From Candidatus Aenigmatarchaeota archaeon (GTDB taxonomy: Archaea > Aenigmatarchaeota > Aenigmatarchaeia > GW2011-AR5), in contig JACPRW010000008.1 of assembly GCA_016193585.1 (NCBI GenBank), positions 3,432-67,431 on the forward strand: a stretch of 64,000 bases of DNA, in the 5' to 3' direction. How positions within the stretch are numbered: position 1 is the stretch's first letter; each line of letters opens with the position of its first letter. The notes below the pieces were generated by a model. It made no database searches. It was not told the DNA's origin and saw only the letters and a program-made list of their open reading frames with translations. The translations under genes were made by a program, and so were the position numbers. This document shows, one piece after another, positions 1 through 64,000 of this stretch.

Positions 1-164
1 GTTCCCACTCCCTCAAATTCCCCATAATCAGCGACAATCCCGTGGTAGAGCCCGTATAAATCCTCAACTTCTTCTGGAGTCAGCAGCGCATCAGCAACTG
101 CCGGTGCCTCCGGCTGTCTGAAAAGCCACAGCCCCAGATTCCTGAAGAACTGCACCATGTGCAT
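1..164 (-). CDS. hypothetical protein, 5' part (runs off window)
   Basis: Open frame MHMVQFFRNLGLWLFRQPEAP... read manually, co-directional with the upstream Mrp gene. Confidence 0.5.
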   Translation of the reverse strand, partial: MHMVQFFRNLGLWLFRQPEAPAVADALLTPEEVEDLYGLYHGIVADYGEFEGVG

Positions 165-181
165 CAGGATGACTGCAATCT

Positions 182-964
182 TTAAATGTGCTCGTTTAGA
201 GACTCTCTGAGTCGTGCTGTTATTTCTCTGAACTGTTCAGCAAGCTGCTCGTGCTCAAGGGCAGGGGGCACGCCTCTGTCGCCAAGCTCGCTGATGCGCT
301 TGTCAAGCACGATGCTGCCGAGGAACGGCATGCCTGCTGCCTCGGCCAGCTGTTTGCCGCCTCCTGAACCGAATGCTCCGCCTGCCATGTTTTCGATGAT
401 GCCGAGAACCGGCGCGCCGAGCCGCTGCGCCATGGCTATCGATTTGTGTGTGTCCTGCAGCGCTGCTGCCTGCGGCGTCGTCACTGCAACAATGCCGCTT
501 AGCCCGAGCTGCATGACCGTGAGGGGGATATCGCCTGTTCCAGGTGGCATATCGATGACAAGATAATTCGTGCCGCCAAGCTCTGCTGCCGCGAGCATCT
601 GCATGAGCGCGTGGTGCTTGAGGGGTCCGCGCATGATTGCCAGCGAATCGGCGTCCATGAGAAAAGCAGCAGACAGTATACCCATGCCGTATTTTTCTGC
701 CGGCAGCAGCGTCCGTTGCTCCGACACAGACAGCCGCTGCTCAATGCCGAGCATCCTGCCGACATCCGGGCAGTCGATATCCGCATCCAGCAGTGTCACG
801 CGGTGGCGTTGCGCAAGCGTTGCGGCAAGGTTTATAGCCACGGTTGTCTTGCCAACGCCGCCTTTGCCGGAGTGAACGCCGATTTTGCACGGAATGGAAG
901 AAAGCTTCTCCCTGACCCGCTCCTCGCGCTCAAGCATCTGCTGGAACGGGTTTTTGACAAGCAT
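182..964 (-). CDS. mrp: Mrp/NBP35 family ATPase (Fe-S cluster carrier)
   Basis: SGKGGVGKT deviant Walker A, DADIDCP, IDMPPGTGD, GIIENM motifs. Confidence 0.92.
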   Translation of the reverse strand: MLVKNPFQQMLEREERVREKLSSIPCKIGVHSGKGGVGKTTVAINLAATLAQRHRVTLLDADIDCPDVGRMLGIEQRLSVSEQRTLLPAEKYGMGILSAAFLMDADSLAIMRGPLKHHALMQMLAAAELGGTNYLVIDMPPGTGDIPLTVMQLGLSGIVAVTTPQAAALQDTHKSIAMAQRLGAPVLGIIENMAGGAFGSGGGKQLAEAAGMPFLGSIVLDKRISELGDRGVPPALEHEQLAEQFREITARLRESLNEHI

Positions 965-1012
965 ACTGACGTATGGAAGACGAATTATTAAAACTGCATT
1001 GGAGAAACCGGC

Positions 1013-1468
1013 CTATACGGTCACGACGCTGCCGACAGGCTTCCTGTCGCCGTAGCCTTCCTGAAGGCGGTGCCAGAATCGTATCTCCCTCTCTCCGTAT
1101 TTCCAGCACAGGAACACGAGCTCGCCGTCAATCTCGTGGTAAAAATCAACGAGGCCGACCGAGAGGTCCTTCACCACGCCGCCGAACTGGCGTATGTCCT
1201 CAATCCGCTGCTGCAGCCGTTCAAGCAGTTCGTTTCGCTCGCGCAGCTTTTCATTGTACATCTTGTTGTCAGGATTGCCGGCCTCATGCACAGCTTCGTT
1301 CCAGATGTCGAAGAGCTCCTTGATGCCATTCGTCACGTGCTTTATGCTGTCGTGAATCTCCATAATCTCCTTGACAATGGTTGTCAGCGGCGGCAGGGCA
1401 GCATTTGCTTCCTCGACAGAAAAGATGTGCGGCTTCATAAATACCCCGCCTTCGGCGTCGTATCCCAT
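1013..1468 (-). CDS. DUF2203 family protein (true start may be 1438)
   Basis: FSVEEANAALP...GVVKDLSVGLVDF...LCWKYGEREIRFWH pattern. Confidence 0.85.
   Translation of the reverse strand: MGYDAEGGVFMKPHIFSVEEANAALPPLTTIVKEIMEIHDSIKHVTNGIKELFDIWNEAVHEAGNPDNKMYNEKLRERNELLERLQQRIEDIRQFGGVVKDLSVGLVDFYHEIDGELVFLCWKYGEREIRFWHRLQEGYGDRKPVGSVVTV
1441..1468 (-). promoter_or_regulatory. ATGGGATACGA-stem-GGGTAT hairpin, copy 1
   Basis: ATAC-GA-CGCC-GAA-GGCG-GG-GTAT just before the ATG at 1438; related copies at 49527, 50542, 54980, 55446. Confidence 0.7.
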
Positions 1469-1482
1469 ATTATACTGTCACT

Positions 1483-2337
1483 TTATCTGATGCCCAGCAC
1501 TTCCCGCGACATGCTGTACATGACGACGCTGCCGAACGACGCGTATGCCAGGACGCGGAAGAGGTAATCGATTTTCCCCGGCGACCTGTTGACAAGACCG
1601 AGCATCTTCTTGCCGACGATGCGCTTGGGCCAGATGTAGTTCTCGTCCATGTAGTGCATGACCTGGTCGTAGGAAAGCTGCAGCCGCGCGACCGCGTAGT
1701 CCATAATCACCTTGAGCGGCGCATACTCGGTCACGAGCGTTGTCCTGCCCTTGTTGATTGCCTTGAGCACGTCCTCGGTGTCGTGCGCCTGCACGCGCAC
1801 CATGCCGTAGCCGAGCATGTCGATGGTATGCGCGTCGCTGCCTGCGGTCATCGGCATGCGGTGCTTCTCCGCGAATGCGCGCGCCTTGTCGTTGCCGATG
1901 CGCTCGGCATTGAGCGGGTTGAAAACCTCGACAGCATCGCAGTTCCGCGCAAGGTAGCGCACGCCTTCCTTCTTGATGTCAAAAGGGTGCGCGGCAATCG
2001 CGATGCCGCCCTGCTCGCGGATGCGGTCAACGGTTTCCCAGACCGTCAGCCCCGGCGGCACCGTCTCCTGGATGCCGATGGCGAGGACATGCCCGTTGGC
2101 GCTCGAGACCTCCTCGCCCGGTATGATCATGATGCCTTTCTTCGCGGCAAAGCGCTTCGCCCTGGGCAGGCCTGCCATGGTGTCGTGGTCCGCGAGCGTT
2201 ATCGCGTTCAGGCCGAGCTGGTGCGCGCGGGCGATCATCTGCTCGGGCGAGTGGATGCCGTCAAAGTGCACCTTCCCCCGTTTCGAGTAGTACGAGTGCG
2301 CGTGGAGCTCAACGAGCATATGCTTCCCGTTATACAT
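1483..2337 (-). CDS. PHP-family metal-dependent phosphoesterase
   Basis: ELHAHS, LADHD, GEE, AAHP, GSDAH motifs. Confidence 0.9.
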   Translation of the reverse strand: MYNGKHMLVELHAHSYYSKRGKVHFDGIHSPEQMIARAHQLGLNAITLADHDTMAGLPRAKRFAAKKGIMIIPGEEVSSANGHVLAIGIQETVPPGLTVWETVDRIREQGGIAIAAHPFDIKKEGVRYLARNCDAVEVFNPLNAERIGNDKARAFAEKHRMPMTAGSDAHTIDMLGYGMVRVQAHDTEDVLKAINKGRTTLVTEYAPLKVIMDYAVARLQLSYDQVMHYMDENYIWPKRIVGKKMLGLVNRSPGKIDYLFRVLAYASFGSVVMYSMSREVLGIR

Positions 2338-2389
2338 TCCCCGCCGGTCTTTTTAAGATTGCTGAACAGGGGACAAAAGACGGCGCAGC

Positions 2390-3325
2390 TTAGCCAGGAA
2401 CAAACATCGCTCCTGCGCCCAGTATGCGCGGCAGCGTCTGCTTCGTGCTCGCGAGGAGGCACTGCTGCTCGGCATACCATGCGGCAGGCTGGTCTAACGA
2501 CAGTGTCAGCAGCGGATCGGCGCTTTCAATACGGCAGGCGATGACCTGCAGGCCGACCGAGAGAAGTAGCTGCCCGCCTGTGGTTGGCGTTTCGCGGCTG
2601 AATCTGCTTTTGGTGAACATGACGCTCGCGTGCTGTGCGACGTGCGCATTCGCGCACAGCACGTAGCCGCGCTTCAGGTCGCTGGCGTCGACGCCTTTCA
2701 GGCTGAGCCCCACGCGCATGCCGGCGTGCGCGGCGTCAACGTCCTTGTCCTGCGACTGAATGCCCTTCACGACTGCCTGTGCGCCGAGCGGCTGCACCGC
2801 AAGCGTATCGTGCTTCTTCACTGTCCCGCTGCGCACGACGCCCAGCACGACCGTTCCGACGCTTTTTACGCTGAAGGAATTGTCAATCGGTATCCACACG
2901 CTTCCTTCGGTCGCAGCAGCAGGGACCGACGTAAGCTGCTCGCGAAGCTCGCGCTCGTCGCGCACCCACGTATAGCGCTCAAGCGTTGTTCCCTTGATGA
3001 GCTGCCTGAGCTGTTCGTTCTGCGAGAGGATGAAGCCGCGACCAAAGCCGAACGCGTCCAGTGCGACTAGCTGCTCGGCGAGTTCGCGCGTTACGGCATC
3101 AGCCGCGACGACAGGAACGTCAATCAGCTGGACGACCTGAAGCAATGGCTTGATTTCAGGAGAATTCGGCGAGGCGAACGTCCAGATGCGCTCCGAATCG
3201 GCGTGGTGCGTGAGCAGGATGTCGTTCGTCGTCCCCTGCTTGCCCATCTTTTTGGCGAGTGCGGCGTCGCCGAACACGCCGATGGTGAGGTGCTGCACGG
3301 CAGATTCCTGCAACAGAACATTCAT
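2390..3325 (-). CDS. EF-Tu/SelB-like protein with degenerate G domain
   Basis: IDNSFSVKSVGTVVLG...VKGIQ...AGMRVGLSLKG EF-Tu domain II; no intact GxxxxGKT. Confidence 0.8.
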   Translation of the reverse strand: MNVLLQESAVQHLTIGVFGDAALAKKMGKQGTTNDILLTHHADSERIWTFASPNSPEIKPLLQVVQLIDVPVVAADAVTRELAEQLVALDAFGFGRGFILSQNEQLRQLIKGTTLERYTWVRDERELREQLTSVPAAATEGSVWIPIDNSFSVKSVGTVVLGVVRSGTVKKHDTLAVQPLGAQAVVKGIQSQDKDVDAAHAGMRVGLSLKGVDASDLKRGYVLCANAHVAQHASVMFTKSRFSRETPTTGGQLLLSVGLQVIACRIESADPLLTLSLDQPAAWYAEQQCLLASTKQTLPRILGAGAMFVPG

Positions 3326-3531
3326 AAAGCAGTGTGCATGGGCCCGCGCGATGACAGGCCGGCTCGCGAATGCGCCCAGGAAGACCAGCTAATACACAGT
3401 CCCCAAAAAAGCTTTATGAGTTACAATGCTAAAAAATCAGAAGCTTGGAGGTAAATTGCCCGAAAGTATTAACAGAATTGATAAAGGAATTTAGTGGACA
3501 GCCTACTAGATGCTTTCAGATACGTATTCTT

Positions 3532-3603
3532 ATTGTGCTCAAAATTCTCCGCGACACTGGGTTGACTCGCGAGGAGTTCGTAGAACTTGTGAAAAATTCC
3601 TAA
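3532..3603 (+). pseudogene. HicA toxin C-terminal remnant
   Basis: IVLKILRDTGLTREEFVELVKNS* resembles the end of the HicA at 23196 (LEIIRQSGLTRQEFLQLL); no 5' part. Confidence 0.5.
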
Positions 3604-3612
3604 AGATGCCGT

Positions 3613-3677
3613 CCTACTTGTACAAGGAGAACATTCGTTCTCCGGTACAGTAGGTTGCTTTTGCAACCTACTTGTAC
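3613..3677. repeat. twin-hairpin cassette flanked by 11-bp direct repeat CCTACTTGTAC
   Basis: GGAGAAC-attc-GTTCTCC, spacer GGTACA, GTAGGTTGC-tttt-GCAACCTAC; direct repeat at 3613-3623 and 3667-3677. Confidence 0.75.
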
Positions 3678-4081
3678 TCCCGCCACACGTGCCTGCACTT
3701 CGTGCACCTGAAGAACTGCGTCGGCGGCTCGTCCGCGCTCCGCGTCTGCTGGAGCCACCAGTGCGCCTTCGGGTTGTCGCACTTTTCGCATGCCTTGTCG
3801 GTTACCGGCAGTATCGTCTCGTCCTTCTCGAGGACGACGATGCCCTTCGGCGCTTTCTTCTCCTCGACGATGCGCAGCCCATGGATGTTCTTTTGTATCT
3901 CGTAGCCGCATGACCTGCACTTGAGGAACGTGTTCTTCCTGCGCTTCTCCGGAATCATTATGGAGCCGCATTTCTTGCAGAACTCGATAGCCGCTTTCTT
4001 CTCTTTCGGAGCCGGCTTTTCTTTTGCTGGTTGCGCTGCTTTCGACCTTCGATTTCTCTGCTGCACTGTTTTTTTTGGCAT
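3668..4081 (-). CDS. tfs: transcription factor S (TFS/RpoM family)
   Basis: Two Zn ribbons (FCKKCG...CRSCG; CEKC...CTKC) and QTRSADEPPT acidic hairpin. Confidence 0.93.
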   Translation of the reverse strand: MPKKTVQQRNRRSKAAQPAKEKPAPKEKKAAIEFCKKCGSIMIPEKRRKNTFLKCRSCGYEIQKNIHGLRIVEEKKAPKGIVVLEKDETILPVTDKACEKCDNPKAHWWLQQTRSADEPPTQFFRCTKCRHVWREYK

Positions 4082-4273
4082 CGATACTCACCGCCGCAAA
4101 CGTCGCGTTGCGGAAGAAGTTACCGCTAGTATTGTGCACAGAGGTATATATAGGCGTGGTGGGATATACCAAAAAAGCAATTTGAATTGCAGAGGCATTT
4201 TTCAGGGAAGAAAAGCGCGGGCACATGGAGCGTGTGGTCCCATGCGCCGCGAAAAGACGGGGTGTGAACAGTA

Positions 4274-4675
4274 TCAGCCTGCGGCTTTTGTCCTGTCTGT
4301 CCGCATTTTCTTGACGAAGCCCGACGCTGCGAGGTCCTTCTCCAGCCGCTTGGGCGCCTTGCAGCGGGTGACATCGATGACCGCCTCCCATGCAACCAGG
4401 CTGCCGCGCTTGAGCGTCCTGCTTTCGCTCATGAGGATGTCGCACTGGTGCCGCGAAAAAACGTCGACTATCTTGGCGAGCGATCCCGGCTTGTCGCTGA
4501 TGACAAGCGAGATGCGCGATGTGCCCTCGAGAAACGGCATGACCTTGAATTCCTTCTTTTCGTTGCTGGAGAGGACGAGCTGCGCCCCTTCCCTGAGTCC
4601 CAGATAATCCCGTATGTGGTAGGGCACCGTAATCCTTCCTTTCGAATCTATCTTGACGACGTTCGCGTTTTTCAT
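4274..4675 (-). CDS. AbrB/MazE DNA-binding domain + ACT domain regulator
   Basis: KIDSKGRITVP...YLGL then SDKPGSLAKIVDVF...DILMSES; ATGA overlap with upstream AbrB gene. Confidence 0.82.
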   Translation of the reverse strand: MKNANVVKIDSKGRITVPYHIRDYLGLREGAQLVLSSNEKKEFKVMPFLEGTSRISLVISDKPGSLAKIVDVFSRHQCDILMSESRTLKRGSLVAWEAVIDVTRCKAPKRLEKDLAASGFVKKMRTDRTKAAG

Positions 4676-4890
4676 GCAGCTCCCCCCTGGGGAAAACCGC
4701 GCTTGTCCCGCGCCAGCTCGGCACCGGGCACAGGCATGTCGCCTGCCTTGAGCGGCACGAGGACGATTTCCTTCTGCTCGTTCATGTCGATGACGAGCTC
4801 GTCGCCTATGTCGAGACCGAACAGGTTGCGCAGATGGAACGGTATTGAAATCCTTCCCTTCGAATCCATCGTCGTCACGTTGATTTTCAC
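4672..4890 (-). CDS. AbrB/MazE/SpoVT family DNA-binding protein
   Basis: TMDSKGRISIP...FGLDIGDELVI. Confidence 0.82.
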   Translation of the reverse strand: MKINVTTMDSKGRISIPFHLRNLFGLDIGDELVIDMNEQKEIVLVPLKAGDMPVPGAELARDKRGFPQGGAA

Positions 4891-5170
4891 ACGACCGCCT
4901 CATGCGCCTTCAGGTATGACACCGCCCCGCACCAGCCGCACTCGAGCTCGAGGAATCTACCTAATGCAACCCTGACGTCCATCGGGAAGCCGCAGCAATA
5001 GGGGATGCGCATCACAGAGAACGTAAGCCGGCGGGATGATATAAAAAGCTCCTAAAACGCTTGTTATAATATTTTGCAAAAAGTGGGAAAAATAGGGGAA
5101 ATTTGTGGGTAAAATTATACAATATTTGTTGTAATACTATAAAACCATTCATAGCCTTTTTATAGGTTTG

Positions 5171-5189
5171 CTTTGTATACTATACAAAG
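5171..5189. promoter_or_regulatory. perfect inverted repeat, candidate operator in divergent promoter
   Basis: CTTTGTATA-C-TATACAAAG about 25 nt upstream of the HTH regulator gene. Confidence 0.5.
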
Positions 5190-5214
5190 GGATAGCTGAA
5201 CAGGTGCTTCTTTC

Positions 5215-6141
5215 ATGAAAACATTGTTCGTTGAGCACAGCGGCGACAGGCAGAAAATATACCGCAGCCTGCTCATCGAGCCGAAAAAACTCAATATTCT
5301 CAGCAGCGATCTTGCAATCAGGATTGTCGCCGAGCTCGGCAGCCAGCAGCAGTGCGCCATGGACCTTGCGCGGGCGCTCAAGCAGCACGAGCAGAAAATC
5401 TATTATCACCTGCGCAACCTCGAGAAGGCCGGCATCGTCAGGCAGGTCGGCACGGAAAACCGCTACGGCATGACCGCGAAGATTTACGACGTGGTGTCGC
5501 CGGTCGTCGCGGCGAAGCTGTACGAGGGCGGACACACCATTGAAAACCCGCGACCTATCAAAGACCATGACGTTGAGGAATTTCTGAGGCCGTTTATTAT
5601 CGATGGGAAACTGAACGCGCTGACGATTTTTGGCTATCCCTACTCGCATGGAAAATACGACGCGGCAGCGAAGGGGGATGCGCACGCGTTTGACTTAGCC
5701 CTGCTTCTGGGGAGCTTTCTCAGGGAAGTAAACTTTCCTAATTACATGTACGACGTGGATGCGCGGGAAGGCGACGTAAAAAACAATCTGATACTCATCG
5801 GCAATACCAAGTCGAATACGATTATCGACAAAATGAACGGGGGCTTTCAGATAGCATTTGACGAGGAAGGCAATGTCATATCGAAGAAGTCCGGGAAAAC
5901 GTACAAGGACCCGAGTGTGGGCGTGGTAATCAAGTGCGCCAATCCCTTCAGCAAGAATAAAAAGATTTTGCTTTTATATGGGATACGGACACGCGGCATA
6001 CGGACGGCGATAATGGCGATTACCAACAAGCTTAATGAGCTGGTAAAAGGCGCTGAAGACGACGGGAGCCTCGTGCGGATTGTCGAGGGCCTTGACCGGG
6101 ACGGCGACAAGGTCATAGACCATGTCGAGATTTTGGAATAG
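5215..6141 (+). CDS. ArsR-like winged-HTH regulator with C-terminal alpha/beta domain
   Basis: AMDLARALKQHEQKIYYHLRNLEKAGIV; C-terminal NNLILIG...LLLYGIRTRG. Confidence 0.8.
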   Translation: MKTLFVEHSGDRQKIYRSLLIEPKKLNILSSDLAIRIVAELGSQQQCAMDLARALKQHEQKIYYHLRNLEKAGIVRQVGTENRYGMTAKIYDVVSPVVAAKLYEGGHTIENPRPIKDHDVEEFLRPFIIDGKLNALTIFGYPYSHGKYDAAAKGDAHAFDLALLLGSFLREVNFPNYMYDVDAREGDVKNNLILIGNTKSNTIIDKMNGGFQIAFDEEGNVISKKSGKTYKDPSVGVVIKCANPFSKNKKILLLYGIRTRGIRTAIMAITNKLNELVKGAEDDGSLVRIVEGLDRDGDKVIDHVEILE

Positions 6142-7001
6142 TGAGTTGTATGTATACACCATCGGCTGTTTCCCGGATTGCACAGGCGACTCTTTGGCCC
6201 TTGTACCGTTCTCTCGTCAACACCCATTACGGCAGGAGGGTGGTAATCGAAGAACTAGCGAGGGAGTCCAGAGACGGCGATGAGTTCAGGCAGCTGCTCA
6301 GGAAATACGGCGGAGAGGAGGTCGCGCGGCAGTTCCTTGAAGTACAGGGACCGCAGCCAGAAAGCTGGTCCCTGAAACTCGAACGAACACCGTACCAGAT
6401 AGCCGAGCAAATAGACAATGAAAGGCGTGGCCATCCGGTCCTGTGGGCTCCCATCCAGACAGGTGGCGAAACAGAAGGGGCGGACATTGCAAAGTATCTC
6501 AGAGCACTTGGTGTACCATATCAGAAAATTTCCGTCACCAGAGACCGAAAAAAAGGGAAAATTTATCCACATGGACGCGAACTGGTAGAACGGATAGATC
6601 AGGTACGCTACGCCAACGATGCGGACCGGCTACTCATCGTGTGCTGGGACGACGTGCTGTCCACCGGTGCTGACGTTTCCATGGAATTAGACGAGCTCTC
6701 CAAGCTGCCTCACGGAAGGGTGCTTGGCATTCGGGTAGGAGCAGTCCTCGATCGTGTCGGCGGTGCTGATTCTGGCTATGCCGCTCTACGAACAACGAAG
6801 CCCGTTTTTGTTGGCAAGGAAGAAATGCTTGCACTTTACAGGTCATCCGGATCGGTAGGAGAATTCCGTGATCGTGTTGCTACCTTGAGGGATTTGTATC
6901 TGGCCCCTGAGGAGGTAGTGGTGGATAGGGCAATCGCCGTTGAAGAGCGGGTAATGAGGGACTTGATCGGGCTATTGAAGGCAAGAAATTGTAGTGGATG
7001 A
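6141..7001 (+). CDS. type I phosphoribosyltransferase-fold protein
   Basis: LLIVCWDDVLSTG PRPP-binding motif; GAVLDR. Confidence 0.65.
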   Translation: MSCMYTPSAVSRIAQATLWPLYRSLVNTHYGRRVVIEELARESRDGDEFRQLLRKYGGEEVARQFLEVQGPQPESWSLKLERTPYQIAEQIDNERRGHPVLWAPIQTGGETEGADIAKYLRALGVPYQKISVTRDRKKGKIYPHGRELVERIDQVRYANDADRLLIVCWDDVLSTGADVSMELDELSKLPHGRVLGIRVGAVLDRVGGADSGYAALRTTKPVFVGKEEMLALYRSSGSVGEFRDRVATLRDLYLAPEEVVVDRAIAVEERVMRDLIGLLKARNCSG

Positions 7002-7443
7002 TAGTATGGGCATCAACCAGGGACAGGCAATAAATCGGATAACTGAGGAGACGAGCCTCGATGCATTGTACGGATTTGTGCCGCGCGGTAGTAAAGTAAC
7101 CATATTCAGAACTGAAGAAGCAAGCACGTACGCAAATATACTTGCTTCTCTGCTAGGGATCCGCGGCAGAGGCATCGAGCAGTATCCTCTGAATAGGGAA
7201 CATGCCCCTCAAGTTAGGCAACGGGCAACTGGTGCTGACCGGGTACTCGTCGTGTACGAAACTGGTGGCAACGGCTCGTATCCTCTGACAAATGCACTGG
7301 ATATTTTCAGAAGGGCTGCCGAAAAAGGGACGATACTGGAGGGCAACGTGGGCGTCATAGTTGTGGAGGCGGAACCGTTTGCCATCGTGCCCCTCGCAAA
7401 AGCCATAGAGGAACACCCCTATCAACGGAGACGAAGGCACTGA
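6994..7443 (+). CDS. hypothetical protein, possibly degenerate PRTase fold
   Basis: Overlaps upstream gene; RVLVVYETGGNG...VGVIVV resembles the PRTase core without the DD pair. Confidence 0.5.
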   Translation: MDDSMGINQGQAINRITEETSLDALYGFVPRGSKVTIFRTEEASTYANILASLLGIRGRGIEQYPLNREHAPQVRQRATGADRVLVVYETGGNGSYPLTNALDIFRRAAEKGTILEGNVGVIVVEAEPFAIVPLAKAIEEHPYQRRRRH

Positions 7444-7444
7444 T

Positions 7445-8521
7445 ATGCCCCCGCGGCGAGCGGTTCTTTCTGTTGACCACGATACTTTCCTCGTTCCCGA
7501 GCGGCCCAACCTCGGCGTGTATGGTGAGATGGGAAGACGATATGGCATAGAAGTGCCGTACACGACGCTTGCACCATACACCGGCTCAGGTGCTCTGCCG
7601 AGGCGCCGCCTTGTGGAGGAACTCGGCTTTCCTATTTCGACAGAAGAACTGAGAAGAATAGGAATTTCTGAAGACTACCACGACCTCGTTGCCGTCGGCA
7701 GCGCTGTTATAGATATACTGTATACGCCTGATGGAACGTTCAGGAAAACAGGCGGCGCTGCGAGCACCACTGCCATCAGGCTCGGCTCGTGGGGTTACCG
7801 GACAGGATTCATCGGAAGAATCGGCAATGACGGAGTCGGAAAATTGCTTCTTGAGGAATTTGCGGCGCATCGCGTCGATACCAGCCGGTTGCGGGTAGAC
7901 GCGTACCCAACCGATAGCATCGATGTACGCGTCACGCCGGCAGAAAGCCACATCCAATACACACAGAAGCGCAGGCAGATACGCTGGTCAGCAAACGATG
8001 CGCACTACACAGGATGTGCTGCAGCAGTGTACGTACGGGCAGGAAGCTCACTGTTTATGCCAGTCGCGCAAACTGCAAAGGACTCCAGCACACGACTGTT
8101 CGTTTCGCTCAACGGCCTGGGGCACGATGCCGAAGACCTCCGCCTCCTTGGCGCGGCGCGCATGGATGCGGTATTCGGCAATGAAAAGGAGTTCAGCAGC
8201 ATCGAACGCATTGCAGGCGACATCCTTGGCAATGGTGCCATGATTGTGGTGACCAGAGGAAACAAAGGATGTACCATAATGAGGGATGTATCAGAAAGAT
8301 CATATCCTGCGTATCGCGTCAGGTGCCTCGACCCAACAGGCGCAGGGGACGCGTTCGCTGCCGGTTTCATCCACGGTTACCTGCAGCAATGGAGCATTGA
8401 TGAGGCGGCACCGTTCGCCAATGCCTGCGGCGCGCTTGCAACGACGCAGTATGGCGCGCGGAGCGTGCTCCCGACAGTTGACGAAGTGCGCGCCTTCATG
8501 TCGTCACGAAGGAATGAATAA
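7445..8521 (+). CDS. PfkB/ribokinase-family kinase with N-terminal extension
   Basis: GGAAST, GRIGND, VTRGNKG, DPTGAGDAFAAG. Confidence 0.9.
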   Translation: MPPRRAVLSVDHDTFLVPERPNLGVYGEMGRRYGIEVPYTTLAPYTGSGALPRRRLVEELGFPISTEELRRIGISEDYHDLVAVGSAVIDILYTPDGTFRKTGGAASTTAIRLGSWGYRTGFIGRIGNDGVGKLLLEEFAAHRVDTSRLRVDAYPTDSIDVRVTPAESHIQYTQKRRQIRWSANDAHYTGCAAAVYVRAGSSLFMPVAQTAKDSSTRLFVSLNGLGHDAEDLRLLGAARMDAVFGNEKEFSSIERIAGDILGNGAMIVVTRGNKGCTIMRDVSERSYPAYRVRCLDPTGAGDAFAAGFIHGYLQQWSIDEAAPFANACGALATTQYGARSVLPTVDEVRAFMSSRRNE

Positions 8522-8546
8522 ATAGACTGCGCCGCACATCTATAGC

Positions 8547-9068
8547 ATGAAGGTGGCATATGCGCTCCTGGTGCTGTCGATAGCGCTCATGCCGCTGCTC
8601 TATGTTGCGTTCGGGCTGAAGCTGCTGGTCATTTATGCGCTCATCTGGACGGACAAGCTTCTTATCGGGCTCGTGAAACCGCTGCGGCTTGTTGGTGTAG
8701 ACCTGTCGACGTTTGCGGCTGTGCTTGCCGGCATGGCATATGGCCCCCTTGCTGCCTTTGTGTTCGTGCTCATTGTCTACACCTTTCTGTGGTCGCTGCG
8801 CTACCTCCTGGTGCCGATACTGCTGCCTGACTGGCCGCTCTTTGTCCCCGACCGCTACGGCGTCGTCTACGCATCCGCAGGCATCATCGCCGGATTCATG
8901 GCGGCGTCTTCGTTCAGCATGATTATGATTACCGCGGTGGCAGCGAAAATCCTGATTCACGGGACGGCTGAACTGCTTCTGGGGAAGCCTGTCCGCGTGA
9001 TACAGTTTATCGGTACCATCGTGTTTCACGCTCTTGTCATAATTCCCTTCGGCATGGCACTCGTATAA
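8547..9068 (+). CDS. integral membrane protein (ECF S-component-like)
   Basis: About 6 hydrophobic helices, AGMAYGPLAA motif. Confidence 0.6.
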   Translation: MKVAYALLVLSIALMPLLYVAFGLKLLVIYALIWTDKLLIGLVKPLRLVGVDLSTFAAVLAGMAYGPLAAFVFVLIVYTFLWSLRYLLVPILLPDWPLFVPDRYGVVYASAGIIAGFMAASSFSMIMITAVAAKILIHGTAELLLGKPVRVIQFIGTIVFHALVIIPFGMALV

Positions 9069-9074
9069 TTTTAA

Positions 9075-9524
9075 ATGCCTTCTGGAAAAATATTCCATAT
9101 GCTCTCGAAAAAGGATGAAAGAATCCTGTCATTGCTTAAAAAGAACGCAAAATTATCCAGCAAGCAAATCAGCGGGCAGACCGGCATCCCCGTCACGACG
9201 GTGCACAACCGCATCAAGAAGCTGGAGAGGGACGGAGTGATACGCGGGTACCGCGCCATCGTGGCGCGGGAGAAGACGGGAAAAAACGTCCATGCGTTCG
9301 TGCACATCGAGCTCGGCATGAAGCGCGAGCAGGCCGTGGTCAAGACCCTCGAGCAGATGCCGGAGGTCGAGGCGTGGTACATTCTTACCGGCGAGACCGA
9401 CATCCTCCTGAAAGTATCCGTCGCGGACGTCCACGAGCTCAACGACCTCGTGCTCAACAAGCTCAAGACAGTCAAAAGCATCAAGAAAACCCAGACGTCG
9501 CTTGTGCTGAAAGGCTCTGACTGA
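9075..9524 (+). CDS. Lrp/AsnC family transcriptional regulator
   Basis: DERILSLLKKNAK...TVHNRIKKLERDGVI...LTGETDILLKV. Confidence 0.93.
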   Translation: MPSGKIFHMLSKKDERILSLLKKNAKLSSKQISGQTGIPVTTVHNRIKKLERDGVIRGYRAIVAREKTGKNVHAFVHIELGMKREQAVVKTLEQMPEVEAWYILTGETDILLKVSVADVHELNDLVLNKLKTVKSIKKTQTSLVLKGSD

Positions 9525-9616
9525 AGCGAAAACGAAATGGCGTTATTTCTTTTGGTACCGAGTATAGAGGCAGGTAGTTCACGAAAATTCCGAACATTTA
9601 AGACTGTTGGTGAAAA

Positions 9617-9929
9617 TTAAGCTTTCTGCGGCAACTTGACCATACTACCTTCCATGCTTTCTTTTGGCATTCTCTCATAGTAAGTTCAGTTGATAATCAG
9701 ACTTTTTCTGAACTTGCTATGAAGGAGATTTGGTAGATATGAAGTTCACTAATGTACCGAATCGACTATCAGAAGCGTTGAGAATTTCAATTGACAGTAT
9801 CTTGCCGTCTTTCGTGTAATCGATTATCACGCCTTTGTCTATTTCTTTACTTACTTCGTACTTGCCCTTCTGGAATTCGATATCCATTGAATCTGTTTCT
9901 GGGTCGTATACAATTTCCATATGCATCAC
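9617..9929 (-). pseudogene. DUF2283 antitoxin-like gene interrupted by a palindromic insertion
   Basis: YDPETDSMDI...IEILNAS; removing 9678-9771 restores ...NASERMPKESMEGSMVKLPQKA* (72 aa). Confidence 0.75.
9678..9768. mobile_element. TAG...CTA mini-element with 3-bp target duplication TCA/TCA
   Basis: Starts with a 42-bp unit TAGTAAGTTCAG...CTGAACTTGCTA; flanked by TCA at 9675-9677 and 9769-9771. Confidence 0.75.
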
Positions 9930-10243
9930 CTATACCTCTCTAGCTCTGAATGATATGCTCCTATATACCACCGACTGATTCATGGAGAGCAGAGCTCTCC
10001 TGAATTTCATAGAAACTTCTGGTTTCTGATGAAAAGTCGGTGGTTTCCATGGAGCATGGCATCTGCAACTGCGGAAAGTGGAAGCTTTCCGCAGTTGAGA
10101 TCTCAAAGAGCTCTGCTCTTTGAAGATCCCGAATGCCTTGTGTTTTATCTGCTGTCTAAGGGCAGCAGTTTTCAAGGCATTCAAGATAATACGATGTTAT
10201 AACCTTTAGAAAAGCTGTTAAAAAACTTCTTAGACGATCGGCG
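9926..10243 (-). pseudogene. DUF4258-like toxin 3' remnant split by an ATGCTCC element
   Basis: Removing 9955-10187 gives ...LKVITSYYHSELERYR* with TGA close-coupled to the DUF2283 start. Confidence 0.55.
9955..10187 (+). mobile_element. ATGCTCC...TCAAGAT palindromic element, long copy with nested hairpin cassettes
   Basis: Same ends and CCACCGRCT/AGTCGGTGG stem as copies at 19227 and 22295. Confidence 0.8.
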
Positions 10244-10260
10244 ACCTACTCCCCTATTCG

Positions 10261-11607
10261 TCACGCAACCAGCGCCTGCACGCGCGACGCGAAGCGCGAC
10301 CGTTCCTGCTGCAGCGATGACTGCTCCTTCTGCAGCCACTTCTCCACCTTGTCGATGCCGAGGTTTCCCGGAGCGCCGAGGTGCTTCCGCGTCCTGATGG
10401 TCCTGTCCGGGTTGCTTTTTTCGAGCGCGATGAAATTGTATTCGACTTCCTTGTACGCGTCCCTGAACGGTACCCCGCGGCTGACGAGCTCGAACGCCTT
10501 GTCGGCGGCGAAAATTTCCGGCGTGAACGATTTCATGAGCTTTTCCTTGTTGACTTTCAGGTCTTTCATGAGCATCGTAGCCATCTGCAGGCATGACTTC
10601 GTTGTTTCGAGCCCTTTGATGAGCGGCTCCTTCGTCTCCTGGAAATCGCGGTTATAGCCCGACGGCAGGTCCTTGATGATGCCGATAGTCTGGTGGTAGT
10701 ACGCGAACACCTTGTTGCTGCGGGCGCGGATGAGCTCGAGTATGTCGGGATTCCGCTTTTTCGGCATGATGCTCGAGCCGGTGCAGTATTCCTCCGGTAT
10801 CTCGAAGAAGCCGAACTCGTCCGTCGAGAAGAGTATGACGTCGTTCGCCATCTTGGTGAGGTCGAGCATGACCTGGGAGAGCGCGCCGAGAACGACCGAC
10901 TCTATTTTGCCGCGGCTGTTCTGGACGTACAGCACGTTGTTCTGCACCTTGCCGAAGCCGAGCAGGCTGGCAGTCATCTGACGATCAATCGCGACGGGAA
11001 CGCCGTAGCCGGCGGCGCTGCCGAGCGGGCACTGGTCATTGAGCGCATACGCTGCCTTGAGCAGATCGAGGTCGTCGAGCAGCGATTCGGCATAGGCTAA
11101 TGCCCACAAGGCGACCGAGGACGGCATCGCCTTCTGCAGGTGCGTGTAGCCGGGCATCGGTATGTCAGATTTCCGGGAGAAAGCGATGAGCGCTGCGCAT
11201 AACGAGAGTAACTCTTCCTCCACTTCGAGCATCCTGTCTTTCGTGTAGAGCCGCGTATCAAGAATAATCTGGTCGTTGCGGGAGCGCGCGGTGTGTATTT
11301 TCTTGCCGATTTCGCCGAGCTCGCGCGTGAGATGCAGCTCAACCTTCGTGTGGACGTCTTCGTCGTCAACCGAGAGTTTGAATTTTTTTTCCGCGTTCAG
11401 CTTGAGTATGTGCTTCATCGATTTCCTGAGCTTGTCGAGCTCGTCCTTCGTGAGGACACCGATTTTCTGGAGCATGGTCGCGTGCGCGATGCTGCCGATG
11501 ACGTCGTAGTGCACGAGATGCTGGTCGAGCAGGACGTCGTCGCCCGCGGTGAATTCGCTGACCTCTTTCCTGAGCTTTCCGCTGAAGTCTTCTTCCCAGA
11601 GTTTCAT
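10261..11607 (-). CDS. argH: argininosuccinate lyase
   Basis: HTARSRNDQ, PGYTHLQ, TGSSIMPKKRNPD, YNRDFQ. Confidence 0.96.
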   Translation of the reverse strand: MKLWEEDFSGKLRKEVSEFTAGDDVLLDQHLVHYDVIGSIAHATMLQKIGVLTKDELDKLRKSMKHILKLNAEKKFKLSVDDEDVHTKVELHLTRELGEIGKKIHTARSRNDQIILDTRLYTKDRMLEVEEELLSLCAALIAFSRKSDIPMPGYTHLQKAMPSSVALWALAYAESLLDDLDLLKAAYALNDQCPLGSAAGYGVPVAIDRQMTASLLGFGKVQNNVLYVQNSRGKIESVVLGALSQVMLDLTKMANDVILFSTDEFGFFEIPEEYCTGSSIMPKKRNPDILELIRARSNKVFAYYHQTIGIIKDLPSGYNRDFQETKEPLIKGLETTKSCLQMATMLMKDLKVNKEKLMKSFTPEIFAADKAFELVSRGVPFRDAYKEVEYNFIALEKSNPDRTIRTRKHLGAPGNLGIDKVEKWLQKEQSSLQQERSRFASRVQALVA

Positions 11608-11692
11608 GGCAATCACGCAGGCAACTGAGGAAAAGCGCACCGGCTTGCAGTCTGCTTACAATGTTCACCGTACAAGATTTATAAAGGTTTTG

Positions 11693-12931
11693 CTACCAGG
11701 CGAGGAAAAGCCAGTACACGGCGACATTGATGATGGTGAGCGGAATGCCTATCTTTGCAAATTCAAGGAACGATATGGTTGTCCCCTGCTTCTCCGCCCT
11801 CTGGATGATAATCACGTTGCTCGCGGCGCCGAGAATGAGCGCATTGCCGGCAATGGTGCTGCCGGCGGCGAGCGCCATGAGCGACGCAGTGGACGCATGG
11901 AGATGGCCGAGCAGCGGAAGGTAGAGCGCGACAAGCGGCACGTTGGAGAGCACCTGACTGAGCAGCACGCTGACGATGAAAATCGCATGCACTGACGTTA
12001 TGTCGTAGCCGTTTATGAACGACTGGAAGAAGCCCGTCTCCCAGACGCTTGCCATGAGGACGAACATGGACGCGAAAAAGACGAGCGTCTGCCAGTCTAT
12101 GGAGCGCACGATTTCGATGCGCCGCGGGCTCAGCGCCACGACGGGAAGCGCTGCAATGAGCGCGATGTACGTCAGCCGGAAATCAGCGGATACGCCGGCG
12201 AAAAGGAGCGCTATCTTGGCGGCAACGAGAAGCAGCACGAGCAGGAGGGATACCTTTGCGAGCTGTGCGAGCGCGTGGTCTTTGATGGGCTCGGCTGCAT
12301 GGTTGAGCCTGCGCCGATGAAAATGGCTGCGATAAAATATTTTGAGCACGGCAAATGCCAGCAACAGGTTTATTATGGTGGGGATGAAAAGGTAGCTGAA
12401 AAATGTCGCGAAAGGGTTGTGCATGTTTCCCTGCGTGGCAATGAGCAGATTCTGCGGATTGCCGATGGGGCTCATGACGCTCCCTATGGTAACGGCGAAG
12501 GCGAGCGCAAGGAGCAGGACAACCGGCGGCATGTCGTTCTTCCGTGCGAGCAGGAGGACAACCGGCGTGCCGATGATGGCGAGCATGTCGTTGAGCAGGA
12601 ATGCCGACGCGATGCCCATGACGAAAAGGATAAAGAGCACGAGCATGTCAGCGGTGCGCGCCCGCCTGAAGAACGTGTACGCGAGGTGCGAAAGGTAGCC
12701 GCTTTCTTCCATAGCCCGCCCGACGATGAACATGCCAGAGAGGAACAGGAGCACGTCGAAATTGACCGCCGCGAGCGCATGGGGCAGCGTTATCTGGCCG
12801 GCGAGCAGGACGGCAAGCGCTCCGCCAAGCATCACCTGCCACATCGGGAGCCTGAAGCCTCCTATGTTCCGGAAGGCTGTGAGGACGAAGACGGCAAACA
12901 GCACGGCAACAGGAAGGAACACTGCATTCAC
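11693..12931 (-). CDS. ArsB/NhaD (SLC13-like) anion permease
   Basis: SAFLLND, SPIGNPQN, SNVP, GAASNVII; about 12 TM helices. Confidence 0.88.
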   Translation of the reverse strand: MNAVFLPVAVLFAVFVLTAFRNIGGFRLPMWQVMLGGALAVLLAGQITLPHALAAVNFDVLLFLSGMFIVGRAMEESGYLSHLAYTFFRRARTADMLVLFILFVMGIASAFLLNDMLAIIGTPVVLLLARKNDMPPVVLLLALAFAVTIGSVMSPIGNPQNLLIATQGNMHNPFATFFSYLFIPTIINLLLAFAVLKIFYRSHFHRRRLNHAAEPIKDHALAQLAKVSLLLVLLLVAAKIALLFAGVSADFRLTYIALIAALPVVALSPRRIEIVRSIDWQTLVFFASMFVLMASVWETGFFQSFINGYDITSVHAIFIVSVLLSQVLSNVPLVALYLPLLGHLHASTASLMALAAGSTIAGNALILGAASNVIIIQRAEKQGTTISFLEFAKIGIPLTIINVAVYWLFLAW

Positions 12932-13425
12932 CGGTTTCCGTTAGACGGAAGCCGGAAAACAACCGTTTGCTCCCTGCATCCGCGCTTGTAAAGGGGGCAG
13001 CGTATGCAGTCACGCTGCAGCTTTTCCAGAGGGCGATATGCAGCAGGCTCAAAACCGTTCGACTCGAAAACACCGAGCGCTTCCTTGTTCACCAGCGCAT
13101 AGAGCACCTCGTGGCCTGCTTCTGCTGCACGCTGTTTCCCGTATTCGAGCAGCGCCCTGCCAACGCCTCTTTCACGATATTCCCTTGCAACAACAAAGGA
13201 CCGCAGTTCCGCGATGCCGTTGTAGTCCAGCACCGACGCGCAGCCTGCCAGTGAACCATCGTCATCCGCGACAAAAAAGCGCCCATCGTCGGCAATGCTA
13301 CGAATTTCTTCTGTATCAACGGGTATCAGGTACCCTGAGCCGTCTTCCCTGAACGTGTGCGCGTCTATCAGTTCATGGATGCGCTCGGCATCACCGTGTG
13401 CGGCAGGCCTGACAACAAGTTTCAT
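12928..13425 (-). CDS. GNAT acetyltransferase, short ArgA (N-acetylglutamate synthase)-like
   Basis: AELRSFVV...RGVGRALL and C-terminal KLQRDCIRCPLYKRGCRE. Confidence 0.75.
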   Translation of the reverse strand: MKLVVRPAAHGDAERIHELIDAHTFREDGSGYLIPVDTEEIRSIADDGRFFVADDDGSLAGCASVLDYNGIAELRSFVVAREYRERGVGRALLEYGKQRAAEAGHEVLYALVNKEALGVFESNGFEPAAYRPLEKLQRDCIRCPLYKRGCREQTVVFRLPSNGNR

Positions 13426-13444
13426 TGATTGACACCGTGCAATG

Positions 13445-14566
13445 CTAGGAGCTGGCGAGCTGCCGGTAGAGATCGAGATACGCATCAGTCATTGCTGCAG
13501 CGCTGAAATGCCGCACAACACGCTCCCTGCAGGCAGACGGCCGTATCCTGTGGATGTACTGCACTGCCTTTCCCATCTCGCCAGCTGTTTCAACGATGTA
13601 CCCCGTCCTTCCGTCATCGATGACTTCAGGAACAGACCCCCTGTTGTAGGCGATAACCGGCGTCCCTGAAGCCATCGCTTCTACCATAACGAGTCCGAAC
13701 GGCTCTTCCCATGCTATTGGCATGAGAAATGCCTTTGCGTGGGCGTACAGCGGCCTCTTCTGTGCATCATTCACTGGGCCTGCGTACACGATCCGGGCAT
13801 TCTGGCTGGGTACGAGAGAACGGTAAGCATGGAACTTGTCGACTTCTGGAGAAATATCGTGCGTCAGATGAGGGCGTACCCGCTCATCGAAATAGTCTTT
13901 ATTTCCTACATTTCCTGCTATGATGACATCCAGACCTGCTCTTTCCCCGATATCAAGCGCAACGTGCTGCCCCTTGTGCGGCGCGATGCCGCCAAGAATG
14001 AGCAGGTAATCTGCTTTTGTACCCGAAAATTCGAAGCTGTCGGGGTCTATGCCGTTATAGACGACATGCCCGACATGGTAACCGGCACGCTCGTACGTTC
14101 TTCTCTGGCTTTCGCTAATTGCTACCATGCGCGCGCCAAGCTGCGCCACAGACGGAAATGTGCGCGGATCCCAGAACCCCCCCTCGCAGTCGCTGTGCAG
14201 CGTCAGCAGGGAAGGCCGTTTAATCAGTCCCATGAACGGCAACAGGTAATCGTCGTGCACATGGACTACATCAACAGCTTCGTTGCTCGCATAACCAAGC
14301 GATTTGTGAACATGCCAGAGCAATGAATATGAATCGCCAAACGCAAGACCTTCGCCTTTGTCCAGTACGCCTGTAATGCCCATTTCATGCGAAAGCGTAG
14401 GAAGCAGTGTCCCCGACGTCGCCGATGTTGCTGGCCCTGCAACATACGAGTCAATGCCGCGCTCAGTGAGGCCGCGGTCGAGCAGGTACACAATGCGCTC
14501 GGTGCCGCCGTAGGCGAGGTCTTTTTTCACCGGCAGGAACGGGGTTGATATCTGGAGCGCTTTCAT
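13445..14566 (-). CDS. glycosyltransferase family 4 (GT-B)
   Basis: YGGTER, HVVYNGID, WEEPFGLVMVEAMASGTPV. Confidence 0.92.
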   Translation of the reverse strand: MKALQISTPFLPVKKDLAYGGTERIVYLLDRGLTERGIDSYVAGPATSATSGTLLPTLSHEMGITGVLDKGEGLAFGDSYSLLWHVHKSLGYASNEAVDVVHVHDDYLLPFMGLIKRPSLLTLHSDCEGGFWDPRTFPSVAQLGARMVAISESQRRTYERAGYHVGHVVYNGIDPDSFEFSGTKADYLLILGGIAPHKGQHVALDIGERAGLDVIIAGNVGNKDYFDERVRPHLTHDISPEVDKFHAYRSLVPSQNARIVYAGPVNDAQKRPLYAHAKAFLMPIAWEEPFGLVMVEAMASGTPVIAYNRGSVPEVIDDGRTGYIVETAGEMGKAVQYIHRIRPSACRERVVRHFSAAAMTDAYLDLYRQLASS

Positions 14567-14579
14567 AAAGAACCGCCTG

Positions 14580-15983
14580 TCAGCTCATCCTGCGCATCGG
14601 CTTGGGGATTGTTGCCGCCGCATCGAGTATTGAAGGCCAGGCGGCCATCGTGCCATTAATGACATCGAGCTCATGCCGTATCCGCGCATTCATTGCTGTA
14701 TGGAATGCGTCCGCATCAAAGCCTGCATAGGCGTCGCGAAACTGCGAGGCAAAGGCAAGATATGCGCCGCGGTTTGTTTCGCCCTCCGCCGCACGCCGCA
14801 CAGCAGCATCATAAAAATGCCTGGCGGCAGCCACAAGGCTGCGGGCTTCTTCGTTGCTCACCTCGCCGTTTTTCCCGAAACGGAGCGTTAATCCGTCTGC
14901 GTGCTCAAGGGTCTCACGGAGCACGCCCTTAAGGAAATTTGCGTGCGCCTCGTTGTGGAAATCTTTGGGTATGGATTCCCTACTGTACGGATCCCGGTAG
15001 TGGCTCTGGATTGCATCAACATGCACAGTGGCGACATCAGCATGCTGCCGTGACCACAAACGGTAGGCGTAATCCTCGCAGCGGAGCTTTGTCGGAAGAA
15101 AAGGCGGCAGGCCACCGGTGTTGTCGTAGCCGGAAACGCCGCAATCGATGCGCCAGTTGTTCTGGGAAACGAATGGGCGATGCGCCTTCTGCACATACTT
15201 TATGCTCATGTCATTGACCGCGAGCATCTCAGGCCCTCCTGGTCTGAGAAATTCCTCTGCATAGTCATGGGCATCAACGTCGTATGAGCCTGTCCTGAAT
15301 GTCTGTGCAATTTTAATGCGTGCATTCGGATTCACGTGCCCGTCAACAAGGGAAAGCGCGTTGCTCCTCCCTTCGCAAATGGAGCCAACGGTTGTATTGG
15401 TATAGAGGTCGGTCATATCGTCCCGCACGGCGGCGGCAACAGGTACGCCGGACCCTGTGAATGCGGAAACAGGTTTTCCAAGGAACTGGAGGAATGCGCC
15501 GGCGATATCCTGTTCTTCTTTCCGGTATGTGGGGCTGTTCACATGAACAAACACGCCCTTTGCAACCTCGGGATAGTGCAGACCTTCTGGCGTGTTGTGC
15601 AGCAGCGCATGAGGGCGCATATCATCGTCAACGCTGATACACATGCCGCCGAGCGTGTAGGCAACTGTGAAATTCCTGTTGCCGCCATAGCTCGGCTTGA
15701 AGGTTTCACCTAACGCCCGCGCTGGCACGTCTGCGCCGAGAGTGCCGGCCATGCGGTCGAGGAATGCGGCTTTTTCTTCAGGTCCGGCGTAGAAAACGCC
15801 TCCTGGATTGGATATGTAACGAAGCTGGCCCGCGCTCTGCTGCGAGCGCTGGTGCCCGGAATCGTCAAAAACGATGATAGGGACCTCGTGCCCGTAACGG
15901 GCGAAATTGTGCGCGTATGCAGAAACAACCCTGCTCGCATGCTCTATGCGGTAGGTCGGTATAACCAGTGCAACATCATTCAT
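14580..15983 (-). CDS. divergent GT-A fold protein (glycosyltransferase or nucleotide-sugar mutase-like)
   Basis: LVIPTYR, IIVFDDS, YGGNRN, ISVDDD, CEDY; GGTGA RBS before the ATG at 15983. Confidence 0.65.
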   Translation of the reverse strand: MNDVALVIPTYRIEHASRVVSAYAHNFARYGHEVPIIVFDDSGHQRSQQSAGQLRYISNPGGVFYAGPEEKAAFLDRMAGTLGADVPARALGETFKPSYGGNRNFTVAYTLGGMCISVDDDMRPHALLHNTPEGLHYPEVAKGVFVHVNSPTYRKEEQDIAGAFLQFLGKPVSAFTGSGVPVAAAVRDDMTDLYTNTTVGSICEGRSNALSLVDGHVNPNARIKIAQTFRTGSYDVDAHDYAEEFLRPGGPEMLAVNDMSIKYVQKAHRPFVSQNNWRIDCGVSGYDNTGGLPPFLPTKLRCEDYAYRLWSRQHADVATVHVDAIQSHYRDPYSRESIPKDFHNEAHANFLKGVLRETLEHADGLTLRFGKNGEVSNEEARSLVAAARHFYDAAVRRAAEGETNRGAYLAFASQFRDAYAGFDADAFHTAMNARIRHELDVINGTMAAWPSILDAAATIPKPMRRMS

Positions 15984-16213
15984 ACAGGAATCACCTGCCA
16001 TTGATGCTAAAGATGCTGGTGAGCACATCCTTCTTGACTGCCGGCATCTCCTGGGAAACAGCTATTCGACAATCACCAGTGAACACGATGAACAATAGGC
16101 GTGATCCCCCTTATGTATAAAGGTGTGCAGCCTGCATCCCGGGCAGTATGCCGTCTGGGAGAGGTGGGACACTTTAAGGAGTTTCATGCGTGTCTCTCAT
16201 GCAAACAAGCGCA

Positions 16214-16453
16214 TCACGCAGGCCTTCCGTATGCGTTTTTTTCCGGCGTGCGCTGCGGCGCATAGTCCGGATAGCGGCGGTGGAGATCGGCAAGCATTGC
16301 CCGTGCCCATGGCTGGCGCTCTTCCTGGGCGATTGCCGCGCCCTTATACACGCCGCTGTTCATCGCCTCGAAAATGCACGACCTTTCAGCAGTGTATGCG
16401 CGGCGCCTGCAATGCCGGAATGCATTCCCACGCATAAGTGAGTCGATTCTCAT
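16214..16453 (-). CDS. small hypothetical protein
   Basis: 79-aa ORF co-directional with neighbours; no recognised motif. Confidence 0.4.
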   Translation of the reverse strand: MRIDSLMRGNAFRHCRRRAYTAERSCIFEAMNSGVYKGAAIAQEERQPWARAMLADLHRRYPDYAPQRTPEKNAYGRPA

Positions 16454-16480
16454 GAGACCAACCCCGATGCCATCCGTGCA

Positions 16481-16747
16481 CTAGAGCGGAAGTCCATTGC
16501 TGATGAACGGCCGGTAAGCGTCGAAGGAAATTGCCGCCCTGTAGCCGTGCTCGCTGGCGAGTTCCCTGATGTCATCAGCATACCTGCGGATTCGCTGCGC
16601 ATTTTCCGGGGTGCCGAGGCTGCCAAGCTGCCCGCTCACCAGATACGTTCTGCCAGCGCTCATGACGAGCTGGAAGTCCTCCCGTAGGTGCGATGGCACC
16701 TGCAACCCGTTGCGGCGATTACCGGTGAGTTCTGCTATTACATACAC
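16481..16747 (-). CDS. small hypothetical protein
   Basis: 88-aa ORF directly after the HTH gene. Confidence 0.5.
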   Translation of the reverse strand: MYVIAELTGNRRNGLQVPSHLREDFQLVMSAGRTYLVSGQLGSLGTPENAQRIRRYADDIRELASEHGYRAAISFDAYRPFISNGLPL

Positions 16748-16751
16748 TGTT

Positions 16752-17117
16752 CTACCCCCTCCATTCTGTGGAATGTTCGCTCCCTTTCACAATGCTCCTC
16801 GCCATTTTCCTTCTCGTCTTCTCCACCGAAATAATCATGTCCTTGGCGGCCTGCATGATGCTTTCAGGCGAATGGGCGTAGTAGACGTACTTGAGGCGCT
16901 TGTCTTCCACAACTTTTTTGAAGACAAAATTTCTCTCGGTCAGGTCGTCAAGGTATGTCCGCAGCATCCGCTCGGACATGTGCGACGCCTTCTGGAGCTG
17001 TTTGATGGTCATCGGCTTCTTCATGAGTATCTCGAATATCTGGAGCTCGTGGCCTTTCATGCTGAAGAGCGTGAACAACGGGAGAATGGCAGCTGCAGGC
17101 GCGATTCGAACTGGCAT
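16752..17117 (-). CDS. winged-HTH (TrmB-like) regulator
   Basis: MTIKQLQKASHMSERMLRTYLDDL...KYVYYAHSPE. Confidence 0.78.
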   Translation of the reverse strand: MPVRIAPAAAILPLFTLFSMKGHELQIFEILMKKPMTIKQLQKASHMSERMLRTYLDDLTERNFVFKKVVEDKRLKYVYYAHSPESIMQAAKDMIISVEKTRRKMARSIVKGSEHSTEWRG

Positions 17118-17259
17118 ACAGTTATTACATCCGGCAACTATTTAAATCTATGCAAAAATAGTGCAGACGTAAGAAAAAATAGAGCAATGATGCAGACGAG
17201 CAGGTGACCGTGCAGTAGAAAACCGAGAGCGCCCTGTGTTCGTTGGCCGGATGAACTGG

Positions 17260-17871
17260 TCATCGTATGCCGATGCTTTCGAGAGTTTCGACGACTTTTG
17301 ACAAATCCCTTTTGTCGAATACGAGTATGGTGTCGGTATAGCAGCTGTACGTTTCCTCAATGTTTATCCCCCGCTCGGCGAGCGCGGAGCATACGTACGC
17401 CATGACGCCTATGGCATTTTCTATTTCTGGCGGGCTTATTATTTTCACCTCGAGCATGTTTTCCTTCTTCTTGATGCAGTCGATGTCAAGTGCGTAGTCC
17501 GTAAGCACCGTTACTGCGCTGCTGCCTTTCACCAGGTGAAGATACGCTGATTTCTGGATGTCGCGTATGGCATGCGGTCTGACGATGTAGACGTTCACTC
17601 CTGTCTTTATCTCCAGGCGGCTTCTCCTGAAGAGGTCTATCAATTCCTTCCCCGTGGATTTCAGCACGCGTATGTCCCTCTGGAATCTCCGCACAGCCAC
17701 GATAACGGCGTCGAAATTCCTGATGCCCAGCTCTCTCTGTATCTCCCGCGAAACAGAGGAGAAGTTTATCACATCCTTCTTGAGCGCGTAGACTAGGTAC
17801 GGCCGTTCCCTCAGCCACGCGTAGACGAGCTTAGCCACCGACCGCCCCGCCATATGTCCTGTATATGTCAT
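17260..17871 (-). CDS. ACT-domain regulator with N-terminal helical domain
   Basis: DVINFSSVSREI...IENAIGVMAYVCSALAERGINIEETYSCYTDT. Confidence 0.8.
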   Translation of the reverse strand: MTYTGHMAGRSVAKLVYAWLRERPYLVYALKKDVINFSSVSREIQRELGIRNFDAVIVAVRRFQRDIRVLKSTGKELIDLFRRSRLEIKTGVNVYIVRPHAIRDIQKSAYLHLVKGSSAVTVLTDYALDIDCIKKKENMLEVKIISPPEIENAIGVMAYVCSALAERGINIEETYSCYTDTILVFDKRDLSKVVETLESIGIR

Positions 17872-17950
17872 AAAAGTATTTAAAATGTTCTATTCTAGAC
17901 ATAAGATATTTATACTGCGGCGGGGATAGATTGGGATTGCGGTGTAGGGT

Positions 17951-18277
17951 ATGGCGCTCAGGAAAGTACTATACGTGAAGGAAAAAGAGGAGTATGAGGA
18001 AGGTAAAGGTTATCACAAGTACTGGGCAGGACCGTCCAACGAGCGGTACGGCGCGGAAGGATACCAGCATCTAGCGACGTTCATTTCCCAAAAGGTGTGG
18101 GTGCCGCTCCCGCCGCTGGGTGAAATTGCGCGGGAAGGCAACGAAGCGCTGTTTGCTGGACTGGAATCGTTGTTCCCAAGTTACGGGGATGTGGTTATAG
18201 AGTACCAAGGCACCTGGACTGGAAGTGGAAGGTTTGGCAATTTTCCCCCTCACTGGACTGTCTACGGGAAAAAGTGA
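17951..18277 (+). CDS. hypothetical protein
   Basis: 108 aa, TATA box upstream, GTGA overlap with argF. Confidence 0.55.
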   Translation: MALRKVLYVKEKEEYEEGKGYHKYWAGPSNERYGAEGYQHLATFISQKVWVPLPPLGEIAREGNEALFAGLESLFPSYGDVVIEYQGTWTGSGRFGNFPPHWTVYGKK

Positions 18278-19221
18278 ATGGTGATGAAAGTATGAATCTC
18301 CTCTCGATAAACGATATTGAAGCGCACCAGTTCAAGGAAATACTCGAACTCGCGCACCACATAAAAGTGTATCCGGAGTACTGCACCAATGTGCTCAAAG
18401 GCAAGATGTTAGTCCTCTACTTCGAGAAGCCTTCGACGAGAACGAGGCTGAGCTTTGAGGCAGCCATGAAACAGCTCGGTGGCCATGCGCTCTTTTTCGA
18501 CATCCCGAACTCGCATCTAGGAAAGGGGAAGGAAGATCTGAGGGATACTGCACAGGTTATAGCGCAGTATGCAGACATCATTGCGGCGAGAGTATACAAG
18601 AACGAAACGCTGGAGAAGATTGCGTCATATGTGGAGATACCGGTCATCAACGCGCTTTCGGACAAGGAGCATCCGTGCCAGGCGCTTGCCGACGTGCTCA
18701 CCATACTCGAGCATAAGGGGAAGACAGCAAAAGTCGCCTATGTAGGCGACGGGAATAACGTGTGCAATTCGCTCGCGCTGGCATGCGCAAAGCTCGGCAT
18801 ATCTATAACGGTTTCCTGCCCACCGGGATACGAGCCCGCTGCCACAGTTTCGGTAGTGCGCGATCCGGCCGAGGCAGTGCAGGACGCGGATGTGGTGTAC
18901 ACCGACGTGTGGGTTTCCATGGGCAATGAGCATGAAGCAAAACAAAGGGAAAAGGATTTCATGCCCTACCAGGTCGATGCGGCGCTCATGGAACGCGCGA
19001 AACCGGGCGCCATCTTCATGCACTGCCTGCCGGCGGTGAAGGGGAGTGAAGTAAGCGCGGACGTTATAGAAGGCCCGCAATCTGTCGTGCTCCAGCAGGC
19101 AGCCAATCGTCTTCATGTGCAGAAGGCGCTGCTGCTCCTTTTGAACGAGACGGCGGGGAAAAGGGAGAGCGCATGCGCCCCTGCGCAGTTCGTTTCCACA
19201 GGCGAGTCGTATGACTGGTGA
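18274..19221 (+). CDS. argF: ornithine carbamoyltransferase
   Basis: PSTRTR, HPCQ, GDGNN, DVWVSMG, HCLP. Confidence 0.96.
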   Translation: MNGDESMNLLSINDIEAHQFKEILELAHHIKVYPEYCTNVLKGKMLVLYFEKPSTRTRLSFEAAMKQLGGHALFFDIPNSHLGKGKEDLRDTAQVIAQYADIIAARVYKNETLEKIASYVEIPVINALSDKEHPCQALADVLTILEHKGKTAKVAYVGDGNNVCNSLALACAKLGISITVSCPPGYEPAATVSVVRDPAEAVQDADVVYTDVWVSMGNEHEAKQREKDFMPYQVDAALMERAKPGAIFMHCLPAVKGSEVSADVIEGPQSVVLQQAANRLHVQKALLLLLNETAGKRESACAPAQFVSTGESYDW

Positions 19222-19825
19222 ATGGTATGCTCCTGTATACCACCGGCTGAAGTCGGTGGTTTCTGTGGAGCATGGCATCCCGAATGCCTTGTTGCATCTG
19301 CTGCCTGAAGGCAGCAGTTTTCAAGGCATTCAAGATCACAAAGAGGCTTTCATACGGAAAGCGGGCGACGGCGACGTTACTGCAATCCATGAGCTTATAC
19401 AACAGCACCGCTTCAAAGCTGACGGTTCAGGGCAGCTCATTCCGGTGAATAAAACGACGCTGTATGCGCTCGCAGAAGCAGGGAAATTGTTTGTCGCTGA
19501 ACACGGCGGCGTAATAGGCTGCGGCTCGGTGATAAGCTACGACGGCATCGCCGAATTGCGGTCGGTTGTTGTCGCACCCGAGAACCAAAAAAGGGGGTAT
19601 GGCAACGCTCTCATTGAATACGGAAAAAGGCTCGCGGCTGAACTCGGCTACAGCGAACTGTATGCGCTCGTGAATCCCGAAGCGCTGCCGGCGTTTCGGT
19701 CAAGCGGCTTCAGCGTTGTTTCGCCAAGGCCCCTGCAAAAGATAGAGCGCGACTGCGTGCAGTGCCCGCTCTACAAAAACGGATGCAGGGAAAAAACGCT
19801 CGTCTGCAGGCTGGAAGGGCGGTAA
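19211..19825 (+). CDS. GNAT acetyltransferase, short ArgA-like, carrying a repeat-derived N-terminal insert
   Basis: Close paralog of 12928-13425 (DGSGxLIPV, AELRS, RDCxxCPLYKxGCRE); lies between argF and argG. Confidence 0.75.
   Translation: MTGEWYAPVYHRLKSVVSVEHGIPNALLHLLPEGSSFQGIQDHKEAFIRKAGDGDVTAIHELIQQHRFKADGSGQLIPVNKTTLYALAEAGKLFVAEHGGVIGCGSVISYDGIAELRSVVVAPENQKRGYGNALIEYGKRLAAELGYSELYALVNPEALPAFRSSGFSVVSPRPLQKIERDCVQCPLYKNGCREKTLVCRLEGR
19227..19336 (+). mobile_element. ATGCTCC...TCAAGAT element (110 bp) within the GNAT 5' end
   Basis: Near-identical to the outer parts of 9955-10187 and to 22295-22353. Confidence 0.82.
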
Positions 19826-19827
19826 TT

Positions 19828-19924
19828 TATAGTGGACCAACAAAAGAATACCGACATATTACTTTTGTTGTCCGCTATAAGTGAACCAAGATATAATACC
19901 TGATTATTTACTTGGTTCACTATA
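19828..19924. repeat. TA-bounded palindromic mini-element array (units A+B)
   Basis: TAGTGGACCAACAAAAG...CTTTTGTTGTCCGCTA plus GTGAACCAAG...CTTGGTTCAC; both recur at 22053, 34828, 46342. Confidence 0.9.
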
Positions 19925-19956
19925 AATACATGATGAACGGAGTATTGGTGGATAGC

Positions 19957-21192
<1,236 letters not shown>

Positions 21193-21246
21193 CAATCGAT
21201 AGCATGTGAAACACGGACATATAACGCTTGCATACCACTGATTATC

Positions 21247-21549
21247 GTGAAGAAAGGTAGTATTGAGGACTGGCTTTTGGTACTTCTGTTTTTCAGTATC
21301 GTTACCAGTCTTATAACAAGTTCTATGAATAATCAGGCGCAAACAAACTCCTATTATCGACAGCCTGTATACGATGATTCTAGGACATTACTAACTTGTG
21401 ATAAAGTAATTGAAGCGTGTTTGGCGGGCTGCAAAGATGCTTCCATGAAAAAGTACGGTTATGTAACTGAAGATACGTATACTGGTTGTATGCTATACTT
21501 TTGCGAAGAAGAAAGAGAGAAGTGTAAGTTTAATACGGTGGCTAAATGA
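21247..21549 (+). CDS. low-GC Cys-rich membrane-anchored hypothetical protein
   Basis: N-terminal TM helix, 6 Cys, AT-rich relative to neighbours. Confidence 0.6.
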   Translation: MKKGSIEDWLLVLLFFSIVTSLITSSMNNQAQTNSYYRQPVYDDSRTLLTCDKVIEACLAGCKDASMKKYGYVTEDTYTGCMLYFCEEEREKCKFNTVAK

Positions 21550-21562
21550 TTTCCCACACCCG

Positions 21563-21994
21563 TCACACGCCTACCGCATACAGCAGCAGCCGCGGGTAGC
21601 CGAGCAGCGGCATGGCAATCCAGACCTTGCCGAGTACCTGCTCCTTCGTGACGATAGCCCGGTCAGGAGCGGCGTTGTGGTCGCCCTTGAGCACGTAGCC
21701 CTCGTCGGTGATGCCGATGATGCGGTGCACGATGGTGATGCGCGCCTGCGGATGCTCGTAGATGACGATGTCACCGACAGCGGGGTTGTCGACGCCAGTG
21801 ACGAGCAGCAGGTCACCCCGATATAATATAGGCTCCATCGAGTTGCTCACCACGGACACGATGGGCATCGGCGTGTCCAGAGCGAATGCAAGCCCGTGGT
21901 AGAAGAGCCACGCGACGAAGAAGTAGAAGGCTACTTCGAGCGCTTCCCGTACATAGTTGTTTTTGATAGACCTGAACATAACAGTCAATTTCAT
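21563..21994 (-). CDS. signal peptidase I (Sec11 type)
   Basis: VVSNSMEP...GDLL...IVHRI...KGDHN...D. Confidence 0.92.
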   Translation of the reverse strand: MKLTVMFRSIKNNYVREALEVAFYFFVAWLFYHGLAFALDTPMPIVSVVSNSMEPILYRGDLLLVTGVDNPAVGDIVIYEHPQARITIVHRIIGITDEGYVLKGDHNAAPDRAIVTKEQVLGKVWIAMPLLGYPRLLLYAVGV

Positions 21995-22052
21995 GTATGC
22001 GGCGCATACTTTAAATGTTGTTAGTCAGGGTGCGCCACAATCGCAGCCATGA

Positions 22053-22294
22053 TATAGTGAACCAAGTAAATAATCATGTATTATAGCAGATTGTAATAAT
22101 AATGGAACTTTTAGCTGCAATCTGCTATATGGAAAGAACATCATAAAATGTTCCAAAATCAATGTTCTTTACTATTATATCTTGGTTCACTTACACGCAA
22201 AAAGCAAAGCTTTTTGGTGCACCGGAAAACTTTGTTTTCCGCGTGTAGCGGACAACAAAAGTACTATGTCGGTATTCTTTTGTTGGTCCACTAT
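22053..22294. repeat. nested mini-element array: reverse B split by C+D, then reverse H and A
   Basis: Unit B is interrupted by C+D with a TTA/TTA duplication. Confidence 0.9.
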
Positions 22295-22353
22295 ATGCTC
22301 CTGTATACCACCGGCTCAAGTCGGTGGTTTCCGCGGGGCATGGCATTCAAGAT
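22295..22353 (+). mobile_element. ATGCTCC...TCAAGAT element, minimal 59-bp copy
   Basis: ATGCTCCTGTATACCACCGGCT-CA-AGTCGGTGGTTTCC...GGCATTCAAGAT. Confidence 0.8.
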
Positions 22354-22612
22354 TATGAAGAAGATGCAAGGGGCTCGTAGCCGAGCGCGCGCAGTTGGGC
22401 AAGCCGGTCAGGCCGCAACCAGAGACGCCCACTGGTAGGACGTCTCAGGAGGATTGGAAATGCTGACGATGCCGGCATCGTGTCTGCGACATAAACGCTT
22501 ACGCCGAGACGTGCTACAACCGGTGAACGTGTTGCAAAATCCATCGTTCCGGTGAATTGCATTGTATACCAACGGCATTGTATGCCAGCGTTCACAAAGC
22601 TTAAATTTCCGC

Positions 22613-23182
22613 TTACGCCCCTCCCCTGCTTTCGCCGCTCATGCCCGACGCGACAAGGTGCGCAACGCGGAGCGGCTCCGGGACGGCGCTGCGGACGCAG
22701 GTGAGGCGCAGCAGCGCTTCGCACTCGGCGATGCCGATGCCCGATTTCTGGTAGAACAACTCCTTCTCTCCCAACAAGCAGCGGAATATCTTCCCTGCGC
22801 TTCGCACTGCAGCCGCCCTCGCGGGATAATCCCTGAACGAGTGCAGCGCTTCGTCGAATGTTCTTCTGTTTGGCATCTTCCGCTGCACGGCGATGACCGG
22901 AAGCTTGGTGGTACGGTGCAGCAGCCCGATGTCAGCGATGTTGAGCCCGCCGAAACTGATGCCGTCGAGCATGATGTACGAAAGCTGGTCGTAGTGCCGC
23001 GAACGGACGATGCACGCAGCTATCTTCGTCGTTGCATCCGTGCCGTCCTTCGTGATGCGCGTCGAGAGCATGCCGTCAATGACTGAACTGCCCCTGAAGA
23101 CGACGCCGACGAGCCGCACGGTCTTCTGGCCGAAGCGGAACGCGCAGTCGTCCCATGCCACTATTCGGACTTCTGGCTTCAT
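22613..23182 (-). CDS. DUF99 family (endonuclease V-like) protein
   Basis: VAWDD...DGTDAT...LDGISFGGLN...PEPLRVAHLVA. Confidence 0.88.
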   Translation of the reverse strand: MKPEVRIVAWDDCAFRFGQKTVRLVGVVFRGSSVIDGMLSTRITKDGTDATTKIAACIVRSRHYDQLSYIMLDGISFGGLNIADIGLLHRTTKLPVIAVQRKMPNRRTFDEALHSFRDYPARAAAVRSAGKIFRCLLGEKELFYQKSGIGIAECEALLRLTCVRSAVPEPLRVAHLVASGMSGESRGGA

Positions 23183-23195
23183 AATGAGTTCACGT

Positions 23196-23423
23196 TTACA
23201 GAAGCTGAAGAAATTCCTGTCTGGTAAGACCAGATTGCCTGATAATTTCCAGAAGTGTGCCTTTATCTACTTCCATGTGATTTGGAATAACTACTGCTTT
23301 CTTTTTCCCGTTGGAAAATTTAACAAGTACAATGTGGCTTCCTTTTTGTCTGGATTCAGAAAAACCGACCTTAGAAAGAGCCTTTACAACGTCATGCCCT
23401 GACAATACTGGAAGCTTTGGGAT
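23196..23423 (-). CDS. hicA: HicA mRNA interferase toxin (start codon reads ATC)
   Basis: PKLPVLSGHDVVKAL...RQKGSH...VIPNH...GTL. Confidence 0.82.
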   Translation of the reverse strand: MPKLPVLSGHDVVKALSKVGFSESRQKGSHIVLVKFSNGKKKAVVIPNHMEVDKGTLLEIIRQSGLTRQEFLQLL

Positions 23424-23628
23424 CTATAACCACCTCAAAACTCGCTATTATGGTGTCAGTTTTTCCAGTACCTTCGGGAACCCCCATTTCCTCTATGTAA
23501 AGTTCCACAGCTTCTTTGAGATTTTTCAGCGCCGCTTCCACCGTATAGCCCTGGCTGACAACGTCCAGTTCCGGGCACAAAGATACATATTGCTTTTCGC
23601 CCTTTTTGATTATTGCCGTGAAATCCAT
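23392..23628 (-). CDS. hicB: HicB antitoxin
   Basis: CPELDVVSQGYTVEAALKNLKEAVELY. Confidence 0.88.
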   Translation of the reverse strand: MDFTAIIKKGEKQYVSLCPELDVVSQGYTVEAALKNLKEAVELYIEEMGVPEGTGKTDTIIASFEVVIDPKASSIVRA

Positions 23629-23844
23629 AGTTACTACTGCCCAAGGTTATTATTTAAAACTATCCCCATATTTCGGCTTTGTGTGAAAGAAATATTGGTA
23701 CGCACTATGCAGATACGTTTATTGGCGACAGAAAGGCGTATGCGCGCGGCAGACTGGAAGCCGTGAGAGAACTCGCCGCAGAACAGCTGAGTGCCACCCA
23801 AGCCGCCCCAGCAATGTAAACTTTATATACTTGTTTAACAAGTA

Positions 23845-24108
23845 ATGCACATGTCAAAGACAACCGTTACCGTCAGGGATGTTGACGAAGAAATATTCAG
23901 AAAATTCAGGGCATTGTCCGTGGAAGAAAAAGCTAAGCTTGGCGATGCACTCAGCGTGGCTATGAAGCACTGGTTAGAATATGCGGAAAATAAAAATGGC
24001 AGACCTGATCCTAAGAACCTTCTGAAAATAAAAGGGATTGTAACCACGAGGAAAAAGGTTAAATGGAGTGAAGAAATAGACGGGTTTCTTTACGGGTTGA
24101 AGAAATGA
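23845..24108 (+). CDS. putative VapB-type antitoxin (ribbon-helix-helix)
   Basis: TVTVRDVDEEIFRKFR; ATGA overlap with PIN gene. Confidence 0.72.
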   Translation: MHMSKTTVTVRDVDEEIFRKFRALSVEEKAKLGDALSVAMKHWLEYAENKNGRPDPKNLLKIKGIVTTRKKVKWSEEIDGFLYGLKK

Positions 24109-24506
24109 TATTCCTTGATTCGAGCTTTTTGATATCGGTGGAAGTTGACACCGACCAGAATCATAAAAAGGCGTCCGTGATAACGGATGGGATTGCATCC
24201 GGAAAGTATGGTATGCCTGCTATTTCAGATTACATTTTCGATGAGGTTATCACGGTGACTTTTGGCAGAACGAAAGACTTGGAAAAAGCTGTGCTGGTTG
24301 GGGAGAAATTGAATGAGTCGGCAGAGATGATTAAAATTGAGGATTTGTATTTCAGGGAAGCTTGGGAGATCTTCAAAGACCAGAAAGATACCAGGCTGAG
24401 TTTTACCGACTGCACAACGCTGGCTCTGATGAGAGGCAGGGGAATAAAAACGATTGCCACGTTTGACGGGGATTTCAAGAAAGTAAAGGGAATTACTGTT
24501 GTTTGA
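24105..24506 (+). CDS. vapC: VapC PIN-domain toxin
   Basis: IFLDSS...DE...SFTDC...ATFDGDF. Confidence 0.9.
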   Translation: MIFLDSSFLISVEVDTDQNHKKASVITDGIASGKYGMPAISDYIFDEVITVTFGRTKDLEKAVLVGEKLNESAEMIKIEDLYFREAWEIFKDQKDTRLSFTDCTTLALMRGRGIKTIATFDGDFKKVKGITVV

Positions 24507-24712
24507 GTCCGCTTAAGAACGCTCATGAAAGAGTACGCGCATGACCGAATGCAGATGCCGTATGGTATGTAGCCCATCTTGTCCAACAGTATAGACCTGA
24601 CAGGATTTCTATCGGGACGCGACAATCGTTAGCCTGGTGACGACAGGAAGGTGTATCTGCGCGTCGAATTGGAAGCGGTAGAACACGTTGCAGAGCACGT
24701 CGGAATGAAGGC

Positions 24713-24979
24713 CTATTTGAACTCCTTCTCGACCTTCCTGCGCAGCTCCTCGATGTCGTCGACGATTTGAGCGGCAGCGTCGAGCAGCGCCTTCTTGGGG
24801 TTCTTGCTCCTCACCAGCAGCACAGGCTTGGTAAGGTACGGGTGCTCCACTTTGTACGATGACACGTCGACGCCGCTTTGTTTCCAGACATTCTCGTTGA
24901 GCAGGTTGACCAGCGTGAGGCTGCCGTCGACCTCGATTTTCAGCTTGTCTTTCTCGTTTTCAAGCACGGTGATTTTCAT
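24713..24979 (-). CDS. rpoL: RNA polymerase subunit L (Rpo11)
   Basis: LKIEVDG..TLVNLL...SYKVEHP...NPKKAL. Confidence 0.88.
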   Translation of the reverse strand: MKITVLENEKDKLKIEVDGSLTLVNLLNENVWKQSGVDVSSYKVEHPYLTKPVLLVRSKNPKKALLDAAAQIVDDIEELRRKVEKEFK

Positions 24980-25043
24980 ATCAGCGCCTCCAACATTCTG
25001 ACTCTATCTGTTCTCTGTGAAATGAATTTTTGGCCCAGACAAA

Positions 25044-25142
25044 TATATGGTGAATTGCACTGGTTATGTCCTGATATTATTTGCAATTCACCTATAGAAA
25101 ATTGCGCGTTAATACGACATAAGCTGCGCAATTATCTATATC
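25044..25142. repeat. mini-element array, intact units E+F
   Basis: GGTGAATTGC...GCAATTCACC plus GAAAATTGCGC...GCGCAATTATC, joined and flanked by TATA. Confidence 0.9.
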
Positions 25143-25246
25143 TTGGTCAGTGTTCCCGTGGATACCACAGCATAAGGTCCAGACATAACCAAAACAACCT
25201 CATTCCTTGTAGAGTACGTTCCTGTTTGCATTCCAAAAACCATGCA

Positions 25247-26182
25247 TCACAAATATTCGATGTCCTCGGCATTGATGAGCGGCTTGGCGAAATGATCGTC
25301 CATGATGCGCGGGCACGCGGTGTTGACGAAGGCGTCGACCTTCAGCCCCTCAAGCTTGGCGCTCGTGACCTCATCCATAATAAGCACGTAAGCTTTTTTA
25401 TCCTTTTCCTCGAGCTGCTGCCTGACGCGTTCTGCGGCGCCGAGCAGCTCGCGCTGGCCTTCCTTCGTGGAAACGATGATGCCGAACGTCTTCGCGTCTT
25501 TCGCCTTGTAGATAGCCGCAAACCGCCGCTTCTCGAAAAGCGCAGTGTCCAGCTTCTCGACGGCCTTCGTTTCCAGGTCGAACGTATAGACCGGCTTGCC
25601 GCGCATGCCGAGCGGATGGAATTTGCCCGAGCCGACGAACAGGAACGCATCCACATTGCTTTCAATCTTCTGGGCGGGCAGCGTATAGCAGCCGAGGATA
25701 TTCCCTGCGAAAAAAGGCTTCTTGCCTGCCTTGACAAGAAGGTCGCGGACTTCGCTGAGGAGATCGGTGTGCTGCACCGTGGTCACGATGCCGATGTGTT
25801 CCTCGTGTATGGATGAAAAATCAGCTCCGTCGAGGGAGGCGCGCATGTTCCACGGAAAGTAGAGAACAGGGACAGCGGTGCCAAAGTCGCGGTAAAACTT
25901 CGAATGGCCGATGTGCACGAGCAGGTCGCACTGCATCGCCTGCGCCTCCTTGTCCGCGAGGTCGCAGGCGCCATAGGTGGCGTCGCACGAGATGACGGTG
26001 CTGATGCCTGACTGCCCGAGCAGCGACGCTAGGGCGATGACGCTCGTCCTGAGCCCCTCGGGAGCCTGCAGCAGCACGCGCCGCGCATTCCTCTGCCGCA
26101 GTTCTTCCAGAAGCGCATGGGCGTTGCGCTCGAAAGAAGTCTGGGGAACAGGAGCATGAGCCGTGCCTGCATTGGGTTGCAT
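25247..26182 (-). CDS. dph2: diphthamide biosynthesis protein Dph2
   Basis: LQAPEGL, YGACD, HIGH, ILGC, TACPRI. Confidence 0.93.
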   Translation of the reverse strand: MQPNAGTAHAPVPQTSFERNAHALLEELRQRNARRVLLQAPEGLRTSVIALASLLGQSGISTVISCDATYGACDLADKEAQAMQCDLLVHIGHSKFYRDFGTAVPVLYFPWNMRASLDGADFSSIHEEHIGIVTTVQHTDLLSEVRDLLVKAGKKPFFAGNILGCYTLPAQKIESNVDAFLFVGSGKFHPLGMRGKPVYTFDLETKAVEKLDTALFEKRRFAAIYKAKDAKTFGIIVSTKEGQRELLGAAERVRQQLEEKDKKAYVLIMDEVTSAKLEGLKVDAFVNTACPRIMDDHFAKPLINAEDIEYL

Positions 26183-26222
26183 GGAAACACCTGAAGCATA
26201 CCTGCCGCGAAACGCTTAAGAA

Positions 26223-26717
26223 TCACGTCGAAGATGGGAATTGGAACAGAAGCTTGCCGCCCCGTCCATAGTTCCACCGGGCTTCCTTGACATCCTCTGA
26301 AGTGAACGTTCCCTTTCTCCCGTATACGAGCATCGGCTGCCGTGATGTCAACCGGGCTCCACGTGTATTGCATGGGCAGACAAGCAGTACGTCGTATGCA
26401 CCATCGTGCGCATCGACCCATTCCTGAACAGAAGCGAGAGGCACAGATTCATGTCTTGTGCTCCTGTCAGCGTACCAGAACCCGCTGGCATCCGAGCGCC
26501 CATGAGCAGCCAGTACCCTGACCGTTCGCGCCGGGTTGCCTCGTCCCTGCACTACGCGAAGCATATCCGCCGCATCGAACCTGAGAAAATCCTCGGCATC
26601 AGATTCCGCTTCAGAAGCATGCCCGCGAAACTGCCCCTCCCTAATTGCCCTCATGTAGCCGGAGAGCACTTCCACAGATACGTCGATGACACCGCTTTGA
26701 GCGGCAGTTGTTTTCAT
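26223..26717 (-). CDS. hypothetical protein
   Basis: 164-aa ORF co-directional with dph2; no recognised family. Confidence 0.55.
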   Translation of the reverse strand: MKTTAAQSGVIDVSVEVLSGYMRAIREGQFRGHASEAESDAEDFLRFDAADMLRVVQGRGNPARTVRVLAAHGRSDASGFWYADRSTRHESVPLASVQEWVDAHDGAYDVLLVCPCNTRGARLTSRQPMLVYGRKGTFTSEDVKEARWNYGRGGKLLFQFPSST

Positions 26718-26736
26718 ATGGGGTAGTAGAATGTAA

Positions 26737-26829
26737 TAGTAAAGAACATTGATTTTGGAACATTTTATGATGTTCTTTCCATATAGCAGATTGCAGCTAA
26801 AAGTTCCATTATTATTACAATCTGCTATA
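26737..26829. repeat. mini-element array, reverse C+D with TAA/TAA flanks
   Basis: TAGTAAAGAACAT...ATGTTCTTTCCATA plus TAGCAGATTG...CAATCTGCTA. Confidence 0.9.
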
Positions 26830-26865
26830 ATCTATAAATATCTTCGGACTACCGGGAAGAAAACG

Positions 26866-28335
26866 TCAGCGCGCCTTGTAGCTGAAGCCGCCCTTTGGCT
26901 GCCGCTTGTAGTAGTATGCTGCGCCGACAATCGCGATGACAACCAGGCCGACAAAGCCGAGAATGAGCATGTCTGTGCCCCCGCTTGGGGCAGCACCCGG
27001 CGGCTGCTGACCCGGCACTGTTGTTGTGGTGGTGGTCGCCGCTCCTGCCTGAGGCACCGTGGTGGTTGTCGTGGCAGCTGATGGCTGCGAACCGGTGATG
27101 GCAAAGACCGACAGCCCCGGCGACTGCGCCGAATAGGATACGTGCGTGGTGTTGCTGCTGAGTTTCGTTGTCGTCAGTTTTCTCCACCCACTGCTCTCAT
27201 AGCGGTTGAGCGCGACCGTCGATTCGTCAATGTTATTTGCCGTGAGCCACGCCTTTTCGACCTGGAAGTCTATGGTTGCCGAACTCACGTCACTGTCAGT
27301 AAAGTTGGTCTTGTCGACTTTCAGATAGTGGTATACCGTTTCTGAGGGGTTGGTCACTTCAGCGGGCTTGTCAGCCGGCTTCTCCACGATGATCTGGATG
27401 TTCTTGACCGCATTCACGACGGTTACGGATATTTTTTTGACATTCGTTTCCTCGATCTTTGTCACATTAACAAGCGCCGCCTTGCCTGCTGCAACGCTGG
27501 GAATGGTGATGGTTGCCTTGCCCTTGGTAATGGTCACCTTCGTTCCTGGCTGCACTTCGCCTGCAGCGCCGCCAGAAGTGGTGCCGCCAGTTGTCGCTGC
27601 CGCCGTGGTAGTGGTTGTCGTGCTCACCGTGACGCTCGTCGTGCCTGATGACGTGCCACCCGGCGTGCCGGAAACGGCAAGCGAGAACGCGCACGTGCCG
27701 GCAGACGACGGCGCGGTCACCGTCCAGCTTTGGGAGGAAGATGAAGAGCCTGCAATGGTGCCTATCGATCGCGTGGCGCTGGCAATGCTGCAGCTGCCTG
27801 AGGTGCTTGATAGCGTCGCGGCCACGGCAGTCGTGCCGCCTGCTGCTTCAGTGCCGCCGTTCTGGATGGTGGCGGAAACGGTGAACGACGCACTAGTTGC
27901 AACAGTTGTTGAAGATGGTGTTATGGAAACGACTGAAAGTTCAGCTGGAGACGTCACCGACACCTGCGTGCAGTCTGCGGTGCACGTCCCGCCCATGCTC
28001 ACGCACACGTCCTGCGAGCCTGCGGTGTTCGGCGTGAGCGTAAAGGACACTGATTTCGATTCGCCTGCGCTGATGCTCGAGATGACCTGTGACGTCGTCT
28101 CGCCGGTGAACCAGCTGCCGAGCAGTGTCGCGGCCACGCTTGACTGGGTCTGCGACTGCTGGTTGGTCACGCTTACCTCAAGCGTTCCTGACGTGCCCCT
28201 TGTCATCGTGCTCGTGGTGAGCGAGCAGGTGTACTGCGACGACGAGCAGGCATTGTTGCATGCCGCAAAGGTCACCGGGACACTCAGCGCGAACAATGTA
28301 AGCGCGATTACAATGCCCAACAGTTTGTGGTTCAT
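26866..28335 (-). CDS. cell-surface glycoprotein: Ig/CARDB domains, PGF-pre-PGF domain, Thr-rich linkers, C-terminal TM
   Basis: Signal peptide, FQVEKAWL...LNRY...SPGLSVFAI, poly-Thr, TM helix with basic tail. Confidence 0.85.
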   Translation of the reverse strand: MNHKLLGIVIALTLFALSVPVTFAACNNACSSSQYTCSLTTSTMTRGTSGTLEVSVTNQQSQTQSSVAATLLGSWFTGETTSQVISSISAGESKSVSFTLTPNTAGSQDVCVSMGGTCTADCTQVSVTSPAELSVVSITPSSTTVATSASFTVSATIQNGGTEAAGGTTAVAATLSSTSGSCSIASATRSIGTIAGSSSSSQSWTVTAPSSAGTCAFSLAVSGTPGGTSSGTTSVTVSTTTTTTAAATTGGTTSGGAAGEVQPGTKVTITKGKATITIPSVAAGKAALVNVTKIEETNVKKISVTVVNAVKNIQIIVEKPADKPAEVTNPSETVYHYLKVDKTNFTDSDVSSATIDFQVEKAWLTANNIDESTVALNRYESSGWRKLTTTKLSSNTTHVSYSAQSPGLSVFAITGSQPSAATTTTTVPQAGAATTTTTTVPGQQPPGAAPSGGTDMLILGFVGLVVIAIVGAAYYYKRQPKGGFSYKAR

Positions 28336-28345
28336 GGAAGGTCCT

Positions 28346-31300
28346 CTATACCGACTCAAAGCTGTACGTCGTCGACAGGGTGCTCATGAGCGTTGAAGCA
28401 GGAACGACGGTGATGGTGCCGGTCCAGTTGCCTGCCTGCGTCACGTTCATGGTCCAGTTGAGCATCACGATGCCCGACGTGCCGACAGCCGCATTGGTGT
28501 AGACAAGGCTTGTCAGGTTGTTGGCAATTGCCGATGAATTGGTCGCGTGCTGCGCCCTGGTTATGGTGACATTGGCACTCACGCTGCTGCTTGACGGATT
28601 GCTGAACGATAATGACAGGTTGATGTTGGTCTGGTTAGTTCTGTTGCCGCTTACAGAGCGAAGCCTCTGGCTGCCGCTCACATACACAATGGTCGAGTCA
28701 TTTGCAGCGTGTATCGTCTTGCCCTCGATGCGAAGGTTCTTCTGCGAAACCGTGATATACCTGCCGCCGCCTGTTGACGCATTGCCATAGGTGATGATGT
28801 ATTCAATCCACAGCTGCCCGGTCGGCCAGACAAAGCTTCCGGCAGGCGCGATGCTCACGTTGCCGTGGCCGGTTGAGTTCGTAATCGACGATACAAGCAA
28901 CCAGTTCGATACGGTCGTGTTGACGTCCTGCCACGTGTTGTAGTTGCGCACCCTCCTGAGCGAAACGTTGGCGCCGCCGCGAGGAACGGTGCGGTCGAAA
29001 TCGGTGAAGACGCGCAATTCAGATGAGATATTCCCATTCGGCGCTATATCAGCGAGACCATTGACGTTCGACACCCATGGGAAGACGACATATGCGTAGG
29101 TGCCAAACTGCGACTGGCTGCCTGAGCTCGTCCCACGAACATCAACCGTATAATACGCCGAACCCCACTGGCTGGTGTACCATGTGCTGTTAGCACCTGG
29201 CGGCGTCAGGTTGATGATTTCGTTCGAGCTTGCAAGGGTCCTGCCGATGGTGATGACAAAGCTCCTGCTGACGCAGGTGTAATCGCAATCATAGTAGGTG
29301 AACGTCGCGTTCGTGATGTTAACGCCAGACGTGCCGCTGACGTTAAGCATCATAGTTTCGTTGATATAATAATCCCTGTACGTGCCGTTGCTGCTGCCTG
29401 CAGGTTGCAGCATCGTGCCGCTGACGGCAAATGACGCTATCTTAATGCCGATGCCGACACTCGCCACTGCATTCTGCGTGTCGTTTGCCTGGACATTCAT
29501 CCAGTACTGGCCCTGCGACAGGCCTGACGTGTTGAGCTGGAGCCTGAGGGTCGTTGCATTGAACGCGTAATTCAGCGTGGACACGTTGACGCTTGAGCAG
29601 CTGCTGCTTGTGCAGGAGCCCATCTGGGTGATCCGTGCATTGGAGAGCGTGACCGGGCTGCCGCTCGGGTTGTAGACGCTGAGCTGTATCGTCACATTTT
29701 CTCCTGCCGTATATTCGTACCGGTCGGTAAATGCCTGGATATAGAATGACACAACCTCAAAGGTGGCATCCGCGTATGCTGCATTGCCGCTCGCATCGGT
29801 GACCTTCAACTTGGCGCGATACTGCCCGGTCGGCAGGCCTGACCCGAGTGGCGTGAGGTTGGCATCCATGTTGCCCGCATTCGAAGGGTTGCCGGTCAGG
29901 CCAACATTCCTGTAGTGGGTGCCGTTGACGAGCAGCGTGCCGTTCTGCATGTTCTCCACACTGACGACTTCGACCGTCACCTGGCCATTGTAGTAGCCGC
30001 CGCCGCCCGGCGCGCCGACAAAGACCTTGAGCGTCACGTTGTTGTTCGGGTGGTTGCTCCATCGCTCGCTCCACGCCCACACATCGAAGAGGCGGACGTC
30101 GAACCATGAACGGACTTCCACGCTGCCGCCGCTTCTGATGCCGTTGATGTCAACGCGCGAGAGGTTAGTAGTAACTTCATACATGCCTTCCTGCCAGTTG
30201 CCTGACCTGGAAAGATTGATGCGGAGGCGGGCAGGACCCCCATTGAAATCAGTACTATTGTCTGCCACAACAGTGACGCCTGACACGGCGCTCTTCGTCC
30301 ACGTGGCCTTGTCGTAGCGGTACACAACGACTTCAGCGCTACCGGTCGAGTTGCTCACGTTGATGCGCTGCGGCTGGTTGTTGACCCGTCCTTCCGCGTT
30401 GATGGTGACGTTTTCGCCTGACCCGTAGTTCCAGCGCTGCGCCCACGCGAACGCATCGAAGTCCTTGACATCGAACCAGATGTAGCTGCGCTTGATGTCC
30501 GAGGACTCATTAACCTTAATGACAGCCTGATAGAAGCCGTTCGACAGGCTCTGGTTGAGTACGATGGTCGCCGGCGTGCCGTATTGCTTTGCAGCAGCCC
30601 AACTGCTGCTGGAAACGGCCGCACCGGTCATGCTATTGGTGACGCTCTCGACCTGCCATTCGACAGAACCTGCATACTGCTGGTTACTTGACGGGTTCGT
30701 AGCAGAGCAGCTTACGTTGACCTGCATGCCTGACTGCAGCTGTCCCCACGCAAGCCGGTTGCAGCTCGCGAAGAACGTCTCGACGCTAAAGCCCCACTGG
30801 GCGTCTTCGGTACCCGAGGAAGTGTTGAATGAAGCAATGACCTGATAGTCTCCCGTTGACCAGCCGCCGCTTGTCGTTGGAACAAGCTTGAAGCTGCCGG
30901 TGCCCGGAATCACGATGTTGCCGGTGCCTTTGATGGTGCCGTCTGCGCTGGTAACATTATAATTGGTGATTTCAGCAAGCGCCGTTTGCGTGCCGCTCTG
31001 GAAGTTGTGCCGCACCACGCGGACACTCCTGAGCGTGGCGTTGAAGTAGCTGAATCCCTGGTTTGCATTGACCGTCAGCCCGGTTGACCCGCCAACACCG
31101 CCGCCACCTGTCGCGCTGAGATCCTGTATGTATTCGACTGACCAGTTGGTTGGGTTGCCGCCTCCAGTATCCCCGGGCCCGCGCATGCTCAGCTTGTACT
31201 GCGTGTTTGACGTCGTGTTCAGGCAATAGAAGCGGGCACCGGTTGCATTATAGGTGCCTGTTGCCGTTGTGTTAGTGGCACTTCTCCATCCGCTGAGCGG

Positions 31301-34300
31301 CATGAAGCCTGTCCCTGAGCAGCTGAATGAAAACGGATTGTATTCAGGAAGTACCTTTTCGCTGTCGGCACAGTCGCTCCACGACGCATTGATGCACCCC
31401 ATGAACGCGATGCTTGCATTGGCAAGCGCCGACAGGTTGACCGCGCCTGTGGTCTGGTTTGCAATGGTTATGTTGATGTCTTTGACCATATCGCCATTGA
31501 CATCATGGCCGATGCCGAGGTCAAAGGTCCGCAGCTCAAGTATTGACTGGGGACCGCCACCAGGTCCTCCCGGAGGCGGCCCGCCGCCCCCTCCGCCGCT
31601 CGAACCCTGCTGGCAGCTCGGGTCCCCTGCCGGACAGCCGCCGCCGAAACGCTGGCGCATCCATGACGGGTCAGAGGAAATAGTAACGTTGAAGGTAACG
31701 GTGTCAGTTTTTCCGTAGCGCCACTGGCCCGTGCTTAATTCAGCGAAGAAATTCCTCACCATAAAGAAGCCTTCCACTGAATCTGAGTGGGTACCGTTGG
31801 TGACGCTGAATACGGCAAGATACTGTCCGTTGCCCCAGCCACCGGTCGGCGGCGCAAGCGACATCAGCACCCCGCCGTCTGCAGCAGTCGTTCCCTGGGA
31901 CACCGATCTGTCGTACGACAGCTCACCCGGCGGGAACTGGGCGAAACTGAGTATCTTGCTGAAGGTAACCGTGAGGTTTGCCGCGGGCCTGAAGTTAACG
32001 ACATCGAACACATCGACCCTGAGCGATACGTTCTCGTTCGAACCGACGGTGAAATCATCCTGCAGTGTCGTCGGGTTGACCGGCCTGCCGAAGCCCTCGA
32101 ACACCTTGGACATCATGAAGCCCTGGCCGGTGTCAATCTGGCCTGAAACGTTCACTTGCACCTGCACGATATAGAATCCTGATTTCCAGCCGGTTGACGG
32201 CGCCGGGATGACAACGCTGCCGGTCCCGCTCGTGGTTTCGAACGACCTGTTGGTGCCTTCTATCTTTTTCGGCGGGAAGATAAACTCGCCTGCATTGCCG
32301 CCATAGAAGACACCGAGAACGGTTATGTTCGCCCCCTGGCTGATGGTTTGCCAGATACCAGGTTCCCTGATGGTAACAGAAACATTGACCCCTGTTGTGG
32401 GACCGACATTCCACGAGCCGAAACTCTGGAAGCCGAATGAGGAGGCAGTATTGGTGGTATTCGCCTGCGCCAGCACGTCCATGAAGAAGCGCCGCACCTC
32501 GAAGAAGCCTTCCGCGTCATCGGTCTTGTTGTCGCTTGTTGACACGTTGACGAATGCGATGAAGAAGCCGCCGGTCCAGTTCTGGCCGTTGACGTTCGAC
32601 TTCATGCTGAGCGCGCAGTTGCCTGCGCTGTTGGTGACGCAGTTGGTGAGCGTGATGGACGATGTCCAGTCCTCCTCGGTATTGACGTTGATGACCTTGG
32701 TAACCGTAACCTGCGCGCCCTGCACCGCCGAGCCGCCGCCAATGCCGAAGAGCCCGCCCTCGATATTCTGCGGCCCGCCGCCGAATGAGCCCTTGGTCAT
32801 GAAGCCCCCGTCACCCTGCGACTCGCTTGCAGTCGTCACCGACACGTTCAACTGTACCGTGTCGTTCGGCCTGAAGAACCAGAAGAACCCTGGCCCGAAT
32901 GACGGGCCTGATGCCCCGCCAGGACCGCCGCCGCCTCCTGCGCTCACCGGGCGTATCGACACGTCAAGCGACTTGACGAAGAACACGCCGCCGACGCTGG
33001 TCTCACCGAGGGGAGTACTTACTTTTGCACTAACAGAATAATCGCCGCCATTCTTTGGCGCGGTAAGATTGAGATACGTATAATTGCCGGACGTGTAGTT
33101 TGCCGGGGTGCCGAACAGCAATGTCTTGTCAGCACCAGACTTGTCGGTAATAGTGAAGCTGCTGATGGCGGTGACAGGCACGGTGCCGGACGAATTCTGG
33201 GCCGAGAATCGCAGGACGATTGACTTTCCTGCTATATAGTCCCGCACCGGCAGGCCGTCAGGGAATTTGTCGAGTGACACCATGGTGCCCTTTGCCCGCT
33301 GTATGGAGAAGTAACCGGTCGCCGAGCCGGAGCCAAATGAATCGTTGATAGAGAGTTTGAGCTTGTACGTGCCGGATGCGTATGCCGACGAGATGGTGAA
33401 ATCGATGCGGTAGCGGCCGTCAGCAGCCACACGGTCGGTAATCGTCGGCGTGATGCCGGTGTCGACATTGGATGGGTCGAGTACCTTTGCGTTTGACGCC
33501 AGCGTGAGCGCCTTCCCGGCGATGTTGTCGCCGGTCGACGCGTTCTTCAGCTTGAGCCCGAGCGACACCGTCGAGCCGGGGTAAAATACCGTCTGTCCTT
33601 CCCATGGACCTATTTCAAGCAGGTAGGAGCGCACGTCGAAGCTGCCGAACAGCTCTTTAGTGATGTTTGAGCCCTGCGGCGTGATGGTGGCGACAACGCT
33701 GTACGCGCCCTCAAGGTCAGAATTAAACGTGTTTTCATAGACACCCGTTATCGACGTGCCGCCGGAATCAGCTGCCTGCGTCATCGGGCTGATGGTCGTC
33801 TTCGTGCCGTTCGGCGCGGTGATGACGAGCTGCCGCGTCGAGGCGGTGATGCCGTTCCCATTGGTGTTCTTGACCGATACCCTGACGGTGACATTGACAT
33901 TCTTGCCAACAACGGTCGGCGAAACCTTCATGGACACGCTGAAACCGCCGACAAGAAGCGAAACGACTGCCTCGTAGTTGTTAAGCTCGAGAATATACTC
34001 GCCTTCAGTTTCGGGAACACCGAAGGTGATCGAACACGTGCCTGCGCTACCGGTCGTGCAGGACGACGGCGTACTGATGAGCGTGCCATTCTGGTAGCGG
34101 ACCTTCGGCGATATGACGACGCCTGCCACTGCGTTGTTGTTTGCGTCAAGGGCGGTCGTGGTAAACGTGCCGTTGGCGCCCGGCGTGTAGGAAGGCTTGT
34201 CGAGGGCGACAAGGATGGTGGAATATGAAAGGACCTTGATGAAGTGCGAAACAACCGTGCCGGAAGCGTTTGCTTCGATGGTGTAGTTGCCTGTTGCAGT

Positions 34301-34567
34301 CAGCGAGAACGTGTAGTTGGCGCCGCCCGTGGCATTGGTGGTGAGCGTTGTGGTAGCGATGCCCGAGCCGGTGGAATTCTTGACGGTGAACGCGACGCTC
34401 TGGTTCGAAATCGCAGTGCTGTTTTCCAGTGTTGACACAGTGACGTAGATGCTTTCGTTAACGGTATAGGTATACTTGTTGGTCGTCTCAAAGACATCAA
34501 GCGCGAAGGATACGCTTGCGTTAAGCAGGAAAAGTGCAGCAACGGTAATGAAGAGCGTCTTGTTCAT
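28346..34567 (-). CDS. giant secreted protein with tandem MG2/Ig-like domains
   Basis: 2073 aa, signal peptide, repeated xDK/RxxYxxGE-like and GxFxVxxF motifs, Gly/Pro linkers, many NxS/T sequons. Confidence 0.85.
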   Translation of the reverse strand: MNKTLFITVAALFLLNASVSFALDVFETTNKYTYTVNESIYVTVSTLENSTAISNQSVAFTVKNSTGSGIATTTLTTNATGGANYTFSLTATGNYTIEANASGTVVSHFIKVLSYSTILVALDKPSYTPGANGTFTTTALDANNNAVAGVVISPKVRYQNGTLISTPSSCTTGSAGTCSITFGVPETEGEYILELNNYEAVVSLLVGGFSVSMKVSPTVVGKNVNVTVRVSVKNTNGNGITASTRQLVITAPNGTKTTISPMTQAADSGGTSITGVYENTFNSDLEGAYSVVATITPQGSNITKELFGSFDVRSYLLEIGPWEGQTVFYPGSTVSLGLKLKNASTGDNIAGKALTLASNAKVLDPSNVDTGITPTITDRVAADGRYRIDFTISSAYASGTYKLKLSINDSFGSGSATGYFSIQRAKGTMVSLDKFPDGLPVRDYIAGKSIVLRFSAQNSSGTVPVTAISSFTITDKSGADKTLLFGTPANYTSGNYTYLNLTAPKNGGDYSVSAKVSTPLGETSVGGVFFVKSLDVSIRPVSAGGGGGPGGASGPSFGPGFFWFFRPNDTVQLNVSVTTASESQGDGGFMTKGSFGGGPQNIEGGLFGIGGGSAVQGAQVTVTKVINVNTEEDWTSSITLTNCVTNSAGNCALSMKSNVNGQNWTGGFFIAFVNVSTSDNKTDDAEGFFEVRRFFMDVLAQANTTNTASSFGFQSFGSWNVGPTTGVNVSVTIREPGIWQTISQGANITVLGVFYGGNAGEFIFPPKKIEGTNRSFETTSGTGSVVIPAPSTGWKSGFYIVQVQVNVSGQIDTGQGFMMSKVFEGFGRPVNPTTLQDDFTVGSNENVSLRVDVFDVVNFRPAANLTVTFSKILSFAQFPPGELSYDRSVSQGTTAADGGVLMSLAPPTGGWGNGQYLAVFSVTNGTHSDSVEGFFMVRNFFAELSTGQWRYGKTDTVTFNVTISSDPSWMRQRFGGGCPAGDPSCQQGSSGGGGGGPPPGGPGGGPQSILELRTFDLGIGHDVNGDMVKDINITIANQTTGAVNLSALANASIAFMGCINASWSDCADSEKVLPEYNPFSFSCSGTGFMPLSGWRSATNTTATGTYNATGARFYCLNTTSNTQYKLSMRGPGDTGGGNPTNWSVEYIQDLSATGGGGVGGSTGLTVNANQGFSYFNATLRSVRVVRHNFQSGTQTALAEITNYNVTSADGTIKGTGNIVIPGTGSFKLVPTTSGGWSTGDYQVIASFNTSSGTEDAQWGFSVETFFASCNRLAWGQLQSGMQVNVSCSATNPSSNQQYAGSVEWQVESVTNSMTGAAVSSSSWAAAKQYGTPATIVLNQSLSNGFYQAVIKVNESSDIKRSYIWFDVKDFDAFAWAQRWNYGSGENVTINAEGRVNNQPQRINVSNSTGSAEVVVYRYDKATWTKSAVSGVTVVADNSTDFNGGPARLRINLSRSGNWQEGMYEVTTNLSRVDINGIRSGGSVEVRSWFDVRLFDVWAWSERWSNHPNNNVTLKVFVGAPGGGGYYNGQVTVEVVSVENMQNGTLLVNGTHYRNVGLTGNPSNAGNMDANLTPLGSGLPTGQYRAKLKVTDASGNAAYADATFEVVSFYIQAFTDRYEYTAGENVTIQLSVYNPSGSPVTLSNARITQMGSCTSSSCSSVNVSTLNYAFNATTLRLQLNTSGLSQGQYWMNVQANDTQNAVASVGIGIKIASFAVSGTMLQPAGSSNGTYRDYYINETMMLNVSGTSGVNITNATFTYYDCDYTCVSRSFVITIGRTLASSNEIINLTPPGANSTWYTSQWGSAYYTVDVRGTSSGSQSQFGTYAYVVFPWVSNVNGLADIAPNGNISSELRVFTDFDRTVPRGGANVSLRRVRNYNTWQDVNTTVSNWLLVSSITNSTGHGNVSIAPAGSFVWPTGQLWIEYIITYGNASTGGGRYITVSQKNLRIEGKTIHAANDSTIVYVSGSQRLRSVSGNRTNQTNINLSLSFSNPSSSSVSANVTITRAQHATNSSAIANNLTSLVYTNAAVGTSGIVMLNWTMNVTQAGNWTGTITVVPASTLMSTLSTTYSFESV

Positions 34568-34735
34568 TCAACCACGCAGCTAACTAGATTTATGCCCGAA
34601 TGCGGTATATAAAGTTTTTAGAAGGAGAAAAATTCATACGAAGTATGCATCGTCACTGCGCAGATACGGGTAAAAAAAGTTTTTCGTGAACCGTCAGAAA
34701 AAGAAGGGATTTCACGGGCTGCGAAGACAGCGTAA

Positions 34736-35085
34736 AGCTGGGTGGGAGAGTCGAACTCCCTTATCCGGCTCTCTGCATAAGGGCAAGAACCTAAGGTTCT
34801 CGCCCTTATCAACCCCACACTCCTAGGTATATAGCGGACCAACAAAAGAATACCGACATATTACTTTTGTTGTCCGCTACACGCGGAAAACAACGTTTTC
34901 CGGTGCACCAAAAAGCTTTGCTTTTTGCGTGTAAGTGAACCAAGATATAATACCTGATTATTTACTTGGTTCACTATATGTCCTGATATTATTTGCAATT
35001 CACCTATAGAAAATTGCGCGTTATAGTGAAGCAAATAAATAATACCGATATTATACATTTGCTTCACATATTCTGCCAACCCAGC
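34736..35085 (-). pseudogene. tRNA-Cys(GCA), disrupted: middle exon absent, repeat array in its place
   Basis: 5' GCTGGGTTGGCAGAA (35085-35071) pairs with 3' exon AGCCGG-ATAA-GGGAGTTCGACTCTCCC-ACCCAGC-T (34770-34736); U73; intron end GCAG-AG|A complements CUGC. Confidence 0.72.
34828..35070. repeat. mini-element array A-H-B-(E right half)-(F left half)-G
   Basis: Units match copies at 19828, 25044, 45099, 46342. Confidence 0.9.
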
Positions 35086-35146
35086 TGCCGTACGTTTTAA
35101 GTGTTGTGCGGTTTATAATAAACCATCGGATTAATTTATATAAGGG

Positions 35147-35728
35147 GTGGTAGTGATGCAGGAGAACGTCAAGGAGCTCCTTGAGGAAGTGAAGAACCTT
35201 TCTGAACTCATGCTCGACCTCGCGCATTCGTCGGTATTTTTCGAGAGCAAGGAAATAGCCAAGGAAGTGCTGCTGCTCTACAGCAACCTCGAGGACATGG
35301 AGGAGCGCCTGTACCTGCACCTGTTTGCCGCGTCGCGGGGAAGGCCTGCCGAGCGCCTCATCAGCGTCATGGGGCTGCTCGAAAGCGAGAAGATGGTCGC
35401 CAACGCGGCGCGCAACATGAGCGAGATGGTGCTCGAAGGCACCGCGCTCCATCCCATTGTCAAGGAGGCGCTGCAGGGAAGCGACGAAAGCATCACCCGC
35501 GTCACCCTCAAAAGCAGGAGCATACTCATCGACAAGACGATAGGCGAGCTGAAGCTGCGGACCGAGACCGGCATCAACGTCATCGCCATCCGCCGGGGGA
35601 ACAAATGGCTATTCAGCCCGGGAAAGCACACCCAGCTGCTGGAAAACGACATTCTCATTGGCACGGGCCCGAACGCGAGCTGCATCAAGATGGAGAAACT
35701 TGCCAAAGGGGGATTGCGAAAGGTATGA
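35147..35728 (+). CDS. PhoU-like + TrkA-C (RCK-C) domain protein
   Basis: EVKNLSELMLDLAHSS...TIGELKLRTETGINVIAIRRG. Confidence 0.88.
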   Translation: MVVMQENVKELLEEVKNLSELMLDLAHSSVFFESKEIAKEVLLLYSNLEDMEERLYLHLFAASRGRPAERLISVMGLLESEKMVANAARNMSEMVLEGTALHPIVKEALQGSDESITRVTLKSRSILIDKTIGELKLRTETGINVIAIRRGNKWLFSPGKHTQLLENDILIGTGPNASCIKMEKLAKGGLRKV

Positions 35729-35731
35729 GGC

Positions 35732-37006
35732 ATGAAGATGACCCCTCGCAGCGTTCACACTATACCGGGCAGCGCGCCGCGCGCACGTGAAAGCACCGCG
35801 CAGTGGCTCAGCCGCCAGAAGCGGGACATCAGGGAGAGCTCGTTCGCCCTTGTCCTGAGCATCCTGACCGGCATCGGCGCCGGCCTGGTGCTCGGCCATG
35901 CACAGGAGACCCTGCTGCTGTTGCCAGGACTGGTTATTCTCATACCGGCCGCAATGGGCATGCGCGGCAGCATCGGCGCGGCGCTCGGCTCGCGCATTGC
36001 GACGGGCCTGCACCTCGGCACCATCAGCACGTTTTCTGCAGCCAACAAGACCGTGCGCGCCAACGTGTACGCCGCGCTCATGCTCTCAATTCTTCTGTCT
36101 GTTTTTCTCGCGTTCCTTTCAAAATCACTTTCTGATGCGTTCGGGCTGGCGAGCATCAGCCTGTCGTCGTTCATCGTCATTTCGGTCATCGGCGGCACCA
36201 TAGCGGGCCTCGTTCTCGTCGCGGTGACCTTCGCGACAGCCGTTGCGTCGTACCGGAGAGGCTGGGACCTTGACAACATACAGGCACCGCTCATCACCGC
36301 CGCCGGCGACCTGTTCACCATCCCCTCGCTGCTGTTCGCAGCGTACCTGACGCAGATGTACAGCTCCTCCGTCGACGAAGCGGCCCTGGCGATACTCGCT
36401 GGCTGCGGTCTGATGGTGGCGTACCTCATACTGAAAAAAGACATGCATCCGGATTCGTACCGCACCATCGTCGTGCAGTCGGTGCTCGTCCTGGCTGCTG
36501 CAGGAACCATAGACGCTGTTGCCGGCGGGCTGCTCGAGGGCCGGATACAAAACCTTGCGACAGTGCCCGTCCTTCTGGTGCTGCTGCCGGTGTTCCTCGA
36601 GGAAGGAGGGAACATAGGGAACACGCTCGCCTCGCGGCTGTCTACCAAGCTGCACCTCGGCACCATCAGCACGCGCATGAAGCTTACCGTCAGTCTGAAG
36701 CGGGAATTCATGCTGTCCTTCCTCCTCTCGCTGTTCATCTTTCCGCTTACCGGGCTGCTTGTCTATGCGGCGAGCGCCCTGGCAGGCGTCAATGGCATCG
36801 CCCCCGGCAAGCTCGTCCTCGTCACGGCAGTCTCAGGGTATGTCCTCACCGCCGTCATCATGGCAACGACGTACCTGATATCCGTCTGGTCGTACCGCTA
36901 CAATTTCGACCCTGACAGCACGACGATTCCCATCGTGACGGCGCTCGCCGACATCCTCGGCGTGCTCGTGCTGCTGTCCGTCGCCTCGTCGTTCGGCATT
37001 TTCTGA
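35732..37006 (+). CDS. MgtE-type divalent cation transporter (duplicated membrane domain)
   Basis: MRGSIG...DLDNIQAPLITAAGD and GGNIG...DPDSTTIPIVTALAD. Confidence 0.88.
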   Translation: MKMTPRSVHTIPGSAPRARESTAQWLSRQKRDIRESSFALVLSILTGIGAGLVLGHAQETLLLLPGLVILIPAAMGMRGSIGAALGSRIATGLHLGTISTFSAANKTVRANVYAALMLSILLSVFLAFLSKSLSDAFGLASISLSSFIVISVIGGTIAGLVLVAVTFATAVASYRRGWDLDNIQAPLITAAGDLFTIPSLLFAAYLTQMYSSSVDEAALAILAGCGLMVAYLILKKDMHPDSYRTIVVQSVLVLAAAGTIDAVAGGLLEGRIQNLATVPVLLVLLPVFLEEGGNIGNTLASRLSTKLHLGTISTRMKLTVSLKREFMLSFLLSLFIFPLTGLLVYAASALAGVNGIAPGKLVLVTAVSGYVLTAVIMATTYLISVWSYRYNFDPDSTTIPIVTALADILGVLVLLSVASSFGIF

Positions 37007-37026
37007 GAGCTTCTGAAAACCTATTT

Positions 37027-37584
37027 ATGCAGCCTGCGGCAACTACATCTATGGACAGGGATTTCCGGGAAATCCTGACCACCGAGCTCATATCGGTGAC
37101 CGGCGGGCTGCTCGCCGGCGTCCTGCTCGCTTTTGCGACCAATCAGATAGAGCTCATACCGGGCGTCCTCATCCTCCTTCCCGGCTTTCTCGAGATGCGC
37201 GGCAACATTTCCGGCTCGCTGAGCGGCCGCCTCTCGTCAGGATTGTTTCTCGGTGCATTGAAGCCCGAAGTGAGGAATAACCGCGTGCTGCGCGGCAACA
37301 TAGCGGCGGCACTACTGCTCGTTATACTGGTGAGCACGCTTCTCGGCATCGTCGCGTACGCGGCAACATACTATGTGTTCGGCATCGGCAGCCCGAAGAT
37401 TATACTGATAGCATTCGCTGCCGGATTGCTGTCGAGCATCATTGAAATCCCGCTCACTATCATCACGACGTTCTGGCTGTTCAGGCACGGCCATGACCCG
37501 AACAACATCATGGGGCCGTATGTCACCACAACCGGAGATATCGTCAGTATCGCGTCGCTCTTGTTCGCCATGGTGATCGTATGA
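37027..37584 (+). CDS. MgtE-type transporter membrane subunit
   Basis: EMRGNISG...DPNNIMGPYVTTTGD. Confidence 0.88.
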   Translation: MQPAATTSMDRDFREILTTELISVTGGLLAGVLLAFATNQIELIPGVLILLPGFLEMRGNISGSLSGRLSSGLFLGALKPEVRNNRVLRGNIAAALLLVILVSTLLGIVAYAATYYVFGIGSPKIILIAFAAGLLSSIIEIPLTIITTFWLFRHGHDPNNIMGPYVTTTGDIVSIASLLFAMVIV

Positions 37585-38279
37585 AAGGCAGCTTGAAACT
37601 TCTCATGAGAAGGATTGTCAAGCTCAGGAGGAAATACCACCACCCGCTCATTCACCGTGCGCACAAAAATCACCGCATCTCGAGGAAAACGCTCTTCTAC
37701 ATGAAGGAGTACGGCCCGCGCTCGAATGTGGCAGCGACTATTGTCAAAGAGAGCGTGAAGATTCTCATCCTCGCGTCTGTCCTGAGCTCGGTAGGCGGCA
37801 TAAGCTTGCGGATGGTAAGGGCCGAGCTTCTCACGGTGCTGCCGCTGCTCATCCTGCTGCCGGCGCTCAATGACATGATTGGCGACTTCGGGACGATTAT
37901 TTCATCGAAGTTCACGACGATGCTGTACACAGGAAAAGCCGGGGAACGCTGGTGGCAATCACCTGACGTCAGGAAGCTCCTGAAAACCATAGGGATTGTG
38001 GCGCTTATTTCCTCCGTATACATGGGCATGCTCGCCTACGGCATCGCGTACGTGAAGGGCTTCCCGTTCTCGGTGGCGCTGCTCGGAAAGGTTGTAGGCA
38101 TCTCGCTGCTTGCAACAGGCGTGCTCGTCAGCATCATAGCCTTCATCTCCTTCACGCTCGGCATCTACGTGTACCAGCGCAATGAAGACCCGAACAATTT
38201 CCTCATCCCCATCGCGACCGCCGTTGCCGACGTGGGCAGCATGCTCGTGTTCGCCGCGCTCGTCATGTGGATGTTTTGA
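37581..38279 (+). CDS. MgtE-type transporter membrane subunit with His/basic N-terminus
   Basis: DMIGDFG...DPNNFLIPIATAVAD. Confidence 0.85.
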   Translation: MKGSLKLLMRRIVKLRRKYHHPLIHRAHKNHRISRKTLFYMKEYGPRSNVAATIVKESVKILILASVLSSVGGISLRMVRAELLTVLPLLILLPALNDMIGDFGTIISSKFTTMLYTGKAGERWWQSPDVRKLLKTIGIVALISSVYMGMLAYGIAYVKGFPFSVALLGKVVGISLLATGVLVSIIAFISFTLGIYVYQRNEDPNNFLIPIATAVADVGSMLVFAALVMWMF

Positions 38280-38332
38280 TGCGGGGCGGCGAGTGAGCAA
38301 AATTAAAATGTATTGGTGCATACAGTAATGCT

Positions 38333-38986
38333 ATGACAGAACACCCTAGAACAAGGTATACGCCAGAACAGCGGACTTATCTGGGAAAGTTGCATGCGGT
38401 GCTCGGGCGAACGTACGACCCTCAGAAATGTGCACTCAGCAGAGGCGAATTCGAGAGGGTCAGAAACAGTCTTGTGTTTCATGCATACGCAGATTGCATT
38501 AATGCGGGCATCGAGCCTGCTGCATCAAGGCTGATGGATGCGTACCTGCCGCAATGGAGGCGGCATGATTCGCAGCAACCGGTGCTGCTCCGCTCGCTCG
38601 ACGCGCTGGTTGAACGCACCACGCCGGAAGCGATCGAAGCCGAAAGGAAAAAGCACGAAACGCTGGACAACCGGCGAAGGCAAAAGTACACGCTGGAAGA
38701 TGCCGACCGTCTTCTCGCCGAGCTCGCCCGTGACCCGCTGCTCCGGCACACTGAAGAAACGCAGGCACGTGCGTGGAGAAAGGTTCCAGACGCAGAAATC
38801 GATAAAAACCCGGATTACCACGTGATTAATTTCGGGGGCAGATGGTACACCAGAGAGGGCGCAGGCATCTATTGCGGACCGGATGAGAAGCGCTACAAGC
38901 TTGTTGCGCTCGAGCACGATGGTAAAATCGTGAAAACCGAGATGACGCCGCTGCCGGAAACGGCACCAGTCACTGATGCTCCTTGA
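38333..38986 (+). CDS. hypothetical protein
   Basis: 217-aa ORF, no recognised family. Confidence 0.55.
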   Translation: MTEHPRTRYTPEQRTYLGKLHAVLGRTYDPQKCALSRGEFERVRNSLVFHAYADCINAGIEPAASRLMDAYLPQWRRHDSQQPVLLRSLDALVERTTPEAIEAERKKHETLDNRRRQKYTLEDADRLLAELARDPLLRHTEETQARAWRKVPDAEIDKNPDYHVINFGGRWYTREGAGIYCGPDEKRYKLVALEHDGKIVKTEMTPLPETAPVTDAP

Positions 38987-39383
38987 CGATGTCGACCATG
39001 CCGCTCTTCATGTCGGCAAACGAGATGATGATTTCCTTTTCAGGGAACTCGCGGTGCAGGATGTCCTTCGCCGCCTCGAGGTCGTTGAAATGCGTGTCCA
39101 GCTCGCCCTCCCTGTCCGCGAAGGCCCCGGAGCCGCCGTAGGCGCCGCAGTCGCGGTGGTTCACGAGGACGATTTTGTCGACGCTGTGCAGCGTGACGGA
39201 CAGCCGGATGTTTTCGAGCACCGGCGAATGGACGCCGTCGTCGACGATGCTCTTGACCCCGCCGGGGAACGAGATGATGTCCATGGTCTGTATTTTATAC
39301 AGGCTCTTGACGACGTTCGACACCTTCTCCCAGAACCTGAAGTCGATGCACGTCACGAGCAGGGCGTCTGCATGAGACGACAT
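38970..39383 (-). CDS. beta-class carbonic anhydrase-like protein
   Basis: CIDFR and HRDCGAYG zinc ligands. Confidence 0.85.
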   Translation of the reverse strand: MSSHADALLVTCIDFRFWEKVSNVVKSLYKIQTMDIISFPGGVKSIVDDGVHSPVLENIRLSVTLHSVDKIVLVNHRDCGAYGGSGAFADREGELDTHFNDLEAAKDILHREFPEKEIIISFADMKSGMVDIVKEHQ

Positions 39384-39447
39384 ACAAGGAGAATATGGCG
39401 AAGCCTTTAAAGCATTCCGCTGCCGGCGAAGGTTTAAAAGGGTTGTA

Positions 39448-39676
39448 TGCGCCCGCTGGGATTCGAACCCAGGTCAACAGCTTGCTTAACCGCAGGAACC
39501 TGAGGTTCCATCAGTTGCTGCAAAGAAGCTTCGCTTCTTTGAGCTCTCAAAGAGCTCCGCTCTTTGATGATCAAGTTCTTCCTGATTCCTCCTATGGAAT
39601 CGTATTACCTGCTGTGCGGTGTGGAAGGCTTCCCATCATGTGCATGACTGTGGTCCTACCACTAGACTACAGGCGC
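39448..39676 (-). tRNA. tRNA-Gly(UCC) with two BHB introns (29/30: 39648-39630; 37/38: 39621-39483)
   Basis: Acceptor GCGCCTG/CGGGCGC, T arm CTGGG-TTCGAAT-CCCAG, spliced anticodon arm ACAGC-CTTCCAA-GCTGT; both introns fold into relaxed BHB motifs. Confidence 0.9.
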
Positions 39677-39711
39677 ATGAACGTATGTTAGGTGGTGCAA
39701 CCTTAAAAGAA

Positions 39712-40296
39712 TTACAGCGCGCCTGCCAGCATTGCAATCCCGAACGCGATAAAGACGATGCCGGATACCGTCTTTATCGTCTTCAGGGGGACTTTCTGTG
39801 CGACGTGCTTCCCGATGTAGACCGCAGGGAACGTGAGCAGCGCCACTGCGGCAAGGGAGCCGAGGAACACGCCTGCAGGGTCGTGCATGCTTGCGGCGAG
39901 CACCATCACCGCGAGTTGCGTCTTGTCGCCAAGTTCAGAAAATGCGACCAGCGAGAAGGAGGCAATGAACGGGCCCTTCCCGCGCTTGACTGATACCTCC
40001 TTGCTGTCGTTGCTCATGATAATATACAGCCCCATCACTACAAACGCGCCTGCGGAAACCAGTTTCAGGTGCGCTAGCTGCACGAACTCGGCGACAACAG
40101 ACGCGAAGATAACGGACAGGAAGAAAAGCAGCGCGAAGCCGCAGAGCGCGCCGAGGAATACGGCGGCGTGGTGCTTCCTGAACCGCGCGCCAAGCAGCAT
40201 TGCAGCGAGCTGCGAGCGGTCGCCGAACTCGCTGAGCGCGACGAGCGCGAATGCAGGGACAAGTCCTTCGAGCATATGATTGTCTACGATGCGCAT
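39712..40296 (-). CDS. TMEM165/GDT1 (UPF0016) Ca2+/Mn2+ transporter
   Basis: EFGDRSQ and ELGDKTQ motifs. Confidence 0.92.
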   Translation of the reverse strand: MRIVDNHMLEGLVPAFALVALSEFGDRSQLAAMLLGARFRKHHAAVFLGALCGFALLFFLSVIFASVVAEFVQLAHLKLVSAGAFVVMGLYIIMSNDSKEVSVKRGKGPFIASFSLVAFSELGDKTQLAVMVLAASMHDPAGVFLGSLAAVALLTFPAVYIGKHVAQKVPLKTIKTVSGIVFIAFGIAMLAGAL

Positions 40297-40309
40297 CGCT
40301 TTAAAGAAA

Positions 40310-42433
40310 TCATAGTGTTATTTTCGGGTAATTGGTTCTCACCGTAATGGTGGCTGCTGAGGTGTTGCCTGCCCAGTATGCAACGTTGAGGTCGTGGACA
40401 GTGAGAAAGCCGTAGCCTTCCGTATTGTCCTTGGTTATCTTGACGATCATGGTGCCATTGTGCCCTGCGACGGTTATGTGGCCGAACGGATTGGGCCGCA
40501 GCGTATGGCCGGTTGCCGTCGTCACCGGAGTGACCGGCCTGTTGGGAAGTGCCATGACGCCTTGGGTATTGGTTGTTCCTGAAATCTCAGGGGTGTTGTC
40601 GATAATCTCCGTAAAAGCATCTTTCTGGTAGAACGCAATCTGCGCAGAGGCGATGATGCCTCCCGTAGCATTGAGTACCTGGACACTGGTGGCAAGAGGC
40701 GTGTCATAGAGGTATTCACCGAAGTACCCCCGTCGGTGGTTGTAATGCGCGTTCATGCCGCCTGCCGTATGGCTCTCGAAGTACGTGCCATCGCGGTACG
40801 GCGACGTGTCCCCGCCGCCCATGAGGCCGCCGTACGGGAACACAATTTGATCGAATCCATACGCCGGCAGGTTTGACGCAGGCACGACATTGCCGTTGCC
40901 GTCCTGCACCTGTACGCCCCTGTTGGGAGGATCGGTTGCAAGGTTCATCCTATACAAATCGATGATGCCGAGCTGGTGTGCCATCTCGTGAATGAGCCCC
41001 CAGTCTATCGTCGCAGCAAATATGCTCACGTAATTGAGCCATGCACCGCCCTGTCCGTTGGCGTTCGTGGCGTCGCCGTCGGCAAACTGCCACCTGCCGT
41101 CGATAAGAAACTGGTCAGGGTCGCTGTTCATCGGCGACGAGCCGCCGTCAAGATTCTCTGCAACGACAATCTTGTCGATGCGAAGCCTGTCCCGTACACC
41201 ACCGGGCGCAGTTTGGTATCGCGCCTGTTCAAACCGCTCGTTCAGCTTCGCGACCTGTGCCTGTATCCAGTCCTCGAACGAATATGAACCGGCGAGGTTT
41301 GTCCTGTTGTTGAACAGTTCGTAGATGCCGCGCTCAGCCCAGATGCTGATAGTAAGGTCGTGCGAGCCTATGGTGCGCTCGTTGTTCGTTTCAACAGTTT
41401 CTGGAATGGCGCTGTTCTGGTCAACCCTGAAGGTGATGTTCTGCAGAATCAAAGTCCACGCCATCGAATAGGTTAGTGCTGCATCCTGCCCCGGCGCGAT
41501 GCTGCCGTGCGTCCCGGACGCAACGCTGGCATTGTTGACGAGCCACTGGTACCCGAACGAACCGGGCGTGTTGTTTCCTTTGTTGATGACGTGCGCGGTG
41601 TAGGCGACCGTTTCGCCGGTTGCGGGCCACCGCTTCTGGTTCTCGGTCCCCGCGCGGAGCTGCGGCAGATTGTCCACGTATACGACATCGTACCGGTAAT
41701 AACGGGGCGTCCGCGCTATGTAGGTGACGTCAAGGTCTGAGCCGATAAGCGTCGGGATGGTGGTCGTCGTGGTGGTAGGCGGCAGGGTTGTCGTGGTTGT
41801 CACGGTGGTGGTCGTTGTTCCGGTTGAAACGCACGCTCCGTCAACGCATCCATTGGCGCACGGATACGTCTCAGCAGTTGCCGTATTGTCCGCCCGGCAA
41901 TAATATTCGTACAGCAGACCGCCGGAGCAGAAATCTGTGGCATTGAGGTTGCCGTCAAAAACAGAGCCTTTCGTACCGTAGACCTTGCCGCCATCAGAAT
42001 CAGTGCATGTTCGTTGTGGTACTGTCGTCGTTGTCGCTGGCACCGTGGTAGTTGTTGTCGCATTTGATGGCGTGGTGGTTGACGTAGTGGTGGAGGGCAG
42101 GGTTGTGGTTGTACTGGTCGTCGCGGTTGTAGAGGTTGTGGTGGACAGTGTTGTAGCATTAGTTGTGGCAGTGGTGGTTGTTGGTGAAGTTATAGTAGTT
42201 GCAGGCAGCGTCGTTGCTGTCTGGACTGTGGTGGTTGTGATGGTGTTCGCGGGGATTGATGGTGGTGTACGTGCCGCCGTTGTGCTTGTTGTAGGTCGGC
42301 TTGTTGGCATAATGGTTGTGGTAGTTGTCGGCTCAGGCTGCCGCATGGCAATCAACGTGATTGCGCTGACCGAGACAGTAACGGCTACAGCAACGAGCAC
42401 AGCGATGACGACGACCTGCATGACGCCGCGCAT
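40310..42433 (-). CDS. membrane-anchored Thr-rich surface protein with CARDB and putative zinc metallopeptidase domain
   Basis: N-terminal TM, poly-Thr stalk, CTDSDGG Cys module, CARDB (ETVETNNE), HEMAH. Confidence 0.78.
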   Translation of the reverse strand: MRGVMQVVVIAVLVAVAVTVSVSAITLIAMRQPEPTTTTTIMPTSRPTTSTTAARTPPSIPANTITTTTVQTATTLPATTITSPTTTTATTNATTLSTTTSTTATTSTTTTLPSTTTSTTTPSNATTTTTVPATTTTVPQRTCTDSDGGKVYGTKGSVFDGNLNATDFCSGGLLYEYYCRADNTATAETYPCANGCVDGACVSTGTTTTTVTTTTTLPPTTTTTTIPTLIGSDLDVTYIARTPRYYRYDVVYVDNLPQLRAGTENQKRWPATGETVAYTAHVINKGNNTPGSFGYQWLVNNASVASGTHGSIAPGQDAALTYSMAWTLILQNITFRVDQNSAIPETVETNNERTIGSHDLTISIWAERGIYELFNNRTNLAGSYSFEDWIQAQVAKLNERFEQARYQTAPGGVRDRLRIDKIVVAENLDGGSSPMNSDPDQFLIDGRWQFADGDATNANGQGGAWLNYVSIFAATIDWGLIHEMAHQLGIIDLYRMNLATDPPNRGVQVQDGNGNVVPASNLPAYGFDQIVFPYGGLMGGGDTSPYRDGTYFESHTAGGMNAHYNHRRGYFGEYLYDTPLATSVQVLNATGGIIASAQIAFYQKDAFTEIIDNTPEISGTTNTQGVMALPNRPVTPVTTATGHTLRPNPFGHITVAGHNGTMIVKITKDNTEGYGFLTVHDLNVAYWAGNTSAATITVRTNYPKITL

Positions 42434-42499
42434 GAGAACTATTCGCAGAAGTATTGTTTAAAAGCATGTACGCCCGCCGTATGCACTGAAAAAGTTTGC

Positions 42500-42729
42500 T
42501 ATAGATAATTGCGCAGCTTATGTCGTATTATAGCAATACAAGGAAATAAACACGATACGAGGAGAATCGAAGATTCTCCTGTACAGGTGGATTCATGGAA
42601 TCCACCTTGTATTACTTCCTTGTTTGCTATACATGGTGAACTTTACCATGTATGTGAAGCAAATGTATAATATCGGTATTATTTATTTGCTTCACTATAA
42701 AAGTTCCATTATTATTACAATCTGCTATA
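42500..42729. repeat. mini-element array: reverse (F right half), I, L, reverse G, reverse (C left half)
   Basis: Units match copies at 25044, 45099, 46128, 26737. Confidence 0.9.
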
Positions 42730-42948
42730 AATCCTGAATCCCTTCCCGCAGAAATTGCAGAATGAAGCGCGGGTAATGCCTTCTCCATCTTTTTTGTCGC
42801 AGAAAAGATAGCTGGGTAACGTGTTGTGCAGGATTTTCCCACCTCAGGTATCGCTTGCATCGGGGCTGTCGCGGCCTCCGAGCAAACGGGCCGGGGAATG
42901 CGACGGCAATAGAACAGTGGGCGGATACAACGGGCCAATTGTGAACTG

Positions 42949-43251
42949 TTACTCGAGCTGTCCCCTGCCGCGCAGGCCATTAACAGCCTTCCTCAGCACC
43001 TCAATCCATACATGTGGCTGGGCGTAGACAAGCTTCTCCGCGTACACGGCAGCTGTTTCGCGTCCGCGTCCCATATCGGCAGTGAGCAGAGCATAGGCAT
43101 GGCCATCACGCTCCACGAGCGTCAGCGTCGCGTCATTTCCCGTGCTTCCATAGATATTGAAGCCGTTCGCCACGGTGACGCGCGTGCCGTTGCGCATCAC
43201 CGACGGCAGCTGACGCAACTGGCTAATGTATGGAGCGACATCATCGCCCAA
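42949..43251 (-). CDS. hypothetical protein, possibly frameshifted at its 5' end
   Basis: Frame stays open about 120 nt upstream of the TTG but has no in-frame ATG. Confidence 0.4.
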   Translation of the reverse strand: MGDDVAPYISQLRQLPSVMRNGTRVTVANGFNIYGSTGNDATLTLVERDGHAYALLTADMGRGRETAAVYAEKLVYAQPHVWIEVLRKAVNGLRGRGQLE

Positions 43252-43437
43252 TCGGTAGCCTTTCGCATCAAGCTCGTCAAAGGGAAGCTGCTCATCGCCC
43301 GGAACAGGCGCCCATTCCGGGAAATCTTTCCTGAACTGCCATTTCAGCCATGCAGCATGTCTGCCATTCGTTTATGCCCGGCCATGCAGCACGATTTGCT
43401 GCAGCGCATTTAAAGCTTCATTCCAAAGAGGACAGTT

Positions 43438-45006
43438 ATGGGCTTCTACGACAAGCTCGTTTCGAGCCTTCCCGGCATCGCTGAACCGAAAGGTCACCTG
43501 AGCTTCAAGTCGCGGCTCAAGTGGACCGCGGCCGCGCTGCTGCTGTTCCTTGTCATGGGGCAGATTACGCTCTACGGCGTCGCGCCTGCTGCGCTCGGCA
43601 GGTTCCAGTTCTTCGAAATGATTCTCGGCTCCTCGATAGGCTCACTCGTCACGCTGGGTATCGGCCCCATCGTCACGGCTTCCATTATCCTGCAGCTGCT
43701 CGTGGGCAGCAAAATCATACCGTGGGACCTCAAGACGCCCGAGGGCAAGAAGCGCTTCCAGGGAACGCAGAAGCTCATGGCGATATTCTTCTGCATCTTC
43801 GAGGCGGTCGCCTTCGTCAGCTTCGGCGCGGTACAGCCGGTTAACGCCGAGGCAACCACCTTCGCGCTGCTCGTCCTCCAGCTTGCGTTCGGCGCATTTC
43901 TGTTGCTGCTCCTCGACGAGGTCGTCAGCAAGTGGGGCATCGGCTCCGGCATATCGCTGTTCATCGCCGCGGGCGTCGCAAAGACCATTTTCGTCGGCAT
44001 GTTCAACCCGTGCGTCCCGCTCACCGACGAAGTCACCGGCAGGGTCGTCTGCGGCGCGCCTGACGCAAGCAGGGGCTCGTTCTCGGCAGGGCGCATACCC
44101 CAGTTCGTCGAGTACCTGCAGATAGGCGACACGTATCTCGCGTTCACGTCGCTGCTGCCGGTCATAGCGACGATGGTCGTTTTTGCGATTGTTGTCTACG
44201 CCCAGGCGCTCAAGGTAGAGATACCGCTCGCTTTCGGCGCGCTGCGCGGCTTCTCGCGGCGCTGGCCGCTCAAGCTCATCTACACGAGCAACATCCCGGT
44301 CATCCTCATGGCAGCCCTGCTCGCGAACATACAGCTCGTCGGCAATCTTTCCGCGCGGCCCACGGAAGAGGCAACGCGCTGCGGATTCCTCGGCTGCTTC
44401 GACGAACAGGGAAGCCCGGTGGGCGGTCTAGTGTATTATCTTACCATCCCACAGTCGTTGTCAATCCAAGTGCTGTTCCTTGTCTGGCTGCTCGTTGTTT
44501 TTGCTGCCGGTTTCATGGCGTTCTACCTGCGGTATAAAAGCCCGCCCAAGGTCATCCTCGCCTCGCTGCTCGCCGGTTTCGTCATCGCGCTTGCGGCGAC
44601 GAGCGCGTTCGTCAGCCTGCCGACCAGCACGGAAATACTGCGGGTGCTCGTGTACTTCTTCGTTCTGGTCACGGGCGCGACCATCTTCTCGATTTTCTGG
44701 ATATCGACATCGGGTATGGATGCCAAGAGCGTCGCCGAGCAGATAGAAGGCATGGGCATGCAGGTGCCCGGTTTCAGGCGCGACCCGCGCATCGTCGAGC
44801 AGGTACTTGAACGGTATATACCGACGCTTTCCATAATCTCGGGTGTTTTCATCGGCACGCTCGCGGCAGTCGCTGACTTCACGCAGGCAATCGGCTCAGG
44901 AACGGGCATCCTGCTCTCCGTCATGATAATATACAACTTCTACGAGCAGATTTCCATGCGCTACATGGAAGACATGCACCCGGCGCTCAGGAAATTCTTC
45001 GGGTGA
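43438..45006 (+). CDS. secY: preprotein translocase subunit SecY
   Basis: LGIGPIVTASII, GIGSGISLFIA, YTSNIPVIL, PGFRRD, GSGTGILL. Confidence 0.97.
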   Translation: MGFYDKLVSSLPGIAEPKGHLSFKSRLKWTAAALLLFLVMGQITLYGVAPAALGRFQFFEMILGSSIGSLVTLGIGPIVTASIILQLLVGSKIIPWDLKTPEGKKRFQGTQKLMAIFFCIFEAVAFVSFGAVQPVNAEATTFALLVLQLAFGAFLLLLLDEVVSKWGIGSGISLFIAAGVAKTIFVGMFNPCVPLTDEVTGRVVCGAPDASRGSFSAGRIPQFVEYLQIGDTYLAFTSLLPVIATMVVFAIVVYAQALKVEIPLAFGALRGFSRRWPLKLIYTSNIPVILMAALLANIQLVGNLSARPTEEATRCGFLGCFDEQGSPVGGLVYYLTIPQSLSIQVLFLVWLLVVFAAGFMAFYLRYKSPPKVILASLLAGFVIALAATSAFVSLPTSTEILRVLVYFFVLVTGATIFSIFWISTSGMDAKSVAEQIEGMGMQVPGFRRDPRIVEQVLERYIPTLSIISGVFIGTLAAVADFTQAIGSGTGILLSVMIIYNFYEQISMRYMEDMHPALRKFFG

Positions 45007-45098
45007 AATTCCCAAGAAAAAACTACAGTTGCTATTTTTTCTGTCATCATTTTCTTCACAGGTGCAACTGCATTGATCCAGATTCCTGCCTTTTTGAT

Positions 45099-45355
45099 TA
45101 TATGGTGAATTGCACTGGTTATGTCCTGATATTATTTGCAATTCACCTATAGAAAATTGCGCGTTATAGTGAAGCAAATAAATAATACCGATATTATACA
45201 TTTGCTTCACATACATGGTAAAGCAAAGCTTTACCTGTACAGGTGAAACGTTGTTTCACTCCTCGTATCGTGTTTATTTCCTTGTATTGCTATAACCGCA
45301 ATCTGCTATATGGAAAGAACATTGTAAAATGTTCCAAAATCAATGTTCTTTACTA
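45099..45355. repeat. mini-element array E-(F left half)-G-L/I-(C right half)-D
   Basis: Units match copies at 25044, 42500, 22053. Confidence 0.9.
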
Positions 45356-45862
45356 TTAGATTTTTCTAGAGGGAATTAGTGAATTTTTTTTCCATACAAA
45401 CCGCAGCTCCTCTACCGGTATGAACGGGACGAAGAACCGCTCATAGAGGCGGGGGAATCTGTTGACAAAGGACGACATGATGCTGTTCCCCACGATGAGC
45501 TTCCTCCATACCATCTCATACTTCGTCCCCAGAATGTCATTGGTGGTCTTTGTATCAGTGGCATACCAGCTCCAATACGTTTTATGATTCCAATGGTATG
45601 AACCAGAGAGACGGAAGTACGGAACGATGGCATGGAGTTCCCCGCCATCTTTCAAGACACGGTGTATTTCCCCCAACAATCGTTCGATTCCATGAACATG
45701 TTCAAGGAAATGCGTCGCATAGATTCTGTCTACTGATGCCGTCCTGAACGGGAGACCATGCTCCAGATCAGCCCTCACGTCAAGGTCCTCGTTCACGATA
45801 AAGTCGATGCCAATGCACCCATCCTTTTTCTTGCTCCCGCAACCAATGTCAAGGCTTATCAT
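45356..45862 (-). CDS. class I SAM-dependent methyltransferase
   Basis: LDIGCG, LPFRTASVD, HFLEH, HRVLKDGG. Confidence 0.85.
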   Translation of the reverse strand: MISLDIGCGSKKKDGCIGIDFIVNEDLDVRADLEHGLPFRTASVDRIYATHFLEHVHGIERLLGEIHRVLKDGGELHAIVPYFRLSGSYHWNHKTYWSWYATDTKTTNDILGTKYEMVWRKLIVGNSIMSSFVNRFPRLYERFFVPFIPVEELRFVWKKNSLIPSRKI

Positions 45863-46040
45863 GCTTTGGTATCAACTCCTTCCATATGACGTACAAGGAA
45901 AATACCAAAAGGCTGAAACCTGCTGCAACATCTATGATGCGGGAAAATGGGTGCAATTCGTTCCCCTGAGCAAGCAAGTAGAAGAGAGAAATAAGAACCG
46001 CCGTAATTGCCGCAACATAATCGAACGTATTCCGTTTCAT
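45849..46040 (-). CDS. small two-TM membrane protein
   Basis: MKRNTF start with GGGG RBS; the longer ORF-track start lies inside a repeat. Confidence 0.5.
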   Translation of the reverse strand: MKRNTFDYVAAITAVLISLFYLLAQGNELHPFSRIIDVAAGFSLLVFSLYVIWKELIPKHDKP

Positions 46041-46127
46041 AAAAACCCCTTCATCCACATACTCATGCTCATAAGATATGGCTGCCACGAATCGCTGCCG
46101 TTGGTGGAGAAGATAACTATCAGCATG

Positions 46128-46256
46128 TATAGCAAACAAGGAAGTAATACAAGGTGGATTCCATGAATCCACCTGTACAGGAGAATCTTCGATTCTCCTC
46201 GTATCGTGTTTATTTCCTTGTATTGCTATAATACCTGATTATTTACTTGGTTCACT
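46128..46256. repeat. mini-element array: reverse I plus B right half
   Basis: Reverse complement of 42531-42629, followed by AATACCTGATTATTTACTTGGTTCAC. Confidence 0.88.
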
Positions 46257-46276
46257 CTAAATGAAATCGCCTTGCT

Positions 46277-46550
46277 TGCACAGCACGTTAGGCGGCTATC
46301 TTCCCTACAACTCACCTCTTTTTCATACGCAGTGAAATCCTTATATATGGTGAATTGCACTGGTTATAGTGGACCAACAAAAGAATACCAACATATTACT
46401 TTTGTTGTCCGCTACACGCGGAAAACAAAGTTTTCCGGTGCACCAAAAAGCTTTGCTTTTTGGGTGTAAGTGAACCAAGATATAATACCTGATTGTTTAC
46501 TTGGTTCACTATATCTATATCATGCACAGCACGTTAGGCGGCTATCTTCC
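46277..46550. repeat. 28-bp direct repeats (46277-46304, 46523-46550) enclosing array (E left half)-A-H-B at 46342-46513
   Basis: TGCACAGCACGTTAGGCGGCTATCTTCC occurs twice. Confidence 0.85.
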
Positions 46551-46643
46551 TGCGGCGTGAATAATGGTATGCCGATGTATCGGTACGCACGAGGGTTGCA
46601 TCCCCCGGCTCGTTTGTTCGGAGGCTGCAACTTAATAATCAAC

Positions 46644-46976
46644 CTACACCACGATTCCCTCCCTGAGCGCTTCGCTGACGATAGATACTTTCTTCTTTTC
46701 GCGCTCGAATTCTTCAGGGGTGTAGCATATGAAATCAGCAGGATAGCCCAGCTTCCAGTATTTGCGCAAGCCAAGAGACCGCTTCAAAAAGCTCTTTTGC
46801 GAAAATTTTTTGCTCACCAGTATAAGGTCTACATCGCTATGCTCGCTCATATCGCCGCGAGCTGCAGAACCGAATATGATTATTTTTTCTATTCCTATAT
46901 TTTTTTTTGAAACTTGCTTGAAGTCCCTTACACCTTCGATTATTTTTTTGTTTTCTTCAGACTTTCCTTTGCCCAT
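46644..46976 (-). CDS. minimal nucleotidyltransferase (MNT antitoxin)
   Basis: FGSAARG...SDVDL. Confidence 0.9.
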   Translation of the reverse strand: MGKGKSEENKKIIEGVRDFKQVSKKNIGIEKIIIFGSAARGDMSEHSDVDLILVSKKFSQKSFLKRSLGLRKYWKLGYPADFICYTPEEFEREKKKVSIVSEALREGIVV

Positions 46977-47308
46977 GTAACCACCTCTTTGCCGTAGGAA
47001 AGAGCCTCCTCTGCTTTTGCCTCTGTATACTCCTCGTCAAGCGGGTACCTTGTCACAAGATAATGCGGGTTTAGTTTATCGCACGTGTCGACCACGTCCT
47101 CAGGCGCACCAGCCTTTTCTGCCAAATCCACAAGATTGTGTATTTTCCACAGCCTTTTGAATTTCAGTATGTACAGCGCTTTCAACGCCTTCTCAGCCGC
47201 TTGGTGGGAAAGGAAAGCGGAAACATCGAATAGTTTCTGTTGCAAATTTATTTCAGCAGCCACGAGGTCGTGCTCAGCCTTCTTCATCCACCTTCCCGCT
47301 TCTTCCAT
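46940..47308 (-). CDS. HEPN domain protein
   Basis: HQAAEKALKA, HNL, YLVTRYP. Confidence 0.9.
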   Translation of the reverse strand: MEEAGRWMKKAEHDLVAAEINLQQKLFDVSAFLSHQAAEKALKALYILKFKRLWKIHNLVDLAEKAGAPEDVVDTCDKLNPHYLVTRYPLDEEYTEAKAEEALSYGKEVVTWAKESLKKTKK

Positions 47309-47330
47309 AGAAATAGTTAGCTACCACCTT

Positions 47331-47819
47331 TTATATGCTCTTGGTGAGCGCCTCCTTCAGCTTCCCGTACGTCGTCTCCAATGATTCGGAAACCAGTTTC
47401 GCCTCGGCGACGGTCGCCATGAAGTTGGCGTCGCCGCTCCATCGCGGCACGAGGTGCGTGTGCAGGTGAGGAAATCCTGCTCCCGCCGCCTTGCCAAGGT
47501 TGGTGCCGATGTTGAAGCCGTCGGGCTTCGTCGTGCTCCTGAGCGCTGCGATGGCCCGGCGGAGCGCATCCTGCTGCTCGGCAAATTCTTCATTAGTGAG
47601 GTCGCCGTACTCGGTCACGTGGCGGTACGGAGCGACCATGAGATGGCCGGGGTTGTAGGGATATAAGTTAAGCAGCATGAATGTGTGCGTGCCGCGCCAG
47701 AGAATGAAACATTCTTTGTCGCCGCCATCCGGCCTGCTGCAGAAGATGCACTCGAATGTCTTGCCGCGCGCGATGTCAGCCATGAACTGCGACCGCCACG
47801 GCGCCCACAATCGCTCCAT
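47331..47819 (-). CDS. HIT family nucleotide hydrolase (Ap4A hydrolase-like)
   Basis: LWAPWR, CIFC, NLYPYNPGH, HLHTH. Confidence 0.92.
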   Translation of the reverse strand: MERLWAPWRSQFMADIARGKTFECIFCSRPDGGDKECFILWRGTHTFMLLNLYPYNPGHLMVAPYRHVTEYGDLTNEEFAEQQDALRRAIAALRSTTKPDGFNIGTNLGKAAGAGFPHLHTHLVPRWSGDANFMATVAEAKLVSESLETTYGKLKEALTKSI

Positions 47820-47906
47820 GCCATACTCTTATACCGTACGCTTTAAATGCCTTAGAAGATAGTAGCTTTAAATAGGAGAAATTACTAGGAATATATAGGT
47901 GATGGT

Positions 47907-48155
47907 ATGGGGATAACGAAAGTGACGAGGAACTATCAGGTGACGCTGCCCAAGGACGTACGGGAAGCGGAGGAAATAAGGGTAGGGGACAGATTTATCG
48001 CAGTGCCAAGGGAAGACGGCATATTCCTCAAGAAGCTGGATAAAGATTTCATCAGGAAAACTGCAGGAATTTGGAAGTCAAAGGGCAGCGGGTTGGCGTA
48101 CGTCAGGAAAATAAGGGATGAAGAGGAGAAGAAGCTGAAAAGGCTTGGGCTATGA
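47907..48155 (+). CDS. AbrB-type VapB antitoxin
   Basis: KVTRNYQVTLPKDVRE; ATGA overlap with PIN gene. Confidence 0.85.
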   Translation: MGITKVTRNYQVTLPKDVREAEEIRVGDRFIAVPREDGIFLKKLDKDFIRKTAGIWKSKGSGLAYVRKIRDEEEKKLKRLGL

Positions 48156-48535
48156 AAAGAATTTTGATAGATGCTGCTATTTTCATAGACCATTTCAGAA
48201 ACTACGAACCTGCAACAAAGCTTATGGAAGCTATTTCAGGCGAAGACAGCAGTATCGTGGCATCAGTTCTCACAGTAGCCGAAGTGCTTTCGGGGGAAGA
48301 TTGTAGTGAAACTGCCATCAGAACGCAAATTGGGGAATTCTTTGCTCCTGTAGAAAAGCTGGATGTGGATATGGATATCGCCAGAAAGGGTGCTGAATTC
48401 AGAAGGGTTTACGGCATTCCGCTTGTCGATGCACTGATAGCAGCCACGGCATTCAGATTGAACGTTCCTTTGTACAGCCGAAACAAAAAGGATTTCGGCA
48501 GGATTAAGGAAATCAGGCTCGTCGTACCTTATTGA
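48152..48535 (+). CDS. vapC: VapC PIN-domain toxin
   Basis: LIDAAIFID...E...DALIAATA...NKKDF. Confidence 0.88.
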   Translation: MKRILIDAAIFIDHFRNYEPATKLMEAISGEDSSIVASVLTVAEVLSGEDCSETAIRTQIGEFFAPVEKLDVDMDIARKGAEFRRVYGIPLVDALIAATAFRLNVPLYSRNKKDFGRIKEIRLVVPY

Positions 48536-48930
48536 GCCGCAACTTCGGCGCTGACAACCTTCCCGCCCGCCTTCTCTATCTTTTCCTTCGCTTTCGGCGA
48601 GCAGTAGGCGACGTGAACGGTAAGAGAAACAGCAACCGTGCCGCGCGAAAGAAGCCTGCCGTAGCCGAACTCGGCGAGGTGTACCGTGCCGTTGCTCGCA
48701 AGCTTCTGCAGCTCGCCGACGTTGATTGCCATCACCTTGCGGCCGAGCGGGTGGAAGCCCGTGTGGCCGAAGTGGTCGCGGGCGTACGAGTACACGTACG
48801 AGCGGTTGTGTTTGGTTGACCCGCCCCATCCCTTGCCACCCTTGCTTCCCTTGCCGCGGTGCTTTTTTTTGCTGCCGTAGCCGCGGCGGTAGCCGCGCAT
48901 TTTATGGACTTTCTTCGTTCGGCGCTTCAT
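48529..48930 (-). CDS. rpl15: 50S ribosomal protein uL15
   Basis: RGYRRGYGSKKKHRGKGSKGGKG...AKEKIEKAGG. Confidence 0.95.
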   Translation of the reverse strand: MKRRTKKVHKMRGYRRGYGSKKKHRGKGSKGGKGWGGSTKHNRSYVYSYARDHFGHTGFHPLGRKVMAINVGELQKLASNGTVHLAEFGYGRLLSRGTVAVSLTVHVAYCSPKAKEKIEKAGGKVVSAEVAAQ

Positions 48931-48974
48931 AACTATTCACTTTGTTTCCTTTCGTCGCTTTCTTTATTATGCAA

Positions 48975-49105
48975 TTTTTCTTTCTTTGCTCAGAAACCAA
49001 AGTTTCTGGCATGCCAAAATGCGCTGCACATAGCCGGGTGCCATGTTATTTTTCTTTTCCCAAGGCTTTTCTTTTTCTAAAAGAAAAGGCTTAAAGAAAA
49101 GGGCC
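48975..49105. repeat. T/A-rich intergenic repeat with CAGAAAC/GTTTCTG hairpin
   Basis: About 50-bp core shared with 59170-59221. Confidence 0.7.
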
Positions 49106-49154
49106 TACATTGTGTGATTGGTATACAATCGCACAAGTTGTGAAGATGGAATCT

Positions 49155-49538
49155 TCACAACATCATCTTCTTGACGAGTATCCCGATGTCCTTTCCCCAG
49201 TAGCCGACGTCGCCTTTCGGGTAGCGGCGGGAAAGCGACCTGAATCCTTTGAGCGGCGGCTTGAGGTGCATGCGCTTCCGCTCGCCGAGCGCAGCCTTCA
49301 GCTCGTTGTCGAGCTCGCCCCACGCCAGGCAGCTCTCGGCCTTTTTGACCATGCCAACAATGGAGTCGGTGCGGGGCAGGATGACGAGCGTGTGCTTGCG
49401 CTTGAGGCCGAGCATGGCCATGGTGTCCTCAATCGTTCCCCGCTTTCCGACACCCCTGCGTATGCGCACCACGACCAATGTCCCATGAGCTGCTTGACGC
49501 ACCTGTGGCGCGTCGTTTCGCTTCGTGTCGTATCCCAT
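49155..49538 (-). CDS. rpl30: 50S ribosomal protein uL30
   Basis: VVRIR...TMAMLGL...GMVKKA...WGE...LKPP. Confidence 0.92.
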   Translation of the reverse strand: MGYDTKRNDAPQVRQAAHGTLVVVRIRRGVGKRGTIEDTMAMLGLKRKHTLVILPRTDSIVGMVKKAESCLAWGELDNELKAALGERKRMHLKPPLKGFRSLSRRYPKGDVGYWGKDIGILVKKMML

Positions 49539-49545
49539 GCTCCAT

Positions 49546-49842
49546 TCACCTGATTTTTTCTGTTACCAGCTTCGCCATCTGGTATCCGGCGAGCCCGCTC
49601 ATCGCGTATATCAGCCAGAGAATGATCGGCCAGTCGCCGTCGACGTAATGCCACAGGTTAAGCGTGATGCCGACGTACTCGATCAGCGCTGCGAGCGCGA
49701 GCGCAGAAGCTGCAAACACGACGTTTTGCCTAGTTTCGTTCTTCTTTCGGTAGCTTGCGCGGTACAAGAAGATAACGGCAAAGAGAGCGAGCGGTATTGC
49801 AAGGAGCGCGAACCAGTTGGCGCTGAACGTGGTGTATATCAT
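49546..49842 (-). CDS. small membrane protein inserted between rps5 and rpl30
   Basis: Three TM helices, ATGA overlap with rps5. Confidence 0.7.
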   Translation of the reverse strand: MIYTTFSANWFALLAIPLALFAVIFLYRASYRKKNETRQNVVFAASALALAALIEYVGITLNLWHYVDGDWPIILWLIYAMSGLAGYQMAKLVTEKIR

Positions 49843-50534
49843 ACCGCTGCCTCCGCCACGGCTGCGGGCTTGTTTTCTTCAATTTCGGCAAGCTTCATGC
49901 GGTTTATTGCCTTGAATGCGTTGTACAGCGCAAAGGCTGCGTTCACCCTGCTGCCGGTGTTGCCGTGGCTTTTTGACCAGATATCGCGGATGCCGGCGAT
50001 GTGCATGATCTTTTTCGACTCATCGCTGATGCAGAGGCCGATGCCTTTCGGCGCAGGCTTGAGCAGCACGCTGACCGAGCCTGACTTGCCGCTCACTTCG
50101 ACCGGTATCGAGTGCTTTTCGTTGCAGGCGCATTCCCATGAACCGCAGCTCCGGCGGACCGGCATGATGGCGAGCTTCGCGTTCTGCGTTGCCTTTTCTA
50201 TGGCAGCCCGGTGCTCCTTGGATTCGCTCTTGCCGATGCCGAAATACCCGTTGCCGTTGCCGATGATGGCAACCGCGGAGATCGTGTACCTCCGGCCCGA
50301 GCGGTGCATGCGCGTTGTCCGCTTGGTCGGCGTGCGCCTCTTGCCGCCTCCCTTGCCCGACGAACCGCCGACGAAAATGATTTCTGTCTTGAGGTTCGGA
50401 AGCAGCTTGTCGATGATTTCAGGTTCCTTGATCTTCCTCCCGGCAGCGAAAACTTCGTCCAGCGAGGTGACCTTCCCTTCCATGACCTCTTTCCCCAGTT
50501 CTGTTTTGGGGACCCAGTTCGCTAGTGATGCCAT
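49839..50534 (-). CDS. rps5: 30S ribosomal protein uS5
   Basis: WVPKTELGK...CGSWEC...PAPKGIGL. Confidence 0.96.
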   Translation of the reverse strand: MASLANWVPKTELGKEVMEGKVTSLDEVFAAGRKIKEPEIIDKLLPNLKTEIIFVGGSSGKGGGKRRTPTKRTTRMHRSGRRYTISAVAIIGNGNGYFGIGKSESKEHRAAIEKATQNAKLAIMPVRRSCGSWECACNEKHSIPVEVSGKSGSVSVLLKPAPKGIGLCISDESKKIMHIAGIRDIWSKSHGNTGSRVNAAFALYNAFKAINRMKLAEIEENKPAAVAEAAV

Positions 50535-50541
50535 AGTCGTA

Positions 50542-50571
50542 ATACCCCGCGTTTTGCGCGTCGTATCCCAT
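50542..50571 (-). promoter_or_regulatory. ATGGGATACGA-stem-GGGTAT hairpin before rps5
   Basis: ATAC-GA-CGCG-CAAAA-CGCG-GG-GTAT. Confidence 0.7.
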
Positions 50572-50582
50572 ATGAGTTAAAG

Positions 50583-51197
50583 TTATTTAACGTCCTCCCA
50601 TGCTTCCTCTTCTTCCCCGGCTTCTGAAGGTGCTGCGTTGAACTTAGCGAGAATGGCGTTTTTGACTTCTTCGAAATGAGCGGGCAGCTGCTCGGGTTCG
50701 AGTGCCTGCCTGAGGTACGCGGAGAACTGCCGCTGGTAGCGTTCCTTGCCTGCAGCTTTCAGTTTCTTCGCGTAGTCCGCGATATGCGTGCCGGCAATCC
50801 GTTCCTTGCCGGGCACGATCTCGCTGCCGAGCGGCAGCATGATGCCAGCGTCCCTGATGCCGGCAGCGCATGCGTAGAGCGCTGACCCCTTCACCGACGT
50901 CTGCAGGCCGGTGGCGAGAACCGCTTCGTTGATCCCCTTCGCGCGCGCCTGCAACCCGGCGAGTAGCCCCGTCAGGTACGCCGCGGGCAGGTTGCTGCAG
51001 TGGCCTTTCCAGCCGTAGTTCCGGAGGCTTTTGGATATCGTTTCGGATGCTGTCCGGTCGCCGCGCTGCTCATACACAATGAACTGCACGTGCATGTGCG
51101 CGAGCCCCCTTCTGACGACTACCCGCATCTTGCCGGACCTGAGCAGCGCAAGACGCTGCCGGTAGTCCGTTTTCTGCTCGCGTCGTCTGCGGAACAT
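50583..51197 (-). CDS. rpl18: 50S ribosomal protein uL18
   Basis: FRRRREQKTDYRQRL...NLPAAYLTG. Confidence 0.95.
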   Translation of the reverse strand: MFRRRREQKTDYRQRLALLRSGKMRVVVRRGLAHMHVQFIVYEQRGDRTASETISKSLRNYGWKGHCSNLPAAYLTGLLAGLQARAKGINEAVLATGLQTSVKGSALYACAAGIRDAGIMLPLGSEIVPGKERIAGTHIADYAKKLKAAGKERYQRQFSAYLRQALEPEQLPAHFEEVKNAILAKFNAAPSEAGEEEEAWEDVK

Positions 51198-51248
51198 GCT
51201 TTAACCCTTGCTGATTTGATACCTGAACGTATCCCCAGTCGAACCAAG

Positions 51249-51458
51249 CTATTCGACGCGGACATCGGTGCCGGCACGCCTGATTGCTTTTTCCAGGACA
51301 TCCGACGTTATCGTTCTCGTCACAATACCATCCACATACGTTCGGGGAGTTTTATATACGAAGTACTGCCGACCGGAATTTTGTTTCATGTCGCCGGCTA
51401 CCTTCGTCGCAAACGCTTCAGGCTTGAACGGTTCCTGCGATGAAGGCTGCGTTACCAT
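51249..51458 (-). CDS. small hypothetical protein between rpl19e and rpl18
   Basis: MVTQPSS..., 69 aa, starts 5 nt after the rpl19e stop. Confidence 0.5.
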   Translation of the reverse strand: MVTQPSSQEPFKPEAFATKVAGDMKQNSGRQYFVYKTPRTYVDGIVTRTITSDVLEKAIRRAGTDVRVE

Positions 51459-51463
51459 GCGTA

Positions 51464-51907
51464 TCACTTCTTCAGCATGTTGTTTTTTTCCATGTAGCCC
51501 GTGAGGTGTGCCTTGCTCCTGAACATGCCGCTTTTCGATATCATGTAGAGCTTGCGGAACGTTTTCTTTTCCAGTTTCCCTTCGTCGCGGAGCTGTTTCA
51601 GCAGGACCCTGATGGTCCTGATGCGCTTGACCCATGCCCGCTTGCGGGTGCCGGCTACCCGCCCCTTGCGCGAGCCGGTGCTCCTCCGGCGCCCCTTCGT
51701 TTTCTGCTTCATGAGGACGCGCGCCCGGTAGCTGCTGAGGCCGCGTTTCGGCGCGGCGGTAATGATGCCGTCGCGGACGAGGCGCCGCACGTCAGCCGCG
51801 GTGATTGCGTCCGCTATGTCGCTGTTCCGGCCGGGGTCAAGGCGCACCCGCGAAACGCCGCACTTGAGGACCCGTGCCGCTATCTGCTTCTGTGACTTGA
51901 GATCCAT
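51464..51907 (-). CDS. rpl19e: 50S ribosomal protein eL19
   Basis: QKQIAARVLKCG...GSRKG...WVKRIR. Confidence 0.95.
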   Translation of the reverse strand: MDLKSQKQIAARVLKCGVSRVRLDPGRNSDIADAITAADVRRLVRDGIITAAPKRGLSSYRARVLMKQKTKGRRRSTGSRKGRVAGTRKRAWVKRIRTIRVLLKQLRDEGKLEKKTFRKLYMISKSGMFRSKAHLTGYMEKNNMLKK

Positions 51908-51912
51908 ACGCA

Positions 51913-52098
51913 TCAGTTCCACATTGTTTCATCAGTTTCCGCTTGCTGGTGCATCGACACCGAAAAGTCATTGAATGCAACGTCGCAGCGCCGGCAATGA
52001 AATATTGTGCTGATTGCATAGCAATCGCACAATTTGCCGGATTCCTCTGAATCTGGCAATATCCCCCGCTGCAGCTCCCTGCCAATAGTGATTATCAC
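51913..52098 (-). CDS. small Cys-rich hypothetical protein between rpl32e and rpl19e
   Basis: GGAGG RBS; LCDC...HCRRC putative Zn ligands. Confidence 0.45.
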   Translation of the reverse strand: MIITIGRELQRGILPDSEESGKLCDCYAISTIFHCRRCDVAFNDFSVSMHQQAETDETMWN

Positions 52099-52113
52099 GC
52101 GTCATCCTCCGTT

Positions 52114-52629
52114 TCAGATTGCCGCTTTTCCTGTTCCTTCGTGCTGCACTGGTGCAGCGTTTTCCTTCTGCTCTTCTGCTTCCCTTGTCTTCTTTGCTTC
52201 TTTTTTCTCCTTTGCTTTCGCCTCTTCCTTCTTTTTCTCCTCCTTTTTGCTCTCCCTTCGTTTCGCAAGCGCCGCGGTGAGCTTCTCGGCGCGCCGGAGC
52301 TTGTTCATGTTCATGATGTGCAGGCCGAGTTCCTTTGCTTTCGCTCCGAGAACTGCCGTTTTCCGGCTGCCGATTGACGAAGCAATGATGATTGCTTTCT
52401 TGTCCATCGCCTTCACGCGTTCGAGGTCTGCCTCGTTGGCGACCATTGCAACGCTGTAGCCGCGCACGGAATATCGCGTCTCCCGCGGCGTCCGGTAGCC
52501 GGCTGACGCCTTGATGCCGCTGCCCGGCTTGCGGACGCGCTGCTTGCTGTGCCGGCCTTTCGGCTTTCGCCAGCGCGTGCCGAGCCTCTTGAGGCGGTGA
52601 TAGTCTTGAGTCTTAAATCGTTTCGACAC
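52114..52629 (-). CDS. rpl32e: 50S ribosomal protein eL32 with Lys/Glu-rich C-terminal tail
   Basis: RLKRLGTRWRKPKGRHSKQR...GYRTP. Confidence 0.93.
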   Translation of the reverse strand: MSKRFKTQDYHRLKRLGTRWRKPKGRHSKQRVRKPGSGIKASAGYRTPRETRYSVRGYSVAMVANEADLERVKAMDKKAIIIASSIGSRKTAVLGAKAKELGLHIMNMNKLRRAEKLTAALAKRRESKKEEKKKEEAKAKEKKEAKKTREAEEQKENAAPVQHEGTGKAAI

Positions 52630-52630
52630 G

Positions 52631-53191
52631 TTACAGCTCCTCTCCGTTCTGCAGGTATTTACCGGCGATAAAGATGCCGTCCTGGAAGATGCGGCGGTCG
52701 CGGCCGGTGATTCTGCACGCCTGCTCGATATTGCTCGCCGTCTGCCCGACATCATCCTTGCTGATGTCGGTTATGGTGATTTCTTCCTTGTCTGTTTTGA
52801 CGCTGCAGTCGCCGATGATGCGGGCGATGCGGAGCCCCTTTTCGCCGAGGAAATTCTTTATCTGGACCTCCTTGTCCTTGACCGTCACGGTCAGCGGGAA
52901 GTGTGAATAGGTTATCTTCATGACGTACTTGTAGCCAACGGAGACGCCGGTAATCATGTTCTCGACGTGCGACTGGATGGTGCCCGCTATCGCCTTGTGG
53001 GTACGCCGCTCACTTGCCGACGTTATCTTGACACCGCCGTTTTTCTCTATCCTGACGGTCTCGCTGAAGCGCGGATTGAAGAAATCTTTTTCGAGCGTTC
53101 CTTTGGGGCCCTTGACCGTGACGACGGCACCGGCTATCTCAACGCTCACGTTTTCCGGAATCGTGACCACCTTGACAACTGCAGGCTCCAT
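52631..53191 (-). CDS. rpl6: 50S ribosomal protein uL6
   Basis: VKGPKG...YSHFP...NFLGE...DRRIFQDGI. Confidence 0.96.
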   Translation of the reverse strand: MEPAVVKVVTIPENVSVEIAGAVVTVKGPKGTLEKDFFNPRFSETVRIEKNGGVKITSASERRTHKAIAGTIQSHVENMITGVSVGYKYVMKITYSHFPLTVTVKDKEVQIKNFLGEKGLRIARIIGDCSVKTDKEEITITDISKDDVGQTASNIEQACRITGRDRRIFQDGIFIAGKYLQNGEEL

Positions 53192-53201
53192 GGGGAATCA
53201 C

Positions 53202-53588
53202 TCAATACAAGTATGCAACGAGCTTGCCGCCGAGCTCGCTCGATGCCGCGTCTTTCTGGCTCATGACGCCTTTCGGCGTGGAAACGATGAGGATGCCGAA
53301 ATCACGTGCAGGAAGGAATCGCTTCTCCCATTTCTCGTATTCATTCTTCTTGACGGCGAAGCGCGGCTTGATAGTGCGCGATTTGTTGATGCGGCCGATG
53401 AGCTCGACCTCGAATTTACCGCCCTTGCCATCGTCGATGAACTCGAATCTCCCGATGTATCCTTCTTTCTGGACGACGAGGAGCACGTTCTTGATGAGCC
53501 TTGAGGACGGAACGATGCATGTTTTCTTGCCTGTCTGCTCCGCGGTATTGAGCACGAACAGCACATCAGCAAGCAGGTCTTGTTTCAT
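53202..53588 (-). CDS. rps8: 30S ribosomal protein uS8
   Basis: EGYIGRFE...LPARDFG...STPKGVM...GGKLVAY. Confidence 0.96.
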
Positions 53589-53592
53589 AGTG

Positions 53593-53751
53593 TCACCAGT
53601 ATTTCTTGAAACCGAGGTCGGGTGCTATCTCGCGGAAGCAGCGGCGGCAGTACATGAGGTCGTACTTTCGTATGACGCCGTGGAGCGAGCCGCAGCGCAC
53701 GCACTGGTGCGCGCCTTTCCCCATCTTTCGTTTCACTTTTTTCAAACGCAT
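53593..53751 (-). CDS. rps14: 30S ribosomal protein uS14 (not in ORF track)
   Basis: Manual translation [52 protein letters not shown]. Confidence 0.95.
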
Positions 53752-53755
53752 AATC

Positions 53756-54244
53756 TCATTCCTCAATCTGGACGCCGAATTTTTCTTTTGCGAACTGCAT
53801 GGCTTCCTCGTGCGTGATGCGGTGCTTCTTGCCGACCGGTACCGGCAGCCGCCGCCGTTTCACCGCGTAGCCGGGCCGCTCAAGCGTTACGCATACGTCC
53901 ATGCCAACGATGCCCAGTTTTGGGTCGTATTCCATGCCCGGTATGTCTATGTACTCCCTGATGCCGAAGGCGAAGTTTCCGTATGCATCGAAGTTGCCCG
54001 GCGAGAGCCTGTTTTCTTTTGACTCGAGCAGGCGCTTGACAAATGCCTCGGCACCTTTTCGCACGGTCACCTTGCAGCCGATGGGCTTGTTTTTCGGGAC
54101 ATTGAAGGTCGAGCGGCGCTTTGTTTTCGTGATGACCGCTTTTGCTCCGGCCACGCGCTCGATCACGGTCCGCGCGTTCTCGATGGGAAGCGTGGTGCCG
54201 CACCCTATATTCAGGACTACTTTCTCGATGCGTATCCGCTTCAT
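53756..54244 (-). CDS. rpl5: 50S ribosomal protein uL5
   Basis: IEKVVLNIG...[16 protein letters not shown]...GMDV. Confidence 0.96.
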
Positions 54245-54291
54245 CGGGTGCGGTTTGGGAACCGTGACGCTTGTCTGGATACTCGCTCACC

Positions 54292-54978
54292 TTATTGGAT
54301 TGTTACGGCAGGCTTGCCGTCTCCGATTACAAAAATATAATGTTCGGGTATCGGTATCGTTTCGCTGTCTGCTTCCACGATAACCGTGTTCGGCTGCGGC
54401 GTCCTTGTCACCACGCGTTCCACGACCTTGCCGATCATTCCCCGCTTGTTGCCGTTGGTGACCATGATAGCAGCGCCCTTCTTCAGCTTGAGCACGCTCT
54501 TGATCGATTTCGCCTCGAGGTCGAAGACGACGGTGTCCTTTGTCTTGTATTCGTCGCGGGGAACGAGTATGTTCCTGCCGTCGTGCAGGTTGAGCTGCAC
54601 GCCGTTTCGCGTGTAGGTTTTGTCCAGTATCTTGAGCAGCTTGAGCTTCGCATCCTCGCCGCTTGTTTTCTGGAGCCGGAGACCCTTGCGGTCCGGAAGC
54701 ATGCGGTACGTTTCGTCGCCGACCGTCAGGATGTCCATGAGCCCGACCGGCAGGCGGTGGTCCCTCCGCACCGTCGAGTCGACGCGCACCTGTCCCTGGC
54801 GAAGGATGTGCTTCGCCTCGCGAAGCGTTTCCGCGTAGTCAAGCACGTCCCTGAGGACGATGCCGAGCGGTATGCACGACCGTTTCGCGTGGGCTCCCGG
54901 AAGGGGAGCTACCGCAAAACGCGCTGTCTTTCGTTCCATAGGCCAGAATACCGGCGCTTCGGTTCGTTTGAGATGCAT
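54292..54978 (-). CDS. rps4e: 30S ribosomal protein eS4
   Basis: HLKRTEAP..WP...PVGLMD...LHDGRN. Confidence 0.96.
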   Translation of the reverse strand: MHLKRTEAPVFWPMERKTARFAVAPLPGAHAKRSCIPLGIVLRDVLDYAETLREAKHILRQGQVRVDSTVRRDHRLPVGLMDILTVGDETYRMLPDRKGLRLQKTSGEDAKLKLLKILDKTYTRNGVQLNLHDGRNILVPRDEYKTKDTVVFDLEAKSIKSVLKLKKGAAIMVTNGNKRGMIGKVVERVVTRTPQPNTVIVEADSETIPIPEHYIFVIGDGKPAVTIQ

Positions 54979-54979
54979 A

Positions 54980-55007
54980 ATACCCCACGTTCAGTGTCGT
55001 ATCCCAT
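54980..55007 (-). promoter_or_regulatory. ATGGGATACGA-stem-GGGTAT hairpin before rps4e
   Basis: ATAC-GA-CAC-TGAAC-GTG-GG-GTAT-T-ATG. Confidence 0.7.
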
Positions 55008-55021
55008 AGTACGCGTTGCTG

Positions 55022-55447
55022 TCATTCCTTCTTCTCGGCTTTGGCAGACTTTTTTGGTTCCGCCCCTTTCGCCCTGTCGACGGCTTTTTTCCTCATCCGG
55101 TCGTCGAGCATAAGCTTGGTTATCTTGACGTTGCTCGGGTCGAGCGCCATCTGCACATCCTGCCCCGAAACCTTTTTTACCTTCACGGTATCCACGTAAA
55201 TCTTCAGCTTTTTCATGTCGACCGTGGCAACGAGTCCCTTCTTCCCCCGGTGCTCGCCGTTCATGACGACGACTTCATCGCCCTTCCGCACCTGGAGCGA
55301 ACGCTTGTTGTACTGCTCGCGCAGCTTTTTGTCGAGGTGCGCTGCCATGAGCTTCTGCCTGACGTGGAGCGGCGCCTGGTTGCGGTACTTCCGTTGCTTG
55401 CGGGGCTGCGTGCTCCTCACCCACGTGCGCGAAAACCGTCTCATCAT
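55022..55447 (-). CDS. rpl24: 50S ribosomal protein uL24
   Basis: STQPRKQRK...VRKGDEVVVMNG...DPSNV. Confidence 0.96.
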   Translation of the reverse strand: MMRRFSRTWVRSTQPRKQRKYRNQAPLHVRQKLMAAHLDKKLREQYNKRSLQVRKGDEVVVMNGEHRGKKGLVATVDMKKLKIYVDTVKVKKVSGQDVQMALDPSNVKITKLMLDDRMRKKAVDRAKGAEPKKSAKAEKKE

Positions 55448-55583
55448 ACCCCACCTTCGGTGCGACAAGGACTTTTGTCAAAGTCCTTGTGCACGCAAAG
55501 ACCTTTGGTCTTTACTGTGTCGTGCTCAAAGAATCTTCGATTCTTCGTGTACACAAAGACCTCCGGTCTTTGTCGTATCCCAT
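55446..55583 (-). repeat. ATGGGATACGA motif expanded by four inserted hairpins, before rpl24
   Basis: Same ends as 1441-1468; contains AAGGACTTT/AAAGTCCTT, AAAGACC/GGTCTTT twice, AAGAATC/GATTCTT. Confidence 0.8.
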
Positions 55584-55599
55584 TTTACAATATCCCGTG

Positions 55600-56001
55600 T
55601 TACAGTACCATGCTTGCTATTTTTCCTATGGTCGAAAACCGCTCGACCGCTTCTTTCGCGATGACCGACCTGATTTCGGTTCCCTGGGGGTCGAACGTCT
55701 TCGGGTTCACCAAGATTGCCGCATTATCGGTGAACTTGACGCGCGTTCCGTCGCTCCTGCGGAATTCCTTTGTCTGCCTGACGATGACCGCATGGACGAC
55801 TTGGTGGCGCAACTTCTCCTTGCCCTTGGTGACGCTGCAGATGACGACATCCGCTATGCCTGCTTTCGGCAGCCTTCGCAGGCGTCCCTTGTAGCCGATG
55901 ACTGCTATGAGCTCAAGCTCCTTGGCGCCGCTGTTGTCCGCGCACGTGAGGAGCGTCTTGAGCTGGATTGTCTTCGGTATCGCTCCACTGACTGCTTTCA
56001 T
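55600..56001 (-). CDS. rpl14: 50S ribosomal protein uL14
   Basis: CADNSGAK...AVIVRQ...FTDNAA. Confidence 0.97.
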   Translation of the reverse strand: MKAVSGAIPKTIQLKTLLTCADNSGAKELELIAVIGYKGRLRRLPKAGIADVVICSVTKGKEKLRHQVVHAVIVRQTKEFRRSDGTRVKFTDNAAILVNPKTFDPQGTEIRSVIAKEAVERFSTIGKIASMVL

Positions 56002-56345
56002 TTCGTTCCACCTACTTTTTCAAAAATGACAAAACTCTTCGTCTTGGAGAGTCTCCTGCATTCCGCTATGCGGACTATGTCACCGGCCTTGGCGCTGATG
56101 CAGACAGGGTTGTGAGCCGCCTTTCTCGTTTTTTTGCGTTCGTACCGCTCGTATTTCGGGATGTAGTGGTAATAGTTCCATGTGATAATTGCGGTGTTCG
56201 CCGGCTTTGATGACACGACCGTCCCCTTGAATATCCTGCCGCGCAGCTTGAGGTGGCCGTGCCAAGGGCACTTGTCGCTGCTGCACGCATCCTTCGGCTT
56301 CTGTGCATCCAATCCGATGTCGTTTTCCATGCATTCACCTACCAT
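55998..56345 (-). CDS. rps17: 30S ribosomal protein uS17
   Basis: DKCPWHG...PKYERYE...ECRRLSKTK. Confidence 0.96.
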   Translation of the reverse strand: MVGECMENDIGLDAQKPKDACSSDKCPWHGHLKLRGRIFKGTVVSSKPANTAIITWNYYHYIPKYERYERKKTRKAAHNPVCISAKAGDIVRIAECRRLSKTKSFVIFEKVGGTK

Positions 56346-56611
56346 TTCCGTATCTGCTTCTTGATGCGGTCTTCAGGCCGCGCGATGATGAAATCGCCTT
56401 CGACGTCAATTTTCGTGCCGCCGAGCGTGAACCTGAACACGGTGCCCTGCTTCGGCACCCGCTTGGCGCCGTCCGCACGTATGACCACCGTTTTCATGGT
56501 TTCGTCGATGACCGTTCCCTTTATCCCGACCTGCGATGCGTTTCCTGCCCTGACGACCTCGCATTCCAGGCCGATGAACTCGTGCCTGAGTATGTTTTTC
56601 GGCGTCCTCAA
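56339..56611 (-). CDS. rnp1: RNase P protein component 1 (Rpp29)
   Basis: HEFIGL...GTVIDET...RPEDR. Confidence 0.93.
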   Translation of the reverse strand: MRTPKNILRHEFIGLECEVVRAGNASQVGIKGTVIDETMKTVVIRADGAKRVPKQGTVFRFTLGGTKIDVEGDFIIARPEDRIKKQIRKW

Positions 56612-56641
56612 CGGAATCCACCTGTTCGGTTGTAGTCCGGT

Positions 56642-56956
56642 TTACTCCACTTCTATCATTTCCTTCGGAAAGCCTTCCTTGACAAGGATGTCCCTGACGC
56701 GCTGCTTGTGGTCTCCCTGGAGCTCGATCTCCTTGTTCTTGTACGTTCCGCCGCATGCCAGTCGTGATTTAAGCTTCTTGATCAGGTCCCTGACATCTAT
56801 CGTACTCTCGTCGATGCCTTTGATGATGGTCATGTGCTTTCCGTATCGCTTCTGAACAACGGCGACCTTTATCTTCTGGACTTCCTTTGCTATCGTCTCG
56901 CAGACACAGAGTTCTTTCGGCAGACCGCATTTTGGGCATGTTGCTATCTTCACCAC
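56642..56956 (-). CDS. translation initiation factor SUI1/aIF1
   Basis: [13 protein letters not shown]...LACGGT...IELQGDH. Confidence 0.95.
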
Positions 56957-56963
56957 CTCAATC

Positions 56964-57164
56964 TCATTGCTTCTTCTCCTTCATTATCGTGAGTATGCGC
57001 GCTATCGTGCGGCGTATCTCCTTCATCCGCCCCGGGCTCTTCACCGTGCCGCCGACGTTGCCCGCGGCACGTTCCTTGGAGAGCTCGAGGCGAAGCTCCC
57101 TGAGCTTTTCGTCTATGTCTTTCTGCTGCAATGTCCGCGCCTTTTTTGATGTGAGTATTGCCAT
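56964..57164 (-). CDS. rpl29: 50S ribosomal protein uL29
   Basis: LRELRLEL...[16 protein letters not shown]. Confidence 0.93.
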
Positions 57165-57168
57165 AGCA

Positions 57169-57888
57169 TCACCGCTGCCCCTGTTCAGGTTGCTGCTGTA
57201 CTTGTTCATCCTGCAGTTGCCCCTTCTGCAGCTGTTCCTCTTGTAGCTGCTTCTCTTGCTGCTCGGCTGCAAGTGCCTGCGTCGCGGCCACGTGAAGCGC
57301 GACTTTCTTGGCGAGGTCTTCCCGCTGGTGGAGCATGACCATGACCGTCACGCCGATGTCACCGAGCCGCGGCTTTGCAGTTGCAAAGCCCTTGAGCACG
57401 TCTTTTTTCGCAGGCTCGCCGCATTTTTTCAGGTAGCCTGCGACGAAACGCTCCTTGCGCGAGCGCTCGCCGGAAAGCTTGCCGGACATGATGAGTTCGC
57501 AGCCGATGGCGCCTGCGTTCATAACTCTGTGGATGTAAAAGTTGCCGAGTTTCTTGTAGTTGACGCCGCTTTCGAGGCTCGCCGCGATGCTTTGCGCAAC
57601 AATGTTCGGGTCGAGGTCCTCGTTGGCGATTTTCTGGACGTCAATCTGCGGGTTGTCTATCTTGAACTGCTTCTTGAGCGCGTCGACAAGTTCGTTGATG
57701 CGCTCGCCTCCGGAACCGATGACAAGCCCCGGCGTGGTCGTATAGATGACGATCCTCGTCACGATAGGCGTGTGCTGCACCTCGATGTCACTTATCTTCG
57801 CCTGCGTGAAGAAATGCCTGATGAATTCCTTCATGTTGATCTGTTCTTTCGATTTCTGTATGAGTATGCGTTCTTTCATCATTATCAT
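57169..57888 (-). CDS. rps3: 30S ribosomal protein uS3 with Gln/Glu-rich tail
   Basis: PGLVIGSGG...GAIGCELIMSGK. Confidence 0.95.
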   Translation of the reverse strand: MIMMKERILIQKSKEQINMKEFIRHFFTQAKISDIEVQHTPIVTRIVIYTTTPGLVIGSGGERINELVDALKKQFKIDNPQIDVQKIANEDLDPNIVAQSIAASLESGVNYKKLGNFYIHRVMNAGAIGCELIMSGKLSGERSRKERFVAGYLKKCGEPAKKDVLKGFATAKPRLGDIGVTVMVMLHQREDLAKKVALHVAATQALAAEQQEKQLQEEQLQKGQLQDEQVQQQPEQGQR

Positions 57889-58484
57889 CTCGGTGTCTTT
57901 TCTTCCTCGGTCGGCTTTTCTTTTCCCGTCTTGCCTGCGGCTTCTGCCGCCGGCTTGGTTTCTTCCTTAGTCGGTTTTTCCGTCGTGCCTGCAGGTTCCT
58001 TCTTTTCCTCTGCTGCTTTCCGCTCCTTTGCAACCTTCGTGGCAACTTCTTTCACGACCTTTTCGAGGTCTTCCTTGCTCCTCACTACCTTGATTTTTGA
58101 TTCCTTGCCTTTTTCGATGAGTATGATTTCGACGTTGGTGTTTTTCATCCGGCTGCCGAACGCTCCCTTCCTCCGGCGGCGGCGCATGATGGCCCCCTGG
58201 TGGGCGCTTGCGTGCACCATCAGCCTCCCTGCGTCCAGCTCGATGCTCTCCGCGTTCTTCTCGCAGCTATCGAGAAGCAGCAGCATCTCGCCCGCGGTTT
58301 TCGTGTAATACTTTCCTTTGAGGTTTCGCTTGCCGTCGCGCAGGTCGCCGAGCAGCCGCTTCGCCCGCGTGAGCGGCTTCCTGCTGATCGCCCTGCACAG
58401 GAGTACCGCCGACTTCCTGCTGATGCGCAGGTTGCTGCCGTACGCTTTCGCATGCTTCTGTTCCGGACTGAACGTGTAGGGCAT
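57885..58484 (-). CDS. rpl22: 50S ribosomal protein uL22 with charged C-terminal tail
   Basis: LRISRK...EKNAE...TNVEIIL. Confidence 0.93.
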   Translation of the reverse strand: MPYTFSPEQKHAKAYGSNLRISRKSAVLLCRAISRKPLTRAKRLLGDLRDGKRNLKGKYYTKTAGEMLLLLDSCEKNAESIELDAGRLMVHASAHQGAIMRRRRRKGAFGSRMKNTNVEIILIEKGKESKIKVVRSKEDLEKVVKEVATKVAKERKAAEEKKEPAGTTEKPTKEETKPAAEAAGKTGKEKPTEEEKTPR

Positions 58485-58647
58485 ATGCTCACTCGCTCCT
58501 GTGTGATGGCGTTCCTTCTGACACATGGTACAGTTTTCTATAACTTTCAGGAAGCTTCCTCGAATATTCCATTACCCTGCCGGACACTTCCGAAACCGTT
58601 CGTGTGCACACAATGCCGCGGATTGTTTTTGTTTCCATGAATATCAC

Positions 58648-59037
58648 CTACTTGAGCGGCACGAACTTGCTCGACCGCGTTGCGCCGAGTCCCGGCGAGC
58701 TGTGCTGCACCTTTTTTCTGGTGAGCGCGAATTCGCCGAGGCAGTGCCCGATCATGGCCTCGTCGATGATGATCGACGCGTATTCCTTGCCGTTGTGGAT
58801 GCCGATCTTCGAGCCGACCATTTCCGGGAGTATGACCATGTCGCGCGCGTGGGTGCGGATGAGCTTGTCCTTGCCCTTGTAGCGGCGCACGCCTTCGAGG
58901 AGCTTCTTCTGCGTCTTCGACAGTCCGCGCTCAAGGCTCCTGCGCTGGCGCGTCGCGAGGAGCCTGGTGAAATCCTCCATGTTCATTGCCTGGAGCTCCT
59001 CGATGCTCTTCCCCCGGAACGTGAATTTCTTTGCCAT
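58648..59037 (-). CDS. rps19: 30S ribosomal protein uS19
   Basis: RTHARDMVILPEMVG...GEFALTRK...GATRSS. Confidence 0.96.
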   Translation of the reverse strand: MAKKFTFRGKSIEELQAMNMEDFTRLLATRQRRSLERGLSKTQKKLLEGVRRYKGKDKLIRTHARDMVILPEMVGSKIGIHNGKEYASIIIDEAMIGHCLGEFALTRKKVQHSSPGLGATRSSKFVPLK

Positions 59038-59149
59038 ATCAGAACCCATCCATTTTATGCATAAACACTCCGTGTTTATCAGCTTCTCCGAAGCCGGAAT
59101 TTAGTCAGTTCCTGAACCTCCGGTTTACTTCACCTTTTTATTACCATTT

Positions 59150-59330
59150 TCTTTTTGAACCCAAACCCGTTTTTCTTTCTTTGCTCAGAAACCACGGTTT
59201 CTGGCAATGCCAAAATGCGCTACATTTTGTGCATTAAACCCAAGGGCGTTTTTCTTTCTTTAAACCCAGGTCGTTTTTCTTTCTTTAAACCCAAGGGCGT
59301 TTCTTTCTTTTTCTAAAAGAAAGAAAAGGG
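59150..59330. repeat. T-rich repeat region with three tandem ~26-bp units TAAACCCAAGGGCGTTTTTCTTTCTT
   Basis: Units at about 59235, 59261, 59286; upstream core shared with 48975. Confidence 0.75.
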
Positions 59331-59331
59331 C

Positions 59332-60027
59332 TTACTTCCTCTTCTTCTTGCCCATGCGGCGCGCGGCGACCGAGCCGACCTTCTTGCCGGGCGGCATGCT
59401 GCGTTTCACCGTCTTGTGCTTGCCGGGCTTGCCCTTGCCGCCGAACGGGTGGTCGACCGGGTTCATGGCAACGCCGCTGACGCGCGGATACAGCCGGCCG
59501 AGCGCCCGCATCGCGTGCCATTTGTTGCCTGCCTTCCTGAAGGGCTTCTCCACGCGGGCGAAGCCGGCGACCGTGCCGATGGTGGCGCGGCAGCCCGCCC
59601 GAAGCACCTTCTTCTGCTTTGACGGCATCAGAACGATGCACCGGTCCCCTTCCCTGCTGATAAGGGTCGCCGAGCTTCCCGATGTCCTGCATATCTTGCC
59701 TCCGTCTCCCGGCCGCAGTTCAATATTATAAATCTTCGTTCCTTCGGGGATTTTCCTGAGCTCGACGATGCTCCCGGCGTCCGGATTCTCGAAACCTATC
59801 TGCTCGCCGACTTTCGTCCCTTGGTGCGGCAGGTACAGCACCTTTGCCCCGGCAAAGTTGACGACGGCAAGGGGCGTCGTTTTTCCCGGCGCGTCGACGA
59901 TGTCCTCGACGACGCCGGCAGCCGCTCCCTGCGGGATGAAGCGGTAGCTCACCGGGCCGAGATACCGGTGCGCCGGCGGCCGGTACTTCCCTTTTCCCCG
60001 GCGCTGCTGTCGTAAGTTCTTGCCCAT
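59332..60027 (-). CDS. rpl2: 50S ribosomal protein uL2
   Basis: GVAMNPVDHPFGG. Confidence 0.97.
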   Translation of the reverse strand: MGKNLRQQRRGKGKYRPPAHRYLGPVSYRFIPQGAAAGVVEDIVDAPGKTTPLAVVNFAGAKVLYLPHQGTKVGEQIGFENPDAGSIVELRKIPEGTKIYNIELRPGDGGKICRTSGSSATLISREGDRCIVLMPSKQKKVLRAGCRATIGTVAGFARVEKPFRKAGNKWHAMRALGRLYPRVSGVAMNPVDHPFGGKGKPGKHKTVKRSMPPGKKVGSVAARRMGKKKRK

Positions 60028-60044
60028 GATTATCGCCTTGTTCT

Positions 60045-60413
60045 CTATTTCAGCGTCATGACTATCTTTTCATTCGGAGGGTCGAGCATGACGCCTGCTG
60101 TCTGCATAAGACTTACTCCCAGTATCATGTCTTCCACAAAATTGTCCATGATAACAAACTCGGGTTCGTTTACCACATGCCCCCTGATGAGTACTTCTTT
60201 AAATCTGACTCTTTCTCCCGTAGCGGTGTCGCCGGTAGCCAAGACCGCCTTGTGGATTCCTTCAAAGATATGGAACCCTACGTCTCCGACATCCTCCCCG
60301 TCAGCAAGTTTTCTTTTGACATAATTTCGATATGCTCCGCTATCAAATAAAGCGGATATTTTTTTGCTTTTTAAGGTACCGACAAGTTCCACGTCTTCTC
60401 TGATATAGCCCAT
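60045..60413 (-). CDS. retropepsin-like (clan AA) aspartic protease
   Basis: ALFDSGA and MILG motifs; lower GC than neighbours. Confidence 0.8.
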   Translation of the reverse strand: MGYIREDVELVGTLKSKKISALFDSGAYRNYVKRKLADGEDVGDVGFHIFEGIHKAVLATGDTATGERVRFKEVLIRGHVVNEPEFVIMDNFVEDMILGVSLMQTAGVMLDPPNEKIVMTLK

Positions 60414-60416
60414 CCC

Positions 60417-60662
60417 TCAGAACCTCCAAAACTCACCTTTTCTGAATTCCTTTACTTCGCCTGTTGCAGCATCTATGCTGAATAATGCTGATTTAGCTAC
60501 CTCAACGGCATTTATTTTTTCCTTAAATTCTATGTTAACTCTCCATACATCCTCTTCCTGCTTCGCAAACGTTATGGAGAAATCTTCTATTCCCAAGGCT
60601 GTCTTCAGGTGCTCTCCGATCTTCTGTTTGACGTCAGAAAAGTTCAACATCTTTGTTTCCAT
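60417..60662 (-). CDS. small PepSY-like hypothetical protein
   Basis: WRVNI...FSIDAATGEV; lower GC. Confidence 0.6.
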   Translation of the reverse strand: METKMLNFSDVKQKIGEHLKTALGIEDFSITFAKQEEDVWRVNIEFKEKINAVEVAKSALFSIDAATGEVKEFRKGEFWRF

Positions 60663-60675
60663 GCGCCTATCACCA

Positions 60676-61104
60676 TCAAATTATCCCCAGCCGTATCGCA
60701 ATCTCCCCTGCTTCGCCCGCCTTCACGAACTTGATGAATGCCTTCTTCCTGCCGTTCTGGTCAATGACGGTATTGACGCTGCTGACGTTCGCTTTGAACG
60801 CCTGTGCGGCGGATTGCCTGATCTGTTGCTTGTTCGCCTTCCGGTCGACGATGAACAAAAGTTTGTTTTGCCGCTCGATGTGCTGCACGGCTTTCTCGGT
60901 CATGACGACGAACTTGAGGACCGCGTACGGGTCGCCGGTGACCGGTAGCTGCTCTTCCGGCTGCGCAGCCGGGCCTGCTGCCTGAGCCTGTTGCGGCTTT
61001 TCAGCTGCAGGCTTCGCCTGAGCTTTTTTCTCGCGTTCGCTGCGCGCCTTCGTCGCTTTCTCTGCCGCTTTTGTAGCGGCCTTCGGTGTTTGTTTCTCGT
61101 CCAT
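60676..61104 (-). CDS. rpl23: 50S ribosomal protein uL23 with Ala/Lys-rich N-terminal extension
   Basis: TEKAV...NKLLFIVD...VNT...KKAFIK. Confidence 0.94.
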   Translation of the reverse strand: MDEKQTPKAATKAAEKATKARSEREKKAQAKPAAEKPQQAQAAGPAAQPEEQLPVTGDPYAVLKFVVMTEKAVQHIERQNKLLFIVDRKANKQQIRQSAAQAFKANVSSVNTVIDQNGRKKAFIKFVKAGEAGEIAIRLGII

Positions 61105-61106
61105 GA

Positions 61107-61907
61107 CTATGCACCATACTTTTTCTCGAGTGCCGCGCACGCAGCCTTGGTGAGTATGAGGAACCTGCCCGCATGCGTCCCGGGCGCAAGCAGCTCGGTG
61201 CCGAGCGTTGACGGCGTTGCCACGTCAATGCCCGGGATGTTCCGTGCGGCCTTGACGAGGTCGCACTGCCGCGAAACGATGATGAGCGGGCCTTTCTTCG
61301 TCTTGTACCGCCTGCCACGCATTTTTCCCCTGCCTGCACGGACCTTTTTTTCCGCGCTCCTCGTGAGCTCTGCCGGCAGCAGTTTTTCGAGCAGCGCCTT
61401 GACGTCCTTTGTCCGTGCAAGGTTTTCAAAATTGTCGACAAATATAATAGGGACCTCAGTACCGACCTTGTGGCCGCGCTTCGTGACAAGTTCCTGCTGC
61501 GCGCCTGCAGCCAGTGCCGATATGAGCGCGAGCCGCTTTTCTTTTGCGTTGATGCGCTCTTCCCAGACCTTGGCTGCTTTCGGCGGGTGCGCGCGGCGCC
61601 CCTTCACCGCCTGCGGCACGAAGCGGGCGCGGAACGCCATGTAGCCGACCTTGCCGTGCACCCGCGCAATACGCGCCATCTCGCGGTTCATCATGGTGAA
61701 CCGGTATTTGCGCCTGCCGTGATAGTGCGCCGATGTTTTCTTGCCGGCGAGCGGGTCGGAGCCGTACGGCTGGCGGCGGCTGCTCTGTGCCGACAGGACG
61801 GCGCGCTGGATGACGTCAGGCCGGTACGGCGTGCTGAACACACCGGGCAGTTCCATCTGCTCGACAGCCTTGCCATTGAGGTCGTAGACGTTTGCCATGA
61901 ATATCAC
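61107..61907 (-). CDS. rpl4: 50S ribosomal protein uL4
   Basis: RPDVIQRAV...GRRAHPP...RAGRGKMRGR...LAPG. Confidence 0.96.
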   Translation of the reverse strand: MIFMANVYDLNGKAVEQMELPGVFSTPYRPDVIQRAVLSAQSSRRQPYGSDPLAGKKTSAHYHGRRKYRFTMMNREMARIARVHGKVGYMAFRARFVPQAVKGRRAHPPKAAKVWEERINAKEKRLALISALAAGAQQELVTKRGHKVGTEVPIIFVDNFENLARTKDVKALLEKLLPAELTRSAEKKVRAGRGKMRGRRYKTKKGPLIIVSRQCDLVKAARNIPGIDVATPSTLGTELLAPGTHAGRFLILTKAACAALEKKYGA

Positions 61908-62047
61908 GTATCCTGATTCTTTCTTCTTTCAGCCTCTGCAACATATAGATAACTGCATAATTTGCATGACACATAGGCACCCATGCCGTTGCTTCGCAAC
62001 GTGCCATCCTGTTTGCCGTTAGTGCCGTAATGGTGGTTCATGCGCAT
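61904..62047 (-). CDS. very small hypothetical protein (47 aa)
   Basis: TGATG overlap upstream and GTGA overlap with rpl4; CKLC. Confidence 0.35.
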   Translation of the reverse strand: MRMNHHYGTNGKQDGTLRSNGMGAYVSCKLCSYLYVAEAERRKNQDT

Positions 62048-62262
62048 CACATTATCGTAAAGCGGCCAAAGTTTCGCGGCGACACATGACCTGCGTACAG
62101 CCCGTCGTGTGTCCGAATGTAAAATCCCCTGACGTATCCGTCTGTATCCCGTTCCACGCCTGTTACGTTGTACACGAAACCGACGGTGTTGCCGTCGTCC
62201 CTTCCGCACGGGCCTGTCTTGAGGACCGATGCGCCTTCTCTGACATCATGTATTCGTACCAT
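62047..62262 (-). CDS. small hypothetical protein between rpl3 and rpl4
   Basis: 71 aa, starts 2 nt after the rpl3 stop, beta-rich (SH3-like) pattern. Confidence 0.55.
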   Translation of the reverse strand: MVRIHDVREGASVLKTGPCGRDDGNTVGFVYNVTGVERDTDGYVRGFYIRTHDGLYAGHVSPRNFGRFTIM

Positions 62263-62264
62263 TG

Positions 62265-63236
62265 CTACGCCCCCTGTTTACTCTCCAAAGATATTCCTTT
62301 CACTTCGACCGGCTCGAAGACCGTCGTCCTCATGGCTTTCCTCAGCCGCACGAGGCGCTTGACGTGGCCGGGAACAGAGCCTTCGATGAGCATGAACGAT
62401 TGCGGCATCCCGTAGCCGAGGAAGCCGCCTGCCGGGATGATTTTCTTCGCGTCGTCGTCGATGAGCACGATGCGCTTGCTGAATTCAGTCCGCGTGAAAA
62501 AGCCGTACTGCCCTGCCTGGGGAACGCGCCAGTCCACTTTCCGCGGCGTTGTCGAGCCGATGCTGCCGACGTGACGGTGCATCTGCTTGTCCTTCCGCGT
62601 CTGGATGCGGACGCCGAACCGCTTGACAACCCCCGTGAAGCCATGTCCCTTGGTGACCGCAGCCACATCAACGAACTCTCCGGGACGGAAAATGTCCTTT
62701 GCGGCTATTTCCTTGCCGAGGAGCGACATGCCGTACTCGGCCTGCTTCGCAGGTTCGCCGCCAAGAGCGATTTCGAAGACATCAGGCTTTATTTTCCGCA
62801 TGCCGGACTTGGCCGGCTGCGTGGCAACGAGCAGGTGAACGCCTGTGTAATGTGCCGGCGCTTCTCTGTTCTTTCCCGGCATTGCCTTGCGCTCGATAGC
62901 GAGGTCTTTCGGCAACTTGTCGTGCCAGACATCGCCGGCGGTTGCAAGGCCGTCGTGGGTTTTCCTGTAGAACCGGAGCGCGACAACGAAGAGAGAAGGA
63001 GCATCGAGGACGGTTACCGCTTTCGACAACAGCTTGCCGTACGTCGGGGATTTGGCGTTGTTGTCGATGTACTGGATGTGCGTCATGCCCGCCTTCCATG
63101 CGGCGAAGCCGAGCGGCTTGGTGTCCTTCGAGGAAGGCCAGTGCCTCGTCCGCGTATAGATACGGCTAGCCCGCTTGCGCGGCCAGTACTGCATGCTTCC
63201 CCGTCTCGGTCTCGATCGCTTGGCCATCAGAACCAC
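62265..63236 (-). CDS. rpl3: 50S ribosomal protein uL3
   Basis: RPRRGS...KAGMTH...TKGHGFTGVVKRFG...GSVPG. Confidence 0.97.
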   Translation of the reverse strand: MVLMAKRSRPRRGSMQYWPRKRASRIYTRTRHWPSSKDTKPLGFAAWKAGMTHIQYIDNNAKSPTYGKLLSKAVTVLDAPSLFVVALRFYRKTHDGLATAGDVWHDKLPKDLAIERKAMPGKNREAPAHYTGVHLLVATQPAKSGMRKIKPDVFEIALGGEPAKQAEYGMSLLGKEIAAKDIFRPGEFVDVAAVTKGHGFTGVVKRFGVRIQTRKDKQMHRHVGSIGSTTPRKVDWRVPQAGQYGFFTRTEFSKRIVLIDDDAKKIIPAGGFLGYGMPQSFMLIEGSVPGHVKRLVRLRKAMRTTVFEPVEVKGISLESKQGA

Positions 63237-63411
63237 TCGCTTCTCTGATTGATGAATCGCATCAAAATGCTCCGTGTCCCGCAGGTATCCTGCGCGACTG
63301 ATGGAAGGTAGCCCGCCCTAAAACAAGCTGCCGTAGCGAAACAACCGGTTCCGCTAACGGGTACGTGAGAGCATTGCTAATTAGCGCAAAAGGTATTTAA
63401 GCGTTGGTTAG

Positions 63412-63618
63412 CCCGGCACTGGTGCACGCGGATGGAAGAGCATGAAAACGGCGCAGGCACTTCAGGGCGGCTACCGGACGTATTACAACCATGTGCGCAA
63501 GCATCAGGGACTGAATGGCATGAATCCTGCCGAGGTCGCGGGGCTAAAGCTGAACCTTCCTGAGAATCGCTGGGAAGGGCTTATAAGGATGGCGATAAAG
63601 AAAAATATTGTTAAGTAA
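63412..63618 (+). mobile_element. DDE transposase C-terminal remnant (IS6/integrase-core-like)
   Basis: RGWKS...YYNHVRKHQGLNGMNPAEVAG...NRWEGLI; no 5' part. Confidence 0.7.
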
Positions 63619-63632
63619 ATACTGTGGTTAGT

Positions 63633-64000
63633 ATGACAGATAATTCTACAGACCCTATAAAAACATTTGATGTAAAAATCAAATCTTCTGATAAGGATGT
63701 TATAGCACATGGTACTTTCATAACTTTTGATTCTAATGAGAATGCCATCACTTTGAAGAAAGATGAAAAAGAACTTACATTTATTATTGCATTCAAAGAT
63801 GACGCAGACAAACTGCCTATGAGAGTAGAAGATGAGATTCTCGACCCAAAAAATAAAATGAGGCTTAATTTCATTAATTTCAATTTTATCGAATCCGGCT
63901 CCACTAAACCTGTAAATATGGGCGTTTTTGATGGGCGAGAATTATTTGCCCAATTCAGAATCAAACGCATGAATAACAGTATCATGTCTCGAACAGTAGA
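63633..64000 (+). CDS. low-GC hypothetical protein (runs off window)
   Basis: Manual translation MTDNSTDPIKTFDVKIKSS...GRELF..., open to the window end. Confidence 0.65.
   Translation, partial: MTDNSTDPIKTFDVKIKSSDKDVIAHGTFITFDSNENAITLKKDEKELTFIIAFKDDADKLPMRVEDEILDPKNKMRLNFINFNFIESGSTKPVNMGVFDGRELFAQFRIKRMNNSIMSRTV

Follow-up and report, generated by a model that had tools for sequence, protein, structure and literature searches.

A secY gene apparently inverted between two oppositely oriented mini-elements in an Aenigmatarchaeota genome

Genes and repeat arrays at the secY locus

The window analysed here (the whole stretch of 64,000 nt, from a genome that is a 10-contig metagenome bin) carries one secY gene lying between two repeat arrays (Table 1). 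The array limits were drawn from repeat cover, module boundaries and the alignment of the flanks of 20 copies of the hairpin module G. The encoded SecY is 52-71% identical to that of relatives across its full length, and a tblastn search of SecY against its own genome returned one match only. A TTTAAA motif at 43410-43415, 28 nt 5′ of the ATG, is possibly the promoter of secY itself. The idea that a displaced operon gene lies in the 0.7 kb upstream of secY was dropped: this region of 707 nt, which holds an orphan frame, gave no Pfam match, and among 5.8 billion proteins the only homologue of the orphan protein was itself.

The rpl15-secY pair is among the most stable gene pairs of archaea and bacteria. 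The spc cluster of one complete DPANN genome closes with L30-L15-secY (PMC10833476). In the window, rpl15 is the last gene of a minus-strand run of ribosomal protein genes (~48529-56000). It is not the neighbour of the right array, from which it lies 3.5 kb off; the adjacent gene encodes a small methyltransferase.

Table 1. Coordinates of the secY locus, its repeat arrays and the intact units used for comparison (window positions).
Feature	Position	Strand	Remarks
secY	43438-45006	+	intact, 522 aa, single copy; Pfam SecY 2.3e-65, Sec61 plug 2.2e-05
Left array	42496-42736	-	minus-strand reading: C-left / X_a (G, H1 remnant, Y with H2) / F-right
Right array	45096-45365	+	E.F-left / X_b (G, H1 fused to H2 end, Y end) / D
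60-nt inverted repeat, left arm	42641-42700		G plus 10 nt; 100% complementary to right arm
60-nt inverted repeat, right arm	45164-45223		100% complementary to left arm
37-nt shared block, left arm	42528-42564		Y end; 100%; alternative crossover site
37-nt shared block, right arm	45259-45295		100% match to left arm
Apparently inverted segment	42701-45163		2463 nt between the 60-nt arms
Region 5′ of secY, apparently moving with the gene	42731-43437		707 nt; sole content an orphan frame, 42949-43371 (-)
GDT1-family transporter gene	39712-40296	-	Pfam GDT1 3.7e-38
CARDB-domain surface protein gene	40310-42433	-	Pfam CARDB 2.9e-08; between GDT1 and secY here, absent there in relative G038
Inserted genes between secY and rpl15	45356-47819	-	all on this strand
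Small methyltransferase gene	45356-45862	-	adjoins right array
107-aa frame	45849-46172	-	between secY and rpl15
HEPN gene	46940-47308	-	between secY and rpl15
HIT gene	47331-47819	-	between secY and rpl15
Two more repeat arrays	46120-46263 and 46343-46517		within the inserted-gene region
rpl15 (uL15)	48529-48930	-	Pfam Ribosomal_L27A 1e-12; own-genome family search; minus-strand operon homologues
rpl30 (uL30)	49155-49538	-	Pfam Ribosomal_L30 1.2e-08
Intact E-F unit	25044-25140	+	empty site for X, target TA; aligns with joined E.F-left + F-right flanks
Intact C-D unit	22081-22177	+	aligns with joined C-left + D flanks
Second intact C-D unit	26734-26830	opposite to 22081-22177	aligns with joined C-left + D flanks

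Nested TA-inserting hairpin elements

Alignment of all 20 genomic G copies with their flanks revealed a composite element, X, made of the hairpin G, an optional two-hairpin cassette (H1) and then element Y, which may carry a cassette of its own (H2). Folding of G gave a hairpin with z = -8.8, and the module hairpins range from z = -5.3 to -8.8. When compared to the full copy at C3:306710, the copy in the left array (X_a) lacked 31 nt of H1 while that in the right array (X_b) lacked 72 nt, and these different internal deletions indicate that they were separate copies before any exchange took place. Terminal inverted repeats, small size, non-coding content and many copies, the traits of a MITE with a TA target, were all found. 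Comparison of the empty F site at 25044-25140 with filled F sites gave a 2-nt TA overlap, as did H1 and H2 inside X. The target duplication, proposed as TTA/TTA around C-D, is TA and need not be TTA.

In total, 254 repeat patches made up 2.9% of the genome, and element modules also occurred in 32 of 40 further genomes from the family. Nested hairpin elements that insert at TA thus form a rich repertoire in this Aenigmatarchaeota family and account for ~3% of this genome, which matters for the assembly, binning and synteny reading of such genomes. A search of this genome (90.75% complete) for a cognate transposase gave no match for DDE_3, Y1_Tnp or DDE_Tnp_4; the mariner model carries no information here, as it had no match in any control genome. 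One IS4/5-type gene was present, and its ends do not match the elements. In the literature search, no paper joined Aenigmarchaeota and MITEs. The supplementary MITE lists of PMC11602168 may already contain elements of this lineage.

Among the closest known systems are the Correia repeat-enclosed elements (CREE) of Neisseria, which are also small (~50-200 nt) non-coding palindromes, insert at TA, show TATAG...CTATA ends after insertion, vary in length through internal deletions and form hairpins as transcripts or DNA. CREE search patterns begin with TATAG in PMC2649163, and one of the element types found here, from 46363 onward, begins with a ~19-nt run similar to those patterns. In contrast to CREE, the present elements comprise many distinct inverted-repeat sequences rather than one family, form heavily nested arrays, carry two-hairpin cassettes around a central TGTACA and reside in an archaeal host. 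The likeness is a resemblance and does not show common descent or a common transposase.

Exchanged flanks and gene order in relatives

The 20-copy alignment confirmed the array composition read by the first-pass annotation, and both G copies were found to lie inside a perfect 60-nt inverted repeat. The outer flanks of the two X copies were reciprocally swapped, the left array joining C-left to F-right and the right array joining E.F-left to D. Throughout the genome, 36 F-left/F-right and 27 C-left/D pairings were counted, while the mixed pairings C-left/F-right and F-left/D occurred once each among 65 paired sites, both as filled sites and at the secY locus only. Similarly, empty junctions were found at 17 loci for C-left|D and at 28 for F-left|F-right, and at none for C-left|F-right or F-left|D. 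Because the outer end of F-right, on the opposite strand, fits the 16-nt F-left pattern as well, 45 seemingly unpaired F-left rows were not counted as orphans; 11 C-left rows had no partner within 450 nt. Elsewhere, C2:30527 and window position 35021 possibly form a second reciprocal pair.

As had been proposed, inverting the segment restored both units, since the joined outer flanks aligned end to end with the intact E-F unit and with both intact C-D units. After in-silico inversion, the left array became a composite matching C2:1-224 over 245 nt at 91% identity, with gaps corresponding to the H1 remnant, compared to a best match of 144 nt in the present arrangement. A single reciprocal exchange between inverted copies of one mini-element accounts for both chimeric arrays. 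The crossover had been placed at G; both the 60-nt block containing G and the 37-nt block are candidate sites. By arithmetic, ~0.4 nearby inverted G pairs would be expected by chance from 20 copies in 1.17 Mb. An inverted pair alone is consequently not beyond chance, whereas the reciprocal flank exchange is.

Inversion would also put secY back on the strand of rpl15. Among relatives, 28 loci reached 900 nt or more upstream and were informative, and one more was not. In 26 of the 28, rpl15 immediately preceded secY in the same orientation, and in the other two no rpl15 was found within 1.5 kb of secY. The relative G038 (locus L040) was collinear with the window over ~14 kb, sharing the order and strands of a 193-aa gene, an MgtE pair, GDT1, rpl15, rpl30 and rps5 onward, and secY was the sole shared gene on the opposite strand. 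In G038, the GDT1 homologue (L040 9298-9852, minus strand) directly follows secY (9858-11387, minus strand). The G038 genes that lie upstream of the block have no homologues here. These comparisons bear out the claim that the two genes are normally co-directional and point to co-direction as the ancestral state; array-free relatives with an inverted secY were not encountered. The linkage itself is looser here than in most archaea, as secY is already detached from rpl15 in G038 and G027. Restoring the orientation in the window would not bring back an rpl15-secY pair, and the two genes would stay separated by ~4.1 kb of inserted genes.

Two larger events were considered and rejected. A shared moved block found no support, as no similarity was seen between the CARDB gene product and a 687-aa protein of G038 (E = 1.1). 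An inversion large enough to take in the MgtE pair, which in L001 and L006 lies downstream of secY and co-directional with it, was discarded because G038 shares the arrangement of the window. Among the genome contigs (5 loci, 53-68% SecY identity), none represented an independent assembly of this species, and the metagenome contigs (one locus at 64%, plus a 72-nt fragment) likewise contained none from it.

Assembly evidence and the origin of the apparently inverted segment

Four public runs from one groundwater study were examined, represented as k=31 contigs. These end at 42529, 42702, 45126 and 45332 and none bridges an array; since the two orientations share all 31-mers, k=31 contigs cannot tell them apart. 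One 2425-nt public contig covers 42702-45126 in all four runs, and in these the depth of the segment equals that of both flanks. Joints between "opposite strands" among the k=31 contigs were discarded, as they trace to a third array outside the compared stretch or to other repeat copies. In the genome, 15 of 20 contig ends finish in exact repeats of exactly 141 nt, implying a k=141 de Bruijn assembly; we infer the assembler from these ends, 141 being the default top k of MEGAHIT. With this k, the longest repeat common to both arrays, 60 nt, should not confuse the assembly graph, and the window contig is unbroken through both arrays.

Taken together, we consider it likely that a real inversion of ~2.5 kb took place by recombination between two inverted copies of X. 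Two copies of this non-coding, hairpin-rich, TA-inserting element would have landed independently in opposite orientation, one within an E-F element just downstream of secY and the other within a C-D element ~0.7 kb upstream of it. Homologous recombination in the identical 60-nt or 37-nt block, presumably by the host, would then have flipped the intervening DNA, so that secY is now the lone plus-strand gene within ~16 kb of minus-strand genes, from GDT1 to the ribosomal protein operon. Because it carries its own 0.7-kb upstream region, secY probably retains expression from its own promoter. Three marks of repeat-mediated inversion were found: inverted repeats at both breakpoints, exchanged flanks and uninverted relatives in which only the segment differs.

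The same signature would be yielded by an exchange made in silico at the repeat, and this is what an assembly artefact proposes, the cell having secY on the minus strand and the assembler having walked the segment between the inverted repeats backwards. The swapped flanks observed are just what a mis-join at an inverted repeat would produce, contigs of this metagenome bin frequently terminate in these repeats, of which G alone has 20 copies, and array-spanning reads are absent from the k=31 contig data of the four runs. Nevertheless, at the k of 141 to which the contig ends point, and with shared blocks of merely 60 and 37 nt, each path step through the arrays needs words that span the repeat into distinct flanks. 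The k=141 signature makes a mis-join less likely only indirectly; the restriction of mixed pairings to one locus among 65 paired sites argues against a general scrambling of arrays, and the uniform depth over segment and flanks also speaks against a mis-join. We judge the artefact to be rather unlikely.

Replicative intramolecular transposition yields two inverted copies bracketing an inverted segment, so the layout would also fit an X in E-F attacking the TA of the nearby C-D on the same molecule, with the second, inverted copy and the inversion arising in one step. The C-D junction is a used target, as X is inserted there, in the other orientation, at C2:25351. However, copies born this way should start identical, and two large, different deletions would need two extra events; TA-duplicating elements of the mariner/IS630 kind are cut-and-paste, and no matching transposase was found in the genome with DDE_3, Y1_Tnp or DDE_Tnp_4. 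Both the attack and the one-step origin appear improbable.

The first-pass annotation had further suggested that the rearrangement was possibly reversible. A programmed switch, with regulated flipping of secY at the inverted repeats and coexistence of the two orientations, would be in line with perfect inverted repeats around a single gene, and Correia elements of Neisseria are reported to invert (PMC10969869). Against it, Pfam scans of the neighbouring genes found no recombinase gene in the window, and the genome had no serine recombinase (Resolvase) match and one tyrosine recombinase (Phage_integrase) match, located on contig C2. The repeats are ordinary dispersed elements (20 copies), flipping need not alter expression since secY keeps its upstream region, and the unbroken contig at both arrays would argue against two abundant orientations. 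Nothing supports a programmed or reversible switch, which we hold to be very improbable. The broader view that the two inverted copies keep secY flipping in the population, and that the family-wide, Correia-like TA-inserting elements actively remodel the core operons of these reduced DPANN genomes, has only a slim chance of being correct. If true, cells would differ in whether this essential translocon gene is transcribed along with the ribosomal protein operon or opposite to it. Known site-specific switches (Hin, Fim and shufflons) likewise have an inverted-repeat-bounded segment able to take two orientations, but at secY no recombinase gene is adjacent, the repeats do not act as dedicated sites, only one orientation was seen, and what is enclosed is not a promoter but an entire essential gene and its upstream region.

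Recombination between inverted copies of X, the reading we prefer, is a known and ordinary kind of rearrangement, striking an unusually conserved gene pair. Prokaryotic inversions via homologous recombination between inverted IS or MITE copies display the same breakpoint repeats, swapped flanks and otherwise unchanged gene order. A review describes MITEs as hotspots for homologous recombination (PMC10969869), and rearrangement breakpoints of gonococcal genomes fall at Correia elements (PMC2649163). Compared to these, the identical stretches are very short here (60 and 37 nt), a single essential gene is concerned and the host is a DPANN archaeon. The locus would provide a clean, fully reconstructible case in which elements smaller than 250 nt, identical over only 60 nt, sufficed to reverse an essential gene.

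Orientation of secY in the window and in relatives

The window corresponds to positions 3432-67431 of contig C7. Its genome (1.17 Mb in 10 contigs, 90.75% complete, 0.11% contamination) carries a single copy of secY, and the nearest named records of its product are from Aenigmatarchaeota metagenome bins, with 53-68% identity. The first-pass annotation had proposed, from the sequence alone, that the secY segment is inverted between two copies of a composite mini-element. We searched 61 genomes of the order, found matches in 58 and took 29 secY loci from them, 28 with at least 900 nt of upstream sequence and one uninformative. Array-less relatives with an inverted secY, which that annotation had set against its own proposal, did not appear: rpl15 was located directly upstream of secY on the same strand in 26 out of 28 loci (gaps of 2-495 nt between matches), while the other two (genomes G038 and G027) had no rpl15 within 1.5 kb upstream of secY.

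Features of the secY locus (window coordinates)
Feature	Position	Strand	Remarks
Left array of short dispersed repeats	42496-42736		contains the left arms of both inverted repeats
Perfect inverted repeat, 37 nt	42528-42564 / 45259-45295		brackets secY
Perfect inverted repeat, 60 nt	42641-42700 / 45164-45223		brackets secY
secY	43438-45006	+	full-length archaeal; Pfam SecY 2.3e-65 and Sec61 plug domain
Right array of short dispersed repeats	45096-45365		contains the right arms of both inverted repeats
rpl15	48529-48930	-	last gene of the ribosomal protein operon
rpl30	49155-49538	-	near the end of the ribosomal protein operon

A wider stretch of G038 (locus L040) is collinear with the window. 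Its plus-strand part consists of a 190-aa gene, a 407-aa gene and an MgtE pair, in this order, and its minus-strand part of GDT1, secY, two unrelated genes, rpl15, rpl30, rps5 and onward. The window shows the same order and strands except for secY, which makes it the only gene on the plus strand within ~16 kb of minus-strand genes. GDT1 and secY are separated by a CARDB gene in the window, and a 3.5-kb minus-strand set (methyltransferase, HEPN and HIT) that differs from that of G038 separates secY from rpl15. Inverting the segment back restores co-direction with rpl15, as had been claimed and in agreement with the strands of the relatives, but the restored secY start would still be ~4.1 kb from rpl15; the gene abutting the right array is the methyltransferase, not rpl15. 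The flipped segment includes 707 nt of upstream DNA that travel with secY, in which Pfam and homologue searches found no conserved gene. A TTTAAA is located 28 nt ahead of the secY ATG; the gene probably retains its own putative promoter, in which case the inversion may be nearly neutral.

The rpl15-secY junction presents repeated insertions in this Aenigmatarchaeota family. In G038, 3.7 kb of unrelated genes (L040, contig C7 of that genome, 11388-15066), encoding a prenyltransferase-like toroid protein, an ECF-S-like protein and an ArsR regulator, separate secY from rpl15, and the gap carries hairpin-element-like matches in two other relatives' loci, L034 (~3100-3140) and L024 (~3690-3750). 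Within the block inserted in the window, a HEPN-domain gene (6e-27) lies directly beside a HIT-family gene (1.2e-14) at 46940-47819, and no nucleotidyltransferase partner was recognised.

Composite element X and the swapped flanks

The 50-nt hairpin G is present in 20 copies in the genome, all of which were aligned together with their flanks. The alignment revealed a composite element, X, formed by G, an optional two-hairpin cassette (H1) and the element Y with an optional cassette (H2). Comparison of filled and empty sites showed a TA target duplication for X inserted in the small palindromic element F; the same was true of H1 and H2 within X. All modules presented strong hairpin folds (z -5.3 to -8.8 compared to shuffles). 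Short repeats constituted 2.9% of the genome in 254 patches and, of another 40 genomes sampled within the same family, 32 contained the element modules. Two-hairpin cassettes with a central TGTACA were observed at TA inside X (45214-45262, 42558-42609, and C3:306710 and C6:23839 on other contigs of the genome), their layout being kept between different cassettes while the stem sequences differed.

When compared to the full X copy at C3:306710, the copy to the left of secY (X_a) lacked 31 nt inside H1 and the right copy (X_b) lacked a 72-nt stretch between the H1 end and the H2 end, and 60 nt at the start and 37 nt at the end were all that the two had in common. Their different internal deletions therefore identify X_a and X_b as distinct copies.

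X is usually found inside F with element E preceding (F-left / X / F-right), and one X lies inside a C-D element (C2:25351). The left secY array, when read in reverse, consists of C-left / X_a / F-right, and the right array of E.F-left / X_b / D. The array order previously described, and the restoration of E-F and C-D by a flank swap, were borne out, as the joined outer flanks could be aligned over their full length to the intact E-F unit 25044-25140 and to two intact C-D units, 22081-22177 and 26734-26830. Filled-site pairings were counted within 450 nt, leaving out unpaired F-left rows, most of which arose from a short pattern that also matches F at its opposite end. F-left paired with F-right at 28 empty and 36 filled sites and C-left with D at 17 empty and 27 filled sites, while C-left with F-right and F-left with D were each found at no empty site and at one filled site, the left and the right secY array, respectively. 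In-silico inversion of 42701-45163 converted the left array into a composite matching C2:1-224 over 245 nt, compared to a best match of 144 nt in the present arrangement. Since ~0.4 nearby inverted G pairs are expected by calculation from 20 copies, such a pair alone is not unlikely; the reciprocal flank swap carries the argument for inversion.

Real inversion, assembly artefact and possible routes

Sequence logic and synteny provide good support for the inversion reading, and a real inversion of the secY segment is probable. A mis-join, in which the assembler walked the segment the wrong way between the inverted repeats, appears unlikely. It would yield exactly the observed flank signature, so the flanks cannot decide between event and artefact. 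The evidence in favour of a real event is indirect. An exact repeat was found at the contig ends, with a length of exactly 141 nt in 15 out of 20 cases (140, 139, 121, 91 and 10 in the others), as is typical of unitigs derived from a k=141 de Bruijn graph; 141 is the default top k of MEGAHIT. Words in such a graph span the 60-nt repeat into distinct sequence on both sides, and the path through it is therefore not ambiguous. In addition, mixed pairings occurred only at the secY locus, indicating that the assembly does not generally scramble such arrays. Had both orientations been abundant, the contig would have been interrupted at the arrays, which also favours a real event. Public data (four runs from one groundwater study, as k=31 contigs) gave in every run one contig ending at 42529, one spanning 42702-45126 and one starting at 45332, and provide no orientation verdict because the two orientations have all 31-mers in common. 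The depth of left flank, segment and right flank (~15/15/13, 10/11/12, 22/20/19 and 43/41/32) was even and fits one single-copy genome.

Regarding the route to a real inversion, the simplest path would comprise two independent insertions of X, one downstream of secY in an E-F element and the other ~0.7 kb upstream in a C-D element, a separate internal deletion in each copy and a single homologous exchange within the 60-nt or 37-nt block. Replicative transposition in one step would likewise leave an inverted segment between two inverted copies, but it would need two later deletions, and searches of the genome with the DDE_3, Y1_Tnp and DDE_Tnp_4 models found no suitable transposase. The suggestion that the rearrangement is reversible, as in a programmed switch flipping secY, found no support: there is no recombinase nearby, serine recombinase matches in the genome were zero and its one tyrosine recombinase match is on contig C2.

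Six contig ends (C2 right, C4 left, C5 right, C6 left, C7 right and C9 left) run into one and the same element end; C7 is the contig of the window, and its right end is located ~2 kb past the window end. On the reverse strand, this element end reads as the C-terminus of an integrase-core transposase (rve-like, by eye). The element seems to be an IS present in several copies that interrupts the assembly, its body being absent from the bin.

Related elements and other possibly rearranged arrays

Inversions are known to arise by recombination at IS elements and MITEs (PMC10969869 and, for Correia elements, PMC2649163). The secY inversion is a further case of this kind of event and is of moderate interest, mostly owing to the gene involved and the underlying element family. 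The elements described here resemble Correia elements in TA target, TATAG ends, size and deletion variants, but differ from them in their many sequence types, nesting into arrays and archaeal host. In one element type (46363 onward; also 34833 and 22240-22290), the first ~19 nt are close to the Correia repeat search pattern given in PMC2649163, which could reflect coincidence or shared end recognition. Our search found no literature joining Aenigmarchaeota with miniature inverted-repeat elements, and a broader search showed nothing on the Aenigmatarchaeota lineage among the matches listed; a MITE census (PMC11602168) reports high densities in some DPANN genomes.

A 115-nt, 99% inverted repeat (Y with H2; 42525-42639 / 46120-46234) is common to the left secY array and a third array, located past the methyltransferase gene, and is a second possible inversion substrate. 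The Y/H2 copy of the third array has odd flanks, with half of a different element at one end and unique DNA at the opposite end. Unmatched flanks were also observed at 35021-35070 and C2:30527 (F-left / G / unique DNA at the former, unique DNA / X / F-right at the latter), and both may have arisen from one further exchange involving distant sites. Finally, a 28-nt direct repeat of otherwise unique sequence (46277-46304 / 46523-46550) flanks the array at 46343-46517 and is too long to represent the TA duplication found elsewhere.
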